Of a stretch of 64,000 bases of DNA, positions 1 through 64,000 are shown one piece after another. Numbering within the stretch: position 1 is the stretch's first letter; each line of letters opens with the position of its first letter. Below the pieces are notes generated by a model that was not told the origin of the DNA, ran no database searches, and worked only from the letters and a program-made list of their open reading frames with translations. The stretch spans positions 278,861 through 342,860 of the forward strand of contig CAVVLX010000007.1 of assembly GCA_963749195.1 (NCBI GenBank), written 5' to 3'. The DNA comes from an uncultured Thermoplasmata archaeon. GTDB lineage: Archaea; Thermoplasmatota; Thermoplasmata; Lutacidiplasmatales; UBA184. A program made the translations under genes and the position numbers.

Positions 1-70
1 TTCCCGAGGGAGAACGAAGCGTTCGGACTTTATCAACCTCATCGTTGACAAAATCGACAAACGACTCGGC

Positions 71-445
71 TCACCCTCGCCGAGCCACGGTGGTCGAGCG
101 TCGCTTCTCCCGGAGCCAGGATTTCGCCCCGACCAACGTTCCCCACGTTCGTTTCGTCGCGATCTGCCAAGGCTCTCCGTTGGGGGAGGTCACGGCTCGA
201 TTCCACGCATCGCGAGAGTGAAGGGCGGTCCGCTGATCGACTTCCACGATGGCCCGCGTAGCTTCGGCGCGGATGACGCGCACCCGGACGATCGGACCGG
301 TGAGTCCTCGAAGGAGGGTGGAGAGCGTATCTTCCCACCAACGGATCGAGGGAAGAAATCGAGACGCCCCCGCCACCTCGAGCCCGAGGTAGCGGGGACG
401 ATGGGAACGGTTACCGGACGAGGTCGATGACTTCCTCGGACTCAC
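71..445 (-). CDS. Rpp14/Pop5-like RNase P protein component
   Basis: 124 aa; RPRYLGLEV N-terminal motif, RAIVEVD and TKRTWGTL (cf. T-x-x-T-S-G-T-I of Pop5); overlaps the ftsZ 3' end. Confidence 0.6.
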   Translation of the reverse strand: MSPRKSSTSSGNRSHRPRYLGLEVAGASRFLPSIRWWEDTLSTLLRGLTGPIVRVRVIRAEATRAIVEVDQRTALHSRDAWNRAVTSPNGEPWQIATKRTWGTLVGAKSWLREKRRSTTVARRG

Positions 446-1544
446 CGGTGGCGTAGCCTCCCTTCTGTCCGAGGAGGCTCGTCGCGCGCACTCCGGTGAT
501 GATGAGGAGCACCTTGATGGTGTTCTCCATCTCCGGACTGTTCTCGACGGAGCAGCCCCAGATGATCCGGGCGCGCTTGGAGATTTTTCCGCCGACCAGC
601 GCCGCGGCCTTTTCCGCCTCGGAGACGGTCATCGTCGGTCCGCCAATGACGCGGACCAGCGCGCCGGTGGCATCCTTGAGTTCGACGTTGCCGAGCAGGG
701 GAGACGTCAGGGCCTCGGTGACCGCCTCGGTCACGCGATCGGTGGCGCTCTCGCTCTCGCCGAGTCCAATGAGCGCCACACCGCCATCCTTCATGACGGT
801 CAAGATATCGGCGTAATCGAGGTTGACCAATCCGGGCCGCGTGACAATTTCGGTGATCCCTTTGATCGCGGTCATCAAGACCGCGTCTGCGAGCTTGAAC
901 GCCGCGTCCAAGGGCATCCGGGGTACGAGCTCCAACAGCTTGTCGTTCTGGATCACGATCGTCGTATCGCATACGCGCCGCAGTCGCTCCAGGCCATCTC
1001 GGGCCTGCTCCATTCGAGCCGCGCCCTCGCCGGCAAAAGGGAGGGTAACAACGCCCATGGTCAGCGCACCGGCTTCCTTGGCGAGCCGAGCGACCAAGTG
1101 GGCCGACCCGGTCCCGGTTCCGCCGCCCATACCTGCGGTGATGAAACAGATGTGTCCTCCATTCAGGAACTGGCGGAGTTCCTCCTCGTTCTCGCGAGCG
1201 GCCTCTTCCCCGATCTCCGGGCGGGCCCCCGCTCCGAGGCCTTTGGTCGCTCGACGCCCGATGAGGATCTTCCGGGGGGCATGAATCGTCAAGAGATGTT
1301 TGGCGTCCGTATTGATCGCGCACATCTCGGCGCCTTGGATCCCTTCCTCGACGCATCGGTTGATCGTGTTCGATCCACCGCCGCCGCAACCGACGATGCG
1401 AATGTTGACTTTCAGAGCCTCGGCCAGCTTGATGAGCTCCGCGTCATCCGCGCTCGCATACGCCGGCGCTGCCGGCTTTTTCTCCTCGACCAGGGCCTGG
1501 TTCTCCTGGTGCTTGGCAATCGCTTCCTGAATGATGGATTTCAT
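411..1544 (-). CDS. ftsZ: Cell division GTPase FtsZ
   Basis: VGCGGGGSN, NTD, GMGGGTGTG tubulin signature, NLDYAD T7 loop. Confidence 0.97.
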   Translation of the reverse strand: MKSIIQEAIAKHQENQALVEEKKPAAPAYASADDAELIKLAEALKVNIRIVGCGGGGSNTINRCVEEGIQGAEMCAINTDAKHLLTIHAPRKILIGRRATKGLGAGARPEIGEEAARENEEELRQFLNGGHICFITAGMGGGTGTGSAHLVARLAKEAGALTMGVVTLPFAGEGAARMEQARDGLERLRRVCDTTIVIQNDKLLELVPRMPLDAAFKLADAVLMTAIKGITEIVTRPGLVNLDYADILTVMKDGGVALIGLGESESATDRVTEAVTEALTSPLLGNVELKDATGALVRVIGGPTMTVSEAEKAAALVGGKISKRARIIWGCSVENSPEMENTIKVLLIITGVRATSLLGQKGGYATGESEEVIDLVR

Positions 1545-1610
1545 CGTTTTTGCCTCGCTCTGTTTGTCAGACGAGCGTCATACGCTCTGGCGACCAACTC
1601 CGTTGAAAGC

Positions 1611-1624
1611 TACTTAAACGTTCG
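1611..1624 (-). promoter_or_regulatory. Putative ftsZ promoter (BRE/TATA)
   Basis: Minus strand reads CGAACG-TTTAAGTA about 70 nt upstream of the ftsZ start; abuts the first target duplication. Confidence 0.5.
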
Positions 1625-1633
1625 CCCTGACGG
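1625..1633. repeat. 9-bp target-site duplication, copy 1 (CCCTGACGG)
   Basis: Identical 9-mer at 1625-1633, 9332-9340 and 12315-12323, each directly abutting an element end. Confidence 0.85.
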
Positions 1634-1648
1634 GAAGGTGTCGGAGTA

Positions 1649-3004
1649 TTACCTCGAGTGTTGGGATAAAACTACAGGCGACTTGGCTGGCGGGGAATTT
1701 ACCGACAGCAGCGTCTGCACGGGGCCGGAAAGGCCCGCCGGGGCATCTGGGTATGCCCCTTCTGTTGGCATCAGGAAGTCTGGCAGGACCCCCAACTCGA
1801 GCATGGCGTGGATGAGCATTCGAATGTTGTGGGCAATCGCCTTGCAAAACAGCTCGTTTACTTGGGCATCAAAATTCCGGGAGGCAATGGTCTCGTCCAA
1901 GATTTGCTTGATCGAGCCGAAGGTAGTCTCTACTTGGGCCCGATTCCCGTAACGCTCGTCGAACTTATCCCGGTGGTAGGTGAAGAACAAGAACATTTTG
2001 TGGTAGGCCGGGCTTCCCTTGGATTCACCTGTGGAGTTCGACTTGAAGGGGATGTACGCCGTTGCTCCGAGCTCCTCTGCAATGTCGAAATTCTTCCGTG
2101 ACTTGTAGGCCCTGTCCGCGTAGACCTCTTTCAGGTTGAACCCGGCTTTGAATGCCCGCTCTAGTAGAATCGAAAACCGGGGGGAGTCCCCCGCAGTCCC
2201 TTCCGTCACATCCATTGCCAGGATCGCATGAGTCCGGACTCCCACCAGAGCGTGCACCTTGAGCCAGATGTTTTCGCGCGAAGGGGCGTACTTCTCCTTC
2301 CGGTAATAGTGAAACCGGGTCGTCCGGAACCCAGTGGAATCGACAGCGCACCGGTTCTCGATTGCCCTCAAAGGGAGGGTGGATCGCTCCAGCATGCCGA
2401 AAAGGGAGGCGTTGACTTCGGAACGGCAGAGGAGGTCTGAGGTCATTCCCCAGTGAGGAACGGAGTCAATCTGACCCTTCTCGGCGGCAGCCACTCGATT
2501 CTCGTGGGACCGCCGGCAGGAGAATCCAGAGTAGACTTTCTGAATGGCGCAGAAGAGCTGGTCCCTCAGTGGAATTGGCGGTCGTCCTGCTTTGTGGGGA
2601 TCCCGTCCCGGCTCCGCAACTCCAGCACATAACTCCCGTAGCAAGACAGGAAACAGGCGCCCCTCCTCCTTCTGAGCCTGGTTGTAGATAGGCCAGTCGA
2701 CCGGGGTCCGGCGGCCCGAGCGGGGGGAAGCGAGGTTTGGAGGATTGCGCGCGGTTTCCTGAATCCAGCTCCTAACTAGGAAGATGTGTTTGCAAGGTAC
2801 GAGTCGCTCATGGAAATCCGGGCAAGTACAAGATTCGGAGAATCCCGGAAGCCCTACACCTTCAACCTGATAGGTGACAGCGCCAGATTGAGATACCACA
2901 AGGAACTTCCCGCGCGTCGAGGTCTCCACAAAAGGGTGTCCGTTACGCAGCATTTCCTGCGCCCGGGTTTCACGACCCGTGATCGCTTCGGAATCTGGGG
3001 CCAT
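1649..3004 (-). CDS. DDE transposase (IS4/IS5 superfamily, IS903-like) with N-terminal SWIM zinc finger
   Basis: SWIM CTCPDF...CKH; DDE triad AVDSTGF / YADRAY / YGNRAQVETTFGSIK (Y-x2-R-x3-E-x6-K); likely start MAPDSE at 3004 (ORF track extends to 3199). Confidence 0.9.
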   Translation of the reverse strand: MAPDSEAITGRETRAQEMLRNGHPFVETSTRGKFLVVSQSGAVTYQVEGVGLPGFSESCTCPDFHERLVPCKHIFLVRSWIQETARNPPNLASPRSGRRTPVDWPIYNQAQKEEGRLFPVLLRELCAGVAEPGRDPHKAGRPPIPLRDQLFCAIQKVYSGFSCRRSHENRVAAAEKGQIDSVPHWGMTSDLLCRSEVNASLFGMLERSTLPLRAIENRCAVDSTGFRTTRFHYYRKEKYAPSRENIWLKVHALVGVRTHAILAMDVTEGTAGDSPRFSILLERAFKAGFNLKEVYADRAYKSRKNFDIAEELGATAYIPFKSNSTGESKGSPAYHKMFLFFTYHRDKFDERYGNRAQVETTFGSIKQILDETIASRNFDAQVNELFCKAIAHNIRMLIHAMLELGVLPDFLMPTEGAYPDAPAGLSGPVQTLLSVNSPPAKSPVVLSQHSR

Positions 3005-3122
3005 ATGTCGTCCTATATGTTGACCTATCACTTCGGAATATTTAAGGTTTGAACCTATATTTTGCCGCACATGTAGACCACAACCTTCATGTAACTCCGT
3101 CCCATGGACTGGTGAGGATTCC

Positions 3123-3305
3123 TTGTCTAAGCCAATCGAATCCAAGCTCGTAAGGGCGATCAAACGCTCTGACTCGCTCCGGACCACCGTTCCGTCCACG
3201 GTAGTCGACGTCTTAGGGATAGACGCCGGGGATTCACTTCGGTGGACTCTGGATCTTAAAGGGTCTCGAGTGATTGTTACGAAATCGTCCGAGAGGACAA
3301 GGTAG
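3123..3305 (+). CDS. AbrB/MazE/SpoVT-family DNA-binding protein
   Basis: 60 aa, SLRTTVPSTVVDVLGIDAGDSLRW swapped-hairpin pattern; divergent from the transposase. Confidence 0.8.
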   Translation: MSKPIESKLVRAIKRSDSLRTTVPSTVVDVLGIDAGDSLRWTLDLKGSRVIVTKSSERTR

Positions 3306-3326
3306 GGCCCTTGGACTAGGTTTCAA

Positions 3327-3851
3327 TCAGCTCTTTGCAAGATCCGACTGGGGCTCGGGCGACCTCCGGTGACGAAGGTCCCTCGCTACGGATTCCCCCA
3401 AGGCAGTTAGGCGGTAGATTTTCAATCGACGCGGTTGGCCTTGGACGTGCCGACGGTCGACCTCCACCACCTTAGCCGCCTCTAGTCGAGACAGGACCTT
3501 GGCGAGAGTTCCCTGCCGGATTCCAAGCTTTTCACCCATTCCATTCTGGGTGTATCCAAGACGAGCTACCTCGTCGTTGCTCAGTCGACCGAGCGATGCG
3601 ATGTGGGTGATTACCCTACCAGCCGTATCCGCATACTTAGAGATGTTGTTCCGGGCCACCGAGGGGGATGCGACGGCTTTCAAGCCGTCAAGATCACTCG
3701 TATCGGGGGGACTTGGAGATTCGCCCTCCGTGGGAGGCTCGCTGGTTTTAGGACTCGATTCACGCTGAAGACGACCTCGAATGAACGCATGGGCCGCCCA
3801 GCCGGTGAACGCACCCCCCACGCCAGCGATGGCCGCATCGAGCCAGTTCAA
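3327..3851 (-). CDS. Membrane-tethered MarR-like winged-HTH protein
   Basis: N-terminal hydrophobic helix (LNWLDAAIAGVGGAFTGW); C-terminal TQNGMGEKLGIRQGTLAKVLSRLE...IYRLTALG wHTH; TTG start at 3851 preferred. Confidence 0.7.
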   Translation of the reverse strand: MNWLDAAIAGVGGAFTGWAAHAFIRGRLQRESSPKTSEPPTEGESPSPPDTSDLDGLKAVASPSVARNNISKYADTAGRVITHIASLGRLSNDEVARLGYTQNGMGEKLGIRQGTLAKVLSRLEAAKVVEVDRRHVQGQPRRLKIYRLTALGESVARDLRHRRSPEPQSDLAKS

Positions 3852-3950
3852 ATCGTCCTCTAGGTCTGTAGCGGGCGGGAAGCAGGTAGTATGCGGCCGC
3901 ACCTCCAGGCTGGAACAATCAGATTGTGGCGCGAGTCCTCAAGCTCCACG

Positions 3951-6146
3951 TCAGCGGCTCCTATCCATGATTGACGGCTCTTTCTCGTCGGTCAACTCTT
4001 CGATCCATTTTTCCCCTTCTCGACGTTGGGAACGCTTGTAGAACGAGCTCGCTCCCCAGGCGCCCGCCACGATCATAGCGATTCCCCCGGCGACGACGAA
4101 CTCGATATACCAGCTCGACCCCATCCCGCTCGCCGCCGAATACTCTCCGACTTGAATTGCTAACGTACTCATGGAGCGGTTTCCCCGGCCGTCAGTGACC
4201 GTCAGCACTACCGCGAAGTGCCCGGATAAGGCGTAAGTGTGGCTCGGGTTCTGTTCCGTAGAAATTGAACCATCACCAAAGTTCCAGCTATACGCGTACG
4301 GCGGGATTCCTCCCTCCGCTTGACCCACGAAACTTACCATGAGCGAAGACGTTCCGCTGCCCACGCTCGATCCTGCGATTGCTTGCAGCATGATCGAAAT
4401 GTTGAGCTCTGCGTGGATGGCATCTCCCGCCGCGTCGGCCACCGTCACTTCGGAGATAAACGGCCCATTCGTAGAGTAGATGTGAGTAATGCTCGAAAGG
4501 TTACCCCCCACTCCTCCATCCCCGAAAGTCCACGAATATGTATACGGTGGGTTCCCGCCGATTACGTTGGCGGAGAAATTAACTGGGCTATCGAGGATCG
4601 CGGGATTAGGCGTGGCGTCGATTGAGGTGATCGTAAGCGGGATGAAGACGTGAACTCGGAGTGAAACGTGCGCAAGATGTCCCGCACTGTCGTTTAGCCA
4701 CAATTGGACGAGATAGAATCCCACGGTCGAATACACGTGCGTTGGGCTCATGGAAGTGGATTCGCCGCCGTCACCGAACAGCCAGTCGTAGTTGAGCGGA
4801 GCCACTCCCCCTTTGAAAGAGACGGTAAAATTGGTTGGAGAGAGAGGCTCCGGAGCTGGCGGGGCGTTGGCAATGCTTACCCCAGCCAGCGGTGGAGCGA
4901 CGCTCCAGATCCACGTATCATTGATTATTCCGAAGCCTGTCCGCTGAAAAATTCCCCCGAACAAGAGCACGCCAGAATCGAAGGAGTCATTTGCGAAACC
5001 GGCCGCGTATACCCCCACTGGTGACTGGGTGGGAGTCTTGTTGGTCCAGGCTCCGCCAACAAACGACCAGGTATCATTCAATTCAGTAATCGGCGTCCCG
5101 TTGCCCCCAAATCGAGGGGATCCACCGAACAGAATCACGTCACCCGATGTGTCGTCGTATGCTACTTGAGCCCCATACCTCGGGGAAGGCGAGGTGATTA
5201 AGGTTGCAGTAATGTTAGACCACTTCCCGGCTGAGAACACCCAGGTGTCTCCCAATATTCGTGCCGAACCGTCGACGAAGCCGCCGAACAATAGTATGTA
5301 CCCATCATGGGCGTCATAAGTCAGCGCGAACTGTTCTCTGAGACTCGGTTCCGGGGATAATGTCGAATTGTTTCCACTCGTTACAGGTGTCCACACCCCC
5401 CCATGGTAAGTATAGGTGAGCTCCGCTTGTCCTAAATCGGAGTTGAACATACCAAGCAGCAGGACGTAGGCATCCGCGGAGTCGTAGGCCATTCCGACCC
5501 ATTCCGGGTAGCTCGGCGCGCCCGTGACCGCAAGTTGGTGCCACCGCCCTCCGACGAATGCCCAAGTATCGTTCGTGGGGGTGATCGAGTTCACTCCTCC
5601 GAACGCGAGGATGTAATGATCAGAAGCGTCGTACGTCATGTCCATTCCATCCCGAGCAGACGGCGACGTACCGGCGGTAGAGGTGATGTTTGACCAGGTT
5701 CCACCGGCAAAAGTCCAAGTGCTGTTCAAGGCACGGGCGGAGTCCCCGAGACCCCCGAACAAGACCACGTAATGGTCGACTGGGTCGTAACACATGGACG
5801 CATATTCTACATCGGGAGGACTTGGAGACGAGGTAAGATTCGTCCAGAACGGCTGAGCGGGGGCAGCTTGGCCTGCTGGAGTGGAAGCGCTTCTGCAGTC
5901 TAAGCCAATCCGATCTGACCCGGTGCACGTCATCGGATTGCCTCGCGCCGGCCCGCCTCCCGTAGCCAACGAAGCGTCGGCCTCTCTGATAAGAGAGGTA
6001 GACAGGGGAGGTCCGGAAGAGTGCGCGATTCCAAGCCACTGTATGGGCTGAGGCGCAGAAGGTACCGCGAGCAGTAAGATTGGAAGTACGACAACCATCA
6101 CGGTAAGAAATATATCTTGGGTATCGCGGGACCGCGCCATTTCCAA
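3951..6146 (-). CDS. Surface protein with Kelch-like beta-propeller, 3 PKD domains and C-terminal TM anchor
   Basis: Signal-like N terminus; repeated YD...LFGG...DTW blades; three W-x-FGDG...HxYS PKD motifs; TM helix near the C terminus. Confidence 0.85.
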   Translation of the reverse strand: MEMARSRDTQDIFLTVMVVVLPILLLAVPSAPQPIQWLGIAHSSGPPLSTSLIREADASLATGGGPARGNPMTCTGSDRIGLDCRSASTPAGQAAPAQPFWTNLTSSPSPPDVEYASMCYDPVDHYVVLFGGLGDSARALNSTWTFAGGTWSNITSTAGTSPSARDGMDMTYDASDHYILAFGGVNSITPTNDTWAFVGGRWHQLAVTGAPSYPEWVGMAYDSADAYVLLLGMFNSDLGQAELTYTYHGGVWTPVTSGNNSTLSPEPSLREQFALTYDAHDGYILLFGGFVDGSARILGDTWVFSAGKWSNITATLITSPSPRYGAQVAYDDTSGDVILFGGSPRFGGNGTPITELNDTWSFVGGAWTNKTPTQSPVGVYAAGFANDSFDSGVLLFGGIFQRTGFGIINDTWIWSVAPPLAGVSIANAPPAPEPLSPTNFTVSFKGGVAPLNYDWLFGDGGESTSMSPTHVYSTVGFYLVQLWLNDSAGHLAHVSLRVHVFIPLTITSIDATPNPAILDSPVNFSANVIGGNPPYTYSWTFGDGGVGGNLSSITHIYSTNGPFISEVTVADAAGDAIHAELNISIMLQAIAGSSVGSGTSSLMVSFVGQAEGGIPPYAYSWNFGDGSISTEQNPSHTYALSGHFAVVLTVTDGRGNRSMSTLAIQVGEYSAASGMGSSWYIEFVVAGGIAMIVAGAWGASSFYKRSQRREGEKWIEELTDEKEPSIMDRSR

Positions 6147-6425
6147 TTCCCAATGGTCTATTGCATGCTTCCGGCTTAAGAACCGTTTGTGGATTTACGA
6201 CATAGATATTCCGAGTCAGGAATATTGCTAACCTTTCCCCCATGTCAGGATTCTGTTCGCGAACTCGCATTTGCTGTCTTGGGCGGAGGGTCGTCGATTA
6301 TCCCGTGAAAATTGTTGCAAATCTCGCAAAAAAGTAAGCCATTAGAGAAGTGAAGCTCCGGTCACTACTATCCATCTCAACTGAAATTAACGGGATTTGT
6401 GTCAAAAAGGCGTTCGTAAGGCAGC

Positions 6426-7807
6426 TCAAAGAGCTTGTTTTGTAATCGTCGGAGCGACCGTGTATGTAATCGTGATCGTGTCTCCGACCCGAAGGACAAG
6501 ACACCCTGAAGTCAGCCCAACTACTGTCCCGTTCCGTTCGATTTTTGAAACCGTTCCCCCGGAAACGAGGACGGCTTCATTGAACCCGTCGCCGTTGGGG
6601 TACGCGACGTTACTTCCGGGAGCGGGTACCGCCACGCCCGGGTCATTTGGACCCCGACCGGCCAACGTACCGGAAAAGACTCCAGGCTGACTGTCGTCCG
6701 TGAACCTAAGATATCCAAACTGGGTCCCAGAGCTAGCAAAAGATATCCCTGCAAATACAAATTGGCAGCGACGAAACTCTATGTTATAGACAAATCCCGG
6801 GTCCGATGTTCCAAAGGTGTCGTCGATGAACCCCCCGCTAGCCCCCCCACCGGGTTACCTGAAGTGGCGCCGGAATCAAAAATGCAGTCCTCCACATGTA
6901 CGTCGTGTAGACTTCGAGACTGTGTGGGATTTATTCCGCTTGCGTTGCCCTGAAACTCTAGAACTGACCCGCTAACCCCATTATTCTTGAACCGGCTACG
7001 CCGGACAACGATCTGGGAGCAGTCCCCCGCGTTAGCGTGGAGAAAGCAATTAGAGCAATCGACTGACGAAGAAAGTGCTGACGCATTAAGATCCACGTCC
7101 TCAATCGCAATCTGACGGGCGGAGCCCTGCACAACCAATCCAGATGCGCTAGTCGCCGAGGCGGACCAATTCGCCGAAATTCGCGATACCAAGACGTTGC
7201 GAATTTGTTGGAGATACGTAACCCCAGATTGATAATTGTTTACACCGATGTAGAACGCAGTATTGCTTACACCGTTGATGACGAAATCGTCGACCACTAT
7301 GTCTTGGGAAGGCGCGGGTGCCGAGACCGAATCGTGGAGGCCCCAATTTGAGATGTGAATTGTATTCGTCGGGGCAGTGCTGGATAAACCGTTCTGCTGA
7401 ATCACGCAGCCGTTGCCGTACCATCGGCAGCGGGAGAAGTTCTGCATGTTAGCCGCGGTTCCCCCACCTCCGATGTGAATGACGAACGCGTATGCGCTGC
7501 TAGATGGATCGATTAAGAGGACGGCTCCTACCCCGAAGGTGATTGTGCAACCAGGTTCGAACATGACCGTCTGATCGTTACCGGTTTGGACGATGGAGCT
7601 GGTGAACACATACGTTCCCCGCCGAGCATAAACAAAACCTCCTGTTGTGGCGATGCCGTTCAATGCTTCTTGGATGCCTGAAGTGGACGTGCCCGGTGTG
7701 TCGGGGCCATAGTCATCCCCGTCGTTTGGGACCGTAGATTGCCCATTGGCCAATCCCTTAGGAGAGACTGTTACGAAGGGTGTTCCGGCGGTGCTAAACC
7801 ATGCCAT
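6426..7807 (-). CDS. Beta-helix (pectin lyase/tailspike-like) protein, one frameshift at the C7 run 6842-6848
   Basis: GPDTPGTSTSGIQEALN...GGFVYARRGTY cap followed by Asn/Ile-rich coils; adding one G joins ORF 6779-7807 in frame to FIDDTFG...TITYTVAPTITKQAL ending at 6426 (about 460 aa). Confidence 0.65.
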
Positions 7808-8004
7808 CTAGGGACTCCCGAGACTTTGTGACTGAGCCGAATTTGATTTCTAAGCCGTCAAGGAATTTGCAGGGCCGAACAGACTCGTCCGCCCTTGGGG
7901 TCCAGATGGACCCCCACGAATGTCTCCCGTTAGTCGCACCGAGGATACCTGCATAGACGTCGCCGGCCCCGGTCGCACCGGAGGTCAATTCAGCCGTCAT
8001 CTCT

Positions 8005-8220
8005 TCACTCCTCGAAAATGTGATCGAGGACGCGTTTGGCATTTAATCCGACGAGAATCCCAGCGCCGAGGGCCACCGCCGCGCCGGCGGCCGCATTCCA
8101 GTCGCTCTCAGCGACGTGCGTAGTCACGTACCCACCACAGGGGCGGCACCATCTTTCGGATCCTGGTACCCCTAGACCCAACGCGGCTCCGCAGGCAGCG
8201 CATTCGAGTTCATCGCTCAT
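8005..8220 (-). CDS. Small Zn-ribbon protein with C-terminal hydrophobic helix
   Basis: CAAC...CRPC followed by AAAGAAVALGAGILVGL; start MSDELEC. Confidence 0.5.
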   Translation of the reverse strand: MSDELECAACGAALGLGVPGSERWCRPCGGYVTTHVAESDWNAAAGAAVALGAGILVGLNAKRVLDHIFEE

Positions 8221-8531
8221 GGATTGAACTTTATTCAGATGTTGTTCGTGCCATGCGCGAGGACCACAATCGACACCCACCAAGAAGTGCGAGGAGCAAG
8301 ATCTCAACCACCTGCACGCCCGCGCGTTCCGTCGAAGTTGCCCATCGACCCGCGGTTACCAGCATGGTCTCCTTTATCGTCCCTAAAAGGACTTTCAGGA
8401 CCAACAGTACAAAAGCATCCTATAACCTAGTTGTCGTCGACAACGCGACAAGTATGGGCGGGTACATACGACCTGGGTGATCCGTTCGTTACCACAGTAA
8501 CCATTTAATCGACACCCGGACATCGAGCTTT

Positions 8532-8708
8532 ATGGACGCGCAGGAGCCCGTGACTGCAACCGTAACCCGCGGAGGAAAGATCCACCTTCCGGCCGAGGTC
8601 ATGCGAAATCTCGACGTGAAAGTAGGGCAGCAAGTCGTGTTCTTCCTGAAGCCCGGAAAGGCACTCGTTCAGCCAATGTCAGCTGTGTTGTCGAAACCGG
8701 TCTGGTAG
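8532..8708 (+). CDS. AbrB/MazE/SpoVT-family DNA-binding protein (58 aa, below the ORF-track cutoff)
   Basis: Hand translation MDAQEPVTATVTRGGKIHLPAEVMRNLDVKVGQQVVFFLKPGKALVQPMSAVLSKPVW; TTTAAT box about 25 nt upstream. Confidence 0.8.
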   Translation: MDAQEPVTATVTRGGKIHLPAEVMRNLDVKVGQQVVFFLKPGKALVQPMSAVLSKPVW

Positions 8709-9331
8709 AGAAGCACGTCGGAGCTCGAGCTCCAGTCGACAAACTTTTTCCTTGCATATCAGACAGTTTTTGCGACAGTAGTGGTGCGTTGGACTACGGA
8801 ATGAGGGACTCCACGGACGGTCGGAGGTAACTGATTATTTGCGGGGTCGGAGGACCCTGTAGGTGATCTACAGATGTCCCGGTCCGGTCGATTCGGTTAC
8901 AGGTGAAATGACTCGGTTGCAGGTGTGGGATTTCGTCACAACTTCCAACGACGCTATCCCGCGGTGTAGCCTCCGCCGTCAGGGTAGTCTCTGACCCCAC
9001 GTAGATTATCACGGTGATCGAATGCCCCCTCGTCGGGGCATTTCTCACATCGAACGAAGGTGGGGTGATACCAGCAGCGCCAATTCCTGATTCCCATTTT
9101 CCGCGTGTGGACTATTAGGTACTCTTGGTCGGGCAAATCTGCTTTCATGCCTACAGAGGCCCTAATCATGGTCGAACCTAAGAGTCTTCGTTGGACAATC
9201 TCCCTCTCCAGCAAACTTAGCCCAGCCGCGGGGTGGGTCGTCGAAATCCCTCCCCATATGTACCAATAAAACTACTACCCGCCGTGCACTTTACCAATAA
9301 AACTACACGGAGGATATTTACCGACAACTTC

Positions 9332-9340
9332 CCCTGACGG
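9332..9340. repeat. 9-bp target-site duplication, copy 2 (junction of elements 1 and 2)
   Basis: ATTTACCGACAACTTC-CCCTGACGG-GAAGGTGTCGCTAAAT. Confidence 0.85.
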
Positions 9341-9437
9341 GAAGGTGTCGCTAAATCACCTCGAAGAAGCCGATAAAACGACAGCGAAAACGGCCCAGAT
9401 CGATTAAACGACTGCCAGGAGAATTAACGGCACCTTC
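9341..9437 (+). repeat. 97-bp end module (MITE-like, own inverted ends), left copy
   Basis: Begins GAAGGTGTCGCTAAAT, ends AATTAACGGCACCTTC; 83/97 identical to 12218-12314 by hand alignment. Confidence 0.9.
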
Positions 9438-9699
9438 ATCATGGAAGGAGCCACCATGTACTGGGGTTTCTCGTTGAAGAAGCATGAGGAAGTCTACAAG
9501 ATCCCGAGAGAAGGACTTCGGGTGACCTTCCCCAAGTTAATGGAGGGGTCGGGTCTCAGGGATTCGTTGAAGTGGACGTTGGGAGAGGGTTGAACGTTGA
9601 CTCTTTGAACAATATGCCCTCGCAGCGAGACCTGTCACTAACTCAGCCCCGCAGTCCTCAGGTCCATCGATTTTGAATGAAGAGAGGCTGGCTGCGATT

Positions 9700-10290
9700 C
9701 TATAGAAACTGGGTGGGAGCGTTTTCGTAAACCGAAATAGTCGCATTGAACGTGATGGGAGGACCGGGAGTTGGAGACGGAATCCAAGCCGCCCTCAAGA
9801 TTAGTGAATATTGACCCAATGGCACGACCTGCGACAGTGAACCTATTGTAACCTCCAAGATGTCATGCGAAGATCCCCAAATCCCAACCGCGGTCGCCCG
9901 GATCGATGTGACTATCACCGACCCGTTTGGAGAACTCCAGTTCAGCTGAATGGAGCATTCAACAAAGCTTCCAGGAGTGTGTTCGTTGCAGTTAAGGTCG
10001 AAGACCACTACAATGGTGACCGGGATTTCTCCGCTCGAGCTTTCACCTACGGTTGCGTTGTCGAGAGCGATTGGAACCATGGTACTCTGGTTCACGTTAG
10101 TCACGAGTTCTTCCTGAAGTAGACCGCCCGTTGCTGTCGACGGTTGAATGCGTGGAACCGTCAATGAAACGACAATCAAGACTATTGCAACAGCTACGGT
10201 CAAAGTGATTAGGAAAACCCACTTCAGGCGGCGATCGCCGCGTGGGCGACCATTTTCCTGAGGCCCGGGACCGCCCCTAGCTGAACTCAT
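9700..10290 (-). CDS. Membrane-anchored hypothetical protein (cargo)
   Basis: Basic N terminus, one TM helix, beta-rich ectodomain; co-oriented 10 nt after the peptidase gene. Confidence 0.65.
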   Translation of the reverse strand: MSSARGGPGPQENGRPRGDRRLKWVFLITLTVAVAIVLIVVSLTVPRIQPSTATGGLLQEELVTNVNQSTMVPIALDNATVGESSSGEIPVTIVVVFDLNCNEHTPGSFVECSIQLNWSSPNGSVIVTSIRATAVGIWGSSHDILEVTIGSLSQVVPLGQYSLILRAAWIPSPTPGPPITFNATISVYENAPTQFL

Positions 10291-10300
10291 CCTTCCTTCA

Positions 10301-11953
10301 TCACGGCGCAGGGTAAGTACGTATGGTGAACTCGTACGTCTTGGTCAGGATGAGAGGCGGGACGTACCAGTCCAGCAAGTTGAATCCTTCTCCAAGCCAT
10401 GATTCGAGAATGCGTAGGCTCAGATTATCGTACACGGTCCCGTTGTCGGCAAAATAGAGGTTGAACCACGTTATGTTCCCGACGTTTGGAGAAGGGTTCG
10501 ACGCGGATTGAGTCGGGTTCTCCGCGATCCACTCGGCGGAATTCACGTTGGGGGCAGAAACTCCGGATTGCCCTTTCTTGTCTGGCATGAATGGAATAGG
10601 ACCAGGTCCCCCATTGTTGGAGGTCCCCCAGACTTCCTTTCCGTTGAATGAAATCGAGAAATAGCCCAGCTCTCCTTTTCCGCCTGAAGTCGAGTTACTG
10701 GTGACAAGCATGTAGATAGTGATGTTGTTGTGATACCCGGAGTAAGTTGGAAAAAAGTTATAGAGGAATTCAGATCCCGGATTATCATACGGGTAGTAGC
10801 AAGCCGCAATGCAACTGCCAATCCCATGGGGGTCGTAGATTTCATAAAACAGGTTCGCGCATGTACCCCCCTGTCCATTGTTGCAGTTTGAGCTATAGTC
10901 GAACTCGATGCCAGCTTGCCACAGACTCTCGTTGCCGATGAACCCGCCTATTCCAATCCAATACACGATTGGCTCGTCTGTTCCGCTTCCGGTCTGAAGA
11001 ATTGCCCCTGGCATGGTAAACGACCCTTGAGCGGATGTGACGTCAGAACCCACGTATGAAAGCCCGCCCCAGGTCTGCGTGGTTGTATTTGTTCCGTTCT
11101 GGGTTTCCAAGTAAAGTACCCCATTTGACGCCATCAAATTGATGGTGTTTTGGGATACCGAGGTAGGCGACAGGAATTTCACGTTGAGCCCCTGCCACTG
11201 CCAAAAAGCGTAAAATGACTCCGTGTAATTTACCGGTTTTATCCCATATGGATCGCCTAGACACAAGCCAATCGAAGCGCCTGAGGACACGGTCCTACTT
11301 CCCCTTCCGAAGAACGCCGTACTTGTGAAGACGACTTGGCCCACGCTTTGCGGGACCTCGGCTTTTAGGGGGGCAGTACAGGATGAAGCGGGGCCGTTTA
11401 GTTGTAGCGCTCCAGAGCTTCGGCCAGATCCGGCAGTTACCCAGTACGGACTCGGATTGATGACTGCCCCTTGCGAACACGTCGGATGCGTGCCGAGGCA
11501 TGAGTCTCCCGAAGCAGTGAAGTTGATGAAACTGTAATTTGTATCCATAGCCGCCTTAAGCGTGAAGGTACAGAGCGATTGATCGCAGATATCAATCGCG
11601 TTGGTGGCCGAGGTATTGGCACATTCTTTCACCCCGCTCAGCCAAAGGGTTCCATGCGCACAGCTGAAAGTAATGTAATCGCCTGGAAGAATCGGCGGTA
11701 CAGAGGCTACCGGGCTTGTGGCCGCTGCCAGCGGTTCGCTTGATAAAGTCATGGCGAGGAGGGCAATGAGTAGTAGGGCTATGGATGGCCATCGGGTTCT
11801 ATGCGCGTGGGCAGGGGCATAGTCGCGAGGACAAGAATCGCGGTCAAATTTACGCTCTGGCCGCTCGTTTTCGATTGCTTCTAGCGATGAACCCTCCGGC
11901 GCCTCCTCACGTCGCGAGGCATCCCGATCTGGCGACGCACCCGGGATCATCAC
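10301..11953 (-). CDS. Secreted multidomain protein with C-terminal G1 (A4, eqolisin-type) glutamic peptidase domain
   Basis: TWGG, VTSAQGSFTMP, YWIGIGG, LWQAGI (catalytic Gln), SAEWIAENP (catalytic Glu); signal-like helix and Cys-rich N-terminal region; start uncertain. Confidence 0.7.
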   Translation of the reverse strand: MMIPGASPDRDASRREEAPEGSSLEAIENERPERKFDRDSCPRDYAPAHAHRTRWPSIALLLIALLAMTLSSEPLAAATSPVASVPPILPGDYITFSCAHGTLWLSGVKECANTSATNAIDICDQSLCTFTLKAAMDTNYSFINFTASGDSCLGTHPTCSQGAVINPSPYWVTAGSGRSSGALQLNGPASSCTAPLKAEVPQSVGQVVFTSTAFFGRGSRTVSSGASIGLCLGDPYGIKPVNYTESFYAFWQWQGLNVKFLSPTSVSQNTINLMASNGVLYLETQNGTNTTTQTWGGLSYVGSDVTSAQGSFTMPGAILQTGSGTDEPIVYWIGIGGFIGNESLWQAGIEFDYSSNCNNGQGGTCANLFYEIYDPHGIGSCIAACYYPYDNPGSEFLYNFFPTYSGYHNNITIYMLVTSNSTSGGKGELGYFSISFNGKEVWGTSNNGGPGPIPFMPDKKGQSGVSAPNVNSAEWIAENPTQSASNPSPNVGNITWFNLYFADNGTVYDNLSLRILESWLGEGFNLLDWYVPPLILTKTYEFTIRTYPAP

Positions 11954-12217
11954 CAGACCCGCAAACGCGGGCCTAGTGATTGTGACTAGATCGGTGGGCC
12001 GAGGTCATAATGGTTGTGAAGTAAGCTCGATTTTCGTCTGAAAGCGGGAATCTTAGCGACCAAGGCTGGACGTCGAAATTCCGTCGGGCGATGATTCGCG
12101 AAAGTCACTTCCCCCTAAGGTTGGAGTTTCAGCTCAGGAGGAGTGGTTTCTGTGCGCCGCACGGTTTTCAGGCAACGCCGGGTGCGGAATTTGGTTGTAG
12201 CACAACCTAGTCGACGC

Positions 12218-12314
12218 GAAGGTGTCGCTAAATCACCTCGAAGAAGCCGAGAAAACGACAGAGAAAACGATCCAAATCGATTAAACGACATACGGTAGAT
12301 TTAGCGACACCCTC
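12218..12314 (+). repeat. 97-bp end module, right copy
   Basis: Begins GAAGGTGTCGCTAAATC, ends GATTTAGCGACACCCTC; direct repeat of 9341-9437. Confidence 0.9.
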
Positions 12315-12323
12315 CCCTGACGG
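12315..12323. repeat. 9-bp target-site duplication, copy 3
   Basis: CCCTGACGG directly after the right end of element 2; host-like GC content resumes. Confidence 0.85.
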
Positions 12324-12523
12324 GAACCGTCCCCTAGTCGCGGGATGAATCATCTCGCGTTTCAGGTGTCCCATTTCGCGGGAGAGCCTCCGTCGCGAAG
12401 GCGATCAGTTTCCTCCAGCGGATTCGATTCCGATGGGAATTTGGTCCCCGTCCCCTCGCGTCATACCGATGGTCCGATGCTCGCATGAGAAGTAGTTGTG
12501 AACTCGGAACCTTTCCGAACGGC

Positions 12524-12721
12524 TCAAACGGCTCCTTGCGAACCGTTCTGAATTCGGGTATCGTGAAGGTTGAACACCGACCATCGATGACAAATGGGGC
12601 ACGCCATGTACCGGCTTCTTCCCAACCGAAACGCCGTGAACGACGCGCCGGGTACGTACTCGAAAACAAACTCCTTCCCGCACTTCGGACACTTAAGGGC
12701 CGACTTCCAAACCAGCCCCAT
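12524..12721 (-). CDS. Small Zn-ribbon protein (65 aa)
   Basis: MGLVWKSALKCPKC...CPIC; GAGGGGGAG SD-like sequence upstream. Confidence 0.7.
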   Translation of the reverse strand: MGLVWKSALKCPKCGKEFVFEYVPGASFTAFRLGRSRYMACPICHRWSVFNLHDTRIQNGSQGAV

Positions 12722-12722
12722 C

Positions 12723-13085
12723 CTACTCTCCCCCTCGCTTTCCGCTCGTACTCCTGCGAGCGTTCGTGAGGGAGCGACGCAACCGCGCGAAGCCCCTTTC
12801 CAGCTGACGCATCGCTGGGACGAATATCGGATCCGAGTACACCGGGCGGAGGCGATCCGAAGAAACGATCCCTCCGGGCAGAATCCGCTTTTCGGTTCCG
12901 GCGGCCTCGGTGTAGAGCTGCCAATCGGCAGCCGCGCGAATCGCCTTACGTCGGATACTCCAGAGCAGCTTTCGCCGGTACGTGCGATTGGGAAAACGGG
13001 CCGCCAGCGAGGGTTCCATGGCGGTACCGGCACGCGTCGCGGTTACCACGGTAAAGAGGTAGTCGCGTTCTTTCCGACTGAACAT
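12723..13085 (-). CDS. Hypothetical basic protein
   Basis: 120 aa ORF coupled to the Zn-ribbon gene; TTATC TATA-like box just upstream. Confidence 0.45.
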   Translation of the reverse strand: MFSRKERDYLFTVVTATRAGTAMEPSLAARFPNRTYRRKLLWSIRRKAIRAAADWQLYTEAAGTEKRILPGGIVSSDRLRPVYSDPIFVPAMRQLERGFARLRRSLTNARRSTSGKRGGE

Positions 13086-13241
13086 CGCGATGGATAAGGC
13101 GAGATCCCCCGTATAGCCGTTACTGATTTCAGTAACGCCACCTGCGACGGCCCGTCATCGCGCCTCCCCCCTTCGTTAGCCGACCGAGCCCGAATTGAAA
13201 TCGGTTCCCGGGGGGATCCGGTCCGGATCGCGTTGGTTGGT

Positions 13242-13697
13242 TCAGGAGGTTGACGGGGTTGGAGGCGAGGACCATCCCATTCGGCCGCCCATCATTGCCA
13301 TCGCCGCGAGCAGAAGCTGGGCCCAGAACGCGACCAGAAATGCGATTCCCATGATGACCGTGTCGACCGGGGGATTCGGCGTGGAACTCACGAAGGCCAT
13401 TCCGGCAAACCCGGCGGTCAGAATAGCGGCGAGCATGACTACCGAAAGACCGATGAACCGGATCTGCCGCGTGAACGCGGCGACGATGAGGACGATGATG
13501 GCGACCACGCCCAAAACATCTCCATTCACGTAGTGAAGATTGATTGCCGGAAACGCTGTGTTGTTGGTGAATCCGTTCGCGGGAGCGTAGGCGTTGGTGT
13601 AGAGACCCGCGATGTATTGGATCACCAGAAGGATGCCCGCGATCGGGATCAAGACCCTCAGCGCCCGATAAGGCCACGTCGATTTCGTTGGGGGCAT
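13242..13697 (-). CDS. Four-TM membrane protein
   Basis: Four hydrophobic segments; start MPPTKS. Confidence 0.7.
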   Translation of the reverse strand: MPPTKSTWPYRALRVLIPIAGILLVIQYIAGLYTNAYAPANGFTNNTAFPAINLHYVNGDVLGVVAIIVLIVAAFTRQIRFIGLSVVMLAAILTAGFAGMAFVSSTPNPPVDTVIMGIAFLVAFWAQLLLAAMAMMGGRMGWSSPPTPSTS

Positions 13698-13847
13698 CGC
13701 GCGGGTCGACATTCTACAGGGATATTAACTCCGGCTGGCAGTGGGGTCGCGTCCAGCAGCGGTCCCGGAGGGGTGGACCCGATGCTCACGTTGTCCAAAC
13801 GCACGCAACGGCCGAGAGTTTATCCGACCCGAGGCTCGTGGGTACCC

Positions 13848-16800
13848 GTGGATTCGTATTTTCGATCGATTGAGCACTCGGTGGATCTCGCCTACCAGGT
13901 TGCCCAACGAGCTCGGGATGAAGGACTGGATCCCGAACGATTCCCGGAGATTCCGCGCGCCGAAGATATGGCGATGCGCGTGGAGAAGTTACTCGGCCAT
14001 CTCCCCCTCGCGGGAATCTCAGGAGAGATTCGCGAACTGGCCCAACAGATGCCCCGGGAAGAGGTGGCGTTTACGATTGTCCGACGGGTCCTGCGAGATC
14101 CCGCTCGAGGCGACACGCTGGAGTCCCGAGTCGACACCGCGCTACGGCTCGGTCTCGCGATCCTCACCGAAGGGATCCTGGTCGCTCCCCTCGAAGGGCT
14201 GGCCGAAGTCCACGTTCGGGGGGGTCGAGGCGGGGAATCGTACATCGAACTGTATTACGCCGGCCCGATTCGAGCGGCCGGTGGCACGGCCCAAGCCTTG
14301 TCGGTGCTGTTGGCGGATGTCGTGCGACGCGATCTCGGACTCGGCGTTTACCACCCGGAGCCCGCGGAGGTCGAGCGCTACAAGGAGGAAATTCCCCTCT
14401 ACAAGCAGCGCCAACACTTGCAGTACGTTCCGAGCGCCGAAGAGATCGAACTGGTCGTCCGAAACGTTCCGGTCTGTATCTCGGGAGAGGCCACCGAAGG
14501 CGATGCCGAGGTCTCTGCCTTCCGCAATCTCTCCCGAGTTCCGACGAATGGGCTCCGTGGTGGTGCCTGTTTGGTGATTGCCGAAGGACTTTGTCAAAAG
14601 GCGCCAAAGCTACGAAAGGTCGTGGAGAAGCTCAACCTCCCCGGATGGGAGTTCCTTCAACAGCTGGGACTCCACCAGAGTGGGGACGGGGAAGACGCGG
14701 GGATTCCGAAGTACCTCACGGACGCGCTCGGAGGACGCCCCATCCTGGCCCACCCGAACCATCCGGGCGGTTTTCGTCTCCACTATGGTCGAGCTCGGAC
14801 CACCGGCCTCGCCGCGTGTGCAGTCAACCCGGCGACGATGGTCGTGCTCCGCAAATTCGTGGCGATCGGCACGCAGCTGAAGTTGGAATACCCCGGAAAG
14901 GCCGCGGCGATCGGCGTGTGCGACACGATCGAAGGCCCGATCGTCGAACTGCACGACGGAACGGTCACGGCCGTTCACGACAGCGAACGTGCGTCCGAAC
15001 TCCTGCCCCTGATCTCTCGCATTCTCGACCTAGGCGAGCTGTTGATCTCGTTCGGGGAATTTCTCGAGAACAATCGCGTCCTCGTCCCTGGTGCGTACTC
15101 GTTCGACTGGCATGCCCAAGAGCTCCGCGCGGCCGGCGTCCCCGAGACTAACGAAACCCTCGTCCCTTCCTACGAGGGCGCGGTCGCGATTGCCCGTCAG
15201 TACAACGTGCCCCTCCACCCTCGCTTCCTCTTGTTTTGGCACGACCTGAGCTCAACAGAGATTCGCGCGCTCAGCGAGTTCGTCGAAGCGAACGGACGAT
15301 GGGAGGATGGCGCGCTCCAGCTCCCGATTGACCCTGAGCAACGGCAATTGTTGTTGCGGCTCGGTTTCTTGAGTTCGCCGCTCCCCGATGATCGCGTGCG
15401 GGGCGAACCCGAGTCGAGTGCGGCCCTGGTCGGCGGTCTGGGATTAGCCGTCGCTGGGATGACGGTGATCCGCCAGTCTCCTCTCGATCCGGTAGAGCTA
15501 GAGCCCCTCGATTACGTGAGCCGCCTAGTCGGGGCGCGAGTTCATGCTCGGGCGCCGTCCCGCGTCGGAGGTCGAGTGGGCCGTCCCGAAAAGGCACGTC
15601 AACGCTCGATGACTCCCAACGTGCACGCGCTCTTTCCGCTCGGAGAGTCCGGCGGCGCGAAACGCTCGGTCTCGGAATCGGTTCGCCGAACGATGGCAAG
15701 CGGGGTGGCGGTGTCGCTAGGTCGTCGCCGATGCCCGGAATGTGGAAAGAGTACCGTCTGGCTCAAATGCACTTGCGGCACCCATACCGAACCGACCGGA
15801 GAAATCGTCGTCGAAGCGCTGCCCGTCGCTCCGATATGGTCGGATGCCCTTCGTCGGTTGCATCTCAACAGGACGCCCGAGGTGAAAGGCGTCAAGGGCC
15901 TCACCTCCCCCGGTAAAGTTCCCGAGATGATCGAGAAGGGAATACTTCGGGCGGCGCACGGGATCTCCGTCTACCAGGATGGCACCGCCCGATTCGATCT
16001 CACCGATCTGCCACTCACCCACTTTCGGCCGCGCGAGATCGGGCTGGGGGTGGAGGAGGCGAAGCTCCTCGGCTACGATCGGGATTGGTCGGGCGCCCCG
16101 CTCACCGACCCGGATCAACTGGTCGAACTTGCTCCCCAGGACATCGTCGTATCTCGAACGTGCGGCGAGTACCTTGCCAGCCTGGCTCGTTTTGTCGACG
16201 ACGAGCTGATGCGCATCTACAACCTCGACCCGTTCTATCGGATCCAGCGACCCGAGGATTTGCGGGGGGCCATCGTCGTCGCGCTGGCACCGCATACTTC
16301 GGGCGGGGTCGCGGGCCGCATTCTCGGGTTTACGGAAGCCGAGGCGTGCTTCGCGCATCCCGTGTTCCACGCCGCGAAGCGACGGAATTGCGACGGAGAT
16401 GAGGATTCCGTCACCTTGCTCCTCGATGCGCTCCTGAATTTCTCCCGATCTTATCTTCCGGCCAGCCGAGGCGCGTTGATGGACAAACCCCTCGTCCTCA
16501 CGACCCGGCTCCATTCCACGGAGGTCGACAAGGAGGCGCACAATCTCGATATCATGACCCACTACCCGCTCGAGCTGTATCGGGCGGCGCTCGCGGGCCA
16601 GAACGCGAAGGAGATCGAGAAGTGGATCGAAACGATCGGCCATCGGGTGGGATCCTCCCGCCCGCTTTCCGGCTTCGGATTCACGCACGACACCACGGAC
16701 GTCGCCGGGGGGCCCGTGCGTTCGGCATATCGCGAAGCCGAGTCGATGAACGGGATCGTCGCCCAATCGCTGGCCTTGACGTCCCAGATTCGGGCGGTCG

Positions 16801-17195
16801 ACGTCGCCGAAGCGGTGACACTGATGCTCAATTCGCATTTCCTTCCCGATCTGATGGGCAATCTCAAGAGCTACGCCACGCAGTCGTTCCGTTGCAAGAG
16901 TTGCGGTGCCTCGGTCCGCCGTCCCTCCCTCAACGGACGATGTACGCAGACGCTCCGCGGCGGAGCCCGCTGTGAAGGCGAACTACTGCCAACCGTGTAC
17001 GAACGGATGGTGCGCAAATATCTCGGGCTCTCCCGGCAGCTGGCGGAGACCGTCGGAGTGACGCCTTACGTCCGTCAGCGGATCGACATTCTAGCGGCGT
17101 CGCTCGCGACCCTCTTCCCGGGGACAATTGCCCAAACGACCCTCGAGGGATTCGCCCCGAAATCAATGGACCCAGAACACCTCGAGCCGGCGTGA
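13848..17195 (+). CDS. polC: DNA polymerase D large subunit DP2
   Basis: AILTEG..VAPLEG, YAGPIRAAGGTAQALSV, Zn fingers, HAAKRRNCDGDEDS active site; GTG start about 25 nt after a TTTATC box. Confidence 0.96.
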   Translation: MDSYFRSIEHSVDLAYQVAQRARDEGLDPERFPEIPRAEDMAMRVEKLLGHLPLAGISGEIRELAQQMPREEVAFTIVRRVLRDPARGDTLESRVDTALRLGLAILTEGILVAPLEGLAEVHVRGGRGGESYIELYYAGPIRAAGGTAQALSVLLADVVRRDLGLGVYHPEPAEVERYKEEIPLYKQRQHLQYVPSAEEIELVVRNVPVCISGEATEGDAEVSAFRNLSRVPTNGLRGGACLVIAEGLCQKAPKLRKVVEKLNLPGWEFLQQLGLHQSGDGEDAGIPKYLTDALGGRPILAHPNHPGGFRLHYGRARTTGLAACAVNPATMVVLRKFVAIGTQLKLEYPGKAAAIGVCDTIEGPIVELHDGTVTAVHDSERASELLPLISRILDLGELLISFGEFLENNRVLVPGAYSFDWHAQELRAAGVPETNETLVPSYEGAVAIARQYNVPLHPRFLLFWHDLSSTEIRALSEFVEANGRWEDGALQLPIDPEQRQLLLRLGFLSSPLPDDRVRGEPESSAALVGGLGLAVAGMTVIRQSPLDPVELEPLDYVSRLVGARVHARAPSRVGGRVGRPEKARQRSMTPNVHALFPLGESGGAKRSVSESVRRTMASGVAVSLGRRRCPECGKSTVWLKCTCGTHTEPTGEIVVEALPVAPIWSDALRRLHLNRTPEVKGVKGLTSPGKVPEMIEKGILRAAHGISVYQDGTARFDLTDLPLTHFRPREIGLGVEEAKLLGYDRDWSGAPLTDPDQLVELAPQDIVVSRTCGEYLASLARFVDDELMRIYNLDPFYRIQRPEDLRGAIVVALAPHTSGGVAGRILGFTEAEACFAHPVFHAAKRRNCDGDEDSVTLLLDALLNFSRSYLPASRGALMDKPLVLTTRLHSTEVDKEAHNLDIMTHYPLELYRAALAGQNAKEIEKWIETIGHRVGSSRPLSGFGFTHDTTDVAGGPVRSAYREAESMNGIVAQSLALTSQIRAVDVAEAVTLMLNSHFLPDLMGNLKSYATQSFRCKSCGASVRRPSLNGRCTQTLRGGARCEGELLPTVYERMVRKYLGLSRQLAETVGVTPYVRQRIDILAASLATLFPGTIAQTTLEGFAPKSMDPEHLEPA

Positions 17196-17253
17196 CCCCG
17201 AATCTCGCGGGGTCCAAACGCCCAAATACGTCGCAGGGGCTTCGCAAAGTCGC

Positions 17254-17355
17254 GGGCTTGTAGGGTAGTCTGGACTATCCTTTTGGCCTTCGAAGCCAAA
17301 GACCTGGGTTCGAAACCGTTTCGTTCTCGGAGCGGCGAAACTCCCAGCAAGCCCG
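17254..17355 (+). tRNA. tRNA-Arg(TCG) with 27-nt intron at position 59/60 (17315-17341)
   Basis: Acceptor GGGCTTG/CAAGCCC, D-stem GGGT/ATCC, anticodon arm TTGGC-CTTCGAA-GCCAA, T-stem CTGGG/CCCAG; insert forms a strict BHB. Confidence 0.9.
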
Positions 17356-17372
17356 TCTCGACGCGCGTCGCG

Positions 17373-17681
17373 TCACCGGAAGTAGCCGGGGGCAGCCGAC
17401 GCTGTCTCGGAGCGCTTCTCCTCTTCCGGTTTCGCCGCCTCGAGAATGTCGATTGCCAGGAGCGCATTCAGCGGGACGAGTCGGATCTGGCCCCCCGTCT
17501 CACTCCCCACCGGATCGAGTTCGATCGCCAACGAGTTATCGCCCCCGATCGACACGAGACCTCGAAACATCCCGGTCGATACCATCGCCTCATCTCGCGG
17601 GCCCGCGGAGTGGACCCGTACTTTCGATCCGTTCGTGAGCGCGATCGCCGGGCGTTTGTCGACGGCCTTCGGATCGCTCAT
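17373..17681 (-). CDS. Hypothetical protein (small beta-barrel/Sm-like?)
   Basis: 102 aa, host-like codon usage, ATGA-coupled to the upstream HTH gene. Confidence 0.6.
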   Translation of the reverse strand: MSDPKAVDKRPAIALTNGSKVRVHSAGPRDEAMVSTGMFRGLVSIGGDNSLAIELDPVGSETGGQIRLVPLNALLAIDILEAAKPEEEKRSETASAAPGYFR

Positions 17682-18196
17682 CGACCCGCCCGTTCTTTCA
17701 CCGTGAGCCGGGGAGGACTTACCTTTGGAATGGAGGGAGCCCCCTGATTTTTTTCGATCAGTGTCTGCAAATGATTCACTGTCTCCCGATAGCGTCGGAG
17801 TGCGTTCTGTGCATTCGCTTCCGTGAAATCCCAGGCGCGGGAGAGGTTCCCATACCGGAGCCGATATCCCTTACGCCCCTTCCCATCGGCGACCCCGCCG
17901 ACCTCTTCGAGCAGGTCGAGGGACTTGAGCTTGTTGATGTGTCGGTACACCGTCGGCTTCGACGTTTTGAGCACCGCCGTCAGTTCCTCCACATACCACG
18001 GACGGGAGGCGTCCTTGAGGAGACAGTCCCGCACGAGACGGTAGGCGAGGCTTTGCGCGATCGGGCCCTCGCTTCCCCGGCCCTCTTCGCCCTCTGGGAG
18101 ATAGCCGACCAACCGAAGGAACTCTCGGAGGACTTCGTCCAAATCCGGGAGCGGCGTAAGCGGAGTACTGTAACGCAACGCCAATTCAAACGGCAT
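17678..18196 (-). CDS. ArsR-like winged-HTH transcriptional regulator
   Basis: VEELTAVLKTSKPTVYRHINKLKSLDLLE; start MPFELAL. Confidence 0.8.
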   Translation of the reverse strand: MPFELALRYSTPLTPLPDLDEVLREFLRLVGYLPEGEEGRGSEGPIAQSLAYRLVRDCLLKDASRPWYVEELTAVLKTSKPTVYRHINKLKSLDLLEEVGGVADGKGRKGYRLRYGNLSRAWDFTEANAQNALRRYRETVNHLQTLIEKNQGAPSIPKVSPPRLTVKERAGR

Positions 18197-18297
18197 GAAG
18201 ATTGAGTGCCAAACATTCTGGTGGGATAAAAAGGGCGGCTGTGCCGATCGTGTCGGAGACCGAAACGCTATCATCAAAAGTCGGCTCGATGACTCCG

Positions 18298-19164
18298 ATG
18301 GCCGAGTTCGACCTGATCGTGCCCGAGACGGTCGACGCCGCCTTCGAAGCCCTCCGGGCCACCCCGGCGGAGGAAACCGTCGTCCTTGCCGGCGGGACGG
18401 ACCTCCTCCTCGATCTCGACGAAGGGCGCATCGCCGCCCGTCGGGTCGTCTCGTTACGTCGGCTGCCGTGGAAAGATCTCCAATGGAAGGACGGCCGATT
18501 GAGGATCGGGAGCACGCTGCCGTTAAGCGAGCTCGATGAGGACGAACGATTGCGGCGCGAGATCCCAGGACTCTGGCAGGCCGTGCATGCCGTCGGCGGT
18601 GTCGCGTTGCGACACCGAGCGACCATCGGGGGAAATCTCGCCCGTTCGGCACCGGCATCCGACCTGCTCCCGATGCTCTTGGCACTCGATGCGACGGTCG
18701 AGCTCGTCGGACCGCACGGTCCTCGCGTCGTGGACCTCGACAAGTTCCTCCAAGCCTCGCGTCAAACGGCCCTGACTCCGGGGGAACTCATTCGTTCGGT
18801 AGAAATTCCGGAGGCGCGCCCCTCAGAGTACCGCTGGCAGCGCGTTCGTCCAGCGAACGACATCTCTCAGGTCGGCGTCGCCGTGGCGCGGTCCCGGATC
18901 GAACCGGAGTGGAGAATCGCACTCGGCGGAGTCTCTCCCCGACCCATGCGGGTCGAGGAGGCCGAACGGTTGCTCTCGCCGGAACCGTCGGAAGAGGAGA
19001 TCCGAGAGGCGGCGAGTCGAGCAGCCGCGCGGGCTCCGTTCGCTACCGGCAAGCGAGCCTCAGAAGAGTATCGTCGCTTGCTCGTCCGAACTCTCGTCAC
19101 GAGGGCAATTATTTCCGTTCGGATGCAGAAATTCCCGGCGTCGGTTTCCTCAGGAGAACCGTGA
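18298..19164 (+). CDS. Xanthine/CO dehydrogenase-family FAD-binding subunit
   Basis: LAGGTDL, RATIGGNL, ASEEYRR. Confidence 0.9.
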   Translation: MAEFDLIVPETVDAAFEALRATPAEETVVLAGGTDLLLDLDEGRIAARRVVSLRRLPWKDLQWKDGRLRIGSTLPLSELDEDERLRREIPGLWQAVHAVGGVALRHRATIGGNLARSAPASDLLPMLLALDATVELVGPHGPRVVDLDKFLQASRQTALTPGELIRSVEIPEARPSEYRWQRVRPANDISQVGVAVARSRIEPEWRIALGGVSPRPMRVEEAERLLSPEPSEEEIREAASRAAARAPFATGKRASEEYRRLLVRTLVTRAIISVRMQKFPASVSSGEP

Positions 19165-19637
19165 AACGCGGGGAAATTCGGCTGGTCGTCAATGAGCGTG
19201 TCGAATCGATCCCGGACGTGCCGGTCCAAGAGCGATTGCTCGACACCCTTCGATGGAGGCTCGCGCTCCGAGGAACGAAAGAGGGATGCCGGACGGGGGA
19301 TTGCGGCGCTTGCACGGTGCTGGTCAACGAGCGTAGCGTGCTCTCCTGCCTCACGTTGACCCATGAGATCGACGGGGCTCGAATCGAGACGATCGAAGCC
19401 GTCGCCCGCGATCCGATCGGGCGCCGGGTCGTCTCAGCTTTTGAGTCCGAGGCCGCGCTTCAATGTGGATATTGCACGCCGGGCTTTGTGATGGCACTGA
19501 CGGGGCTCCTCAAGGAACGCGGCTCCGGCCCGCCGCTTTCCGAACTCCTGGACGACCTGCAGGGAAATCTCTGTCGGTGCACGGGGTATGCGACGATCGT
19601 TCGGGCCGTGTCGCGCGCCCGAGAAAGTGGCCGATGA
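19161..19637 (+). CDS. Xanthine/CO dehydrogenase-family 2Fe-2S subunit
   Basis: GTKEGCRTGDCGACTV, QCGYCTPG, GNLCRCTGY. Confidence 0.92.
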   Translation: MKRGEIRLVVNERVESIPDVPVQERLLDTLRWRLALRGTKEGCRTGDCGACTVLVNERSVLSCLTLTHEIDGARIETIEAVARDPIGRRVVSAFESEAALQCGYCTPGFVMALTGLLKERGSGPPLSELLDDLQGNLCRCTGYATIVRAVSRARESGR

Positions 19638-21838
19638 GCTCGCTCGCGCGTCCCGACAGCCCACTCAAGCTGCGCGGAGGCGCCGTCTACGGTACGGACC
19701 TCGAGGTCCCGGGGATGCTCTGGGGCGTACTCGTGCCCTCCCCCGTCGCGGCGGGACGGGTGCGGTCGATCGATTTGACCGCGGCACGACAGATTCCCGG
19801 GGCGGTGGCGGTCGGACCCGAAGAGGTATTGCAGCTTCTCCCGCACGGTGGGGGGGATCCGGAGCGACCCGTCTTCCCCCACGGAGAAATCAGTTACCTC
19901 CACCAGCCGTTGGCTGCGGTCGCCGCCCCTACCCTCGAAGGAGCCCGACGCGCGGCCGCTCAGGTGCGACTAGACGTGGAATCTCGAACGATCTCCGAAG
20001 ATCTGGACGAGCTGTTCCCCGAGTGGCCCGAGCCGGGCGGGGCCCAATCGCCCCATGTGATCGCGCACGTCCACGCGCGGCACGGCGAAGTGGAGCAGGA
20101 GTTCCACGCGGCGGACGTAGTTTTCTCGGAGACCTATCGGACTTCGGGGGTTCATCAGGTCGCGATGGAACCCCACGCCTGCCTGGCCGAGGTGACCGGG
20201 GATCACTGGCGCGTTCGAACATCCACCCAGAGCCCTTTCGGAACGCGAGAAGATACGGCGTCGATCCTGGGCATCTCGGAACAGGCCCTGACGGTCGAGG
20301 GTTCTTGGGTCGGAGGTGGATTCGGAGGAAAAGGCGCCGCCTTTTTGGAGCCGTATGCCCTGCTCTTGGCCCGAGCGTCGGGTCGTCCCGTGCGCCTGGC
20401 CCTGAATTACCGGGAAGAGTTTCTCCTCGGTCGGACGACGTTGCCGTCGGTGATCCGAATCGAGACCGGCGTGCAGAAGGGTCGAATGACGGTTCGACGC
20501 GTTCGGCTCCTCTTAGATGCCGGAGCCTCGCTCCCGGGTCGGGATTTCGCCACCGGTTATGCGATCGGTTTCCTCGCCGGACCTTATCGAATCCCTGCCA
20601 TCGAGCTGGAAGGCTATGCCATTCGAACGCACAAGCCGCCATTCGGGCCTCATCGAGCACCGTTCGCGCCCCAGTGTGCCTTCGTCCAAGAATCGCACAC
20701 CGATGGATTGGCGCGCCGGATGGGAGTCGATCCCGTTGAGTTTCGCCAACAGCACGCCTGGAACGCCGGCGATTCGACCGCGTTGGGCCAAACGGTGCTG
20801 CCGTTCGGATTGTCGGAATGCTTGGCTCGGGCCGCCGAGGTCGTCCAGCGATGGCGTTCCGAAATGCCCAAAGGACACGGCATCGGAGTGGGACTCGGAT
20901 ACTGGTCCACCGGTACCGGGGCGGGAGGCGAAGTTCGGCTCCGACTCACCCCCTCGAAGCTCTTCATCGATCAAGGAGAGCGGGAGATCGGGAGCGGCAG
21001 CGTCCTCCGAGGGCTCTCCGCGGCGGCCGAGCGAGTGTTGGGGCTCCCTCGCGAAGTGATCGAGGTGAATTACCTCGACACCGATACTGCCCCGTTCGAC
21101 TCCGGGGTCTTCGGAAGTCGCACCGTCGGAGCCCTGGGCCAGGCCGTCGAAAAGGCGGCTCGAGAGCTCCAGCATCAACTGTCAGAGCGGTTGGGCAAGG
21201 CCGGACCATGGCAATTCACCATCGTCGACGGAGCCCTTGCCGTCGAACAGGGAAGGGCCGCTCGCCCCATTTCCGAGCTCCTCACCGACGAAGAACATCA
21301 CGGGGCCGGATTGATGGTCGGGGCGCGTCACTACGGTTCGGGCGGGTCGATCGACGAAGGCCGCGTGCTCCTGGGGTCGTTCTATCCGTACACGGATTTT
21401 ACTGCGGCGGTCCATGTCGCGCAGGTCGACGTGGACCGGGAAACCGGCGCAATCCGCGTCGAGCGGTACGCCGCTTTTCAAGATGCCGGAACGGTTCTCG
21501 ATCTCGCGATGGCGCGGGGCCAGATCGAAGGGGGAATCGCGATGGGTCTTGGGCAGGCGCTCACCGAAGAAATGCTGTGGACGACGGACGGGACCTTACG
21601 CAACCCCACGTTGCTCGATTACCGGATCCCGACGCTCGGCGAGATCCCTCCGCTCGAAATCGACTTCGTCGAGGGATTTCTCGGCGCCGGTCCGTTTGGG
21701 GCGAAAGGCCTCGGCGAGCCGCCCATCATTCCAGTGCCAGCGACGATCGCGAATGCGGTGGCCGACGCGATCGGGGTTCACTTGAAGGAGCTTCCCCTCA
21801 CTGCCGAACGCGTCGCCCGAGCCCTTAAGTTGGTCTGA
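19634..21838 (+). CDS. Xanthine dehydrogenase-family molybdopterin-binding subunit
   Basis: TQSPF, VGGGFGGK, GQIEGG..MGLGQAL, GAKGLGEPP. Confidence 0.92.
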   Translation: MSSLARPDSPLKLRGGAVYGTDLEVPGMLWGVLVPSPVAAGRVRSIDLTAARQIPGAVAVGPEEVLQLLPHGGGDPERPVFPHGEISYLHQPLAAVAAPTLEGARRAAAQVRLDVESRTISEDLDELFPEWPEPGGAQSPHVIAHVHARHGEVEQEFHAADVVFSETYRTSGVHQVAMEPHACLAEVTGDHWRVRTSTQSPFGTREDTASILGISEQALTVEGSWVGGGFGGKGAAFLEPYALLLARASGRPVRLALNYREEFLLGRTTLPSVIRIETGVQKGRMTVRRVRLLLDAGASLPGRDFATGYAIGFLAGPYRIPAIELEGYAIRTHKPPFGPHRAPFAPQCAFVQESHTDGLARRMGVDPVEFRQQHAWNAGDSTALGQTVLPFGLSECLARAAEVVQRWRSEMPKGHGIGVGLGYWSTGTGAGGEVRLRLTPSKLFIDQGEREIGSGSVLRGLSAAAERVLGLPREVIEVNYLDTDTAPFDSGVFGSRTVGALGQAVEKAARELQHQLSERLGKAGPWQFTIVDGALAVEQGRAARPISELLTDEEHHGAGLMVGARHYGSGGSIDEGRVLLGSFYPYTDFTAAVHVAQVDVDRETGAIRVERYAAFQDAGTVLDLAMARGQIEGGIAMGLGQALTEEMLWTTDGTLRNPTLLDYRIPTLGEIPPLEIDFVEGFLGAGPFGAKGLGEPPIIPVPATIANAVADAIGVHLKELPLTAERVARALKLV

Positions 21839-21854
21839 CCTAGCGGAGGAGCCA

Positions 21855-23012
21855 ATGCCCATCGAACGCGCGCGCATCGCGGCGATCGTTGCGGCCTACG
21901 ACGCGGCGCCCCGAATCGCTGCGGTGGGCTCGCATTCGGCGCTCGACATCGCCGATGGTGCCGTGACGGAGGGGTTCCGTAGCCTCGTGCTCGCCCAGCG
22001 CGGTCGGGAGCGAACCTACACCCAGTACTATAGCACTCTTCGCAACGCCGAAGGGGACCGCGAACGGGGATGCGTTGACGAGATTTGGTCGTTCGACCGA
22101 TTTTCCGAGATCGCGCACCCCGAAGTGACCGAGCGGCTTCGGCAATCGAGCGCCCTTCTGGTTCCCAATCGAGCGTTCAGTTCCTACCTTCCACTGAATC
22201 AGATCGAAGATCAGTTTGCGGTCCCAATCGTCGGCTCGCGAACCCTGCTGCGCATCGAAGAGCGCAGCGAACGAGAGAATTATTACTCGCTGCTCGCGGA
22301 GGCGGGATTGCCCATTCCGACGGCGATTCCGTCCCCGCAAGAGATCGACGGATTGTCGATCGTGAAGCTCCCGCATGCGACGAAACGGCTCGAACGGGGA
22401 TTCTTCACCGTCGCGAATCCGGAGGAGTACGCGCGAAAGAGTGAGCTCCTCCTGAACCGTCAGATGATTTCCGCCGACGATCTGGTGCATGCCCGGATCG
22501 AACGCTATGTGCTCGGTCCGGTCTTTAATTTCAACTTCTTTTTCTCCCCCCTCGTTCGCCGGGAAGCGGGGCTGGAGTTACTTGGAGTCGACGAACGACG
22601 CGAAAGCTCGCTAGACGGGCTGGTACGCCTGCCGGCGGCGCAGCAGCTGGAGATGAGTCCGGCCGACCGGATCCCGGAATACACCGTGGTGGGCCACGGA
22701 TCGTTGACTGTTCGGGAGTCGCTGCTAGAGGAAATCTTCCAACTCGGCGAGCGTTTTGTCGACGCAACGCGCGAACGATACCCCCCCGGGATCTTGGGAG
22801 CGTTCTGTTTGCAAACCTGCATCGATCACGACGGTCATCCCACGATCTTCGATGTCGCGGCTCGTCTTGGGGGGGGGACGAACATCCATCTCGGCCTCGG
22901 TCATCCTTACGGCAACGCGTTGTGGCGGGTGCCCATGAGCTCGGGTCGTCGAATCGCGCGGGAGATCCGTGCGGCGCTCGACACCGGCCGATTGGCGGAG
23001 ATTGTGACATGA
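21855..23012 (+). CDS. purP: PurP-family formate-dependent FAICAR synthetase (ATP-grasp)
   Basis: GSHSALDI, KRLERGFF, FDVAARLGGGTN, MSSGRRIAREIR. Confidence 0.88.
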   Translation: MPIERARIAAIVAAYDAAPRIAAVGSHSALDIADGAVTEGFRSLVLAQRGRERTYTQYYSTLRNAEGDRERGCVDEIWSFDRFSEIAHPEVTERLRQSSALLVPNRAFSSYLPLNQIEDQFAVPIVGSRTLLRIEERSERENYYSLLAEAGLPIPTAIPSPQEIDGLSIVKLPHATKRLERGFFTVANPEEYARKSELLLNRQMISADDLVHARIERYVLGPVFNFNFFFSPLVRREAGLELLGVDERRESSLDGLVRLPAAQQLEMSPADRIPEYTVVGHGSLTVRESLLEEIFQLGERFVDATRERYPPGILGAFCLQTCIDHDGHPTIFDVAARLGGGTNIHLGLGHPYGNALWRVPMSSGRRIAREIRAALDTGRLAEIVT

Positions 23013-24208
23013 GCGATGCGCCATCGGATCCACGACCGTCCGCTACTCCTCCCCTCCGCCACACGCCCCTTTTCCCCTTCCATGTCAAGCATCGAGGACA
23101 TCTCGTCCCGTTCGCCGGTTGGGAAATGCCCCTGTACTATACCGGAATCGTCCCGGAGCACGAAGCCGTCCGATCCTCGGCCGGTTTTTTTGACGTCTCC
23201 CACATGGGCATTCTCACGGTCGGCGGCGCCCACGCCGCGGCGCTGCTGAGCCGTCGGACCACGGCCAACGTGGCCAAGATCGGCCCCGGTCAGTGCCGGT
23301 ACACCTTTCTGCTCGACTCCACGGGGGCGATCGTCGACGACCTGTTGATCACCCGGATCGACGACGGCTCGGAGCCGGTGGGGAACTATCTGGTCATTCC
23401 GAACGCGGCCTGGGCGGAGAAAGTCTACACGCTGTTCCGCGAGCATCGCCAACCCGACACCGACGTCGATCGCTGGAACGGAGCGGTCGCGATCCTGGCC
23501 GTGCAGGGATCCGCCGCCCGATCGGTTCTCGAGCGATTGTTTGGCTGGCAGCTGGGCCAACTGAAGTTCTATCACGCGGCCTGGTTCCCTGCGCATTCGT
23601 CAACGGGGGCGCCCGCCACCGGAAGAACGAAAGTTAAGATCCCCGAGGATCTCGAAACTGGAATTTGGGTCAGCCGGACGGGATACACCGGCGAGCCTGG
23701 CTACGAACTGTTCGTTCGGGGAGCGGACGCCGAGGCGATCGCCGATCGACTCGTCGGCGCTGGGATCCCGCCGTGCGGTCTTGGCGCCCGAGATACGCTA
23801 CGCCTCGAGAAGGGATACCTGCTCTCCGGCCAAGATTTTCACCAGGATCGAACGCCGCTCGAGGCCGGCCAAGACCGGTTCGTCGAGTTCGACCACCCGT
23901 TCGTGGGCCGCGAGGCGCTCGAGCGGCAGCAGAAAACCGGGATTCCCGCCCGGCTCGCCGGAATACAAATCGAGCTCGTCGGCGCGATTCCCCGTCACGG
24001 GACGCCGGTACTCCATGGGGGTCAGCCGGTAGCGGTCGTGACGAGTGGGGGGCCCTCGCCGATTTTGAAACACGGCATCGCCCTCGCGTACCTACCGCCG
24101 GCCCTCACGACGAAAGGTACGGAGGTCGAGCTCGAGATCCGTGGGCGTCCGGTGCCGGGCCGGGTGGTCGACCTACCCTTCGTTCCCGCTTCGAGCGCGC
24201 GACGGTGA
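23009..24208 (+). CDS. gcvT: Glycine cleavage aminomethyltransferase T
   Basis: FAGWEMPLYY, FDVSHMG, SRTGYTGEPGYE, GLGARDTLRLEKG. Confidence 0.95.
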   Translation: MSDAPSDPRPSATPPLRHTPLFPFHVKHRGHLVPFAGWEMPLYYTGIVPEHEAVRSSAGFFDVSHMGILTVGGAHAAALLSRRTTANVAKIGPGQCRYTFLLDSTGAIVDDLLITRIDDGSEPVGNYLVIPNAAWAEKVYTLFREHRQPDTDVDRWNGAVAILAVQGSAARSVLERLFGWQLGQLKFYHAAWFPAHSSTGAPATGRTKVKIPEDLETGIWVSRTGYTGEPGYELFVRGADAEAIADRLVGAGIPPCGLGARDTLRLEKGYLLSGQDFHQDRTPLEAGQDRFVEFDHPFVGREALERQQKTGIPARLAGIQIELVGAIPRHGTPVLHGGQPVAVVTSGGPSPILKHGIALAYLPPALTTKGTEVELEIRGRPVPGRVVDLPFVPASSARR

Positions 24209-24236
24209 TATAGGCGGCCGACCCCCTGACGAAGTG

Positions 24237-26675
24237 ATGGACTCCGCCTCGGAAACTATGCGCCCGTTCATCGGGCGTCTCGACGCGGTGGAATCGCTGA
24301 CCCGCCAGAGCGAGGACACGCTGGCCGGTCGAGGGGGCGTGACGTTCCTGGTCGGGGAAACGGGAGTCGGGAAGTCGACCCTCGTTGCCGAGATCGTCGC
24401 GCGCGCGCGAGATCAAGGCATTCGCGTCCTGACGGGTCGGGCTCCCGCGCTCGAGGATCCACCGCCGTTCCTCCTGATCCGGGAGGCGCTCGAAAGCGCG
24501 CAGCTCATCTCTGAGGGTCCTCCTTTCGCGCGGAACACGGCGCACGCCGCCTCGGTCCCTCCGTCCCCGGAAGCGGTCTTCATTGGATTCGCGCCGGGAT
24601 TCGAAAACAAACCGCGGAACGAACCGGTCGAGGTCGAAGAACGACTGCTCCATGCCTTGACCGAAGCCGGAGAGCGCACGGATACGAATCGCGAGCGATT
24701 GCTGACCGGACTCGCCGATCAGTTTCTGATGTTGACCGCACGGGGTCCGACCATGCTGGTGCTCGAAGATCTTCACCTCGCGGACGTCTCGTCCATCGGC
24801 TGCGTCGAGTACCTCGCCTCGCAATTGGAGAATCGACCGCTCTGGATTCTCGCGTCCTTGCGATCCTACGCTTCGCTCCCCGAAGAGCGACGGCAGCGTC
24901 TGGAGCGACTGGAGCAGACGACGCACGCCAGCCGGATCGTCGTGCGTCCATTCACTTCGTCGGAGCTTGCGGATTTCGTGCGCGTCCTCGAGCCCGATCG
25001 ATCGACGACCGCGGAACAGATCGCCCGCTGGCACTCGGAGACCGGCGGTAATCCGCTGTTTCTCGAACAGATCCTCCGCATGCGTCGAGAAGGGGCCGCG
25101 CCCACCGAGTTCTCGGAGACCCCTTCGTCCCCCAATCTCGCCGAGTTTCTCGCGCGCACCTTGCCCGGTTTGGATGAGGAAGAGCAGCGCGTCGTCGCCG
25201 TCGCCTCGGTGCTCGGCCAGGAGTTTCCGTTCGCCCTGCTGCTCGGGTCGAGCGGAGAAGAGGAGGAACGGCTCGCCGAAATCACCGACCGCTTGGTCGG
25301 TCACGGCGTGTTGGTGGAGCATCCGGACGAGCAGTTGGCCTTCGTCAGTGATGAGATTCGCAGCCAAGTCTATTCCAGCCTCACGGAAACGCGCCGCCGG
25401 CTCCTCCACCGCCACGCCGCCGCGGCGCTCGAATCAACCTCCTCGGTTGATGTCGAGACGATCTACGCCCTCGCGCGTCATTTCTTTCTGGGCAAAGTGG
25501 ACGATAAGGCCGTTCAATACAATCGAATGGCCGCCGACTTCGCCATCCGGACGTTTTCTCCCCTGATCGCCCGAGAGCATCTCGAGCGTGCGCTAGACGC
25601 CCACCAGCGCGCGTATCCCAAGGACGCCGGGGGTGAGATCGACCTCACCCTGGAGCTGGCGATCCAGCTCGACCATCTCGGCGAGCTGCAGACCGCCGAA
25701 CAACTCCTGCGCAAGATTCTGCGACGGCGAGCGGTCCACCAACAGGAGATGGCCGCGCAAGAGATTCTCGTCGAGCTATACCTCGTTCGGGTCCTGTCCG
25801 ATCAGGGCGCCTGGACGGAAGCGGAAAGCACCACCCGGGAGCTCGCGAGCCGGATCGGCCCCCACACCACTCCCCTCACGCAGATCGCCTTTCACCGTCT
25901 TCGAGGGGAGGCCCTCTTCTACCTAGGACGCTATCCTGACGCTCTCGCGGAACACGATGCTGCCTTAGCCCTCGCCCGTGCCATCCCGAACGAGCGAGAG
26001 ATTGCCCTGGAGGAAGTGCGTCGGGGGACCGCGCTCTCGATGATGTCTGGCCGGATGGAGGAAGCGATCGATGGAGTCCGTAACGGCGCCCGCGCCCTAG
26101 AACGCCTCGGCGACCACCGGGAAGCCTCGTTCGCCCACATCTTTCTTGGCGCGACCTTCGGAGGAGAAGGTCGGCTCGACGAGTCGGCCGGGGAGTTCCG
26201 CCGAGCCCTCGAGTTGGGCGAAGAAGCCCACGATCCTCGCCGCGTGGGATGGTCCCGTTTCAATCTTGCGGATATTCTGCGGGAGCAGAAACAGTTCGAC
26301 GAGGCGCTCGAACAGAATCGGCGGTCGCGCCAAATTCTCGAGCGCATCGGGGACCGATTCGCGCTCGTCCAGACCATGATCATCCAAGGGAAGATCCTTC
26401 TCGACCAGGGGCGCCTCGACGAGGCCGAGGTGGAGCTCCTGGACGCCTTCCGATTGGTACGGGAGTTGAAGACGCCGGCGGATGAAGTGGATGTGGTGCT
26501 GCGCCTGGCTCAGCTGGCTTGGGCGCGGGGCGATCGAGCAGCGGCGGAGCGACGGGTCGAGGAGCTCGAGCGCCAGGGGATCGATCGCCTTCGCCCGGAC
26601 ATTGCGAATGATTTTGCCCGGTTGAAGGCGTCGCTTTCCGAGCCCATCGGCCCAACGAGAAATGCCCGCTCCTAG
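24237..26675 (+). CDS. STAND-like AAA ATPase with C-terminal TPR repeats
   Basis: Walker A GETGVGKST, Walker B LVLEDLH, GGNPLFL motif, TPR-like helices. Confidence 0.85.
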   Translation: MDSASETMRPFIGRLDAVESLTRQSEDTLAGRGGVTFLVGETGVGKSTLVAEIVARARDQGIRVLTGRAPALEDPPPFLLIREALESAQLISEGPPFARNTAHAASVPPSPEAVFIGFAPGFENKPRNEPVEVEERLLHALTEAGERTDTNRERLLTGLADQFLMLTARGPTMLVLEDLHLADVSSIGCVEYLASQLENRPLWILASLRSYASLPEERRQRLERLEQTTHASRIVVRPFTSSELADFVRVLEPDRSTTAEQIARWHSETGGNPLFLEQILRMRREGAAPTEFSETPSSPNLAEFLARTLPGLDEEEQRVVAVASVLGQEFPFALLLGSSGEEEERLAEITDRLVGHGVLVEHPDEQLAFVSDEIRSQVYSSLTETRRRLLHRHAAAALESTSSVDVETIYALARHFFLGKVDDKAVQYNRMAADFAIRTFSPLIAREHLERALDAHQRAYPKDAGGEIDLTLELAIQLDHLGELQTAEQLLRKILRRRAVHQQEMAAQEILVELYLVRVLSDQGAWTEAESTTRELASRIGPHTTPLTQIAFHRLRGEALFYLGRYPDALAEHDAALALARAIPNEREIALEEVRRGTALSMMSGRMEEAIDGVRNGARALERLGDHREASFAHIFLGATFGGEGRLDESAGEFRRALELGEEAHDPRRVGWSRFNLADILREQKQFDEALEQNRRSRQILERIGDRFALVQTMIIQGKILLDQGRLDEAEVELLDAFRLVRELKTPADEVDVVLRLAQLAWARGDRAAAERRVEELERQGIDRLRPDIANDFARLKASLSEPIGPTRNARS

Positions 26676-27537
26676 GGCCGGCCCGCGCCGGACCCGACGG
26701 AGCCCTCCGCTCCGGGCGGTGGTCGCGCGCGCGCTTCGGGAAGATCGTGTGGACCGAGATCGTACGACCCGGGCCCTGCTGCCGACGCGCCTATCGGTGC
26801 ATGCCCGGGTCGTGAGCCAAGCGAAGGGAATCCTATCGGGAGTCCTCGTGGCGCGGGAGGTCGCCCGCCTATCCGGAGTTCGCCTTCATGCCATTCGGGT
26901 CGACGGCCAGTCGGTCCGACCCGGGATGACGGTCCTCGAGCTCGACGGGGACGCTCGGAAGATCCTCGCCCTCGAACGCACATTGCTGAACTTTCTGATG
27001 CATCTATCGGGTATCGCGACCGCGACGGCCCGTGCGGTCGCGGCCGTGGGTCCCGGACGGAACCGGCCCAAGATCTATGCAACCCGCAAGACGACCCCGG
27101 GGTTGAGAGCGCTCGAGAAAGCTGCGGTCGTGCACGGAGGCGGATGGCCTCATCGACGGAGTCTCGCGGAAGCGATCCTGATCAAGAACAACCATCTCGA
27201 GCTCGTGGCCCTTCCGCTCGCGATCGAGAACGCCCGGCGCCACGATCGCACTCCGATCGAAGTCGAAGTGCGGTCGAACCGGGAGGCGGTGCTCGCAGCC
27301 CGACTCGGCGCCGAACGACTCTTGATCGACAATGCGCCGCCCGCTCGGGCTCGCGCCATCGTACGATCCCTCGAGCGCGCGCATCTTCGGAACGGTCGAT
27401 GGATCGAGCTTTCAGGGGGGATCACCCCACAAAACGCGGGCCGCTATCGGGCAACCGGCGCGGATGCGCTGAGTCTCGGGGCGCTCACCCACTCCGCTCC
27501 GGCGCTCCCGTTCCACCTGCGGGTCACCCGACGGTAA
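26662..27537 (+). CDS. nadC: Quinolinate phosphoribosyltransferase
   Basis: ERTLLNFL..LSGIAT, ATRKTTPG, EVEV, ELSGGI, SLGALTHS. Confidence 0.93.
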   Translation: MPAPRAGPRRTRRSPPLRAVVARALREDRVDRDRTTRALLPTRLSVHARVVSQAKGILSGVLVAREVARLSGVRLHAIRVDGQSVRPGMTVLELDGDARKILALERTLLNFLMHLSGIATATARAVAAVGPGRNRPKIYATRKTTPGLRALEKAAVVHGGGWPHRRSLAEAILIKNNHLELVALPLAIENARRHDRTPIEVEVRSNREAVLAARLGAERLLIDNAPPARARAIVRSLERAHLRNGRWIELSGGITPQNAGRYRATGADALSLGALTHSAPALPFHLRVTRR

Positions 27538-27593
27538 CCACGCTCCACTTCGCTTAAGAGTGGTCCGGACCTCGTTAAGGTGAAGGAGGGGCG

Positions 27594-28499
27594 GTGTCGC
27601 TCGAAGCGGAGGTCCGGCGGCTGAAAGACAGCCAGAACGCGGTCCTACTGGCGCACAACTATCAACTCCCCGAGGTGCAGGACGTGGCCGACTTCGTCGG
27701 AGATTCGCTCTACCTTTCTCGGAAGGCCGTCGAAGCCGACCGCTCGGTGATCTGCTTCGCCGGGGTCCGTTTCATGGCCGAGACGGCGAAGATCCTTAAC
27801 CCGAGCAAGACCGTGCTCCTGCCCGACCTAAAAGCCGGCTGCGGTCTCGCCGACTCAATCACCGCGGAGCAGCTCCGGGAGTGGAAGACGCAACATCCCG
27901 ACGCGGTCGTCGTCGCGTACATCAACACCTCCGCCGACGTGAAGGCGGAAGCCGACTACTGTTGCACGAGTTCCAACGCCCTCAAGATCGTCCGTGGCAT
28001 CCCCGCCGACAAGGAGATCCTCTTCCTGCCGGATATGTTTCTCGGGGACTACGTTCGTCAAAAGACCGGTCGATCGATGCACTTGTGGGCGGGCGACTGT
28101 CCGGTGCACGCGAAGCTCCGCCCCGAAGAAGTGGATCGCGCCCGGGCGGCTCACCCGGGCGCTCCGTTGATCGCTCACCCCGAATGCGGCTGCGCCTCGC
28201 AGGTACTCCCGCACGTCGATCAGGTGTTATCCACCGACGGGATGGTGCGCTTTGCCGAGGAGACCCGGGCACCGGAAGTCCTGGTCGCGACGGAGGTTGG
28301 GATACTGCACCGCATGCGACGCCTCAACCCCACCACCCGATTCATCGCGCTGTCTGAGGGGGCGATCTGCCCGTACATGAAGCAAATCGACCTAGCGGAC
28401 ATCCGAGATTCTTTGGCGTTTCGACAGTTCGTGATCGACGTTCCGTCGGAGACCGCCCTGCGAGCTCGGCGGGCCCTGGACCGAATGATCGCCGCGTAG
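27594..28499 (+). CDS. nadA: Quinolinate synthase
   Basis: LAHNYQ, GDSL, FMAETAK, YINTS, AHPEC, CPYMK. Confidence 0.95.
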   Translation: MSLEAEVRRLKDSQNAVLLAHNYQLPEVQDVADFVGDSLYLSRKAVEADRSVICFAGVRFMAETAKILNPSKTVLLPDLKAGCGLADSITAEQLREWKTQHPDAVVVAYINTSADVKAEADYCCTSSNALKIVRGIPADKEILFLPDMFLGDYVRQKTGRSMHLWAGDCPVHAKLRPEEVDRARAAHPGAPLIAHPECGCASQVLPHVDQVLSTDGMVRFAEETRAPEVLVATEVGILHRMRRLNPTTRFIALSEGAICPYMKQIDLADIRDSLAFRQFVIDVPSETALRARRALDRMIAA

Positions 28500-28520
28500 A
28501 TCGTTTCGGAGCCTCACCGT

Positions 28521-28868
28521 TCAGAGGTGGGGAACGATCGGACCCCAGCCTCGTAGGTAGAAGAGATAGGTGACGCCGGCGAGGCCGAGTGCGCCCAAAA
28601 AGACCACGCCGATGGCGGCCCACGACGGCTTGATGTTGAGATAGTAGGTGATCGCCAATGGATTCAGTCGGGAAGAAAGAAAGGAGAATCCCGACGCGAA
28701 GAGTACGAGCGCCAACAGGGCGGGCACGAACAACGAATACGTGCCGAGGTAGACCCCGAGGAGAACCACGACAACGACGACGGGAATTGCGGCATTGGAA
28801 TGGCGGGCGACCGGATTGCTGACGTTCGACCGAACCATCGGTCGTCGATACGCCGCGGTGCGGTGCAT
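28521..28868 (-). CDS. Small membrane protein
   Basis: Three hydrophobic segments; start uncertain. Confidence 0.55.
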   Translation of the reverse strand: MHRTAAYRRPMVRSNVSNPVARHSNAAIPVVVVVVLLGVYLGTYSLFVPALLALVLFASGFSFLSSRLNPLAITYYLNIKPSWAAIGVVFLGALGLAGVTYLFYLRGWGPIVPHL

Positions 28869-29103
28869 GCGCGAGTACCGCGAATCGCAGGTACAAAACT
28901 TCGTAGCTGGAGCGGCAACGAAACGCTTCCCAACCCCCTCCCCCCTAGAAGAAGCTTCATAGCGGGGGAGGTGGGTTCCCCGCCGGAACGATTCCGGCCA
29001 AAAAGGGTCGTCCTACGCGTGACGTAGTCGGAGGTCCAATGATGAGCACGCTCGGTCTGCAGACGAGTTCATCGAGCCGTCGCCCGAGGTCGTCGGGGCG
29101 TTA

Positions 29104-29514
29104 ATGTCCGCTCGGCCGGTCGCCCCCCGTCCTAGACGCCCCCTCACCGAACCAGTGGAAGCTAGCCTCGAATTGCCCGCCCCCAGCGGCTCGCTCCGCC
29201 CGATTCGTGAGATCGCCGATGAGGCGCGTCGACGCTTGGAGCCCCCTCGGGGGGTTGCCAATCCGCTGGTGGGCCGGAGGAGCTGCGTGGGTTGCGCGGC
29301 TCCGATCGAAGATCGGACAGCGCTCATCCTATGCTGGGGTTGTGGCCGACCCCTTTGCGGCGCGTGCTACTGGACCCGGCTTCCGGGAGCTGCGTTGCAC
29401 CGGTGTCCGGGATGTGTCGGTCGAGAGTCGGCGACGAAAGCATCGCCAATCTCCGGGGGCCACGCGACCCTCAGCGCGTCGACGGTTTCTTACGGCTCCG
29501 GCCGGATCCGATAA
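29104..29514 (+). CDS. Cys-rich Zn-finger protein
   Basis: CVGC...CWGC...CGAC...CPGC (four CxxC pairs). Confidence 0.55.
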   Translation: MSARPVAPRPRRPLTEPVEASLELPAPSGSLRPIREIADEARRRLEPPRGVANPLVGRRSCVGCAAPIEDRTALILCWGCGRPLCGACYWTRLPGAALHRCPGCVGRESATKASPISGGHATLSASTVSYGSGRIR

Positions 29515-31165
29515 TCGACTCGATCGACCTGGCATTCAGTACCATCCCTTTCTCGACCCAGCCCCGCCGAGCAAATCCTACCGCCAATCCCACTGGCGCG
29601 CCCGAACGCCCCATCCCAATCTCTCCGCTTAGGTGGACGTTGATTCCGGCCTCCCGTGCCAGTCGTGCGCCCGTGGCATCCAGCCCACCGACGCCGGGTC
29701 GGGGCGTGATCTCGAAAGCGACCCGTTGCGCCCGAGCCCAGGGGAACCAGACCGAGGCCAGGTCCGCGTTCTCGGTTCCCGACCCCGCGGCGGGGCCGAG
29801 GTGACCTACGAACAGCGGCGCCGGCACGCTGTTCCGTGCGGGCGGAACCGAGGGTCCGCCGCTCCGCGGAGAGTAGATCCAAAAATCGGACGGGGGGTTG
29901 GTGGATTGGGTGTCCGGGGGAGGCGCCGTGCCTTCCCAACCGACGAGGATCAGTGGGAAACCGCGCCCTTGACGTTGACGCAACGAACGGATCCGTTCGA
30001 GTAGGTCGTGACCTAGCGGGACGCGGGCAACGTCGATGGCTTCGGAGCCGGTCACGAATCCGAGGTACTTCCAACGGCGTTCGTTCGCCTCCATTACGAT
30101 CCGCTCGATGTCATCGACCGATGCTTTCGGGTCGAGATGGACGTGCAGGTCGCCGAGGAGATCGCTTTCCTCGACCAAGGAGGGTAACGTCCCTCCCATC
30201 GCCGCGTCAATCTCCCCTTGGTTTTCCCGGATCTCCGGAGGAATCAGCGGGAGACCGAGAGTCGCGTACACCTCCGCTTCGGTGGCGCCGGCGATCACGT
30301 CGTCCCCGCGGAAGACGCCATACTCGTTGATCTTGAGCCCTCGGTCTCGTGCGATGGAGCGCAGTCGTACGTTGTGGTCCTTCGAACCCGTGAAGTACTG
30401 AAGGGCCGCGCCGAAAGACTCCGGGGCCACGACGCGAATGTCGACCTGGATCCCGGGAGCGTAGATCAAACTCTCCTTGGTCGACCCTCGAACTACGATC
30501 CCTTGGACCTCCGGCAGCTTCGAGGCGACATCGAACACTTTCTCCGGTTCGCGCGCGGTGACCAGCACATCGAGATCCCCAATCGTTTCGCGGCAGCGAC
30601 GCATACTTCCGGCTAGCTCCACTCGGTCGACGGGAGCCTGCCGTCGGAGTTCGTCCATCAATCGTTGGGCGATCGGCCACACTTCCGCCAGCGGCCGTCG
30701 CTGCTCGCTTGACCCACCCGTCCGAGCGACCGCAGCTCGAAGCTGGGCGATCTTCCGGTCCTTGAATCCCGGCAGGCTGACCAGTTTACCGGCATCAATC
30801 GCGGCGAGCAGTTCCGCAGGACCCTCGACGCCCAGCTCGATCCAGAATCGACGGGCGCTCTTGGGACCGATTCCGGGGCGGTGCATCAAATCCACGATCC
30901 CCGGGGGGACCTCCTTGCGAAGCCGATCGTAGTACTCGATCGTCCCCGTTTTCAGGAACTCCTGTAACTTCTCTTGGATTGCATCGCCCACGCCGGGGAT
31001 GCTGCGAAGTTCGCCTCTCCCGGCGACCTTTTGGAGGTCCTCGGAGAGCGACTCGATCGACCGGGCCGCGCGTCGGTAGGCTTCGGGCTTGAACTTCTCC
31101 CCTTGCAGATCGAGTAGGTCGCCGATCTCTCGTAGGATCTCGACGGCCCGGGAGTTGGTCGACAT
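29471..31165 (-). CDS. polX: DNA polymerase X family protein with degenerate PHP domain
   Basis: HhH IPGVGDAI, AGSMRR, GDLDVL, QYFTGSKDHN, INEYG, PPEIREN, GDLHVH. Confidence 0.92.
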   Translation of the reverse strand: MSTNSRAVEILREIGDLLDLQGEKFKPEAYRRAARSIESLSEDLQKVAGRGELRSIPGVGDAIQEKLQEFLKTGTIEYYDRLRKEVPPGIVDLMHRPGIGPKSARRFWIELGVEGPAELLAAIDAGKLVSLPGFKDRKIAQLRAAVARTGGSSEQRRPLAEVWPIAQRLMDELRRQAPVDRVELAGSMRRCRETIGDLDVLVTAREPEKVFDVASKLPEVQGIVVRGSTKESLIYAPGIQVDIRVVAPESFGAALQYFTGSKDHNVRLRSIARDRGLKINEYGVFRGDDVIAGATEAEVYATLGLPLIPPEIRENQGEIDAAMGGTLPSLVEESDLLGDLHVHLDPKASVDDIERIVMEANERRWKYLGFVTGSEAIDVARVPLGHDLLERIRSLRQRQGRGFPLILVGWEGTAPPPDTQSTNPPSDFWIYSPRSGGPSVPPARNSVPAPLFVGHLGPAAGSGTENADLASVWFPWARAQRVAFEITPRPGVGGLDATGARLAREAGINVHLSGEIGMGRSGAPVGLAVGFARRGWVEKGMVLNARSIESIIGSGRSRKKPSTR

Positions 31166-31200
31166 TCGGTGTGCCCGACACCGATCGCAAAGCTAAGCGC

Positions 31201-32004
31201 TTACGGCGGAGTGGGCAGTCGTTGGACGCCGGCATCGATCCAAATCCGGCGACCAAACGGACCAAACCCGACCCGTTCGTAGGCCCGTCGGGCCGGCTGA
31301 TTTGCTTCGAGGACATACAAGGCGCTGGCCGCATGGACCCGCGACGCATCGCCCACGAGACCCGTCACGAGGGCGGTGGCCAGGCCCCGGCCTCGGGCCT
31401 CCGGCGAAACGAAGACTCCCGTGATGACCCACACCGCGGGGAGGCGCGCCGCCGTCTTCGCAACGCCGAGGAGCGCGCCGGATTCGGGGGAGAAGGCGCC
31501 CCATATCGGTTCCACTCCGGGATCGATCTCGGCGTAGCTCTGGAGGAGGGGGTCAGAGAATTGATGCACGAAGAACTCGATCGCCGGACGGTCGAACGGG
31601 CGGAGTCGGCGGACTCCGGGAGCCGCGGGCGGGGGGACCTCCCCCGACAACGATCGTTGGAGGATCAGCAGGGGTTCGGAAGTCGTCGGCGCGTAACGGG
31701 TCCGTACCAGTGGGGCGATCTCGGCCGGGACGACCATTTGCAGCGGGCGGAGGGGAGAACGCTCGAGGAGCGGCTCCGCTTCCGTTCCGTTCCCCACCCA
31801 ATGGACGACCGGGCCCGCGGCCCGTCCACTCCAGATCAGCAGATAGGCGATCGTTTCGTTGCTCCGAAGGCACGAGATGAAGCGGACCTTCTCGGGCGTT
31901 CGCTCCAAATCCCATACCGCGTAGGCATGTGAGATGGGATCCCGCTGGGCGGCCGCTTCCAGCCATCGACGATCGATCCCCTCGACGAGTTCGACTCCCG
32001 GCAT
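31201..32004 (-). CDS. GNAT-family acetyltransferase
   Basis: VFVSPEARGRGLA, NQPARRAYERVGF. Confidence 0.85.
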   Translation of the reverse strand: MPGVELVEGIDRRWLEAAAQRDPISHAYAVWDLERTPEKVRFISCLRSNETIAYLLIWSGRAAGPVVHWVGNGTEAEPLLERSPLRPLQMVVPAEIAPLVRTRYAPTTSEPLLILQRSLSGEVPPPAAPGVRRLRPFDRPAIEFFVHQFSDPLLQSYAEIDPGVEPIWGAFSPESGALLGVAKTAARLPAVWVITGVFVSPEARGRGLATALVTGLVGDASRVHAASALYVLEANQPARRAYERVGFGPFGRRIWIDAGVQRLPTPP

Positions 32005-32091
32005 TCAGCGCACAGGAACCTTCCGCAAGCTAAAAACACCCTCGAGGAGAACGCTTTTTCCTCGGAGCAACGGTAAATCCCGGCGAACGGT

Positions 32092-32973
32092 ATGATGCGG
32101 GTGCCCCACGGCCATCAACCCTCCCCCGCGTTTCCCGAGCATCTCCAAACGCTGTACGAGCGCTTTCCCTTCGCGCGCTCCCTCGCGGAGGACCCGATCT
32201 CCGCAGTCCGACCCCTGGTCCGAGACCGACGGAGCGGCGAGATCGCCGGCATATTCGCTGCGACACTCGCGATCGGCAACACGACCGCGATCCGAGGAGC
32301 GATTGGTCGCTTGGCCGAAGCCGCCCACGGCAATCTTTCGGATTTTGTGATCCATCGGTCTAGAGCGGAGCGAGCGCGCGCGTTGCAGGGATTTCACCAT
32401 CGGTGGATTCGGGCGGATCAGATGGCATTTCTCGCGACGCGATTGGCGCGATGCTACGAGCAGTACGATTCACTCGAAGCGCCGTTCGTAGAAGGGATGC
32501 TCGATGGGGGCTTCGCGCAGGGGCTCGATCGCCTCGCACGGATGCTCCGCGGCGATGCACGCGCTCCGCGCGGGTACAACGCCCTCTTCCCGAGCCCTCT
32601 CGACCGCGCGAAGAGCCCGTGCAAGCGGATGACCCTCTTCGTTCGATGGATGGTCCGACCCGCGTATCCCGACCTCGGACTTTGGACGCACGTTCCGACG
32701 GGGGAGTTGCGGATCCCTCTCGACCAGCACGTCTATTGGATCGCCTACCATCTGGGACTTACCCAACGGAAGAGCCGTTCGTGGGCCACGGTCGAGGAGG
32801 TGACGGAAGCGCTTCGTCGGATCGATCCCCTGGATCCGGTCAAGTACGACTTTGTCCTGTGCCATACGGGGATCTCGGGTGACTGTCCGAAGGTTCGGGA
32901 TCTGTCGGTGTGCGGGCCGTGCGTCGTCCGACCCGATTGCTTGATGTGGCGCAGCCGGTCCGTGGCGGCGTGA
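32092..32973 (+). CDS. TIGR02757/DUF2400-like (HhH-GPD-related) protein
   Basis: SPCKRMTLFVRWMVR, DLGLW, IPLDQH, DPVKYDFVL, C-terminal Cys cluster. Confidence 0.85.
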   Translation: MMRVPHGHQPSPAFPEHLQTLYERFPFARSLAEDPISAVRPLVRDRRSGEIAGIFAATLAIGNTTAIRGAIGRLAEAAHGNLSDFVIHRSRAERARALQGFHHRWIRADQMAFLATRLARCYEQYDSLEAPFVEGMLDGGFAQGLDRLARMLRGDARAPRGYNALFPSPLDRAKSPCKRMTLFVRWMVRPAYPDLGLWTHVPTGELRIPLDQHVYWIAYHLGLTQRKSRSWATVEEVTEALRRIDPLDPVKYDFVLCHTGISGDCPKVRDLSVCGPCVVRPDCLMWRSRSVAA

Positions 32974-33386
32974 CCCCCGCTCCCGCGCTGCCCATCGATC
33001 CCGGGCTCTGGAGTCGATTTGCGGCGGCGGGCACGCAGATAACCTGGCGACCGGCCGACGTTCTCGGGCGCCGGGCAACGCCGTCCGGCCCACTTCGAAA
33101 CCGCATCGCCCACTTGCATGATGAAGAGGCGCGCGTGGAAGAGCGAAAGGTACCGAAGGGATTCTCGCTGCTCGTCGAATCCGGACCCGTAGGGGCGCTC
33201 GTCATTCTGCTCGAAGCCGGCGCCCGAGGAGTGCCGGACCAACTGGCCAGCGTGGAAGGGACCGAGGAACCTCGGTTTCCTTCGGGGGCGATCCGGGCTT
33301 CGTGGGGAACGGCGGCGCGTTCGACGACCGGATCCGGCGTGAGGCTCGCCGATTTGGTCGAGCTCGCGCGCTATGCGCTCCGCTGA
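32970..33386 (+). CDS. Hypothetical protein
   Basis: GTGA-coupled to the upstream gene; host-like codon usage. Confidence 0.5.
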   Translation: MTPAPALPIDPGLWSRFAAAGTQITWRPADVLGRRATPSGPLRNRIAHLHDEEARVEERKVPKGFSLLVESGPVGALVILLEAGARGVPDQLASVEGTEEPRFPSGAIRASWGTAARSTTGSGVRLADLVELARYALR

Positions 33387-33420
33387 AGCCGAGTGGTCCG
33401 GCGCGAGAGGCGTGGGGCGA

Positions 33421-36201
33421 TTACGAGCAGCCGCTCGTGGCGCCGCAGACGGTGCAGGCGTAGCACGTGCCCGAGCGGACCATGATCCCGCCGCAGATGT
33501 GACACGAGGGGGCATCTTCCGAGACCCCTCCCGACGTCGACGATTCTCCGAAGACATCGAGCGGCCGGGTCTCGAACTTGACGGTCGCCGAGGCGGGGGA
33601 TCGATTCGTACCCGCGGATCCGTGACCATTTCCATTCTCCCCCGCGGGGGCTTCGAGCCCAATCGACCGGCGGTCCTCCTCGGTGAGGAACTCGAGGGCC
33701 AACCAGCGGGCGACGTAATCCGGAATAGATTTCGCGAAACGGACCTTCGGATTATTCGTCGCGCCGGCGGGCTCGAATCGAAGGTGGGCTAACTTCCGTA
33801 CGAGGTCTTTCAGCGGCACTCCATGCTGGAGCGCCATCGACATCGAGATCCCGAGCGAGTCCATGAGGCCGTTGACGGTCGACCCTTCCTTCGTGACCCG
33901 GAAGAAGACCTCCCCCGGCCGGCCATCCGGGTACAGACCGACGGTGACGTAGCCGTCGTGACCTCCGACCGAGAAGTGGTGCGTGATCGCCTTCCGTTCG
34001 TCGGGGAGGCGCTCGCGCGCGGGAGCGCGGACACCGATCACAGCGGCGGCTTTGCCCTTCCCGGTTTCGTACGGCTGCGAGGCTTTGCAGCCATCGCGGT
34101 AGAGGGCGACGGATTTGATCCCGAGTCGCCAGGCTTCGAGGTAGATCCGCTCAATATCCTCGACCGTCGCGTCGTTCGAGAGGTTGATCGTCTTGGAGGC
34201 TCCCCCCGAGAGGAAGGGTTGGACCGCCCCCAGCATCTTGAGGTGCCCCATCGGGGGAATCGTCCGGTTTCCTCCCATCGGGGCGAGCGCGCAATCGAAC
34301 ACGCTCAGGTGCTCGGGTTTGAGACCGGGGGCGCCTTCTACGGTGCCCGTAGTTTCAAGATACTTCGTGATCACCTCGACCGACGCGGCAGAGTATCCGA
34401 GGCTCGTCAGTCCATCGGCGACGGTACGATTCACCATTCGCATCGTGCCGCCGCCGACAAGATTCTTCGTTTTGACAAGGGAGAGTTCGGGTTCGAGTCC
34501 GAGGGTATCGCAACCCATGAGGAGTCCAATGGTGCCGGTCGGGGCAATGACGGAGATCTGCGCGTTGCGGTATCCCCACAACTCGCCGGCTTTCACCGTC
34601 TCCCGCCATCGCTCCGCGGAAGCTTGGACCAGGGAGTTCAAGCGAGGGTCATTCAATGGGATCCGCTCCGCCGCCGTAGCATGTTTGCCCATGACGCGCA
34701 ACATCGGCGCTCGGTTCTTGTCGAAGCCCGCGAACGGACCCATCCGCTTGGCAATCTCCGCGGACATGTGATATCCTTCGCCAGAGAGATACGCACTGAT
34801 CGCGCCGGCGAGAGTCCGCCCCTCGTCGGAATCATACGAGAGTCCGTAATGCATCAGCAGCGCGCCGAGGTTGGCGTACCCGAGGCCGAGCGGGCGGAAA
34901 TCGTGGGAGTTTTGCGCGATCGGAGCGGTCGGGTAGCTCGAGGCATCGACGACGATCTCCATCGCTAGGATCATTGTTCGGACCGCGGCATGGAAAAGGT
35001 CGAGGTCGAACGATCCGTTCGTGTCGAGAAAGCGCATCAGGTTGATCGAGGCTAGATTGCAGGCGGTATCGTCCAGGAAGAGATATTCGCTGCAGGGATT
35101 CGAGGCGTTGATCCGTCCGGACATCGGCGACGTGTGCCAATCGTTGGTTATGTCGTCGAACTGAACGCCAGGGTCTCCGCACCGCCACGCCGCGTAGGCG
35201 AGCTTGCGCCATAGGTCGCGAGCTCGATAGGTCGACGCGATCGCGTGATCCGTTCGGCTGTAGGTTTTCCATTCGCCGTCCTTTTGAACGGCTTCCATGA
35301 ACGAGTCGGGGATTCGCACCGAGTGGTTCGCGTTTTGGTAGGCGATGGATGCGTAGGCGGAATCGGGATCCGTTCCGTCGAAATTCGGAGAATAGCCTTC
35401 CCGAATGAGGGCGTACGCCTTGTCCTCCTCGCGGACTTTGCATTCGATGAAATCTACGATGTCCGGGTGGTCCATGTTGAGGATCACCATCTTGGCGGCC
35501 CGCCGGGTCGTACCGCCGGATTTGATCACGCCCGCCAGCGCGTCGAACGCGCGCATGAAGGAAACCGGCCCCGAAGCGATTCCGCCGCCAGAGAGCTTCT
35601 CATGACTTCCCCGGAGTGAGGAAAGGTTGGAGCCGGTGCCGCTCCCGCCCTTGAACAGCCGCCCCTCGCTCACGGCGAGATTCAGGATGGAGTCCATGTC
35701 ATCCCCCACGGATTGGATGAAACAGGCGGAACACTGAGGGGGGTCGCGGACGCCAACGTTGAACCAAACGGGGCTGTTGAACGCTGCCATTTGTTGGACC
35801 ATGAGATATGCCAAACTCTCCTCGAGCGTCGTGGCTTCCCCCGGCGTATCGAAATATCCGAGCTCGAGTCCAGTTTGCGAAATCCAGTGACAGACTCGTC
35901 GGATCATCCCTTCCACGGAGTTTTCGCGTCGCCCCTGGATCACGCGGAAATACTTCGAGGCGGCGATATTGATCGAATTATCCGACCACAATGTTGGAGC
36001 GCGAATCCCCTTCTGTTCGAAGATGACCTTGCCGTCGGCGTTCTTGATGAGCGAATCGTGATTTTTCCACTCGACGGTGTCGAAAGCGGTCTTGTCCCGC
36101 GGGACGAGTCGCGGGACCGGAATCGGTTCGCGTCCTATCCGGGGAGCGGCCCGAACCGCCGACTCTTCGGGAAGGGATGCACGTTTCTTTGCAACTGCCA
36201 T
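33421..36201 (-). CDS. nrdJ: Class II (B12-dependent) ribonucleotide reductase
   Basis: FNSPVWFN, CSACFI, SNPCSEY, APTGT, C-terminal TSCPD-like domain and Zn ribbon ending GATSGCS. Confidence 0.95.
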   Translation of the reverse strand: MAVAKKRASLPEESAVRAAPRIGREPIPVPRLVPRDKTAFDTVEWKNHDSLIKNADGKVIFEQKGIRAPTLWSDNSINIAASKYFRVIQGRRENSVEGMIRRVCHWISQTGLELGYFDTPGEATTLEESLAYLMVQQMAAFNSPVWFNVGVRDPPQCSACFIQSVGDDMDSILNLAVSEGRLFKGGSGTGSNLSSLRGSHEKLSGGGIASGPVSFMRAFDALAGVIKSGGTTRRAAKMVILNMDHPDIVDFIECKVREEDKAYALIREGYSPNFDGTDPDSAYASIAYQNANHSVRIPDSFMEAVQKDGEWKTYSRTDHAIASTYRARDLWRKLAYAAWRCGDPGVQFDDITNDWHTSPMSGRINASNPCSEYLFLDDTACNLASINLMRFLDTNGSFDLDLFHAAVRTMILAMEIVVDASSYPTAPIAQNSHDFRPLGLGYANLGALLMHYGLSYDSDEGRTLAGAISAYLSGEGYHMSAEIAKRMGPFAGFDKNRAPMLRVMGKHATAAERIPLNDPRLNSLVQASAERWRETVKAGELWGYRNAQISVIAPTGTIGLLMGCDTLGLEPELSLVKTKNLVGGGTMRMVNRTVADGLTSLGYSAASVEVITKYLETTGTVEGAPGLKPEHLSVFDCALAPMGGNRTIPPMGHLKMLGAVQPFLSGGASKTINLSNDATVEDIERIYLEAWRLGIKSVALYRDGCKASQPYETGKGKAAAVIGVRAPARERLPDERKAITHHFSVGGHDGYVTVGLYPDGRPGEVFFRVTKEGSTVNGLMDSLGISMSMALQHGVPLKDLVRKLAHLRFEPAGATNNPKVRFAKSIPDYVARWLALEFLTEEDRRSIGLEAPAGENGNGHGSAGTNRSPASATVKFETRPLDVFGESSTSGGVSEDAPSCHICGGIMVRSGTCYACTVCGATSGCS

Positions 36202-36578
36202 TGAGGTTTACTCCGGAAGGAACGCTGCGACCGGCGCTGCTCGAGCGTAGGACCTAATTCCCCGATCGCCGCCGCTCCTAACGGGCCCTCGGTCAGTGGG
36301 TGAAACGGTCCCGGTGAAGGGGCGTTTCATTTCTGGCGTAAGCCTGTCGGAACGCTAACGGTGTCGCGAGAACACCCGTCGCGGACCCTCCGGGTGGCGC
36401 CAAGCGCGACGCGGTATAAGCCTACTTGGTCGGATTTGTGTCGCCGAGCGCCGGCGACGCGTCGGTTGAAACGCTCAGGCCGTTCCTGCGTAAGATTCGT
36501 TGCGATTTCCTGGCCCACGTCGAGACTAAGTAACGGTCGCCGACCATCTTTCTTCGGCGAATGGAAGGGAGAGCGCTG

Positions 36579-37582
36579 ATGGCGATCGGTCGCCCTTTCG
36601 CGCGGCTATTTCACCGACGGCCCATCCTCCTGCTCTTGGCGCTGTCCCCCGGGATCCCGGAGTATCTTTCCGGCTCTACCTCGTTCGAGGGGCTCGTTCT
36701 CAATCCGTTTGCCTTCGTCTTGTTCTTAGGCCTGAACCTGGGTCTCTATGGTCCGGGCGTTCTTCTGATCCGAGAAGCCTTCGTCCGATGGAAGAAAGGA
36801 TGGGCGTCGCTGCTCCTGATGGGCGCCGCCTATGGGTTACTGGAAGAGGGCACTGCACTCAGCACGCTCTTCAATCCGCAGGCCTCCGTAGTGAGCGGAC
36901 TCGGATTCTACGGGCATTATCTCGGCGTGAACTGGATCTGGCTCATTGGGATCCTCCAGATCCACGCGGTCTACAGTATTGGATTGCCGATCGTCCTCGT
37001 GGCCTTGGCGCTCCCCGAGACCCGGGCCAAGCGATCCTGACGAAGAGTCAGATCCGAATCGTTTTCCTCATCTTCGGGGTGGACCTTCTCGTACTGACCC
37101 TCGCTACTCACTATTGGGCGGGCTTGCTTCTCATCGTCCTGGCGGTCATCGCCGCCGCCGGATTGGCGCTCCTGGCCTTTCGCCTGCCCCCTCGGCGGTT
37201 CGAACCACCGGCGTTACTTCCCCGCGCGCGCCCGGCAGCGTTCCTCCTCTTGGGGCTCGCATTTTACCCGATACTATTACTCGTACCGGCGGTCGGAGAA
37301 CACTTGGGTTGGGTCGCCATTCTGACCGGAGCGATGGAGATCGTCCTCTGCGCCCTGCTCCTCGGAGTGGTCCGAGGAACCATCGGTCACGCCCAAAACG
37401 AGCCGCATCGGATCCTCCTCGCGGTCGGTGCGATCGCGCCGATCATGGTCTTCGGATTGATCGCGCAGATTCTGATTCCTATCGTCTTGCTCGCCGACGT
37501 TCTGGCCGCGCTCTACTTTCTCACGCTGTGGAGGCGGTATCGAACAGGGCTCGCCTCCGTTGGGATGGTTGCCCCGGCCTAA
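36579..37582 (+). CDS. Multi-pass membrane protein, frameshifted near 37025
   Basis: ORFs 36561-37040 and 36788-37582 join as ...PETRGQAILT... by adding one G. Confidence 0.65.
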
Positions 37583-37740
37583 GTGGAAGTTCGAGACATA
37601 ACCGGCGCCGGCAATACCCGCATCGTACAGGGCATCACGGCACCGCAATCGCCGCAGTACAACCCCTCCTCGGCGACCCATAAGAATTGGCCGCATCGCT
37701 CGCACTTTCGAGGATCCTCGGGATCGTTTCGGCAGACCAT
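37579..37740 (-). CDS. Small Zn-ribbon protein (53 aa)
   Basis: CERC...CGDC; TTATA box about 25 nt upstream. Confidence 0.55.
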   Translation of the reverse strand: MVCRNDPEDPRKCERCGQFLWVAEEGLYCGDCGAVMPCTMRVLPAPVMSRTST

Positions 37741-37808
37741 CACGGGAACGAGGGGTCCCGAGGTATAATTCGTTCGGGTCCGACACGCCGTTCGGTTCCC
37801 AGCCGTGC

Positions 37809-37849
37809 AAGAAAAAAGAAAGAAGGGAACCCTTCCCGAGGGAAAGGTT
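37809..37849 (-). terminator. Putative terminator (hairpin plus oligo-T)
   Basis: Minus strand AACCTTTCCCTCGGGAAGGGTT hairpin followed by TTCTTTCTTTTTTCTT after the 71-aa gene. Confidence 0.55.
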
Positions 37850-37868
37850 CCGTTAGGGGAGAACGCGA

Positions 37869-38084
37869 TTACGCGTTCTTCATCCGAGCGCGGGAGATGA
37901 ACCCCTTCTTGTCGAGGAAGTACATGTAGCCGTCTTGTCGGGTGACCTTCTCGGTTCCGACTCGCGACTTCCTTCCCGACTTGTTCAGCTTGGTCGGCGT
38001 CTTCCAAAGGTACCCGTCTTTGCCCAGGTAGTACAGGTATCCCTTCTCTCGCTTGATCTGCTCTTTTCCTACGCGCTCCGCCAT
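37869..38084 (-). CDS. Small basic protein with internal duplication
   Basis: 71 aa, Lys/Arg-rich; RVGKEQIKREKGYLYYLGKDGY / RVGTEKVTRQDGYMYFLDKKGF; GGTGAGG SD. Confidence 0.85.
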   Translation of the reverse strand: MAERVGKEQIKREKGYLYYLGKDGYLWKTPTKLNKSGRKSRVGTEKVTRQDGYMYFLDKKGFISRARMKNA

Positions 38085-38141
38085 GTGTGGCGACCTCACC
38101 GGCGAAGACGGCAGCACCCCTATTTAGATGTGCGGGCGCAT

Positions 38142-39398
38142 TTACCTCAGAGAAATCGGGTTTCCCTGACGTGAAACGTGTGTCGGAATTGCTCCGACGC
38201 GATATCCGAGATGCGTCGCGTGGGGAATATCGAAAATGGAAAAATCCGCCGGTCGACCGAGGGCGATCTGGCCCGCCCCCTCCTCCAGCGCGGAAGCGTG
38301 CGCGGCGTTCACCGTCGCTGCCGTCAGCGCTTCGGCCGGAGTGAGGTGCCCCCGATAGACGGCGTGGGAAATCACGATCGGCATGGATTCGACCCATGAG
38401 TTCGGGCACAGATCACTGCCGAGCGCCACCGGAACGCCCGCATCCACCATCTCGCGACCGGGAACGCGTAGCGTAGAAAGCGAGGCGAATGGCGTCACAG
38501 GAAGTAGCACCGCGGTGACGCCGGCGCGCGCTAATGCGCGGCGATCATCCGCATGCGCGACGAGCAAATGCTCGGCCGATCGAGCTTTGAGACGAGCCGC
38601 GACGCGCGCACCCCCACTGAACACGAATTCCTCCGCATGTACTTTGATCCCGAGTCCGAGGCCCGCCGCCGCGCGCAGGAGACGAGTCGCTTGAGTCGGC
38701 GTGAAAAATCCCGGCTCGCAGAACACGTCGCAGAATCGCGCGAGTCGACGACGAGCAACGACCGGAAGCGTCCGGCGAATGAGCAGATCGATGTAGGCGT
38801 CGGCGCGTCCCGCGAATTCCGGTGGCACGGCGTGCGCCCCGAGAAACGTCGGGACGAGCCGCATCCGAGTGCGTCGCGCGAGACGGGCGATGAGCGAGAG
38901 GAGCCGAAGCTCACCGTGATGGGTCAAGGCGTACCCGCTTTTCACCTCGACCGAGGAAGTCCCCAGCGAGGCCATCCGAAGCAGTCGGCGTTCCGCTGAC
39001 TGAAGAAGCTCGGAGGAAGAGGCGTGACGGGTGGCCCGAACTGTTGAGAACAATCCGCCCCCCCGACGTGCGATCTCCAGATACGTCGACCCGCGAAGCT
39101 TCGACTCGAGCTCACCGACGCGGTCTCCGGCGTAGATTAGGTGAGTATGGGCGTCGACGAATCCGGGTACGACGGTTCCGCCCTCCGCGTCCCAGTGAAG
39201 TTTTCCAGGGCGTAGGCGGACCTCTGTCCGTGCTCGACGTTCTGGTCCGATAAACGCGAATCGTCCCCGGTCCACGGCGATCGCAGCGTCATGGAGAACA
39301 CCGAGGTCACGCATGGATTCTCCGACGCGCGGTACCGGGCCTCGGGCAAGGGTCGCTAGCTCGCCGATGCCCGTGACCAGGAGATCCGCGCGGATCAT
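38142..39398 (-). CDS. hutI: Imidazolonepropionase
   Basis: PGFVDAHTH, EVKSGYAL, TFLGAHAVP, DVFCE, ALGSD. Confidence 0.92.
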   Translation of the reverse strand: MIRADLLVTGIGELATLARGPVPRVGESMRDLGVLHDAAIAVDRGRFAFIGPERRARTEVRLRPGKLHWDAEGGTVVPGFVDAHTHLIYAGDRVGELESKLRGSTYLEIARRGGGLFSTVRATRHASSSELLQSAERRLLRMASLGTSSVEVKSGYALTHHGELRLLSLIARLARRTRMRLVPTFLGAHAVPPEFAGRADAYIDLLIRRTLPVVARRRLARFCDVFCEPGFFTPTQATRLLRAAAGLGLGIKVHAEEFVFSGGARVAARLKARSAEHLLVAHADDRRALARAGVTAVLLPVTPFASLSTLRVPGREMVDAGVPVALGSDLCPNSWVESMPIVISHAVYRGHLTPAEALTAATVNAAHASALEEGAGQIALGRPADFSIFDIPHATHLGYRVGAIPTHVSRQGNPISLR

Positions 39399-40297
39399 GG
39401 CTGCAGGATCAGGTGATCGAGCAGATCGCGCGCGGCCTGCGCGCGTGGAAATCGGGCCCGCGCCTCGGCCTCCAGCGGAGCGACCTCCTTGTACCGGGAA
39501 GAAAAGTGCGTGAGGAAGAGCATAGCGACGTCGGCTTGCTGAGCAATCTCCGCGGCTTGCCGGGCCGACGAATGCCCCCATTGATTCGCCTCCGATTCCA
39601 TCTCGGCGGAAGTCGTCGCTTCGTGAATAAGGAGAGTCGCCTTGGTGGCGAGCTTTCGAATCTCTTCCGAGGGGGCCGAATCGCCGGAATAGACGAGGGA
39701 TCGACCTTCGCGGGGTGGACCAATGAGATCCTCGGGGTGAACGACGCGTCCGTCGACCCGAACCGGTTCGCCGGACTCGAGGCGCGAAAAATCCGGGCCT
39801 CGGATTCCCAGCTCTTTGGCTTTCACGGGATCGAAACGACCTCGCTTCGGACCCTCGTCCAGTCGATACGCGAGGGCAGGAACCGGATGGGTGGCTAGTG
39901 CCGTCCGAATCGTATAGCCGTTCAACTCCACCGAGTCACCGGGGGCGAGCGGGTGAACTGAAACGGGAAATCGCTGCGTGAAGTAGCCGAGGGCGAGCAC
40001 TCGGTCGACCATCTCTTTGGCATCGTGCGGACCGTAGACTTCGAGCGGTTCGGTGCGGTTGTTGAGGCACATGCTCTGAATCAGGCCGGGGAGGCCGAGA
40101 AAGTGGTCGCCGTGAAAATGCGTGATAAAGACTCGTTGGACGCGCATGAACGAGGCCGACGATTGGAAGAACTGCCGCTGGGTCCCCTCCCCGCAATCAA
40201 AGAGCACGAGCTCGCGCTCAGTGTCTAGGGCGATCGCGCTCGCAGAACGCTCTTTCGACGGCCACGACCCCGCGGTTCCGAGGAACGTGAGTCGCAT
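39395..40297 (-). CDS. rnz: Ribonuclease Z
   Basis: FLGTAGS, DCGEGTQ, THFHGDH, YSGDS, LIHEAT, THFSSRY. Confidence 0.95.
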   Translation of the reverse strand: MRLTFLGTAGSWPSKERSASAIALDTERELVLFDCGEGTQRQFFQSSASFMRVQRVFITHFHGDHFLGLPGLIQSMCLNNRTEPLEVYGPHDAKEMVDRVLALGYFTQRFPVSVHPLAPGDSVELNGYTIRTALATHPVPALAYRLDEGPKRGRFDPVKAKELGIRGPDFSRLESGEPVRVDGRVVHPEDLIGPPREGRSLVYSGDSAPSEEIRKLATKATLLIHEATTSAEMESEANQWGHSSARQAAEIAQQADVAMLFLTHFSSRYKEVAPLEAEARARFPRAQAARDLLDHLILQP

Positions 40298-40394
40298 CGA
40301 GGTCCGACACCCCGAACTGCCTAAAAGGAGGATGCGAACCGCGCTGCGGCGTGGGGTGAAAGGAGAAGTACCTCTGCCGGTGTCAATTCGACCA

Positions 40395-41612
40395 ATGGTT
40401 GATTGGGACCAGGTAGACCGCCTCCGGGAGAAAGGGTGGGACTGGAAGCGGATCGCCCAAGATCCGAAGGTCGGTTTCCACGCGGATCCCGGGGTATCCG
40501 ATGAAGGGCGCGCCTTGCGAGCCCTGTACTATCGGCGCCGTTCGCGCGAGGAACGCAAACCGTCTCCGAAAGGCTCCAAACGGGCGGCCGAAGAGGAAGC
40601 GCAGAAAACGACGTGGACCTTGGCTCGGATTGGCTATCTGACCACTCCCCTGCTCGCGATCTGGTTCGTGGTAGCCTATTTCGTGCCGTCGCCGGTCGGT
40701 CTCATCCTGCCGGCGATTCCCTGGTTAGCCCTTGGACTGGCGGTGGTCGCGTTCATTCTTGCGTTTGGCTTATGGAGAGCGAAGGGGGCGCGATGGTCGA
40801 AACTCTACCGCCATACGGTGACGTATGGGATCGTGACCGGTTTGGTTCTCGTGGGCGTCGTCGCGGCGACAGCGTATCTGGTCTTCGGTTGCCCGTTCTT
40901 ACCTTCCGCCTCGTCCCTGGCCACGCAATCCGCGAGCGGACAACCGAATGGAGATAGTACACTCAACATTCCCGCGTGGACTTCCGGGACGATGCATCCC
41001 TGGCAAGACAGCGGCAAGCCGGTACTCTACTTCTATGGAGCCAGTTGGTGTCCCTTCTGTTCGGCGGGCAGTTGGGCGATCTACAAAGCGCTCATCGAAT
41101 TCGGTTCGTTGAGCGGTCAATACACCTCCTTCTCGAGTTCCAGCGACGTGGATGCGGGAACCCCTGAGATGGTGCTCGCAAACGCCCAGCTGAGTTCCTC
41201 GACGGTCTCGTTCCAAGTCAACGAAGACACGTCCAGCGTCGATGGAACGTTTCCGGGAACTTCGAATTGTTACCAGCAGGCCTATGTTTCCGCCTACTCC
41301 GGAGGATCCATCCCGTTCGTCGTGGTGAACGGACAGTACATTCACGGCGGATCCCAACTGATTGCGCCGACGCTCCTCTCGACGTGGTCGAATGGGAACA
41401 CGGGTGGGACCGGAGCGGCGACCGTCAATAGTCAGGTCATGTCAGAGAGCGGACCAGCGTGGAACGTCGTCCAGTTCCAAGCGTGGTGGATCATGGCGTT
41501 TCTCGTGAAATCCACCGGGCAGTCGGTCGCCCAACTTGCGACGCAGGTGACGCCGAATTGGACCGGGGCGACCATGAATGCGGTGTCCGCGGACCTGAAC
41601 CAGATCTCCTAG
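40395..41612 (+). CDS. Membrane-anchored thioredoxin-fold protein (DUF929-like)
   Basis: Three TM helices then KPVLYFYGASWCPFCS..SWAIYKAL..FG and SIPF cis-Pro loop. Confidence 0.75.
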   Translation: MVDWDQVDRLREKGWDWKRIAQDPKVGFHADPGVSDEGRALRALYYRRRSREERKPSPKGSKRAAEEEAQKTTWTLARIGYLTTPLLAIWFVVAYFVPSPVGLILPAIPWLALGLAVVAFILAFGLWRAKGARWSKLYRHTVTYGIVTGLVLVGVVAATAYLVFGCPFLPSASSLATQSASGQPNGDSTLNIPAWTSGTMHPWQDSGKPVLYFYGASWCPFCSAGSWAIYKALIEFGSLSGQYTSFSSSSDVDAGTPEMVLANAQLSSSTVSFQVNEDTSSVDGTFPGTSNCYQQAYVSAYSGGSIPFVVVNGQYIHGGSQLIAPTLLSTWSNGNTGGTGAATVNSQVMSESGPAWNVVQFQAWWIMAFLVKSTGQSVAQLATQVTPNWTGATMNAVSADLNQIS

Positions 41613-41617
41613 CGTCC

Positions 41618-42109
41618 ATGCAGATCCGTACGCTGCGTTCGATCGTCTACTTCGCCGCCGGCCTAGGATTGATCATCTCGGCCTTCGCCGCTGCGGAGTT
41701 CTTCGACGCGGCCCTCCGACAGGTATGCTCGTTCAACTCGTTCTTCTCGTGCCAGCTCATTGATCAAAGCGGCCGGACGAGCACGCTTGGGATCCCGGAT
41801 TATGCCTGGGGGGTCGGCGGATTCGTGGCTATCCTCGCGGTCGCCGGCTTCAGCGAAGCTCGTCCCTGGAGCCGGTCCGGGATCTACGCGCTGGTGGGCG
41901 TGACCTCGGCCGGCGTCGCGCTCTCGGCTTATCTCCTGTACGTCGAACTGGCTCTGATCGGCGCGTTGTGTCTGGTCTGCGCGGCCGCCTACCTCATGGG
42001 AGTAGTCACCTGGATCGGCGCCATCGCTCTGTTCCGCCGGTCGTCGGACGATCCCGTCGAAACCGAGGACGACGAGGAAGAAGCGGCCGAGGGTATGGAA
42101 ACAGCTTAG
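41618..42109 (+). CDS. Vitamin K epoxide reductase (VKOR) family protein
   Basis: Loop cysteines VCSFNSFFSC, LGIP, LCLVC active-site CxxC in TM4. Confidence 0.88.
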   Translation: MQIRTLRSIVYFAAGLGLIISAFAAAEFFDAALRQVCSFNSFFSCQLIDQSGRTSTLGIPDYAWGVGGFVAILAVAGFSEARPWSRSGIYALVGVTSAGVALSAYLLYVELALIGALCLVCAAAYLMGVVTWIGAIALFRRSSDDPVETEDDEEEAAEGMETA

Positions 42110-42233
42110 CTCGGTCCAGTCCCATTCGGCGGGGTTCACTGAGCCCTCGAGAATTTTGCTGTCGAGGAAGCGGCTCGGCTTTCAGTGGTTCGGGTTATAT
42201 AGCCACCTTTTCTCGCCCGCGCGGGTCGTTCCT

Positions 42234-42464
42234 ATGGTCTCTGATACGGTAGCCGCTGCCGAAGCCATCGCAGCGGGGATCGCCATCGCCGGGGGCCTCA
42301 TCGGAACGGGTATGGCGCAGTCTGGAATCGGCGCCGCGGGGATGGGAATCATCGCGGAGAAGCCGGAGAAATTCGGCCAAGTCCTCTTCTTCTTCGTCAT
42401 TCCCGAAACCCTGTGGATCATCGGATTCGTGCTCGGCGTTGTTCTCCTACTGAACGTTCTGTGA
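42234..42464 (+). CDS. atpK: A-type ATP synthase subunit K (c, proteolipid)
   Basis: 76-aa hairpin, AQSGIGAAGMG..AEKPE, IPETL carboxylate. Confidence 0.92.
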   Translation: MVSDTVAAAEAIAAGIAIAGGLIGTGMAQSGIGAAGMGIIAEKPEKFGQVLFFFVIPETLWIIGFVLGVVLLLNVL

Positions 42465-42492
42465 CCCCCCACCCCTCCACTGAACGAAGGCT

Positions 42493-43044
42493 ATGAGCCT
42501 GGAGAATCTGGTCGCGGAGATCCGCCAGCACGCCGAGGCCGAGCTCAAAGCGATGATCGAGCAGCAGAAGGCTGACGGGGTTCAGATCCTCACCGACCGG
42601 GACCGTCGGATCGCCGAGATCCGTTCGGCCTCCCAGCACACGACCGAGCTCGAAGTCTCGCGGGAGCGGACCCAGCGGCTGGCAGCGGCGAAGCTTCAGG
42701 GACGGAAGATGCTCTTCGAGGCGCGGGAAAAGCGCTTGGAGGACGGGCTGCGGGAGACCCGGGCGCTCCTGGCGAACTACACGTCCTCTCCAGGGTATCC
42801 GATGGTCCTCAAGCGAATGGTCGAGGCCGCGAACACCTCCCTGGGCCGGCAGATTCGCATCTCGGGTCGCGTCGAGGACGCCGCCCTGCTGGCGAAGGTC
42901 GCCGGGAAGTCGTTCGACCCGACGCCCCAATCGATCCTGGGCGGATTGATCGCCCAGACGGCCGATGGAAGCCGACGACTGAATCTCTCGTTCGACGAGC
43001 TCCTGCGGCTGCGCGAGGACGAGGTCCGCGAGATCCTCGCTTAG
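42493..43044 (+). CDS. atpE: A-type ATP synthase subunit E
   Basis: Coiled-coil N terminus, ILGGLIAQTADG..RLNLSF. Confidence 0.85.
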   Translation: MSLENLVAEIRQHAEAELKAMIEQQKADGVQILTDRDRRIAEIRSASQHTTELEVSRERTQRLAAAKLQGRKMLFEAREKRLEDGLRETRALLANYTSSPGYPMVLKRMVEAANTSLGRQIRISGRVEDAALLAKVAGKSFDPTPQSILGGLIAQTADGSRRLNLSFDELLRLREDEVREILA

Positions 43045-43054
43045 GACGGTCGAG

Positions 43055-44131
43055 TTGGCCGCCTCCGCGTACGCGAGCGCCCTCGGGCGCCTGAAACCGG
43101 AATTCACCGCCTTCCTCTCGAAGGAGACGTATCTCCAGCTCACCGCCGCGAAAGACTCCAACGAGATCGCCAAGATTCTCGAGGGCACCCCGTACGGCCC
43201 CGACGTCCAGTCCGCGCGGGCGGCGTACCAGGGGGCCGCGCTGGTCGAGATTGCCCTCAACCGAACATTCGTCCGCCGCAATCGCCACGCCTACGAGGCG
43301 ACGCCGTTCGCCGGTCGCGGGGTGGTCGCGGCGTATCTCACCCGCTGGGACCTGCAAAACATCGAGCTGATCCTGGCGGCGAAGGCGCAGGGACGGTCGG
43401 TCACCGAGACCGAGGACCATCTGGTCTCGAGCCGCGAAATTCCGGCCGGTCTCTACGCCGGTGTCCTCACGCTCGACGACTTCCGCCAGCTCCTCGCCCA
43501 ACCGACGGTCGAGGCGGTCGCCACCGCCCTCGTGCGGTATGGATATGGGGCCACCGTACTCCCCCTCGTCGAAACATTCCAGCGATCGCACAACATCTTC
43601 CCCATCCTCCATGCCCTCGACCACGAGTACTACCGCCGAGTGCTCGAGTCCGCCCGGTTCTTTCAGGGGGACGAATGGGTGGTACGGCAATTTCTCGCGA
43701 GCGAGATCGACGTCCGCAACGCGTTGCTTCTGCTGAAGGGCAAAGCCGCTGAACTTCCGATCGACGAGGTGGTGGCCCGCTGGTTCGACGGGGGGACCGT
43801 GCTCGCCTCCCAAGTCCCGGACCTCTACGGCGTACGCGGGGTCCCCGAGCTCGCCGACCGGCTCGCGGCTCGGTTTCCTTCGATCACCGAAGGAACGGCC
43901 GAGTACGCGAACGCGCAGAGCCTGACCGGCTACGAAGCCGCGCTCGCCCGCGACCGCGTGACGACCGAGCTGCGGCGTCTCCGGACCTACCCCCTTTCGC
44001 TCGCGGTGGTTTTCACTTTTCTGCTGCTCGCCGAGATCGAGCGGGAAGACGTGCGGCGCATCACCTTCGCCAAGCTGTATGGGATCCCATCGGACCGGCT
44101 GACGCCGCTCCTGGTATCTCCGCGGCTCTGA
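43055..44131 (+). CDS. atpC: A-type ATP synthase subunit C
   Basis: 358 aa; WDLQNI, EIDVRN, EIEREDVRRI; operon context. Confidence 0.88.
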   Translation: MAASAYASALGRLKPEFTAFLSKETYLQLTAAKDSNEIAKILEGTPYGPDVQSARAAYQGAALVEIALNRTFVRRNRHAYEATPFAGRGVVAAYLTRWDLQNIELILAAKAQGRSVTETEDHLVSSREIPAGLYAGVLTLDDFRQLLAQPTVEAVATALVRYGYGATVLPLVETFQRSHNIFPILHALDHEYYRRVLESARFFQGDEWVVRQFLASEIDVRNALLLLKGKAAELPIDEVVARWFDGGTVLASQVPDLYGVRGVPELADRLAARFPSITEGTAEYANAQSLTGYEAALARDRVTTELRRLRTYPLSLAVVFTFLLLAEIEREDVRRITFAKLYGIPSDRLTPLLVSPRL

Positions 44132-44146
44132 GAGGAGCTGGCCGTC

Positions 44147-46167
44147 CTACGACGGGGGGACTGCACGAGCGGGGCGGGAGCGGGTCCCTCGCCCGCCACA
44201 CTCGAGACCGTGTGGGTGCGCGGCGCGCCGAACGGGCGGAACGGTTTACCGTTCCCGGTGTAGAACTTCGAGAAGTATTCGACAAAGATCAGTCGCGCCC
44301 CTTGAATGCCCGGCTCGAAGACGCCCAGAATGACATTGAACGACTGACCGATGAGAATGATCGCGAGCCCGGCGACGATCCCCGCGATCGCTCCTCCGGC
44401 GACCAGGCCGCCCCCGACCGAGTTGATCACAAGGGCCAAGATGACGCTTGCGAGGAGGATTCCTAATAGACGAGTGTAGGAGAGAATGTGGCTCACGATC
44501 TCGATCAGGCTCATCATGCCGGTCTGGACCCCTTCGCCGCCGATCATGCAAAGGAGACCGACCACGAGCAGCGCGACGTAGATGACGAAGTACGGGCTCG
44601 CGAAGGAGTCGGTCGCGGCGAGAGGCCCCAACGTCTTGGGGTGGATGACCGAGAGGCCGGCGAAGGCGACCCCCCAGGCAAACATGACCCCACCGGCTTT
44701 CCCCACGACGCCGCGGCGGTGGTGGTGGAAGTATTCTTTCAACAGCCCGAAGACGAACCCCAAGGTCACCATTCCGAGGCCGATGAACCCGGCGACGAGC
44801 AGAAGGAGGCCCACGTCGCTGGACCGCAAGAGGTCGATCGGGGCGACATATCCGAAGAGCCTTCCGAGGAGATGGTAGCCGAAGAACTCGTCCCAGTAGA
44901 GTCCGAGTACGATCGCGAGGGTGCAGCCGGGAAGCAGCGCGTAGGCGAGTTGGCGCATTCCTTGAGGCCCCATGATCCGCTTCACGAAGGTCCTTCCGAA
45001 CTTCGGGAGGCGTTGGGCACCGGGGAATCCGGCGATCATCCAGAGGCAGATGAGGAGAATCGTGAGCCCGTACCCCCAGTCGCCGAGCATGAGGCCAAAG
45101 AAGAGCGGGAACACGATCGAGAAAACGAGAGTCGGATCCCACTCATCGGCTTGAGGCAAGGAGTAGAACCGAATGAAAAACTCGAATCGCCGGACCCCCG
45201 CCGGATTGCGCATCATCGTCGGCGGCTCTTCGGTGGTCGGGACCGCGTAGAAGTAGGCCCGCCCTCCGCTCACGGACTGGATGACCCGCTCGAACCGAGC
45301 GACATTCCGGCGCGGCACCCAGGCCTCGAGCGCGAAGGTCGAGCGGCCGGCGCCGAGCTTCGACAGCACCTCGACTTTGCGGTTCTCTATCTGCAAGGCC
45401 TCGTCGATCGCCGCGACCGTTGGATACCACTCCCGTGCGATCGCCCCGAGGCGTTCGGCGATCGCAACGCGCCGGCGGAGGTGCTCCTCCCGCCGTTGAC
45501 GGAGCGGGGCGAGCTCTTCGGTGGGGGTGCCCGAGAGCGCGGGCAACGGGGAGAGACTGACCCCGCGGGCTTGGGCCGCGCGGGCCAGGAGATCGGCCGC
45601 GCTGCGGCGCAGGCTGACGAGGAACCGGCCAGTCCCGATCGAGTCGTAGAGGAATTGTGCATCGGCTTCGGGCGGGAGTGCGAAGCGGAGGGCCTCCCCG
45701 ATTTCCGGGTCTTCTTCCCCAAAGAAACTCACGAAGCTCTGGGCGCGGAGGTACTCCAAACGGTCGGCGTAGAAGTAGAGCTTTTCGAGGAGCGCGATCG
45801 TCTCATCAGTCGTCTGTTGCTCGGTGAGGAGCCGGTCGTTTTCTCGCGTAAGTTCGCCGACCTCGACATCGATCGGCACGGTCTTCGCTGCGGCAAGGAT
45901 TTCATCTAAGGAATCAAACCGGCGGGGCGTGCCGACGGGAACCCGGGGGAGCGCCGACTTCAAACCGCGAAAGCGTAGGGCTTCATCGCCGATCGCACGA
46001 GCTAACTCAGTCCCTCGCTCCGGCGCGAGCTCCGCGAGCGCCTCGGGGGAGAGCGGCTCCACCTGCGCCAGGCGAAGGTCGTGGAGGGCGGTAAGGATCC
46101 GCTCCCGATCGTCCTTCAAGCCAAGGATGCCGACCTTGGCCATCGGTTCTGGACGAAGGATCCCCAT
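44147..46167 (-). CDS. atpI: A-type ATP synthase subunit I (a)
   Basis: DPT..FPLFFGLMLGDWGYG, ILSYTRL, RLIFVEYFSKFY; as given the ORF runs to 43987, but one more base in the G6 run 44154-44159 gives a stop at 44147. Confidence 0.92.
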
Positions 46168-46182
46168 GGTACGGTTGCTCCG

Positions 46183-46544
46183 TCAATCCGTGAGGAATCC
46201 GGCCAGCACTGCCGAGAGGATGGCGTCCTCCTGGTCCGCGGGGCGTTTCCCTTCTCCACGGGCCGCCGCCTCGGCGGCCCGAGTCCCCCGGCGAGAATCT
46301 CCGCCGCCTCGCGCTCGGCTTCCTGACGCGCCGTCAACACAGCAGCGGCACGCTCGCGGTCGGCAGCTTCCTGCGACGCCTGGACGGCGGCCTCGCTCTC
46401 AGCGCGCAGGCGTTCGAGCGCGGCGTCCGCAGTGCTACGGGCGTCTCGGAGCTTGAGTTCCCACTCGCTTTCGGTCTCTTTGACCCGCTTGAGGGCCTCG
46501 ATCGAGCCGAGGGAGCTGTCGGGGGGCTCAGCGCGCGCGGACAC
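46183..46544 (-). CDS. atpH: A-type ATP synthase subunit H/G, frameshifted near 46287
   Basis: IEALKRVKETE coiled coil; one added G restores ...DAILSAVLAGFLTD*; directly upstream of atpI. Confidence 0.7.
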
Positions 46545-46669
46545 TAGTGGCTCCCAAAGTAGAGCGCGACGAAGACCAGGAGTCCGCCGAGCGCGGCGAT
46601 CTTGACCGCGAGCGATACCGTCCACACGATGCGGAACCGGCGCAACGCGGCATTAGGCGCTGGCTGCAT
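46544..46669 (-). CDS. 41-aa small membrane protein between atpD and atpH
   Basis: MQPAPNAALRRFRIVWTVSLAVKIAALGGLLVFVALYFGSH; overlaps the atpD stop and atpH start. Confidence 0.55.
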   Translation of the reverse strand: MQPAPNAALRRFRIVWTVSLAVKIAALGGLLVFVALYFGSH

Positions 46670-47297
46670 TGGACTCCGAGGCCTCGAGCTTTCGCTTGAC
46701 GACCTTGAGCATGCTGAACGCGTCTCGCTCGAGCTCGTCAAAGCGGAATTTGATGTAGCGCACGGTTCCCTGAAGCCGAGGGATCAGGACGTTCTCGATC
46801 GCGCTGGCCCGTCGTTTCGTCTTCTCAATTTCCTTGAGCAGCCGGCGCAGGGCGTTCTCCTTCTCGGCGATGTCGAGCACGACCGAGTAGATCCCCTGAA
46901 AATGGTGAATCGACTCGTTGATGGACGTAGAAAGGTCGAGGAGCTCCGGCGCCGCGACGGGGTGGTAATCGCCGCGGTCGACGCGGGGGGTTCGAACCCC
47001 CATGACGTTCTTCGTCGCGACCTGTACCGGTCGGACGACGGGGAGCAACATCGAGATGCTCTCCAATCGGGTCGGACCTTCCATCATCTCCGCCATTCGG
47101 ATCGACTCGTAGCCGCGCGCGATTCGGGCTTGCAGATCGCTCCGGAGTTTCATCGCCTCCTTCGAGATCGCGAAGAACTCCACGATCAAGGCGGTGCGTT
47201 TCAGTTTAAGGAGGTTCAGGCCCTTTCGGGCGACGACGATCCGTCGACGAGTGCGCAGCAGCTCGAGGCGCGTCGGGCGGACGGTTTCGGCGGGCAC
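46653..47297 (-). CDS. atpD: A-type ATP synthase subunit D
   Basis: RPTRLEL, LLKLKR, NVMGV, EIEKTKRRASAIE..IP. Confidence 0.95.
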   Translation of the reverse strand: MPAETVRPTRLELLRTRRRIVVARKGLNLLKLKRTALIVEFFAISKEAMKLRSDLQARIARGYESIRMAEMMEGPTRLESISMLLPVVRPVQVATKNVMGVRTPRVDRGDYHPVAAPELLDLSTSINESIHHFQGIYSVVLDIAEKENALRRLLKEIEKTKRRASAIENVLIPRLQGTVRYIKFRFDELERDAFSMLKVVKRKLEASESNAASA

Positions 47298-47317
47298 GGC
47301 TCCCTCTCTCCTCAGAC

Positions 47318-48745
<1,428 letters not shown>

Positions 48746-48749
48746 CGCG

Positions 48750-51700
48750 TCAGCTCGCTCCTGCGGCGGCCGCCGCACCCACGGAGCTGACGGCGTCCGC
48801 CATCTCGAGATCGATCTGGTCGAACTGTTTTTGGAGCTCGGCTTCGGGCACCCACTTCATTCGCGAGAGCTTCGTTCGGACGGGAAGACGCTGCATCTGC
48901 GCCACAGTCGCGCCTTTGCCGATCGCCTCCAACTCGCGGTCGCCGAACGTCAGGATCGCGCGGAGCATCCGGTACTGTTTCTGAATGGAGGTGTAGGTGT
49001 CCACCTCGTCGTAGGCGCTCTGTTGGAGGTAATCCTCTCGGAGCATGCGCGCCACGTCGAGCACGGCCTTTTCACGTTCGGGCAGGGCGTCGACGCCGAC
49101 GAGTTGCACGATCTCCTGGAGTTCGGCCTCCTTTTGCAACATCTCCAGCGCCTTCTGTCGCAACGGGATAAACTCCTTCGAGAGATTGGAGCGGAACCAT
49201 GGTTCGAGATCGTTGATGTAGAGGGAATAGCTCTGCAACCAGTTGATCGATGGAAAATGGCGACGGGAAGCGAGCGAGGCATCGAGCGCCCAGAAGACAC
49301 GGACGACCCGGAGCGTGTTCTGGCTCACGGGCTCGGAGGTATCTCCTCCCGCCGGCGAGACGGCTCCTACCACCGTGATCGATCCATTTCGACCGTCCGG
49401 AGAAATCGTGACGACTCTCCCGGAGCGTTCGTAGAACTCCGCGATCCGTCGACCCAGGTACGCCGGATACCCTTCCTCGCCCGGCATCTCTTCGAGACGG
49501 CCAGAGATTTCGCGCATCGCCTCCGCCCACCGGCTGGTCGAGTCGGCCATCAGCGCGACGTCATAGCCCATATCCCGGTAATACTCCGCGATCGTGATCC
49601 CAGTATAGACGCTCGCTTCGCGTGCGGCCACGGGCATGTTGGATGTGTTGGCGATCAGGATCGTCCGCTCCATCAACGGGCGTTTGGTCTTTGGGTCGAC
49701 CAGCGACGGGAACGTTGCGAGCACTTCGGTCATCTCGTTGCCGCGTTCCCCGCAACCGACGTAGACCACGACGTCCGAGTCGGCCCATTTGGCCAGCTGC
49801 TGCTGAATGACCGTGTTGTGGAGGAGGAGCCCGCCAATTCCACCGACGAAGTTGCTCCCAAACTCAGGGACGACGACGTCATACACATCGAACGGTCCGT
49901 GAGAGTCCCGGACTACTTCAACCACTTCGTCACAAAAGATCCAGTCGAGAAGTTGCGAGAGTCGGTGGGCGTCAGGTTCCCGGACTTCCAGCGAACTCGT
50001 CGACTCCTGAACCCCCATAAAGCGAAGGAAGGTGGCCGCACCCATTTGCTCCCGGTTGCCAATGTAATTGTGGATCTCAATCCTCTGTTCGATGAGCTCT
50101 GAATAGCGCGGACCAGCGCGATAGATTCTATCGAGAACGTCGGGCGAGAGAGGCACCAGATCGGTGGCGGTGTAGGTCGAGGTTTTCGACTCGACATATT
50201 GGCGGATCGCTGAAACCTTCGGCGTGAGCGAGCCGAGACCCGCAGCGAGCTTCGCGAGATTCCCAATTCCCCGAACGAAGACCCGTTGGTATTCCTTGCC
50301 GTTGACAACTCTACGCCCGAGCGAGCTCACGATTCCGAATCGTGCAAGCGCGTACGCGAGCTCAGTCCGGAGCCTCCGGCTCGCCGTGCAAAACGCTACC
50401 TCGCCATGGCCCCCCGAGAAGCCTGCATCGCCAAGGGAGTAACCGCGTAGGAACGCGCCTAGGCAGGCGTTCGTGGACGCGAGGACAGCGGGAGGAATTC
50501 GCTTCTCCTCCGAGGTTCGTCCGCAGCTTAAGAGAATCATAAATTCCACGAGCTGGCGGCTGTGAAGAAGTACGTTGTCCGTCTTATTGGGACTCCGCTC
50601 GAGTTTTCCGTCGAGATTGAATAGTACCTTGGACAAGGTGAAAAATCGGGTCCGCATCGACTCTTCCGAGTTAGTAAAGACCACCGTTCCCGGTCCGCGG
50701 AGGTACCCCTCGGCCACGTAGAGGCCCAGGAATTCCGCAAGAAGGGGAGACATCCGGTCCGGAACCTGGATTGCGTGACCTGCCCTCTTCAAAGGAGTAA
50801 GCCTAAGATTGAGCGGCTCGGAGACTCCCGGGGGCGGCAATTTCCGGATTGACGCGACGTAGTCACCGGGCTTCAGGTCACGGGCCATCGTTTCCCGCAG
50901 CGCACCGTCGGGCCCGATCGTGAAGAGCCGATGAACGGGCGTGACCCGCACCCTTCGTCCGCTTCGAGTCCGAACGCTGACGAGAGAGTCGCTCTTACCG
51001 TGGAAGAGGGTGGTCGTCCGGCTCTTGACCAGATGGTTTCCCACGAGCGAGTACAGTTCGAGCGGAGCGCGGAGGGAGAGCCATTCGTCGGCTCCGTCGA
51101 CCGAGACGTCGCCTTTGCGGCGAGAAGCCGAATAAAGTTCCTCGAGCGTAACAACCGTCCCATTGCCCAAGAGGACCGGAGTTTCCCCCGCGGCGCACTT
51201 GCCGGACCCAAATGGGCCGGGAACGCACGCAGTTCCGCCCTTTGCGACCGGGAAGAACGAGTCGATGACGCGCTGACCCGTGACGAGAGGGATCCCGGGC
51301 GCGAGCTTCTGACGGACCGGTCGGGGGACCCGGACAATCCATTTCTGCGTCAACCACAGCGGTTGCGTGCCGCTCGCTGTCTTGATCGATCCAATCGGTT
51401 CCCGAATCGTATAGGTCCCGCTCGCGAGCTTTGTGACGGTCCCTTCCACTCCTGGAGGGAGCATGATCTTGTGGAGAATGAGCGGAGTCTCTTGGACGGT
51501 TCCGAGTATCGTTCCGGCGGTGACCTCGGCCCCGACCGGAGTGGTCGCCGTGAACTCCCACTTCGCCGTTTCATCGAGCGGGGGAGCGACGAACCCACGA
51601 GTGATGAAATCGCCCAGGCTTTTTTGGATCACATCGAGCGGACGCTGGACCCCATCGTAGATCGACTTCAAAAGCCCGGGGCCGAGCTCGACGGACAAGG

Positions 51701-51902
51701 CCTGCCCCGTATTCTCGACCGGGTCCCCCGGGCGAATCCCGGTCGTATCTTCGTATACTTGTACGGTCGCGGTTCCGCCGACGAGGCGGATGATCTCTCC
51801 GACCAAGCCGAGCGAGCCGACGCGGACGACATCGAACATTTTGGCGTCGTCCAAGCCCTCGGCGATCACGACCGGCCCGGAAACGCGCCCGACGACTCCC
51901 AT
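48750..51902 (-). CDS. atpA: A-type ATP synthase subunit A (intein-containing)
   Basis: GPFGSGK|intein|[27 protein letters not shown]; exteins total 589 aa. Confidence 0.97.
49815..51197 (-). mobile_element. 461-aa intein with LAGLIDADG homing endonuclease in the AtpA P-loop
   Basis: N-terminal C(AAGETPV), block [19 protein letters not shown] and [16 protein letters not shown], terminal HN followed by T(+1). Confidence 0.95.
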
Positions 51903-51916
51903 CGATCGCTCTCTCG

Positions 51917-52255
51917 CTAGTTGGATACGGCGAGGGTGACGCCGAGAACGCGCTTCGCGAGCGCATTGATGCTCTCGACCTCGAACTCACCGGTCGGGGT
52001 CGGAACGAATACGACGAGAGGGGCGAGGGACGCATCCGCATGGGCTCGCTGCGCGTCCGAGAGGCGTGTCCGGATCGATTGGCTCGCGATGACGAGGTTG
52101 TAGCTCGAATCCCCAATGACGCGCTGGAACTCCGCAACCGACGTTTCGGGAGCGACCTCCACGACATCTTTTAGGCCGATCAGACGGAAGCCGATGGCGA
52201 GCTCCCGCTCGCCGAGTACTACGGTACGCCCTCCGGCGATCGGCTGTTCGGGCAC
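51917..52255 (-). CDS. atpF: A-type ATP synthase subunit F
   Basis: GFRLIGL, KRVLGV; directly upstream of atpA. Confidence 0.9.
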   Translation of the reverse strand: MPEQPIAGGRTVVLGERELAIGFRLIGLKDVVEVAPETSVAEFQRVIGDSSYNLVIASQSIRTRLSDAQRAHADASLAPLVVFVPTPTGEFEVESINALAKRVLGVTLAVSN

Positions 52256-52348
52256 GGCGTCATCGGCGGGGCCGCCGTCTATTTAACGCCTGCCCCGGGA
52301 CGGAGAGAAAGTGCGTCCCGCGACCTCCGAACCGACGGCCCCGGCACA

Positions 52349-52627
52349 CTACTTGTAGGTCGATTGATGAACGTGGCCCTCGTCGTCAGTGATCAGGATG
52401 CACTCGCCCTCACACTCGAAGAGGCACGCTTCGCAGACAATGCATTCCGGACCATTCACCGCGATCGATTTTTCCCCCCGAAACTGAAACTTCGCCGCGA
52501 CCGCGGCGTCGTCGATCAGATCCGGAAAACGGTCGCGTGGCTGCAAGTCGAATACGGCGACTGGGCAGACGTCCCGGCAGTGTGCGCATCCGGTACATCG
52601 CGCGAGTTCGACATCCACCAGGACCAT
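52349..52627 (-). CDS. 2[4Fe-4S] ferredoxin
   Basis: CTGCAHCRDVCP and CIVCEACLFEC. Confidence 0.9.
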   Translation of the reverse strand: MVLVDVELARCTGCAHCRDVCPVAVFDLQPRDRFPDLIDDAAVAAKFQFRGEKSIAVNGPECIVCEACLFECEGECILITDDEGHVHQSTYK

Positions 52628-52747
52628 TCGTCGCTCCTCGGGCGTCGTTCCATCGGGGCGGGCTATTTAGGATTTGGCCGGAATTCATCGGAGTTCGATG
52701 CCGAGATTCGCTCCGACTTCCGCGTGTAGTCACTGGCGGAGGCGGCA

Positions 52748-53857
52748 CTAGAGGAACTTTCCGGCGCGGATGACGGGAGTTCCGTCGATCGCGATCTCGG
52801 AGCCGGCGATCGAAAACCACGTAAAGAAATTCGATCCGTTGCTACCTTTGAGATTCCGGTTCCCCCCGATCTGCAGTGAAATGCTCCCCCCCTCGACGGT
52901 CTCCAAGTTGGGGACGTCCTCGACCGCCGGGTTCAGTCCGAATTTGAGAATGCTGGTACGGTCCTTGCCCGCCGTGCCGTTCTTGTACCGACGGGAAAAC
53001 TGTTCCTTTCCATACCCGAAGGAGTACGAGGTAAGCTTGCCGTCCGCGAATTCGAGCGCTCCCCCGGCGTGCCAGTTCCACCAGATATTGGTCCGGCGAT
53101 TGGCGTGGAAGCTCCCCTCCGCAGTCTTGGAGTCGAGGGCCACGTCGAGAGTTCCGGCGGGGATTTGCTGCAGCATGCCAGAGGGGGAGTCGCCCTTGTG
53201 GTATGGGCGGGGCCTCCCGTCAACCAACCGCGGAGGGACCCCGGCCAGGGCGACTTCCAGATCGGTGCCGTTGGGGTGGGTAATCCGAACCTTCCTCCCA
53301 TAGGCGAGCGCCTTGCCGAGCCGAGCCCCGCTCTTGGCCATCTCCTCCGGGTCGACGAGACAGGCCCCCAGCAGGCTTTCCTCCCACTGCGCCCAGTCCA
53401 CGCCCCACTTCCGGGCCCGACCCTCCGTTACGAACCCCTCGGTCATCCGCACTCCGCGGAGCCCCGCCTTCCGGGCGGCTGCATACCAGGGCCAGTTCCA
53501 AGCGAACGCATCGTCGAGGGCATCCTCGGTATCCTTCTCGATCCGGTCGGCGTCGCCCGGACCCCAGAAATTCACGTACACATCCGCAGCCTTCAGCGCC
53601 GCCCACTCCGGGGCGCTCGACTTGCCGAGAAGTTTGGCCTGCCCACGGTCGATCGCGCGCCACCACGCGTCCTCGTCGTTTTGGACGAGGAGGACCTTGC
53701 CGCCCACCCGGCGGACCTCATCGACCATCGCCGAGGCCATGGGCATCGTGTGGTCCCATGACTCGATGATCACGTTCTCTCCCGCTCGGACCTTGAGGTA
53801 CTTTGTCACGATGTTGCGGGCCGCGTCGCGCTGCAGCTTCGAGGGAGTTTCCGGCAT
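52748..53857 (-). CDS. M29 (thermophilic metalloprotease/aminopeptidase T)-like protein, metal ligands apparently lost
   Basis: LKVRAGENVII, ITHPNGTDL, IPAG, GLNP, IGGN..GSN fold motifs. Confidence 0.75.
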   Translation of the reverse strand: MPETPSKLQRDAARNIVTKYLKVRAGENVIIESWDHTMPMASAMVDEVRRVGGKVLLVQNDEDAWWRAIDRGQAKLLGKSSAPEWAALKAADVYVNFWGPGDADRIEKDTEDALDDAFAWNWPWYAAARKAGLRGVRMTEGFVTEGRARKWGVDWAQWEESLLGACLVDPEEMAKSGARLGKALAYGRKVRITHPNGTDLEVALAGVPPRLVDGRPRPYHKGDSPSGMLQQIPAGTLDVALDSKTAEGSFHANRRTNIWWNWHAGGALEFADGKLTSYSFGYGKEQFSRRYKNGTAGKDRTSILKFGLNPAVEDVPNLETVEGGSISLQIGGNRNLKGSNGSNFFTWFSIAGSEIAIDGTPVIRAGKFL

Positions 53858-54223
53858 GACCCGGGGTCGAAGTTGACGAGCCTACTTGTAACCCGTGCCA
53901 GAGGCAATGAAACGGTAGCCCATCGGCGCAACTCCTACTCCGCGTTCCGGCTCTCGCGTTACGAGGCGGGGGGGCCATTTGATTGGCTGTCCGCCGGCCC
54001 AATCGGATCCACTGGGTGCCCCATTCACGTCCCGCACCCTACGGGTGGACCTCGCACGAATCGACGGGTGCTCCCATGAACGGGACCAAACGCGATCCTT
54101 CGACCATTAGAATACCAGAGACGCACGACAACCGCGTACGACATTCGGCGGCCGAACCGAGCCGTCATCGTTCACAATTCGGGAACAGCTTAATCGCTCC
54201 CCCGGCGTCCCGAAGCCGGATCC

Positions 54224-54991
54224 GTGGGAGAGATCGCGATTGGAACGAGCGGGTGGGATTACCCGGAGTGGGTGGGGCGCGTCTATCCTCGGCATGGCTC
54301 GTCCGATAAGCTTCGGTACTACGCCGATCTGTTTCCGATCGTCGAGGTGAATTCGACCTTCTATCGACTGCCTCCTCCCTCAGTCGCCGCGAGCTGGGTC
54401 CGTCGGACCCCTGGCAAGTTCCGGTTTGCGCTCAAATTTCCCCAAACGATCACACACGAGCGGAAGCTGGTGGGGACCTCGGACGAGCTCCATCGCTTCC
54501 TCCAAGTGCTCGCGCCGATCCGCGAGGCCGGGAAATTTGCGGCTGCGCTCCTTCAGCTCCCGCCGTCCCTTCCGTTCGAGCGCGGAACGATTCGAGAGTT
54601 CTATGAGAGTATCCCGCCCGACCTCCGAGTCGCCGTCGAGTTCCGGGAAAAATCTTGGTTGGAACCTGCGTCGATCGAACTGTTACGCGAGTTCGGATTC
54701 GCTTATGTGGTGGTCGACGAACCCCACCTCCCGACCCGCCTCGAGCTGACAGCCCCCTTCAGCTACGTGCGCTGGCACGGTCACGGAACGACGATCTGGT
54801 ACGATTACACCTACTCGTCGGAAGAGCTTGCGACCTGGGTTCCGCGTCTGCGGACGCTCGCCGAACGGACGGAGGTCGTCTACGGCTTTTTCAACAATCA
54901 CTTCCGCGGCGATGCCGCCGTGAATGGGCAGTCCTTGGTCGAGCAGATGGGGCTCCCTCCGCCTCCTTGGAGTTCCCGGCTAAGCCCGTAG
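54224..54991 (+). CDS. DUF72 family protein
   Basis: IGTSGWDY, VEVNSTFY, LQLPPS, AVEFR, YVRWHG, FFNNH. Confidence 0.92.
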   Translation: MGEIAIGTSGWDYPEWVGRVYPRHGSSDKLRYYADLFPIVEVNSTFYRLPPPSVAASWVRRTPGKFRFALKFPQTITHERKLVGTSDELHRFLQVLAPIREAGKFAAALLQLPPSLPFERGTIREFYESIPPDLRVAVEFREKSWLEPASIELLREFGFAYVVVDEPHLPTRLELTAPFSYVRWHGHGTTIWYDYTYSSEELATWVPRLRTLAERTEVVYGFFNNHFRGDAAVNGQSLVEQMGLPPPPWSSRLSP

Positions 54992-55006
54992 CGTGGGCCG
55001 CGTCGC

Positions 55007-55211
55007 TCAGTACCTGGAGGAGCATCATGCGGCACTCTCGACAGCGGAATCCGGGGATGTAGACCATCCCAAAGGCATTGGGTTTCGCGACTTCGTCGCC
55101 CCCGAAGGCGAGGCGTGTCCGCTCGAGAAACCATTTCGATCCTTCGAACATCCCCCCGCTGCCGAGGAACCCCGGCGCCATCGGTTTCGAACAGTTCGGG
55201 CAATTCGGCAT
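55007..55211 (-). CDS. Small Zn-ribbon protein (probable 3' frameshift)
   Basis: CPNCSKPM..G...RCREC; natural end likely TGA at 55007, ORF track reads through into the DUF72 gene. Confidence 0.55.
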
Positions 55212-55474
55212 GAGTGCGCTGCCTCCTCGGGGATGTGAGGATCGGGTTTCGAACCGTGCGTGTCCAATAAGGTTTCTGCGGTCGAGTGCGTAGCGAGACA
55301 GTCTCTTCGACACGAAACGAATCGGTTCTCCCTTTCCACGGAAGGGGAGGGGCCGCGGCTCGACAGGGGGCGTCCATCCGTTCGAGAAGGGGAAACACCG
55401 GGCTGTCGGAGCGTTTCGCCTTCCCCTCTCCGGAGCTTTAGAGCGATCGACGGCCGTCGTGGAGGGAAGGCTCT

Positions 55475-56371
55475 ATGATCGCCGAAGTCGCCTCCCCATC
55501 ACCGGACGATTCCCTCTTTCTCGAGCCCCCGTTCATCGAGTCGGTACCACCCTCCCTTCCCTTTCCTCCCGAACGGGAGTTTCCCATCCTTCCGGCGGAT
55601 CGTCGACGGATTCGATTCGGTCCCTTGGCCCATCATCGGAAAACGTCCCGGTTCCTCCTTCCGTTGGCTCCTCCGCTCTTCCCATGGCTCGCCCGTCATC
55701 TCGCTCCCGGGGAGGCGACCCTCTGGATCGGACCTCCCGCCACCGTCGAGCGGATGTTGGAGACCTTGTACGCGGGAAATGCGTTGGTCCGAGGTCGCAT
55801 CTCGCTGATCGAAGGAAGAAACCAGTTCCATCCGTATCGCATTGGGGAACGCGGTCGGGCGCTCGGGATCGATCCCACGCTCGTCCTCGATCGGATTCGG
55901 TTGGCCCGAGCCTTCACCGCCTACCAGTTGGTGGCCTTGGTCGACGGATGGGCGGCAGAGCTCCGTCGCCATCCCCCCACGCTCTTGGTGGCCCACGACC
56001 TTCCAACCCTGTTCTTCACCGAAGAGGTACCCGGCGAGGAACGCGCTCCGCTCCTTCGCCACGTGGCCCAAACGCTCCGAGAGCTGCTGCGAGCGGTTCC
56101 CGTTCCGCTCGTGCTCACGCTCGACGGAGGTTTTGCGCGATTTCCCGGATTGCCGGACAACGGCCCGCGATTCGCCGACCTGCTGACCATCACGCCCCGC
56201 GCCGGGGCCACGGTCACGCTCCGGGCGCTCCGCGACGATGCACGACTGACGCTGGTTCCGCGTTCCCCGGACCAGCATGGAATGGACGAATTCGATTCCA
56301 CCACCACTCCGGAGGTGATCGCATGGGACGGACGGCCCCCACGTACCGGCAAGCGCTGGAAGAGCGGATGA
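55475..56371 (+). CDS. Inactivated RadA/RecA-like protein (PolB2-associated)
   Basis: IEGRNQFHPY, LDRIRLARAFTAYQL, no intact Walker A; first gene of the PolB2 cluster. Confidence 0.75.
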   Translation: MIAEVASPSPDDSLFLEPPFIESVPPSLPFPPEREFPILPADRRRIRFGPLAHHRKTSRFLLPLAPPLFPWLARHLAPGEATLWIGPPATVERMLETLYAGNALVRGRISLIEGRNQFHPYRIGERGRALGIDPTLVLDRIRLARAFTAYQLVALVDGWAAELRRHPPTLLVAHDLPTLFFTEEVPGEERAPLLRHVAQTLRELLRAVPVPLVLTLDGGFARFPGLPDNGPRFADLLTITPRAGATVTLRALRDDARLTLVPRSPDQHGMDEFDSTTTPEVIAWDGRPPRTGKRWKSG

Positions 56372-56598
56372 AACGGTGGGACGCGTTCGCCCGGTTGCTG
56401 ACGACGCCCGAAGAGCGTGCCGCGTTCGAGACGATCCGTCGGGGCGCACGACGGTACGCAGCCCAAGCGACGAACGTCGGGAGCCCCGATCTCTTGGAAT
56501 CGATCCTGCTCTCGGTCCTTCTCGACCTGGCGCGTCGGCTTCCGCCTCCCGGATCGGCCGACCCGCCGTCGCTCGGGGGATCCCCCCGGGCCGGGTAG
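56323..56598 (+). CDS. arCOG07300-like small helical protein
   Basis: MGRTAPTYR...WDAFARLL...ESILLSVLL; GGAGGTGA SD; lies between iRadA and PolB2. Confidence 0.75.
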   Translation: MGRTAPTYRQALEERMKRWDAFARLLTTPEERAAFETIRRGARRYAAQATNVGSPDLLESILLSVLLDLARRLPPPGSADPPSLGGSPRAG

Positions 56599-58914
56599 GT
56601 GTCCGATCGTTGGCTGCTTGACATCACCGAGGGGCAGGACGGCCGCACGGTGGTGCTCTGGACGAAGGACGGTTCGACCGGCCGAGTGGAACGTACCGCG
56701 GTCCCGTATCGTCCCCCGTTTTGGATCGGCGGGAGCCGGAACGACCTCCACGCACTCCTACCGGAATTACAGAAGATCGCGGGGGTCGATCGGGTGGAGT
56801 GGCGGACCGCCCGCCCCTCGCTCTTCGATGCCCATCGACGCCGTCAGCTCGTCGTGACCCCCACACAGAATTTTCAGCGACGCCGGATCGCGACGGCCGT
56901 TGACGCGCTCGGGGAGTATCATCGGTTCACGCTCTACGACGTCGATCTCACGCCGCCGCAGCTCTACCATCTCGAACATGACCTCTATCCGTTCGCGCCC
57001 GTCGAGGGAATCGGAGACCGGCTCCGGGCAACGGAGCCGGCCGAGACCATCGACTATGCCGTTCCGCCGTTGCGGGTCGCATCGCTGTCGATCGCCGTCG
57101 AAGGTCGACGCGGCGCGCTCGTGCCGTCGGACGGTCAGATCACCTCGATCCGCGTGGGGGAGGCCACCCTCGAAGGGCCCGAGGAGGAGCTCCTCGGGGA
57201 GCTCGTCCGGGAGCTCGCCCGCAGCGATCCGGATCTGCTGTTGACCGATGGCGGCGACGGGTTCGACCTTCCGTGGTTGTACCGACGAGCGGCCGCGGGA
57301 GGACGTCGCGGGTCGGAATTCTATCTGGGCCGGGAGCCCGCCTCGTTCCGGCCGGCCCGAGCCGCGCGATCGTACGAGAGTTACGGGCGGGTCGAACACC
57401 GAGCCGCCTCGTTTCCCCTGCCCGGACGGTTCCACGTCGATCGGGAGAATTCGTTCCTCTTCGACGATACCTCCGTCGATGGCTTGATCGACGCAGCGCG
57501 GCTCTCGCGCCTCTCGCTCCAGACCGTCGTCCGTCAATCGCCGGGGACCTGTTTCACGGCGATGGAGATGGCGCATGCCCGGGCAGAAGGGATTCACATT
57601 CCCTGGAAGAAAAACCGGCCGGAGGAATTCAAGAGCGGGACCCGACTGGTCGAGGCGGACCGCGGCGGGGTGATCTTCCTGCCCCCGGTCGGGGTCCATG
57701 ACCACGTCGACGAGTTCGATTTCGCGAGCCTGTATCCGCACATCATGGTCCGTAAGAACCTCTCGACCGAGACGCTCGAGTGTCGGTGCTGTCCGAACAG
57801 CCCGACCGTCGCCCCTGGCCTCGGCTATCGGTCGTGTGTGCGTCGGGTGGGTCTGATCCCTCGAACGCTCGCCCCGCTACTCGCCCGCCGGCTCGCGTAC
57901 AAAGCGGCGGCGAAACGTCCGGGAACCGCTCCGGCGGAACGCACGCGCTTGCTCTATCGCGTGAAGATGCTCAAATGGATCCTCGTCACCGCGTTCGGCT
58001 ATCAGGGATACCGAAACGCTCGCTTCGGGCGGATCGAATGCCATGAAGCGATCAATGCGTACGCGCGAGCGTTGCTGACCGAGTTCGTCGAGGCGGCCGA
58101 GCAAGACGGGTATCGTGTCGTCCACGGGATCGTCGATTCGCTCTGGCTTCGTCCCGATCCGACACGCGCAGAAACGGATGCGTCCGCGTTCGCCGATCGG
58201 ATGAGCCGACGGTTCGATTTGCCGTTAGGGTACGAGGGCCGGTATCGCTGGATCGTCTTTCTGCCGGCGGTGACGCATGGGCTCGGCGTGCCGAACCGCT
58301 ACTACGGACGGTACGAGAGCGGGGAGTTCAAACTGCGCGGCATCGGCGCGCGCCGCCACGATACGACGCGGTTCGTACGTCGCTTCGAGGCCGAGGTCCT
58401 GGAATTGCTCGGTCGGTCGCCGGATGCCGCCAGCGTTCGGGCAGCGATCCCGCGAGCCGTGGCGCGCGCGGACCTCTTCGCGCGAGCGCTGAAGGAGGGA
58501 AGCTGGCCGGTCGAGGAACTCGTCATCACGCATCGGGTCGGCAAAGCGCCCGCGGAGTTCGTGACGTTTACCGATTCCGTCGCGGCGCTCCGTCAACTCG
58601 CCGCGCGCGGAGCCGATCGGGCGGCGGGGGAGTACGTGCGGTATGTGCTGCTCGATCGCCGATCCCGGTCGTGGCGAAATCGCGTACGCGTCTTCGAGCT
58701 GCTCCGAGGAGACGAGCGCTACGATACGGCCGCGTACCTGGAGCTGCTCGCCCGGGCCGCCGAAACGCTCCTCGCGCCGTTCGGCATCGACCGGAAGTAT
58801 CTGAGCGATCGTTGGGGGATGGAAAAAGGGCCGGGACGGGCCGGGTTCCGAACGGCGGAGCTGCTGGGCCAACGCGTGCTACCGGAGTCTCCATTGGACC
58901 CGGGGACGTTTTAG
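56599..58914 (+). CDS. Family B DNA polymerase, PolB2 group
   Basis: DFASLYP, KWILVTAFGY, motif C altered to HGIVDS, KLRGI. Confidence 0.9.
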   Translation: MSDRWLLDITEGQDGRTVVLWTKDGSTGRVERTAVPYRPPFWIGGSRNDLHALLPELQKIAGVDRVEWRTARPSLFDAHRRRQLVVTPTQNFQRRRIATAVDALGEYHRFTLYDVDLTPPQLYHLEHDLYPFAPVEGIGDRLRATEPAETIDYAVPPLRVASLSIAVEGRRGALVPSDGQITSIRVGEATLEGPEEELLGELVRELARSDPDLLLTDGGDGFDLPWLYRRAAAGGRRGSEFYLGREPASFRPARAARSYESYGRVEHRAASFPLPGRFHVDRENSFLFDDTSVDGLIDAARLSRLSLQTVVRQSPGTCFTAMEMAHARAEGIHIPWKKNRPEEFKSGTRLVEADRGGVIFLPPVGVHDHVDEFDFASLYPHIMVRKNLSTETLECRCCPNSPTVAPGLGYRSCVRRVGLIPRTLAPLLARRLAYKAAAKRPGTAPAERTRLLYRVKMLKWILVTAFGYQGYRNARFGRIECHEAINAYARALLTEFVEAAEQDGYRVVHGIVDSLWLRPDPTRAETDASAFADRMSRRFDLPLGYEGRYRWIVFLPAVTHGLGVPNRYYGRYESGEFKLRGIGARRHDTTRFVRRFEAEVLELLGRSPDAASVRAAIPRAVARADLFARALKEGSWPVEELVITHRVGKAPAEFVTFTDSVAALRQLAARGADRAAGEYVRYVLLDRRSRSWRNRVRVFELLRGDERYDTAAYLELLARAAETLLAPFGIDRKYLSDRWGMEKGPGRAGFRTAELLGQRVLPESPLDPGTF

Positions 58915-58937
58915 GGAGTTCGCCGCGTGCCTCCAAC

Positions 58938-60449
58938 GTGCCCCCGGTCAAAAATCGGTCCAAAGCCAAATCGCGCATCCACTCTCGGAAGAAAAAGTCG
59001 CGCGCCCGCCCCGCCGCCGAGCCCCGATCCCTGGCCAATCAGCTGGCCGGGTTGCGTCAGCTGGCCTTGGATGGCCGGACAACCGATCCGCAGATGCTCC
59101 TCGCCGCACTCTCTGACCCGCTCGCCGTCGTCCGGCAAACGGCCGCGATCGCGCTGGGGATGCTGAAGGAACCCCGGGGCCGCGGCGCTCTGGAGGTCAG
59201 CCTCTCGGATCCGGATGCGTCCGTGCGCGCGAGCGCAGCCGAGGCGCTCGGGGGGATCGGCCACGTCGAGAGCCACGTTTGGATCGAGCCGCTGTTGGTG
59301 GATCCCGTCGCCATCGTCCGCGAGCATGCGGCGTGGGCGCTCGGTCTTCTCGGTTCGGCGGATTCGGGGGAGCCGTTGGCGAAGTGCGTCCGCGATCCGG
59401 ATGTCGCGGTGCGACGGAGTGTCGCCGCCGCGTTGGGACGAATCGGAAGCGATGCGGCCGCCAACGGTCTTCGCAGGCTCCTCGCCGATCCCAACGACCG
59501 GGTCCGCCGAGAAGCAGTCCTGGGGTTGGGGACGTTCGACCAACCCGGACTCCGAGAGATCGTCCGACCGCTCTTGAACGACCCCTCCCGCCGAGTGCGC
59601 GTGGCGGCGGCACTGGTCGCCGGCCGTTTCCGCGACCGAAAAGCAGTCGACACGATCATCGAACGCCTGAACCAGCCCGCGATCTGGGAGAAGCCGGCGA
59701 TGCTCATCGCCCTCGGACGGATCGGCGACGCGCAAGCGATCCCCGTCCTACTGGCGGCCGCGGGAGATCCCTCGCACTCGGTTCGGGTTTGCGCCCTCCA
59801 TGCACTCGGGGAAATGCGCGCGGAGGCGGCGCGTCCCATCGCGCGGGATCGGCTCGTCGATTCAGCATGGCCGGTGCGAGGCGCCGCGGCGATCTGCTTG
59901 GGAGCGGTCGGAGGCCCGGAGGATCTGAACATTCTTTTAGAACGGCTGGAGGACTCCCACCCGTGGCCTCAGCGCGGAGCGATCTATGCGCTCGGACAGC
60001 TGGGGTTGGCGGCGGCCGCTCCTCGAATCCGGGAGGAGCTCCGGCATCCGGATCCCGAAGTCCGACTGGCAGCCATTTGGGCCCTCGGCCGCCTTCAAGA
60101 TGACGGCGCCCGGGAGCTCCTCGTCACCCTCCTACGTCAGATCGACCCCACGCTCCGTCGCGGCATGCTCGGTCCGCTGGCGTCGTCGGGCTCCGGGGTT
60201 GAGACGGATGCCGCCGATCGGTGCTTCGATACGGTCGTCCAGGCGCTCGGGCGATTGGGACCGGGAGACGAAGATCCGTTCGTCGCCCGTGCGTTGCTCG
60301 AGGCCCGCGCCCGAGTTCCGGAAGAGGAACTCGACCGTCCCGCGCGGTTGCCGGGTCCTGAGCTCACGCCGGGCCGACCCCCGCTCTCGCTGCGGATTCT
60401 CTTCGAGAGCGCGCTCCCGGCGTCGGCGCATGAGGATGAAATTGGATGA
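58938..60449 (+). CDS. HEAT/PBS-lyase repeat protein
   Basis: About 10 repeats of L-x-D-P-x-x-x-VR-x-x-AA-x-ALG; start uncertain. Confidence 0.88.
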   Translation: MPPVKNRSKAKSRIHSRKKKSRARPAAEPRSLANQLAGLRQLALDGRTTDPQMLLAALSDPLAVVRQTAAIALGMLKEPRGRGALEVSLSDPDASVRASAAEALGGIGHVESHVWIEPLLVDPVAIVREHAAWALGLLGSADSGEPLAKCVRDPDVAVRRSVAAALGRIGSDAAANGLRRLLADPNDRVRREAVLGLGTFDQPGLREIVRPLLNDPSRRVRVAAALVAGRFRDRKAVDTIIERLNQPAIWEKPAMLIALGRIGDAQAIPVLLAAAGDPSHSVRVCALHALGEMRAEAARPIARDRLVDSAWPVRGAAAICLGAVGGPEDLNILLERLEDSHPWPQRGAIYALGQLGLAAAAPRIREELRHPDPEVRLAAIWALGRLQDDGARELLVTLLRQIDPTLRRGMLGPLASSGSGVETDAADRCFDTVVQALGRLGPGDEDPFVARALLEARARVPEEELDRPARLPGPELTPGRPPLSLRILFESALPASAHEDEIG

Positions 60450-61384
60450 TCCGCGATTTCCGCCGGTCCGACGGGCCGGCGTACTTCCGATTGTTGACCG
60501 AGCACTTCCCCGAAGAGGAGAAAGTGCTCGGCATGCGCCCCGATGCGTTCGAACGGATCGTCCGACGGATGTATCGCTGGGACGTCCGACTGATCGTCGG
60601 ACTCGCCCGGATCTTCGGACGCCCGATCTTTCGACTGTTTGTGATCGAGGAGTCGGGGACCCTCGCGGCCTCGTCGCTGCTAACCTTCAGTGGGCCGAGC
60701 GGGTACATCAGCTCGGTCGTCGTCGACGTCCCGTTCCGACGACAGGGATTGGCCCAGCAATTGCTTGCGACCTGCCGAGAGGCCACCCGGAAAAGCGGCC
60801 GGAAGTACGTCGCCCTCGACGTGCTGGTCGAGAATGCGCCCGCCCGAGCCTTGTACGAACGGGAAGGGTTTCATTCGATCCGGGAGCAGGTCTTCTGGGT
60901 CCATGAACAACCCTCCGCGTTGACCCTGAGTCGCGACTCCGCGCTAGGTAGCTTTCGGATCTTCCGACGTTCGGATGCCCGGGCGCTCGCCCAGATCGCC
61001 GCGGCTCAGAACGCCGCGCCCGTCAATGAGATACTGCCGGTGACTCCCGGCAGCTTCACCCCTCCCGAGTTCATCGAGTCCGCCCTCCTGTCTCACGGAG
61101 TCGCGTGGGTGCTGACGGACGACGAACGCCCGGTGGGTTATCTTCGCGCCTCCGTCAGTCAGGCGATGGACGCCGGCCACCTATCGAATCCCTTGTTCGC
61201 CCGGGAGGTCGATCCCGAACGGGCGGCGGCCATGGTGGCGTTCGCGGGACGATGGATCGCCCGAGAAGGAGCTCAACGCATCGCGTCGTCCGTCCCCATC
61301 GATAATGCACCGGGACAGGCGGCGCTCGCGGCGGGAGGGTTCCACGAAGCATTCCGGAGCCTTACACTCTACCGGTCGGCGTGA
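60446..61384 (+). CDS. Tandem GNAT acetyltransferase
   Basis: VVVDVPFRRQGLA, NAPARALYEREGF, second degenerate GNAT domain. Confidence 0.85.
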   Translation: MIRDFRRSDGPAYFRLLTEHFPEEEKVLGMRPDAFERIVRRMYRWDVRLIVGLARIFGRPIFRLFVIEESGTLAASSLLTFSGPSGYISSVVVDVPFRRQGLAQQLLATCREATRKSGRKYVALDVLVENAPARALYEREGFHSIREQVFWVHEQPSALTLSRDSALGSFRIFRRSDARALAQIAAAQNAAPVNEILPVTPGSFTPPEFIESALLSHGVAWVLTDDERPVGYLRASVSQAMDAGHLSNPLFAREVDPERAAAMVAFAGRWIAREGAQRIASSVPIDNAPGQAALAAGGFHEAFRSLTLYRSA

Positions 61385-62681
61385 GCCCAGCCCGCTCCGT
61401 CGTCGCTCCGGACTGGATATCTACCTCCTTCCGGCGGTCGTCGGCGGGGGACTCGGGGACATTGAAGAGGTATTGTGTGCGGGCCGTCGGCTCGCCGCCA
61501 GCGGATTTTCCCTTCGCCTGCTCCGGGCTCGAAGTCGGCCGCTTCCTCCCGCGGTGGCCGGTCCTTGGGAGTGGCCCCCCTTTCGACGGGTGGAACGGCT
61601 TGACGACGGCGGAGGGGGCGCGCTCACCCTCAGCGCCGGGTGGGGGACAGCCGCGGCCCCCGCTCGAGACGAGCCGTTTGGTCGTGCCGGTCCTTGGGCG
61701 AAAGAGTGTGGGCAAATCGAAGACTTCTACGGCGCCGACCGAACGGTGCACGTCAGTTTCGAAGAGTTCGCCCGAACGTTGACCAGTCGAAAACAAACCG
61801 CGGAACGCTGGCGGGAAGGCGGACTCACCACCGCGACGATTCGTCGACGACTGCGGGAGCAGGGGCCGGCCGAGATTGCACAATTCGACCGAGCGTACCG
61901 AAAGTTCCGGGCCTTCGAACGATCGAATGTGCTCCACCTCTATACCACGTTTCGGTATGACGCGACATTCGCCCGCACGTTTCCAGAATCGGTGCAGACC
62001 GGGCCGCTCTGGCCGAGGATCGCGTGGCCTTCTCGCGCACTGACAGGTTCTCGTCCCACCTGGGTGTGGTATGCGAGTCCGTCCACCTCCACGCGGTTGA
62101 TCCCCGCGCTGAACGCCGGTTTGTCGACGGCCGTTCCGGTTCCCAAGCTCGTCATTCGTACCCCCTGGCCGATCGGTCGGGTGGCTCCCCAGCGAAACGT
62201 CACCGTTCTCCTGGGGCCGATGAGGCCCGAGCGTTGGCGTCGGCAGTTTGCCTCCGCACAGGTACGGATTGTGACCGGAAGTCGTACCTTACTGGAAGGG
62301 CTGGAGCTCGGAGGTCCCTTCCTCTACTTCAACGGGCTCCTGGGCTCCGGTCCCGCCGCCCGCCGACACCGACCGGAGAAGATCGCGTCGTTGCTCCGTC
62401 TCTGGGCGTCGCAGGGAGTATCCCGCGCGTTGCGAAGGGACCTCTCCGATTTTGCTCGCGGCCGTCGCGTGAGCGACGTGGCGCGCCGGGCCGCGAGCGG
62501 GCGCGGCCCGTGGAAGCGATTCCCCCGCCGAGTGCGGCCAATCGGATTCCGACCCCCGTACGACGATGCCGGAGCGCTGTTGATCGAAGTCGCCCGCCAA
62601 TTGCGGCGAGATCCGGGCGCGGCCGCCGCGCTCGTGTCTCGAGTTCGCGCCCGAACGCTTTCCGTCGCGACGAAGGCTTAA
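61381..62681 (+). CDS. Hypothetical protein, possibly GT-B fold; probable 5' frameshift near 61410
   Basis: GGGLGDI N-terminal loop, VTGSRTLLEGL..GGP C-terminal motif. Confidence 0.5.
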
Positions 62682-62705
62682 GCCGGAACCTTTCTCGGGT
62701 CTCGC

Positions 62706-63815
62706 ATGCGCTCCGAGGAGAGTACGCCCGCCTCGGTCGCCCGCGTGCTCGTGAACGACGCCCTGCACGTGAAGCGCGGCGAGGATGTGGTGATCGAGAC
62801 GTGGAACCATACCCTCGTTTGGGCGGCCGCGACCGTGGCGGAAACGCGCCGGGTCGGCGGGCACCCGCTTTTGCTCCTGGAAGATGAGAGCGCCTACTGG
62901 AAGAGCCTCGATCTCGCTCCGGCGATTGCGCGATGGGGCAAAATGGGCGCGCACGAATCAGCGGCCCTCCGGCGAGCGGACGCCTACCTGTACTTTCCCG
63001 GACCAGCCGATCGCCCGCGACTGCACGATCTCCCAGCCGCGCAACTCAGCCCGATTCTTCGGGCCGATGACGTGTGGACTTCCGCGCTCCGGCATGCCGG
63101 AGTGCGAGCGCTTCGCTGTATGCTCGGATACTCCTCGGACCAGCAGGCGGATCGATGGGGAGTTCCGGGAGCCATGTGGCGTAGCCAGCTGCTGCGGGGA
63201 ATCGCCGAGACCGATTATCGTCAAGTTCGTCGCGACGCCCAGCGCGTCGCGCAGCGCCTTCGGGCCGGACGCGAGGTCCGGATCACCGCATCGAACGGGA
63301 CCGATCTTACCCTTCGACTCAAGGGCCGCCCGCCGTGGATCGACGATGGAATCGTCGATCACACGGATCTGCGCGCGGGTCGCAACATCGCGACCGCTCC
63401 CCCGGGCGCCGTGGTTGTGGCGATTGACGAGCGATCCGCGCAGGGGACCGCCATCGCCAGCCGACCGAGCTATCTCAGCGAGGGTCGCGCCGACGGGGGT
63501 CAGTGGGAGGTCCAGGGCGGCCGCCTATTGCAGTACTGGTACACTGATGGCGCGAATGCCTTCGAAGCGGAATTCGGCCGCGCGCCGCGCGGGCGTGAGA
63601 TCGTCTCCCTCTTTTCTATCGGGGTGAATGCCCATCTCCCGGCCGGCGTCCCCCAAGCCGAGGACAACGAAGCGGGCGCGGTGACCCTCGCTCTTGGTGG
63701 TAATTCGCTCTACGGAGGGACCAACCGATGCGCCTTCCTTTCCTGGATCGTTATCGGAGAGGCGACGATCGCCGTCGATGGAAAAGCCCTTTGCGATCGC
63801 GGCAGCATCCTGTGA
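62706..63815 (+). CDS. Second M29 peptidase-like paralogue, metal ligands apparently lost
   Basis: LHVKRGEDVVIETW, ITASNGTDL, IGVN, LGGN..GGTN; similar to 52748-53857. Confidence 0.75.
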   Translation: MRSEESTPASVARVLVNDALHVKRGEDVVIETWNHTLVWAAATVAETRRVGGHPLLLLEDESAYWKSLDLAPAIARWGKMGAHESAALRRADAYLYFPGPADRPRLHDLPAAQLSPILRADDVWTSALRHAGVRALRCMLGYSSDQQADRWGVPGAMWRSQLLRGIAETDYRQVRRDAQRVAQRLRAGREVRITASNGTDLTLRLKGRPPWIDDGIVDHTDLRAGRNIATAPPGAVVVAIDERSAQGTAIASRPSYLSEGRADGGQWEVQGGRLLQYWYTDGANAFEAEFGRAPRGREIVSLFSIGVNAHLPAGVPQAEDNEAGAVTLALGGNSLYGGTNRCAFLSWIVIGEATIAVDGKALCDRGSIL

Positions 63816-63818
63816 TCC

Positions 63819-64000
63819 GTGGGGCGGCGACCTCTTCCCGTCAGTTTTTACAACCGTCCCACGGAGGTCGTGGCTCGAGCGCTCCTCGGTCAGGAGTTGA
63901 GCGTCCGCACTCGCCACCGGGAACGGATCGTTCGGATCGTCGAGACCGAAGCGTACCTCGCGGACGATCCTGCGAGCCATGCGTTCCGGGGTCGAACGCC
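63819..64000 (+). CDS. mpg: 3-methyladenine DNA glycosylase (AAG/MPG family), truncated by the window end
   Basis: Hand translation FYNRPTEVVARALLG...RIVETEAYLADDPASHAFRGRT. Confidence 0.9.
   Translation, partial: MGRRPLPVSFYNRPTEVVARALLGQELSVRTRHRERIVRIVETEAYLADDPASHAFRGRT

What the first reader, a model, noticed from the sequence alone, without database searches (positions are those of the whole stretch)
1625..12323. Tandem, apparently site-specific stack of cargo transposons at one 9-bp target, with a SWIM-DDE transposase
Seen: CCCTGACGG occurs three times (1625, 9332, 12315), each time flush against related inverted ends (GAAGGTGTCG...CGACA(A/C)C(T/C)TC). This gives TSD-element1(7.7 kb)-TSD-element2(3.0 kb)-TSD. 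Only element 1 has a transposase. Known: IS903-group IS5 transposases make 9-bp TSDs and have ends ending in TAAATC, but are normally about 1-kb simple IS elements with loose target choice. Inference: this is a family of large cargo elements that repeatedly insert at the same site, building a cassette array by transposition (integron- or CRISPR-like in geometry), with element 2 mobilised in trans. I do not recognise it as a described system.
Basis: partly seen in the sequence, partly recalled or inferred. Interest (0 to 1): 0.9.

Follow-up and report, generated by a model that had tools for sequence, protein, structure and literature searches.

The report
Site-specific cargo transposons stacked upstream of ftsZ
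Two cargo-carrying transposons sit head to tail at one 9-bp target beside the ftsZ promoter of a Thermoplasmata archaeon, and related species carry relatives at the same spot, so this looks like an undescribed single-protein, site-specific transposon system.

Summary
CCCTGACGG stands at 1625, 9332 and 12315, each flush with related ends (6 end matches, 0.02 expected). Element 1 (1634-9331) carries a 516-aa transposase: an IS5/IS903-like DDE core behind an N-terminal SWIM module. Element 2 (9341-12314) has no transposase.

The site-specific reading is supported. Of 13 distinct autonomous relatives of this transposase clade, 11 sit at this position and none at another identifiable locus. Nine of the 11 point their transposase end at the promoter. 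One empty/occupied species pair exists. Arrays with the 9-mer at four junctions occur in two other species.

A second transposase type, with an IS6-type core behind the same N-terminal module, occupies the same position in 7 of 7 close copies.

How the target is recognised is unresolved. Five literature searches found no description. I rate it a new variant of a known kind (Tn7-like logic with different machinery), interest 0.8.

The parts
411..1544 (-). ftsZ, the conserved gene whose promoter adjoins the target
   Evidence: Pfam Tubulin 1e-45 and FtsZ_C 3.9e-23. The orthologue was found in 61 of 61 genus genomes.
1570..1624 (-). ftsZ leader and putative core promoter. On the - strand: TATA-like TTTAAGTA (1611-1618) and BRE-like CGAACG (1619-1624). 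The leader GACGAGCGTCATACGCTC is conserved across the genus.
   Evidence: Conservation seen in 29 relatives and 39 anchored sites. The TATA/BRE assignment rests on recalled knowledge of archaeal promoters; there are no transcription-start data. TAAAC[GA]TT[TC]G occurs 8 times in the genome, and only once when followed by N9+GAA.
1625..1633 (+). Target-site duplication, copy 1 (CCCTGACGG)
1634..9331 (.). Element 1: autonomous type-A cargo transposon, 7,698 bp. Transposase-side tip at 1634-1653, far tip at 9312-9331.
   Evidence: Tips match 14 of 20 and are flanked by a perfect 9-bp duplication. The ends are asymmetric: an inverted inner box on the transposase side, direct inner boxes on the far side.
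1649..3199 (-). Transposase, 516 aa: N-terminal module with SWIM zinc finger (about aa 68-153) plus an IS5/IS903-like DDE core (aa 284-459)
   Evidence: Pfam DDE_Tnp_1 5.8e-22. SWIM scores 17.9 bits, below the 19.6 cutoff, but its C, C, C and H are invariant in 16 aligned modules. NCBIfam IS5_2 scores 116 bits, below the 140 cutoff. About 25% identical to IS903B-type transposases.
3327..3902 (-). Cargo: winged-helix regulator-like protein, 191 aa
   Evidence: PadR 1.4e-4 and HTH_Crp_2 2.8e-4, both below the curated cutoffs
3951..6146 (-). Cargo: Kelch-repeat/PKD-domain protein, 731 aa
   Evidence: PKD_4 2.4e-38; Kelch families 1e-21 to 1e-14
6779..7807 (-). Cargo: 342-aa protein with a weak hit to a pectate-lyase-like family
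   Evidence: Pect-lyase_RHGA_epim 1.5e-3, below cutoff
8523..8708 (+). Cargo: 61-aa AbrB/MazE-like protein
   Evidence: MazE_antitoxin 2.1e-4, below cutoff
8909..8945 (-). Weak extra end-like stretch inside element 1
   Evidence: Regex scan. End profile E 0.66 at G000:C7:287769-287805, which equals window 8909-8945.
9332..9340 (+). Target-site duplication, copy 2, shared by the two elements
9341..12314 (.). Element 2: non-autonomous composite, 2,974 bp
   Evidence: Outer tips match 17 of 20, with a perfect 9-bp duplication. No transposase domain in its two ORFs.
9341..9437 (+). Miniature element mA, 97 bp, with both tips
9700..10290 (-). Cargo: 196-aa protein with no family match
10301..11953 (-). 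Cargo: 550-aa protein with a Peptidase_A4-like region
   Evidence: Peptidase_A4 9.1e-9
12218..12314 (+). Miniature element mB, 97 bp, 85% identical to mA, same orientation
12315..12323 (+). Target-site duplication, copy 3
12322..13100 (-). Probable decayed type-B element. Its tip, GGAACCGTCCCC.., overlaps the last bases of the 9-mer. The extent is approximate.
   Evidence: By-eye comparison gives 15 of 22 identity to the G030 type-B tip. Weak colinear tblastn pieces of the type-B transposase lie on the - strand, best E 6e-4. The same relic, 91% identical over 46 nt, ends the G011 array.
13833..17195 (+). DNA polymerase D large subunit (DP2), the conserved neighbour on the far side of the island
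   Evidence: PolC_DP2 domains 1e-102 to 2e-126. Found in 59 of 61 genus genomes.

Best explanation
The locus is an insertion hot spot for a clade of site-specific, orientation-biased DDE cargo transposons ('type A').

The enzyme: one protein combines an N-terminal SWIM-finger module with an IS5/IS903-like DDE core. It acts on asymmetric ends with tips GAAG[G/T]TGT...AATC. The transposase-side end has an inverted inner box; the far end has direct inner boxes. Insertion duplicates 9 bp.

The position: the duplication always starts directly after the conserved TAAAC(G/A)TT(T/C)G of the ftsZ core promoter, so the promoter stays intact.

My preferred mechanism (inferred): the enzyme reads this promoter-side sequence. 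The element tip begins GAA, like the native base triplet beyond the 9-mer. The junction next to the promoter is therefore rebuilt as a target after each insertion. Later elements then land between the promoter and the previous element, repeating the same 9-mer each time. On this view element 2 arrived before element 1.

Element 2 is two miniature elements flanking 2.8 kb. It moved as one unit from its outer tips, presumably using a transposase supplied in trans. Fusion of stacked neighbours in this way would be a route to cargo capture.

Shown: anatomy, position, orientation bias, restriction to one clade, an empty site, arrays in other species.
Inferred: DDE chemistry, which sequence is read, order of insertion, trans-mobilisation, cargo capture.

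The confidence of 0.6 is for this whole account, including promoter-side recognition. That the locus is a real site-specific hot spot filled by repeated transposition I hold at about 0.85.
For: Anatomy.

Site specificity of autonomous type-A elements:
- 11 of 13 distinct elements lie at the ftsZ site: the window, G011, G004, G065, L084, L086, L117, L118 (identical in L119 and L120), L122, L124, L126.
- 2 of 13 (L121, L125) abut another type-A-like tip and their locus is unresolved.
- 0 of 13 lie at another identifiable locus.
- L123 and L127 are not among the 13: their junctions are outside the fetched stretch, and L127 matches G004 at the same identity and E-value.

Orientation: the transposase end faces the promoter in 9 of 11.

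The type-A transposases form one clade, apart from relatives with IS903-type tips (GGCTTTG..) that sit at scattered targets with 9-bp duplications (IS903B tips read).

Independence of insertions: G011 shares 95% flank identity and the same 9-mer, but its transposase is 54% identical and its element is inverted.

Non-autonomous elements with perfect 9-bp duplications occupy the same position in G010, G001 and G015.

Empty site: in G020 the two flanks of the G001 element lie one after the other on the contig, about 80 nt apart (about 90 nt in G001), with a single CGTTCAGAG.

End profile built from 25 ends and searched in 61 genomes: all 17 hits at E <= 0.11 lie in the ftsZ-DP2 interval. Fourteen of these are training sequences; the 3 new ones (G064 twice, G006) also lie there. 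The miniature element occurs nowhere else in the 60 relatives searched.

Of 39 anchored sites in relatives, 9 carry a type-A-like tip (the script counted 10; I moved G078's GAACCC.. out) and 12 a type-B-like tip.

The ftsZ-to-DP2 distance varies from 167 bp to 14.3 kb, with one case of 88.8 kb, in the 31 of 61 genomes where both genes share a contig (distances computed by hand).

Arrays: G011 has the 9-mer at four junctions; G013 has four copies, of which the third and fourth differ at the first base.
Against: All data come from metagenome-assembled genomes and metagenome contigs; no reads could be laid on the junctions (closed).

What the enzyme recognises is not established. The N-terminal module is also present in the scattered-target GGCTTTG clade, so the module alone does not explain specificity.

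Stacks of the form end|9 bp|end also occur away from ftsZ in the sister clades (L079, L082, L112). That fits homing to resident ends at least as well as promoter recognition.

Many supposedly empty sites begin GGAAC, like a type-B tip, so a resident relic could be the true target.

L121 lies 0.55 kb beyond the 3' end of an ftsZ gene, not at its promoter.

Two of 11 elements are in the other orientation.

The TATA/BRE assignment is by motif only. The tree was drawn without support values and with a midpoint root.
Confidence: 0.6

Rival explanations
1. Homing to resident ends. The transposases prefer to insert exactly at the outer edge of an end, or a decayed end, of a related element already in place. 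The ftsZ site is a hot spot only because an old relic, inherited within the genus, sits there. Stacks are the direct product of this habit.
For: End|9 bp|end junctions occur away from ftsZ in the GGCTTTG clade (L079, L082) and in a distant IS6-SWIM element (L112). The window's right flank and the end of the G011 array look like a decayed type-B tip. Six of 39 sites begin GAAC without a longer tip (5 by the script plus G078). Insertion into inverted-repeat ends is reported for IS3 and IS30 members, and insertion next to a resident copy for IS26 (passages read in PMC7986276).
Against: G001 and G015 carry elements whose distal flank begins GACGG or GACGT, not a recognisable tip, and the G020 empty site has no tip. 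The orientation bias toward the promoter (9 of 11 type A, 7 of 7 type B) is measured relative to ftsZ, not to a neighbouring element. A 5-nt GGAAC is too short to give a unique site.
Confidence: 0.22
2. Host-factor tethering. The conserved extreme N-terminal peptide or the SWIM domain binds a host protein that sits on the ftsZ/polD divergent promoter region (a transcription factor, TBP/TFB, or a replication protein). That protein, not the DNA sequence, positions the insertion.
For: Two unrelated DDE cores (IS5-like and IS6-like) share the N-terminal module and the same position to within 1 bp. Residues 1-67 are predicted disordered but carry a conserved N-terminal motif; G and V of xGxVVRTE are invariant in 16 sequences. 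The 9-mer itself varies between species while the position is fixed.
Against: The same module is present in clades with scattered targets. No partner is identified. The fold search gave no informative match, 0 hits at E <= 1e-3. The promoter-side 10-mer is rare enough (8 per genome) for direct DNA reading.
Confidence: 0.12
3. Assembly artefact. The stack is a chimeric join of strain variants that each carry a different element at the site.
For: The genome is a metagenome-assembled genome (10 contigs, 89.6% complete). In 23 of 61 genus genomes ftsZ and DP2 fall on different contigs, so the locus is hard to assemble. No read check was possible.
Against: The sequence shared between the two left junctions is only 19 nt. 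Equivalent end|9 bp|end junctions appear in independent assemblies and samples (G011, G013, L121, L125). The contig is 1.0 Mb.
Confidence: 0.04
4. Chance. Two unrelated insertions happened to use the same 9 bp without any target preference.
For: None beyond the formal possibility.
Against: The same position is used in many species by different elements. Expected end matches are 0.02 against 6 observed.
Confidence: 0.01

Closest known systems
Tn7 and Tn7-like elements at attTn7 (next to glmS)
   Same: Site- and orientation-specific insertion of large cargo transposons next to a conserved essential gene without disrupting it. Several elements accumulate into an island at one attachment site (as cited in PMC4779613, passages read; PMC11014353, search listing and abstract start only).
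   Different: Tn7 uses a multi-protein machine (TnsA, B, C and D/TniQ) and makes 5-bp duplications (recalled). Here one DDE protein of IS5/IS903 type makes 9-bp duplications, and none of the element 1 or 2 proteins scanned matched another transposition family. The target is upstream of a promoter, not downstream of a gene end.
IS903 group of the IS5 family
   Same: DDE_Tnp_1 core; about 25% identity to IS903B-type transposases; 9-bp duplication. The sister clade in the same genus has true IS903-type tips GGCTTTG...
   Different: IS903B is about 1.06 kb with a 322-aa transposase and no cargo. This element is 7.7 kb, its transposase has 516 aa with an added SWIM module, its tips start GAAGGTGT, its ends are asymmetric, and its target is one site. 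It scores below the NCBIfam IS5 cutoff (116 against 140 bits).
IS6/IS26 family, with its arrays and pseudo-compound transposons
   Same: The type-B neighbours at this site have a DDE_Tnp_IS240 core and GG[A/C]ACTGTT.. tips; that these resemble IS26 tips is recalled. IS26 builds arrays and inserts next to a resident copy (PMC7986276, passages read).
   Different: Classical IS6 members are 789-880 bp, make 8-bp repeats, and have an N-terminal zinc-finger extension only in a clostridial clade. 'SWIM' does not occur in that review. The type-B elements are about 8 kb with cargo, have a 540-aa transposase carrying the SWIM module, and show 9-nt spacing between stacked tips.
Casposons
   Same: Archaeal elements found as tandem pairs separated only by a shared duplication, taken as evidence of sequence-specific integration (PMC4779613, passages read).
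   Different: Casposons use a Cas1 integrase and carry a family B polymerase (PMC4779613, passages and abstract start). None of the element 1 or 2 proteins scanned matched these.
Mutator-like elements (MULEs) with SWIM fingers
   Same: A DDE transposase combined with a SWIM zinc finger, and 9-bp duplications (recalled).
   Different: The catalytic core here matches DDE_Tnp_1, not a Mutator-type family. The SWIM finger lies N-terminal to the core.
IS1202-family elements that target dif sites
   Same: A simple DDE element with a fixed position and orientation beside a conserved chromosomal site (PMC10132070, search listing and abstract start only).
   Different: Those are 1.5-kb elements without cargo, in bacteria, and target recombination sites.

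Membership tests
IS5 family, IS903 group | DDE_Tnp_1 catalytic domain | tested here: met
   Pfam PF01609, 78.9 bits against a cutoff of 23, E 5.8e-22
IS5 family, IS903 group | Passes the curated NCBIfam IS5 equivalog threshold | tested here: not met
   NF033579 scores 116.4 bits against a cutoff of 140 and matches only aa 244-459
IS5 family, IS903 group | 9-bp target duplication | tested here: met
   Perfect 9-bp repeats around both elements and around relatives
IS5 family, IS903 group | Terminal repeats of the type GGCTTTGTTGAATAAATC | tested here: not met
   Tips are GAAGGTGTCG[C/G]TAAATC; only the inner TGT...AAATC is alike. IS903B tips were read and the window tips.
IS5 family, IS903 group | Simple element of about 1 kb with a transposase only, and loose target choice | tested here: not met
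   7,698 bp with at least 4 cargo genes. 11 of 13 clade members are at one site.
Tn7-like transposons | TnsA/TnsB/TnsC plus a TnsD/TniQ target selector | tested here: not met
   Pfam scans of 13 ORF translations within elements 1 and 2 (12 non-overlapping) gave no such families. Smaller ORFs were not scanned.
Tn7-like transposons | Fixed attachment site beside a conserved gene, fixed orientation, islands of several elements | tested here: met
   Position fixed to within 1 bp; orientation 9 of 11 (type A) and 7 of 7 (type B); arrays in the window, G011 and G013
Composite transposon (element 2) | Two copies of a mobile unit flank the cargo; the duplication is at the outer ends only | tested here: met
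   mA and mB are 85% identical and in direct orientation. The outer 9-mers are identical; the inner flanks ATCATGGAA and AGTCGACGC differ.
Casposon | Cas1 integrase and family B polymerase | tested here: not met
   No such Pfam hits among the ORFs scanned
Mutator-like (MULE/IS256) | Mutator-type DDE domain | tested here: not met
   The only catalytic family matched is DDE_Tnp_1
Integron or CRISPR array | IntI integrase with attC cassettes, or Cas genes with short spacers | tested here: not met
   No integrase or Cas family among the ORFs scanned. The repeated unit is a transposon duplication with inverted tips. No Rfam family reached its gathering score in 1-14000; the one weak match, at 2931-2983, is 21.5 bits against 46.7. 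No tRNA gene in 1-20000.
SWIM zinc finger | CxCx(n)CxH signature | tested here: met
   C123, C125, C135 and H137 are invariant in 16 modules. The region is predicted with pLDDT 78-92. The Pfam SWIM score is 17.9, below the 19.6 cutoff, in the window protein, and 19.6 in a type-B relative.

The most novel reading that the evidence does not exclude
A portable N-terminal targeting module (a conserved N-terminal peptide plus a SWIM domain) has been fused to two unrelated DDE cores, one IS5/IS903-like and one IS6-like. In both it directs orientation-specific insertion of multi-kilobase cargo to a single base-pair position upstream of an essential gene's promoter. That would be a one-protein archaeal counterpart of Tn7/TnsD homing. 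The mixed arrays would grow from the promoter side, newest first, and would fuse into new composite cargo transposons.
Probability: 0.3. Interest if true: 0.9.

Novelty: new variant of a known kind. Interest (0 to 1): 0.8.

Why it matters
Site-specific transposition of large cargo is so far known mainly from multi-protein Tn7-like systems and from RNA-guided systems. A single DDE protein that places 3-14 kb of cargo at one base-pair position and in one orientation would be a much simpler natural system to dissect, and possibly to adapt.

The locus also shows how an archaeal genomic island can be built: repeated insertion at one safe site between two essential genes (ftsZ and polD). It suggests how neighbours in such a stack can fuse into new composite elements that carry cargo. 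That cargo includes surface-protein genes and, in a relative, a methylase and a Kiwa-like gene.

The shared N-terminal module on two transposase families is a clear case of domain shuffling between insertion-sequence families. It offers a testable candidate for a targeting domain.

Tried and rejected
- Fold of the N-terminal module searched against the PDB: 0 matches at E <= 1e-3 of 267 at E <= 10. No functional lead.
- Word-based protein search with residues 1-165: 5 hits, all close relatives with PF01609 or no domain. Uninformative about breadth.
- Idea that the N-terminal module alone sets specificity: rejected as stated, because the scattered-target GGCTTTG clade has it too and module similarity does not follow target type (identities).
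- Idea that all clades aim at A/T-rich, TATA-like boxes: 4 reconstructed off-site targets have an A/T-rich box within about 15 nt. By my rough estimate that is near chance in a 62% G+C genome, and the box is on the transposase side in only 2 of 4. Kept as a note only.
- tRNA or known RNA gene as target: no tRNA in 1-20000 and no Rfam match at gathering score in 1-14000.
- Bacterial-type promoter scan of 1400-1800: 0 sites; not relevant to an archaeon.
- Tyrosine-recombinase island: no integrase among the ORFs scanned.
- G004 'captured old target': inside that element CGCAGAGCG is followed by a type-B-like tip, but the sequence before it is not a clean type-A end. Kept as suggestive only.
- Literature: five full-text searches found no paper describing SWIM-bearing IS5- or IS6-type transposases, or transposons homing to ftsZ. 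Supplements were not read. Subscription journals and ISfinder are outside the library.

Full report
OBSERVATION

CCCTGACGG occurs five times in the window, against 1.11 expected. Three copies (1625, 9332, 12315) are flush with element tips. The other two (8976 on the minus strand, and 20286 inside a long ORF) have no tips beside them and I treat them as chance.

A 20-nt end motif matches six times against 0.02 expected. In the whole 2.36-Mb genome only these six ends are supported.

The layout is: duplication, element 1 (1634-9331, 7,698 bp), duplication, element 2 (9341-12314, 2,974 bp), duplication. G+C falls from 0.62-0.63 outside to 0.50-0.59 inside.

ANATOMY

Element 1 encodes a 516-aa transposase at its ftsZ-proximal end (1649-3199, minus strand).
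- The catalytic part matches DDE_Tnp_1 (E 5.8e-22).
- Its best NCBIfam model is an IS5 equivalog, below cutoff (116 against 140 bits).
- It is about 25% identical to IS903B-type transposases.

In front of the core lies an N-terminal module. Its SWIM signature (C, C, C, H) is invariant in 16 aligned modules. It is predicted as a compact domain at residues 68-153 (pLDDT 78-92), after a disordered stretch of 67 residues.

The cargo of element 1 is a winged-helix protein, a Kelch/PKD protein, a 342-aa protein with a weak pectate-lyase-like hit, and a small AbrB/MazE-like protein.

Element 2 has no transposase. It is bounded by two 97-bp miniature elements in direct orientation, 85% identical, each with its own tips. 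Their inner flanks differ while the outer 9-mers match. So element 2 moved as a composite from its outer tips.

The ends are asymmetric. The transposase-side end has the tip plus an inverted inner box; the far end has the tip plus direct inner boxes. Each miniature element has one end of each kind.

THE SITE IN RELATIVES

The target lies between ftsZ (411-1544, minus strand) and the DNA polymerase D large-subunit gene (from about 13833). The duplication starts directly after TAAAC(G/A)TT(T/C)G. On the ftsZ strand this reads as a BRE/TATA-like core promoter; that assignment is by motif, from recalled knowledge.

In the 31 of 61 genus genomes where both genes share a contig, the distance from the site to DP2 runs from 167 bp to 14.3 kb, with one case of 88.8 kb. 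The 167-bp value comes from an unpublished genome; the next shortest is 311 bp. In 23 genomes the two genes are on different contigs, and in 7 one was not found (distances computed by hand).

Of 39 anchored sites in relatives:
- 9 continue with a type-A-like tip. The script counted 10; I moved G078's GAACCC.. out.
- 12 continue with a second kind of tip ('type B', GG[A/C]ACTGTT..).
- 6 start GAAC.. without a longer tip (5 by the script plus G078).
- 12 are something else, several of them degenerate type-A-like starts.

Complete elements with perfect 9-bp duplications at this position:
- G004: 9,424 bp
- G010: about 4.9 kb
- G001: about 4.6 kb
- G015: about 8.7 kb

G020 is a clean empty site for the G001 element. 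The G001 flanks align at 98.7% and 82% to stretches that follow one another in G020, about 80 nt apart, with one copy of the 9-mer.

SPECIFICITY OF THE TRANSPOSASE CLADE

I collected autonomous relatives from the genus, from species-representative genomes and from metagenome contigs.

Of 13 distinct type-A elements:
- 11 are at the ftsZ site.
- 2 (L121, L125) abut another type-A-like tip. L121 lies 0.55 kb past the 3' end of an ftsZ gene.
- None is at another identifiable locus.

Nine of the 11 point the transposase end at the promoter.

G011, the closest relative (flank 95% identical, same 9-mer), carries a different element. Its transposase is 54% identical and the element is inverted. So the insertions are independent.

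The type-A proteins form one clade in a quick tree (no support values, midpoint root). Sister clades have true IS903-type tips (GGCTTTG.., compare). They make 9-bp duplications, are 3.1-12.2 kb long, and sit at scattered targets.

An end profile searched in 61 genomes gave 17 hits at E <= 0.11, all in the ftsZ-DP2 interval. Fourteen are training sequences; the three new ones (G064 twice, G006) are there too. Four weaker hits elsewhere (E 0.15-0.36) are at noise level. The miniature element was found in no other genome except at the G015 island.

A SECOND TRANSPOSASE TYPE AT THE SAME POSITION

The type-B tips belong to elements such as the 8.5-kb one in G030. Its 540-aa transposase has a DDE_Tnp_IS240 (IS6-type) core. 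In front of that core is an N-terminal module homologous to the one in the IS903-like enzymes (blastp E 1e-13 to 1e-9).

All 7 copies at least 65% identical to it lie next to the ftsZ site, with the transposase 3' end toward the promoter: G030, G073, G008, G081, G013, G077, G002. One 59%-identical full-length copy and more distant ones lie elsewhere.

The spacing between stacked type-B tips is 9 nt in L112 and most junctions, with the frame shifted by one base relative to type A.

The IS6 review I consulted describes elements of 789-880 bp with 8-bp repeats. It notes a zinc-finger extension only in a clostridial clade, and it never mentions SWIM (passages read).

ARRAYS

- G011 has CCCTGACGG at four junctions: promoter|type A, type A|type-B relic, type B|type B, and type B|relic.
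- G013 has four copies of its 9-mer, each followed by a type-B tip. The third and fourth differ at the first base.
- The window's right flank is probably the same type-B relic that ends the G011 array.

So the window holds two type-A elements stacked on an older type-B remnant.

MECHANISM

I think the most likely account is repeated DDE transposition into one recognised site. The promoter-side sequence is rare (8 copies of the 10-mer per genome; unique when followed by N9+GAA). Every element tip starts GAA, so the promoter-proximal junction stays a valid target after each insertion. The next element then lands there and repeats the 9-mer. This predicts that the promoter-proximal element is the youngest.

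The main rival is homing to the edge of a resident end or relic. It is supported by off-site stacks in the sister clades. It is weakened by insertions next to non-tip flanks and by the G020 empty site.

Tethering by a host factor through the shared N-terminal module is also possible. However, that module is also present in clades with scattered targets.

An assembly artefact is unlikely given independent arrays elsewhere, but it could not be tested on reads.

COMPARISON AND NOVELTY

The logic is that of Tn7 at attTn7: a fixed site beside an essential gene, a fixed orientation, and island building. The reiterated duplication has a precedent in casposons. The machinery differs: a single IS5/IS903-like protein, or an IS6-like one, with a SWIM module, 9-bp duplications and asymmetric ends.

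It fails several defining features of the IS903 group: tips, size, target choice and the curated score. It has none of the Tn7 proteins among the ORFs scanned.

The module occurs in 35 of 251 genomes of the class and in 13 of 84 genera sampled (one positive genome is unpublished).

Five full-text searches found no description. ISfinder, subscription journals and supplements were not covered.

LIMITS

- All evidence is comparative and comes from metagenome-derived assemblies.
- The genus sample is a draw of 60 genomes, and relatives are not independent.

Noticed in passing
window 1570-1589 and the same place in L023-L051: A stretch of the ftsZ leader, GACGAGCGTCATACGCTC, which contains a short palindrome, is almost invariant across the genus while its surroundings vary. 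It may be a regulatory site or an RNA element.
   Followed up: partly
L069, L072, L075, L078, L079 (G002, G013, G030, G025): Sister-clade elements with IS903-type tips (GGCTTTG..) and 9-bp duplications are 3.1-12.2 kb long, so they also carry cargo. They sit at scattered targets. L079 and L082 abut another copy's end with 9 bp between.
   Followed up: partly
L091 (G030:C5), about 148-8660: The 8.5-kb type-B element at the ftsZ site carries a DNA methylase (N6_N4_Mtase 2.3e-20) and a KwaB-like protein (1.1e-7). The island can therefore hold defence-type cargo.
   Followed up: no
L090 (G013:C6), 191-3305: The type-B transposase next to ftsZ is split by an inserted, unrelated DDE_Tnp_1 element (761-2107). 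IS3-like rve genes lie further along the same array.
   Followed up: partly
L060 (G004:C5), about 7860-7880 in locus coordinates: Inside the 9.4-kb type-A element lies CGCAGAGCG (8 of 9 bases of the local target) followed by a type-B-like tip. It looks as if an old target junction had been carried along, a possible trace of stack fusion.
   Followed up: partly
L121 (metagenome contig), 2980-3560: A type-A transposase end abuts a second type-A-like tip, and 0.55 kb further lies the 3' end of an ftsZ gene, convergent. This is the only case not at the promoter. A rearrangement is possible.
   Followed up: partly
G032:C2: ftsZ and DP2 are 88.8 kb apart on one contig. This is either a very large island or a rearrangement.
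   Followed up: no
window 3199 region; alignment A3 columns 1-20: The first residues of all the transposases share a motif, xG(T/I)VVRTE(S)D, in a region predicted disordered. It may be a short binding motif.
   Followed up: no
L089 (G015) and window 3951-7807: The G015 element at the same site also carries a Kelch-repeat protein (952 aa) and a protein with a weak pectate-lyase-like hit (719 aa). These are the same classes of cargo as in element 1.
   Followed up: no
G012:C22 and G012:C78: One contig ends exactly at the target site. Another ends with a second copy of the 117-nt promoter stretch, 78% identical to the window. This points to strain variation or an assembly break at the hot spot.
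   Followed up: no

Follow-up and report, generated by a model that had tools for sequence, protein, structure and literature searches.

The element at positions 9341–12314 of the window (the whole 64,000-nt stretch of DNA analysed), here called E2, is probably a non-autonomous, MITE-ended composite of an archaeal IS5-like family, which entered the same 9-bp target as its transposase-bearing relative E1 in two successive insertions. Both elements lie in one 10.7-kb insertion, with E1, 7.7 kb long, at 1634–9331 and E2 as the distal third. The first-pass annotation of this DNA had proposed a MITE composite that moved together with its cargo. In favour of this proposal, the ends of E2 are derivatives of an IS end bounded by terminal inverted repeats (TIRs), and a congeneric genome holds the corresponding empty site; the composite does not stand alone, however, but adjoins E1.

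End modules of E2

The two ends of E2 are direct repeats of 97 nt each, mod1 at 9341–9437 and mod2 at 12218–12314 (both on the forward strand), identical at 83 of 97 positions (85.6%). Their leading 33 nt are identical, and eight of the 14 mismatches fall in the final 25 nt. Both modules start with GAAGGTGTCGCTAAATC, and an inverted copy of it lies at the far end of each, with 14/17 matches in mod1, whose inner terminus is decayed, and 16/17 in mod2, whose termini are both good. The outermost termini of E2 match as a TIR at 16/17 positions. The flanks of mod1 are CCCTGACGG on the left and ATCATGGAA on the right, and those of mod2 are AGTCGACGC and CCCTGACGG, respectively; the shared 9-mer is present at the outer module pair only, and neither module has a duplication of its own. 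The architecture given in the first-pass annotation, with two direct modules, inverted termini on each and a target duplication at the outer pair alone, was thereby confirmed.

With an nhmmer model built from the two copies, mod1 and mod2 had E-values of 1e-29 and 4e-29 and the next best match in the 2.36-Mb genome had 0.7, so the repeat is not due to chance. A degenerate third module, mod0 (9235–9331, forward strand), closes E1 and ends in TATTTACCGACAACTTC directly before the middle copy of the 9-mer; the two-copy model gave it an E-value of only 67. A further profile model, R1, was trained on mod0 among others, so that its score for mod0 is circular, but a counterpart of mod0 in the congeneric genome G062 was found by R1 without having been in the training set. 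R1 also matched positions 1636–1707 (E = 0.0025), at the transposase-proximal end of E1.

An 11-nt motif, ATWWARCGACA, had seven matches genome-wide, five of them inside mod1 and mod2, and is presumably a transposase-binding site. Each module carries one inverted copy at its left edge and two to three forward copies, the last at its right edge. It is this arrangement at the edges that gives the module inverted termini of its own and a MITE-like look. Likewise, the ends of the element resemble direct repeats because both carry the module in the same orientation, with the same presumed array of binding motifs. E1 has its own variant of the motif, common to both of its ends: AAAACTAC at these ends of the resident transposase's element, versus AAAACGAC in E2. 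Since the variants differ, the neighbouring transposase may not act on E2.

The modules are like MITEs in being short (97 nt, <500 bp), non-coding and TIR-bounded (14/17 and 16/17), and in their derivation, as they are homologous to an IS end in G062 and in the metagenome contig L070. They depart from MITEs in that neither mod1 nor mod2 has its own duplication and that the three module copies in the genome are not dispersed, all of them lying inside the island. E2 as a whole has the build of a composite, with two end elements bracketing cargo and a single outer duplication.

The target site and the transposase-bearing neighbour

The target lies in the region upstream of ftsZ (411–1544, reverse strand; Pfam Tubulin 1e-45, FtsZ_C 3.9e-23), and the right flank of the insertion holds the gene for the DNA polymerase D large subunit (13533–17195, forward strand; Pfam PolC_DP2 N-terminal, central and catalytic domains, E ≤ 1e-102). 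Three forward-strand copies of the 9-mer CCCTGACGG mark the junctions: the left target duplication (1625–1633), a copy common to E1 and E2 (9332–9340) and the right target duplication (12315–12323), where Logan contigs of runs X1 and X2 bridge 12314/12315. In the 2.36-Mb genome, the 12-mer CCCTGACGGGAA is confined to exactly three places (1625, 9332 and 12315), all of them element junctions. In the congeneric genome G149 the site is empty: the sequence matching 8–1636 of the window abuts that matching 12315–12474, with a single CCCTGACGG. The whole of 1634–12314 is therefore an insertion just upstream of ftsZ. Presence or absence of E2 separately from E1 was not seen, as G149 lacks the entire 10.7-kb block, never E2 alone. 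GC content is 0.50–0.59 from about 1600 to 12,800, compared with 0.62–0.69 outside.

E1, preceded by the first 9-mer copy, begins with a module-like, transposase-proximal end (1634–1712, forward strand), which has GAAGGTGTCGG as its terminal repeat and carries the motif at 1666 and 1697. Its 516-aa IS5-like DDE transposase (1649–3199, reverse strand), whose gene occurs just once in the genome, matches Pfam DDE_Tnp_1 (PF01609; 5.8e-22, 78.9 bits, cut-off 23). The best-matching NCBIfam model was that of the IS5 family (NF033579; 116.4 bits, cut-off 140), with far lower scores for the IS1182, IS4 and ISH3 models; as its score is below the cut-off, the transposase is not a curated IS5 member. It is ~25% identical to genes annotated as IS5/IS903B, and its SWIM-like zinc finger is weak (Pfam SWIM 0.0022, below cut-off). 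Beside the transposase start lies a 60-aa AbrB/MazE-like ORF (3123–3305, forward strand; Pfam MazE_antitoxin 4.6e-06). The cargo of E1, encoded on the reverse strand, comprises a 191-aa helix-turn-helix protein (3327–3902; weak PadR/HTH_Crp_2 matches), a 731-aa Kelch/PKD surface-type protein (3951–6146; Pfam PKD_4 2.4e-38 plus Kelch families) and a 342-aa beta-helix-like protein (6779–7807; weak pectate-lyase-like Pfam match, 0.0015). A 6.55-kb element in G062, located next to tRNA-Pro with GGGGCGCGG on both sides, is syntenic with E1. By tblastx, its counterparts of the helix-turn-helix and Kelch/PKD proteins have 70% and 55% amino acid identity, respectively, and the beta-helix-like protein also has matches to it. 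As judged from this element, which ends at the mod0 equivalent, E1 is complete as a unit without E2.

We take the three copies of CCCTGACGG to result from two successive insertions into one preferred target. It is rather unlikely that 1634–12314 moved instead as a single 10.7-kb transposon by its ends at 1634 and 12314, with E2 never moving alone and the end–9 bp–end junction at 9331/9341 left over from a dimer or from joining targeted to an end. Such a move would agree with the identical outer 9-mers and with the lack of the whole block at the G149 empty site, and IS30 is known to form junctions in which a spacer as long as the target duplication lies between the abutted ends (PMC9333248). 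However, the E1 type ends in G062 at the mod0 equivalent with a 9-bp duplication of its own, the motif variants differ between E1 and E2, and the 9-mer in the middle has the same sequence as the outer two, as expected from two ordinary insertions into one target.

Relatives of the modules and cargo of E2

Over ~75 nt from their start, the modules match the end that lies distal to the transposase in a 1740-bp IS of G062, and likewise in metagenome contig L070; against the IS end of L070, identity was 95.5% over 44 nt for mod2 and 85% over 74 nt for mod1. Cargo-bearing elements in G062, G015, G004 and G089 also terminate in the module. The element in G015 (8663 bp, at the ftsZ site, with CGTCGAGAG on both sides) bears cargo and no transposase and ends in a full-length module; its left end is weakly TIR-like (7/17, by eye) and is not detected by R1. 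In G011, the same 9-mer is occupied by a different, cargo-bearing family member (54% amino acid identity) with module-like ends; it points the opposite way, its 17-nt TIR is perfect (17/17), and CCCTGACGG flanks it on both sides. Perfect 9-bp repeats thus flank elements in four genomes: the genome under study (G000), G011, G015 and G062. In G148, a 76-nt module-like sequence was seen at the ftsZ site, with no duplication.

The module family is rare. BLAST of the genome under study returned mod1 and mod2 as the only copies. Among 61 relatives searched, four genomes had any match and only G015 a substantial one. A 30-nt pattern with at most three mismatches was found in the 150 genomes of the genus twice in G000 and once in G062 (E2-type end in 2/150), and the module profile had matches in 11/150. 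Scans with 20-mers yielded nine stretches in metagenome contigs, two of them true (L067 and L070), and six in genome contigs, one of them true (L074); the rest had no terminal repeat. Neither the genome under study nor the 150 congeneric genomes nor the two public collections scanned yielded a solo module with a duplication of its own. Joints, deletions and solo-copy forms were not seen in short Logan contigs from three soil-metagenome runs of one study, which has no bearing on their absence.

The first-pass annotation had offered two origins for the module, a MITE or a dedicated cassette end, and these results come nearer to the latter, given the four genomes in which the module ends cargo elements; there was no free, abundant MITE. 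Solo copies with a 9-bp duplication, named there as a sign of MITE origin, did not turn up in the genomes and collections searched. Nor did we see the picture it had set against its own proposal, abundant solo modules with no other paired copies.

E2 holds three ORFs, of which the second and third are its cargo. The first (50 aa, 9441–9593, forward strand) has no Pfam match and is weakly like the AbrB-like ORF of E1 (BLASTP E = 4e-4, 11/27 identical). The second (196 aa, 9700–10290, reverse strand) has one hydrophobic stretch (by eye) and no Pfam or NCBIfam match. The third (550 aa, 10301–11953, reverse strand) has a Peptidase_A4-like domain (Pfam 9.1e-09) and an N-terminal hydrophobic stretch (by eye); its relatives in the genus are all ≤37% identical. 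Nothing closely related to the cargo turned up in 149 congeneric genomes, and neither these nor the genome under study yielded a second copy of E2. The inner boundaries of E2 (9438–9720 and 11940–12217) resembled neither E1 nor any of the loci compared (blastn, tblastx), so the weak AbrB-like match is the one pointer to an origin of E2 from an E1-type element by transposase deletion. Rfam and tRNA scans of the region returned nothing and no tRNA, with two sub-threshold chance matches elsewhere.

These findings bear on three further explanations. It is very improbable that two free MITEs inserted independently to the left and right of a chromosomal segment already resident there: the inverted termini on each module would suit this, and MITE-flanked segments are known in bacteria (PMC10969869, PMC6382973), but both modules lack a duplication of their own, the searches yielded no solo copies, and the cargo is low in GC, absent from the empty site and lacking a close congeneric relative. 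We also give very little credence to an LTR-like or recombinase-made origin, in which the end module is duplicated at capture, as the first-pass annotation had suggested, or at integration. The modules differ at 14 of 97 positions while the 9-mers are identical, they are homologous to DDE-transposon ends, and no reverse transcriptase or integrase domain was detected in the three E2 ORFs scanned; this outweighs the direct orientation of the repeats and the segments bounded by repeated CCCTGACGGG[A/C]ACTGT in the right-hand region of G011. Finally, a tandem order created by mis-joining at the 33-nt identical stretch of mod1 and mod2 is hardly to be expected, even in a metagenome-type assembly (10 contigs, 89.6% complete) in which the Logan pieces listed do not bridge 9331/9341, because the region sits in a 1.0-Mb contig, independent short Logan contigs of at least 99% identity cover all 30 bins and bridge 12314/12315, and a mis-join would not create the three-9-mer pattern.

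Recurrent use of the ftsZ site and comparison with known systems

The ftsZ–polD interval is present in 144 congeneric genomes; at 11 of the 30 congeneric ftsZ-upstream loci examined, the family-type end GAA[GC][GT]TGT was found at an identical offset from ftsZ. The 9-mer varies among species, and its offset from a conserved AAACGTT/TATA-like motif is fixed. The elements inserted at this site belong to diverged branches of the family and may face either way. A single ancient insertion inherited vertically was rejected as the sole explanation, since the G149 site is empty; it is also contradicted by the different members in opposite orientation at the same 9-mer in G011 and G000, and by G004 and L070, in which opposite ends lie against the same flank.

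Under the favoured reading of E2 as a composite, the family would make 9-bp target duplications and each transposon end would be a module of ~80–100 bp, carried in the same orientation at both ends, with the outermost 17 nt alone acting as TIRs. Its preferred target would lie 15 bp upstream of a TATA-like box before ftsZ, and E1 and E2 would have entered one 9-bp target in succession. E2 may have lost its transposase or never had one, either by internal deletion or by capture between two modules. It would have to be moved in trans, whether by the 516-aa enzyme next to it or by one of G062 type, which better matches its motif variant. We infer this mobilisation, the order of the two insertions and the mode of transposase loss from sequence comparison.

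Composites with miniature ends are close structural parallels. In MITE-flanked class 1 integrons of Acinetobacter and Tn3-derived TIMEs (PMC10969869, PMC6382973, PMC4133298), miniature ends bracket passenger DNA, and two TIR-bounded, transposase-less elements move the cargo as one with a single outer duplication, as in E2. Here, in contrast, an archaeal host and an IS5-like parent are involved, the two modules have diverged by 14% instead of being identical, the searches yielded no free module, and module-like ends are also normal in transposase-bearing relatives. IS30 targets either a hot-spot sequence or a position beside its own inverted repeat, so that new copies lie beside an existing end with a spacer of duplication length (PMC9333248); mod0 and mod1 similarly abut with the 9-bp target between them. 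The transposase family and chemistry are different, however, and in our case an ordinary 9-mer duplication explains the junction, to which targeting of an end would be a conjectural addition.

More tentatively, and with the odds rather against it, the IS5-like family might be a homing transposon of uncultured Thermoplasmata that combines fixed-distance cutting, rebuilding of the target and stacking at one site. Its SWIM-like zinc-finger transposase would then cut with a 9-bp stagger 15 bp upstream of the TATA-like box, a position seen in front of ftsZ across many species and beside tRNA-Pro in the case of G062. As every element starts with GAA, like the native right flank, insertion would rebuild the promoter-side target and let further elements stack. 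If true, the result would be a tandem gene-cassette array beside an essential gene, an archaeal DDE-transposase counterpart of the integron platform or attTn7. The new part is the site-specific stacking beside ftsZ; our literature search returned no description of this IS5-like family or of ftsZ-proximal homing.

The passengers of this archaeal IS5-like family include surface proteins, regulators and a peptidase-like protein, which it appears to move among species of an uncultured soil Thermoplasmata genus. Its long modular ends can apparently outlast loss of the transposase. For annotation, the lesson is that a cut-and-paste family can normally have direct-repeat ends of 'LTR-like' appearance. 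The recurrent position next to ftsZ lends itself to natural tests of how DDE transposases choose their targets in archaea, and is also a candidate safe harbour for the genetic tools of this group.

IS903 makes a 9-bp target duplication, and the present family shares this with IS5/IS903-type elements, together with a DDE_Tnp_1 transposase and TIRs of ~17 nt. It differs from them in the ~240-aa N-terminal extension of the transposase, which contains the SWIM-like zinc finger, in long ends with several motif copies, in kilobases of passengers and in a strong target preference. In the latter respect it resembles Tn7, which inserts at attTn7, and the IS1202 family, which reportedly inserts at dif, as in each case insertion recurs at one fixed position beside a conserved feature. 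Unlike in these systems, no dedicated targeting protein was identified here, both orientations occur, and the 9-mer itself changes from species to species at a constant offset from the AAACGTT/TATA-like motif.

Layout of the insertion and the empty site

The region between ftsZ (411-1544, minus strand) on the left and, beyond two small ORFs, the gene for the DNA polymerase D large subunit on the right is ordered as 9-mer, E1 (1634-9331), 9-mer, E2 (9341-12314), 9-mer, where E2 is the feature under study and E1 its transposase-carrying relative. These flanking genes identify the host as archaeal. Exactly three copies of the 12-mer CCCTGACGGGAA are present in the genome, starting at 1625, 9332, and 12315. 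The left-type terminus GAAGGTGTCGGAGTATTACCTCGAG begins at 1634, immediately after the 9-mer of the first 12-mer, and reaches into the 3' end of a 516-aa ORF; the right-type terminus TATTTACCGACAACTTC stops at 9331, immediately before the middle 9-mer, and closes a degenerate third module (9235-9331). GC content at ~1600-12800 was 0.50-0.59, versus 0.62-0.69 outside. G149, a congeneric genome, has the left flank (window 8-1636, 84.7% identity) joined directly to the right flank (12315-12474, 82%), the overlap being one CCCTGACGG, then GAACTGTCCCC. As these flanks abut with a single CCCTGACGG, the full 10,681 bp represent inserted DNA and the 9-mer its target duplication. On the right, a small zinc-ribbon ORF (12524-12720, minus strand; CPKC...CPIC) without a Pfam family kept 70-79% nucleotide identity across many genus genomes.

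End modules of E2 and the transposon family

The paired 97-bp, same-orientation modules with their own inverted termini that the first-pass annotation had described were borne out by alignment, profile search, and BLAST. The left (9341-9437) and right (12218-12314) modules are direct repeats of 97 nt each with 83/97 identity; mismatches crowd into the final 25 nt, and the initial 33 nt are without difference. Both start with GAAGGTGTCGCTAAATC and carry an inverted copy at the far end (14/17 match in the left module, 16/17 in the right), and the outermost termini of E2 match at 16/17. The sequences next to the left module are CCCTGACGG and ATCATGGAA, and those next to the right one are AGTCGACGC and CCCTGACGG, so the 9-mer is common to the outer pair only, again as annotated. 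A two-copy profile recovered both modules from the 2.36-Mb genome at E 1e-29 and 4e-29 and found no further copy better than E 0.7, with which BLAST concurred.

Over their initial ~75 nt, the modules align to ~75 nt at the transposase-distal end of a compact family IS in genome G062 (1,740 bp, termini GAAGGTGTCGTACAATC and GATTTGACGACACCTTC). The corresponding end in metagenome contig L070 was 95.5% identical to the right module over 44 nt and 85% to the left over 74 nt. Beyond this homology, the modules have an extra inverted second terminus. They contain an 11-nt putative transposase-binding motif, ATWWARCGACA, with one inverted copy at the left edge and forward copies including one at the right edge; five of its seven genome matches lie within the two modules. 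The ends of E1 bear a motif variant pair of their own (ATAAAACTACA / ATTTACCGACA, at 1666/1697 and 9297/9316), so the E2 variant differs from that at the resident transposase's own ends. A sequence-only module model also matched the left end of E1 (1636-1707, E 0.0025), which, together with these motif pairs, indicates that direct-orientation module-like ends are normal for the family and not specific to E2.

The 516-aa ORF of E1 (1649-3199, minus strand) encodes an IS5-like DDE transposase (Pfam DDE_Tnp_1, 5.8e-22), ~25% identical to genes annotated IS5/IS903B; its top NCBIfam match (IS5 family) and a weak SWIM zinc finger both scored under the cut-off. The gene is single-copy in its own genome (G000), and homologues were present in 68 of 150 genus genomes (G000 included; best identity 55%). 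A 60-aa AbrB/MazE-like ORF (3123-3305, plus strand) lies antisense over the first ~25 transposase codons, and since the same arrangement is found in G062 and G011, translation of the transposase may actually begin further downstream. A second AbrB/MazE-like ORF (8532-8708, plus strand; 58 aa; Pfam 1.8e-4, under the cut-off) lies toward the right end of E1 and has no evident partner toxin.

Relatives and site preference

In G062, a 6.55-kb unit of IS, cargo, and distal module, flanked on both sides by GGGGCGCGG, matches E1 in synteny, with amino-acid identities of 62-72% for the transposase, 70% for the helix-turn-helix protein, and 55% for the Kelch/PKD protein, along with a beta-helix protein. 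This makes E1 a complete transposon even in the absence of E2. The G062 unit ends 50 nt ahead of a tRNA-Pro(CGG) gene (L132 7567-7691, G062:C12) and, as read by eye, 15 nt from a TATA-like box, the same distance as at ftsZ, with ACG preceding; both boxes are putative promoters.

Other members occupy the ftsZ site itself. An 8,663-bp element in G015 has CGTCGAGAG on both sides, a full-length module at its end, a weakly repeat-like left terminus, and a GC content of 0.549 versus 0.607 in its flanks; a search of it for a transposase match found none. A G011 member (54% aa identity; split across two contigs) occupies the same CCCTGACGG in the orientation opposite to that in G000; its 17-nt terminal repeat is perfect, and the 9-mer flanks the element on either side. 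To its right (L055, G011:C20, minus strand, ~9916-8468), three copies of CCCTGACGG, all continuing into G[A/C]ACTGT, enclose a ~880-bp segment with a membrane-protein ORF and a ~500-bp segment with a glyoxalase-like ORF, the latter bounded by short CTGTAAC inverted repeats. Both segments resemble decayed insertions of greater age that piled up at this one target. Of the further members at the ftsZ-upstream position, those in G087, G156, G068, and L070 have the transposase-proximal end facing ftsZ, and those in G004 and G089 the other end.

The ftsZ upstream region was matched in 144 of 150 genus genomes, and the 30 best-scoring of these 144 loci (L102-L131) were surveyed. This tally and that of transposase homologues include the unpublished G019, G159, and G160, on which no specific claim depends. 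The 8-mer GAA[GC][GT]TGT was found at an identical offset, starting 11 nt past a conserved AAACRTK, in 11/30 loci, and a transposase match in 3/30 (≤1.5 kb per locus). The target 9-mer varies by species (e.g., CGTAGAGCG, CGTCTAACG) and its position is constant. Three independent insertions in one 9-mer (G000/G011/G149 group) among ~2 million positions cannot be chance.

Proposed separate mobility of E2 and possible stacking

The cargo of E2 is encoded by three ORFs. The largest specifies 550 aa, with a Peptidase_A4-like domain (9.1e-09) and a hydrophobic stretch at its N-terminus; the second, of 196 aa, has a single hydrophobic stretch, and the third, of 50 aa, weakly resembles an AbrB/MazE-like ORF of E1 (E 4e-4). 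Distant relatives of the 550-aa protein (≤37% identity) were present in 18/150 genus genomes (G000 included), and none was found in G149. The inner boundary regions matched no other compared sequence.

Solo modules with their own 9-bp duplication, which the first-pass annotation had linked to a MITE origin, were found neither in the own genome and relatives nor among the 150 genus genomes and public metagenome and genome contigs; the own genome and relatives likewise yielded no second E2 copy. Short contigs of public runs span 12314/12315, and those of a variant strain also span 1633/1634; junction 9331/9341 was not spanned by those listed (contigs without joints). Given these results, the motif mismatch, and the inclusion of the E1 closing module in the training set of profile model R1, we only infer the separate mobility of E2 and the order of insertion, and a single 10.7-kb composite spanning 1634-12314 is a live rival. 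Bacterial composites bounded by miniature elements include MITE-flanked integrons and MITE-297 (PMC10969869, PMC6382973), Tn3-derived TIMEs mobilise DNA lying between them (PMC4133298), and IS30 insertion beside its own element end gives abutted ends (PMC9333248). Supplements aside, our literature search found no account of the E1/E2 transposon family or of archaeal ftsZ-proximal homing.

Two successive insertions into one preferred target account for the three 9-mers. Because the element start, GAA, is also that of the native right flank, the promoter-side target copy retains its context after insertion, which could permit stacking of further elements.

In 27/30 genomes, the sequence past the 9-mer (window 12324-12345) starts with GAA or GGAA. 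The "unoccupied" G149, G099, G147, and G155 start with GAACTGT..., resembling an element terminus, and the native right flank is itself possibly the relic of an element end. In G161 (L115), the ftsZ-polD gap is only ~400 nt, yet it opens with a solitary family-type terminus, GAAGGTGTCGCGATTTTTCCTCGAG, likely a solo end remaining after element loss.
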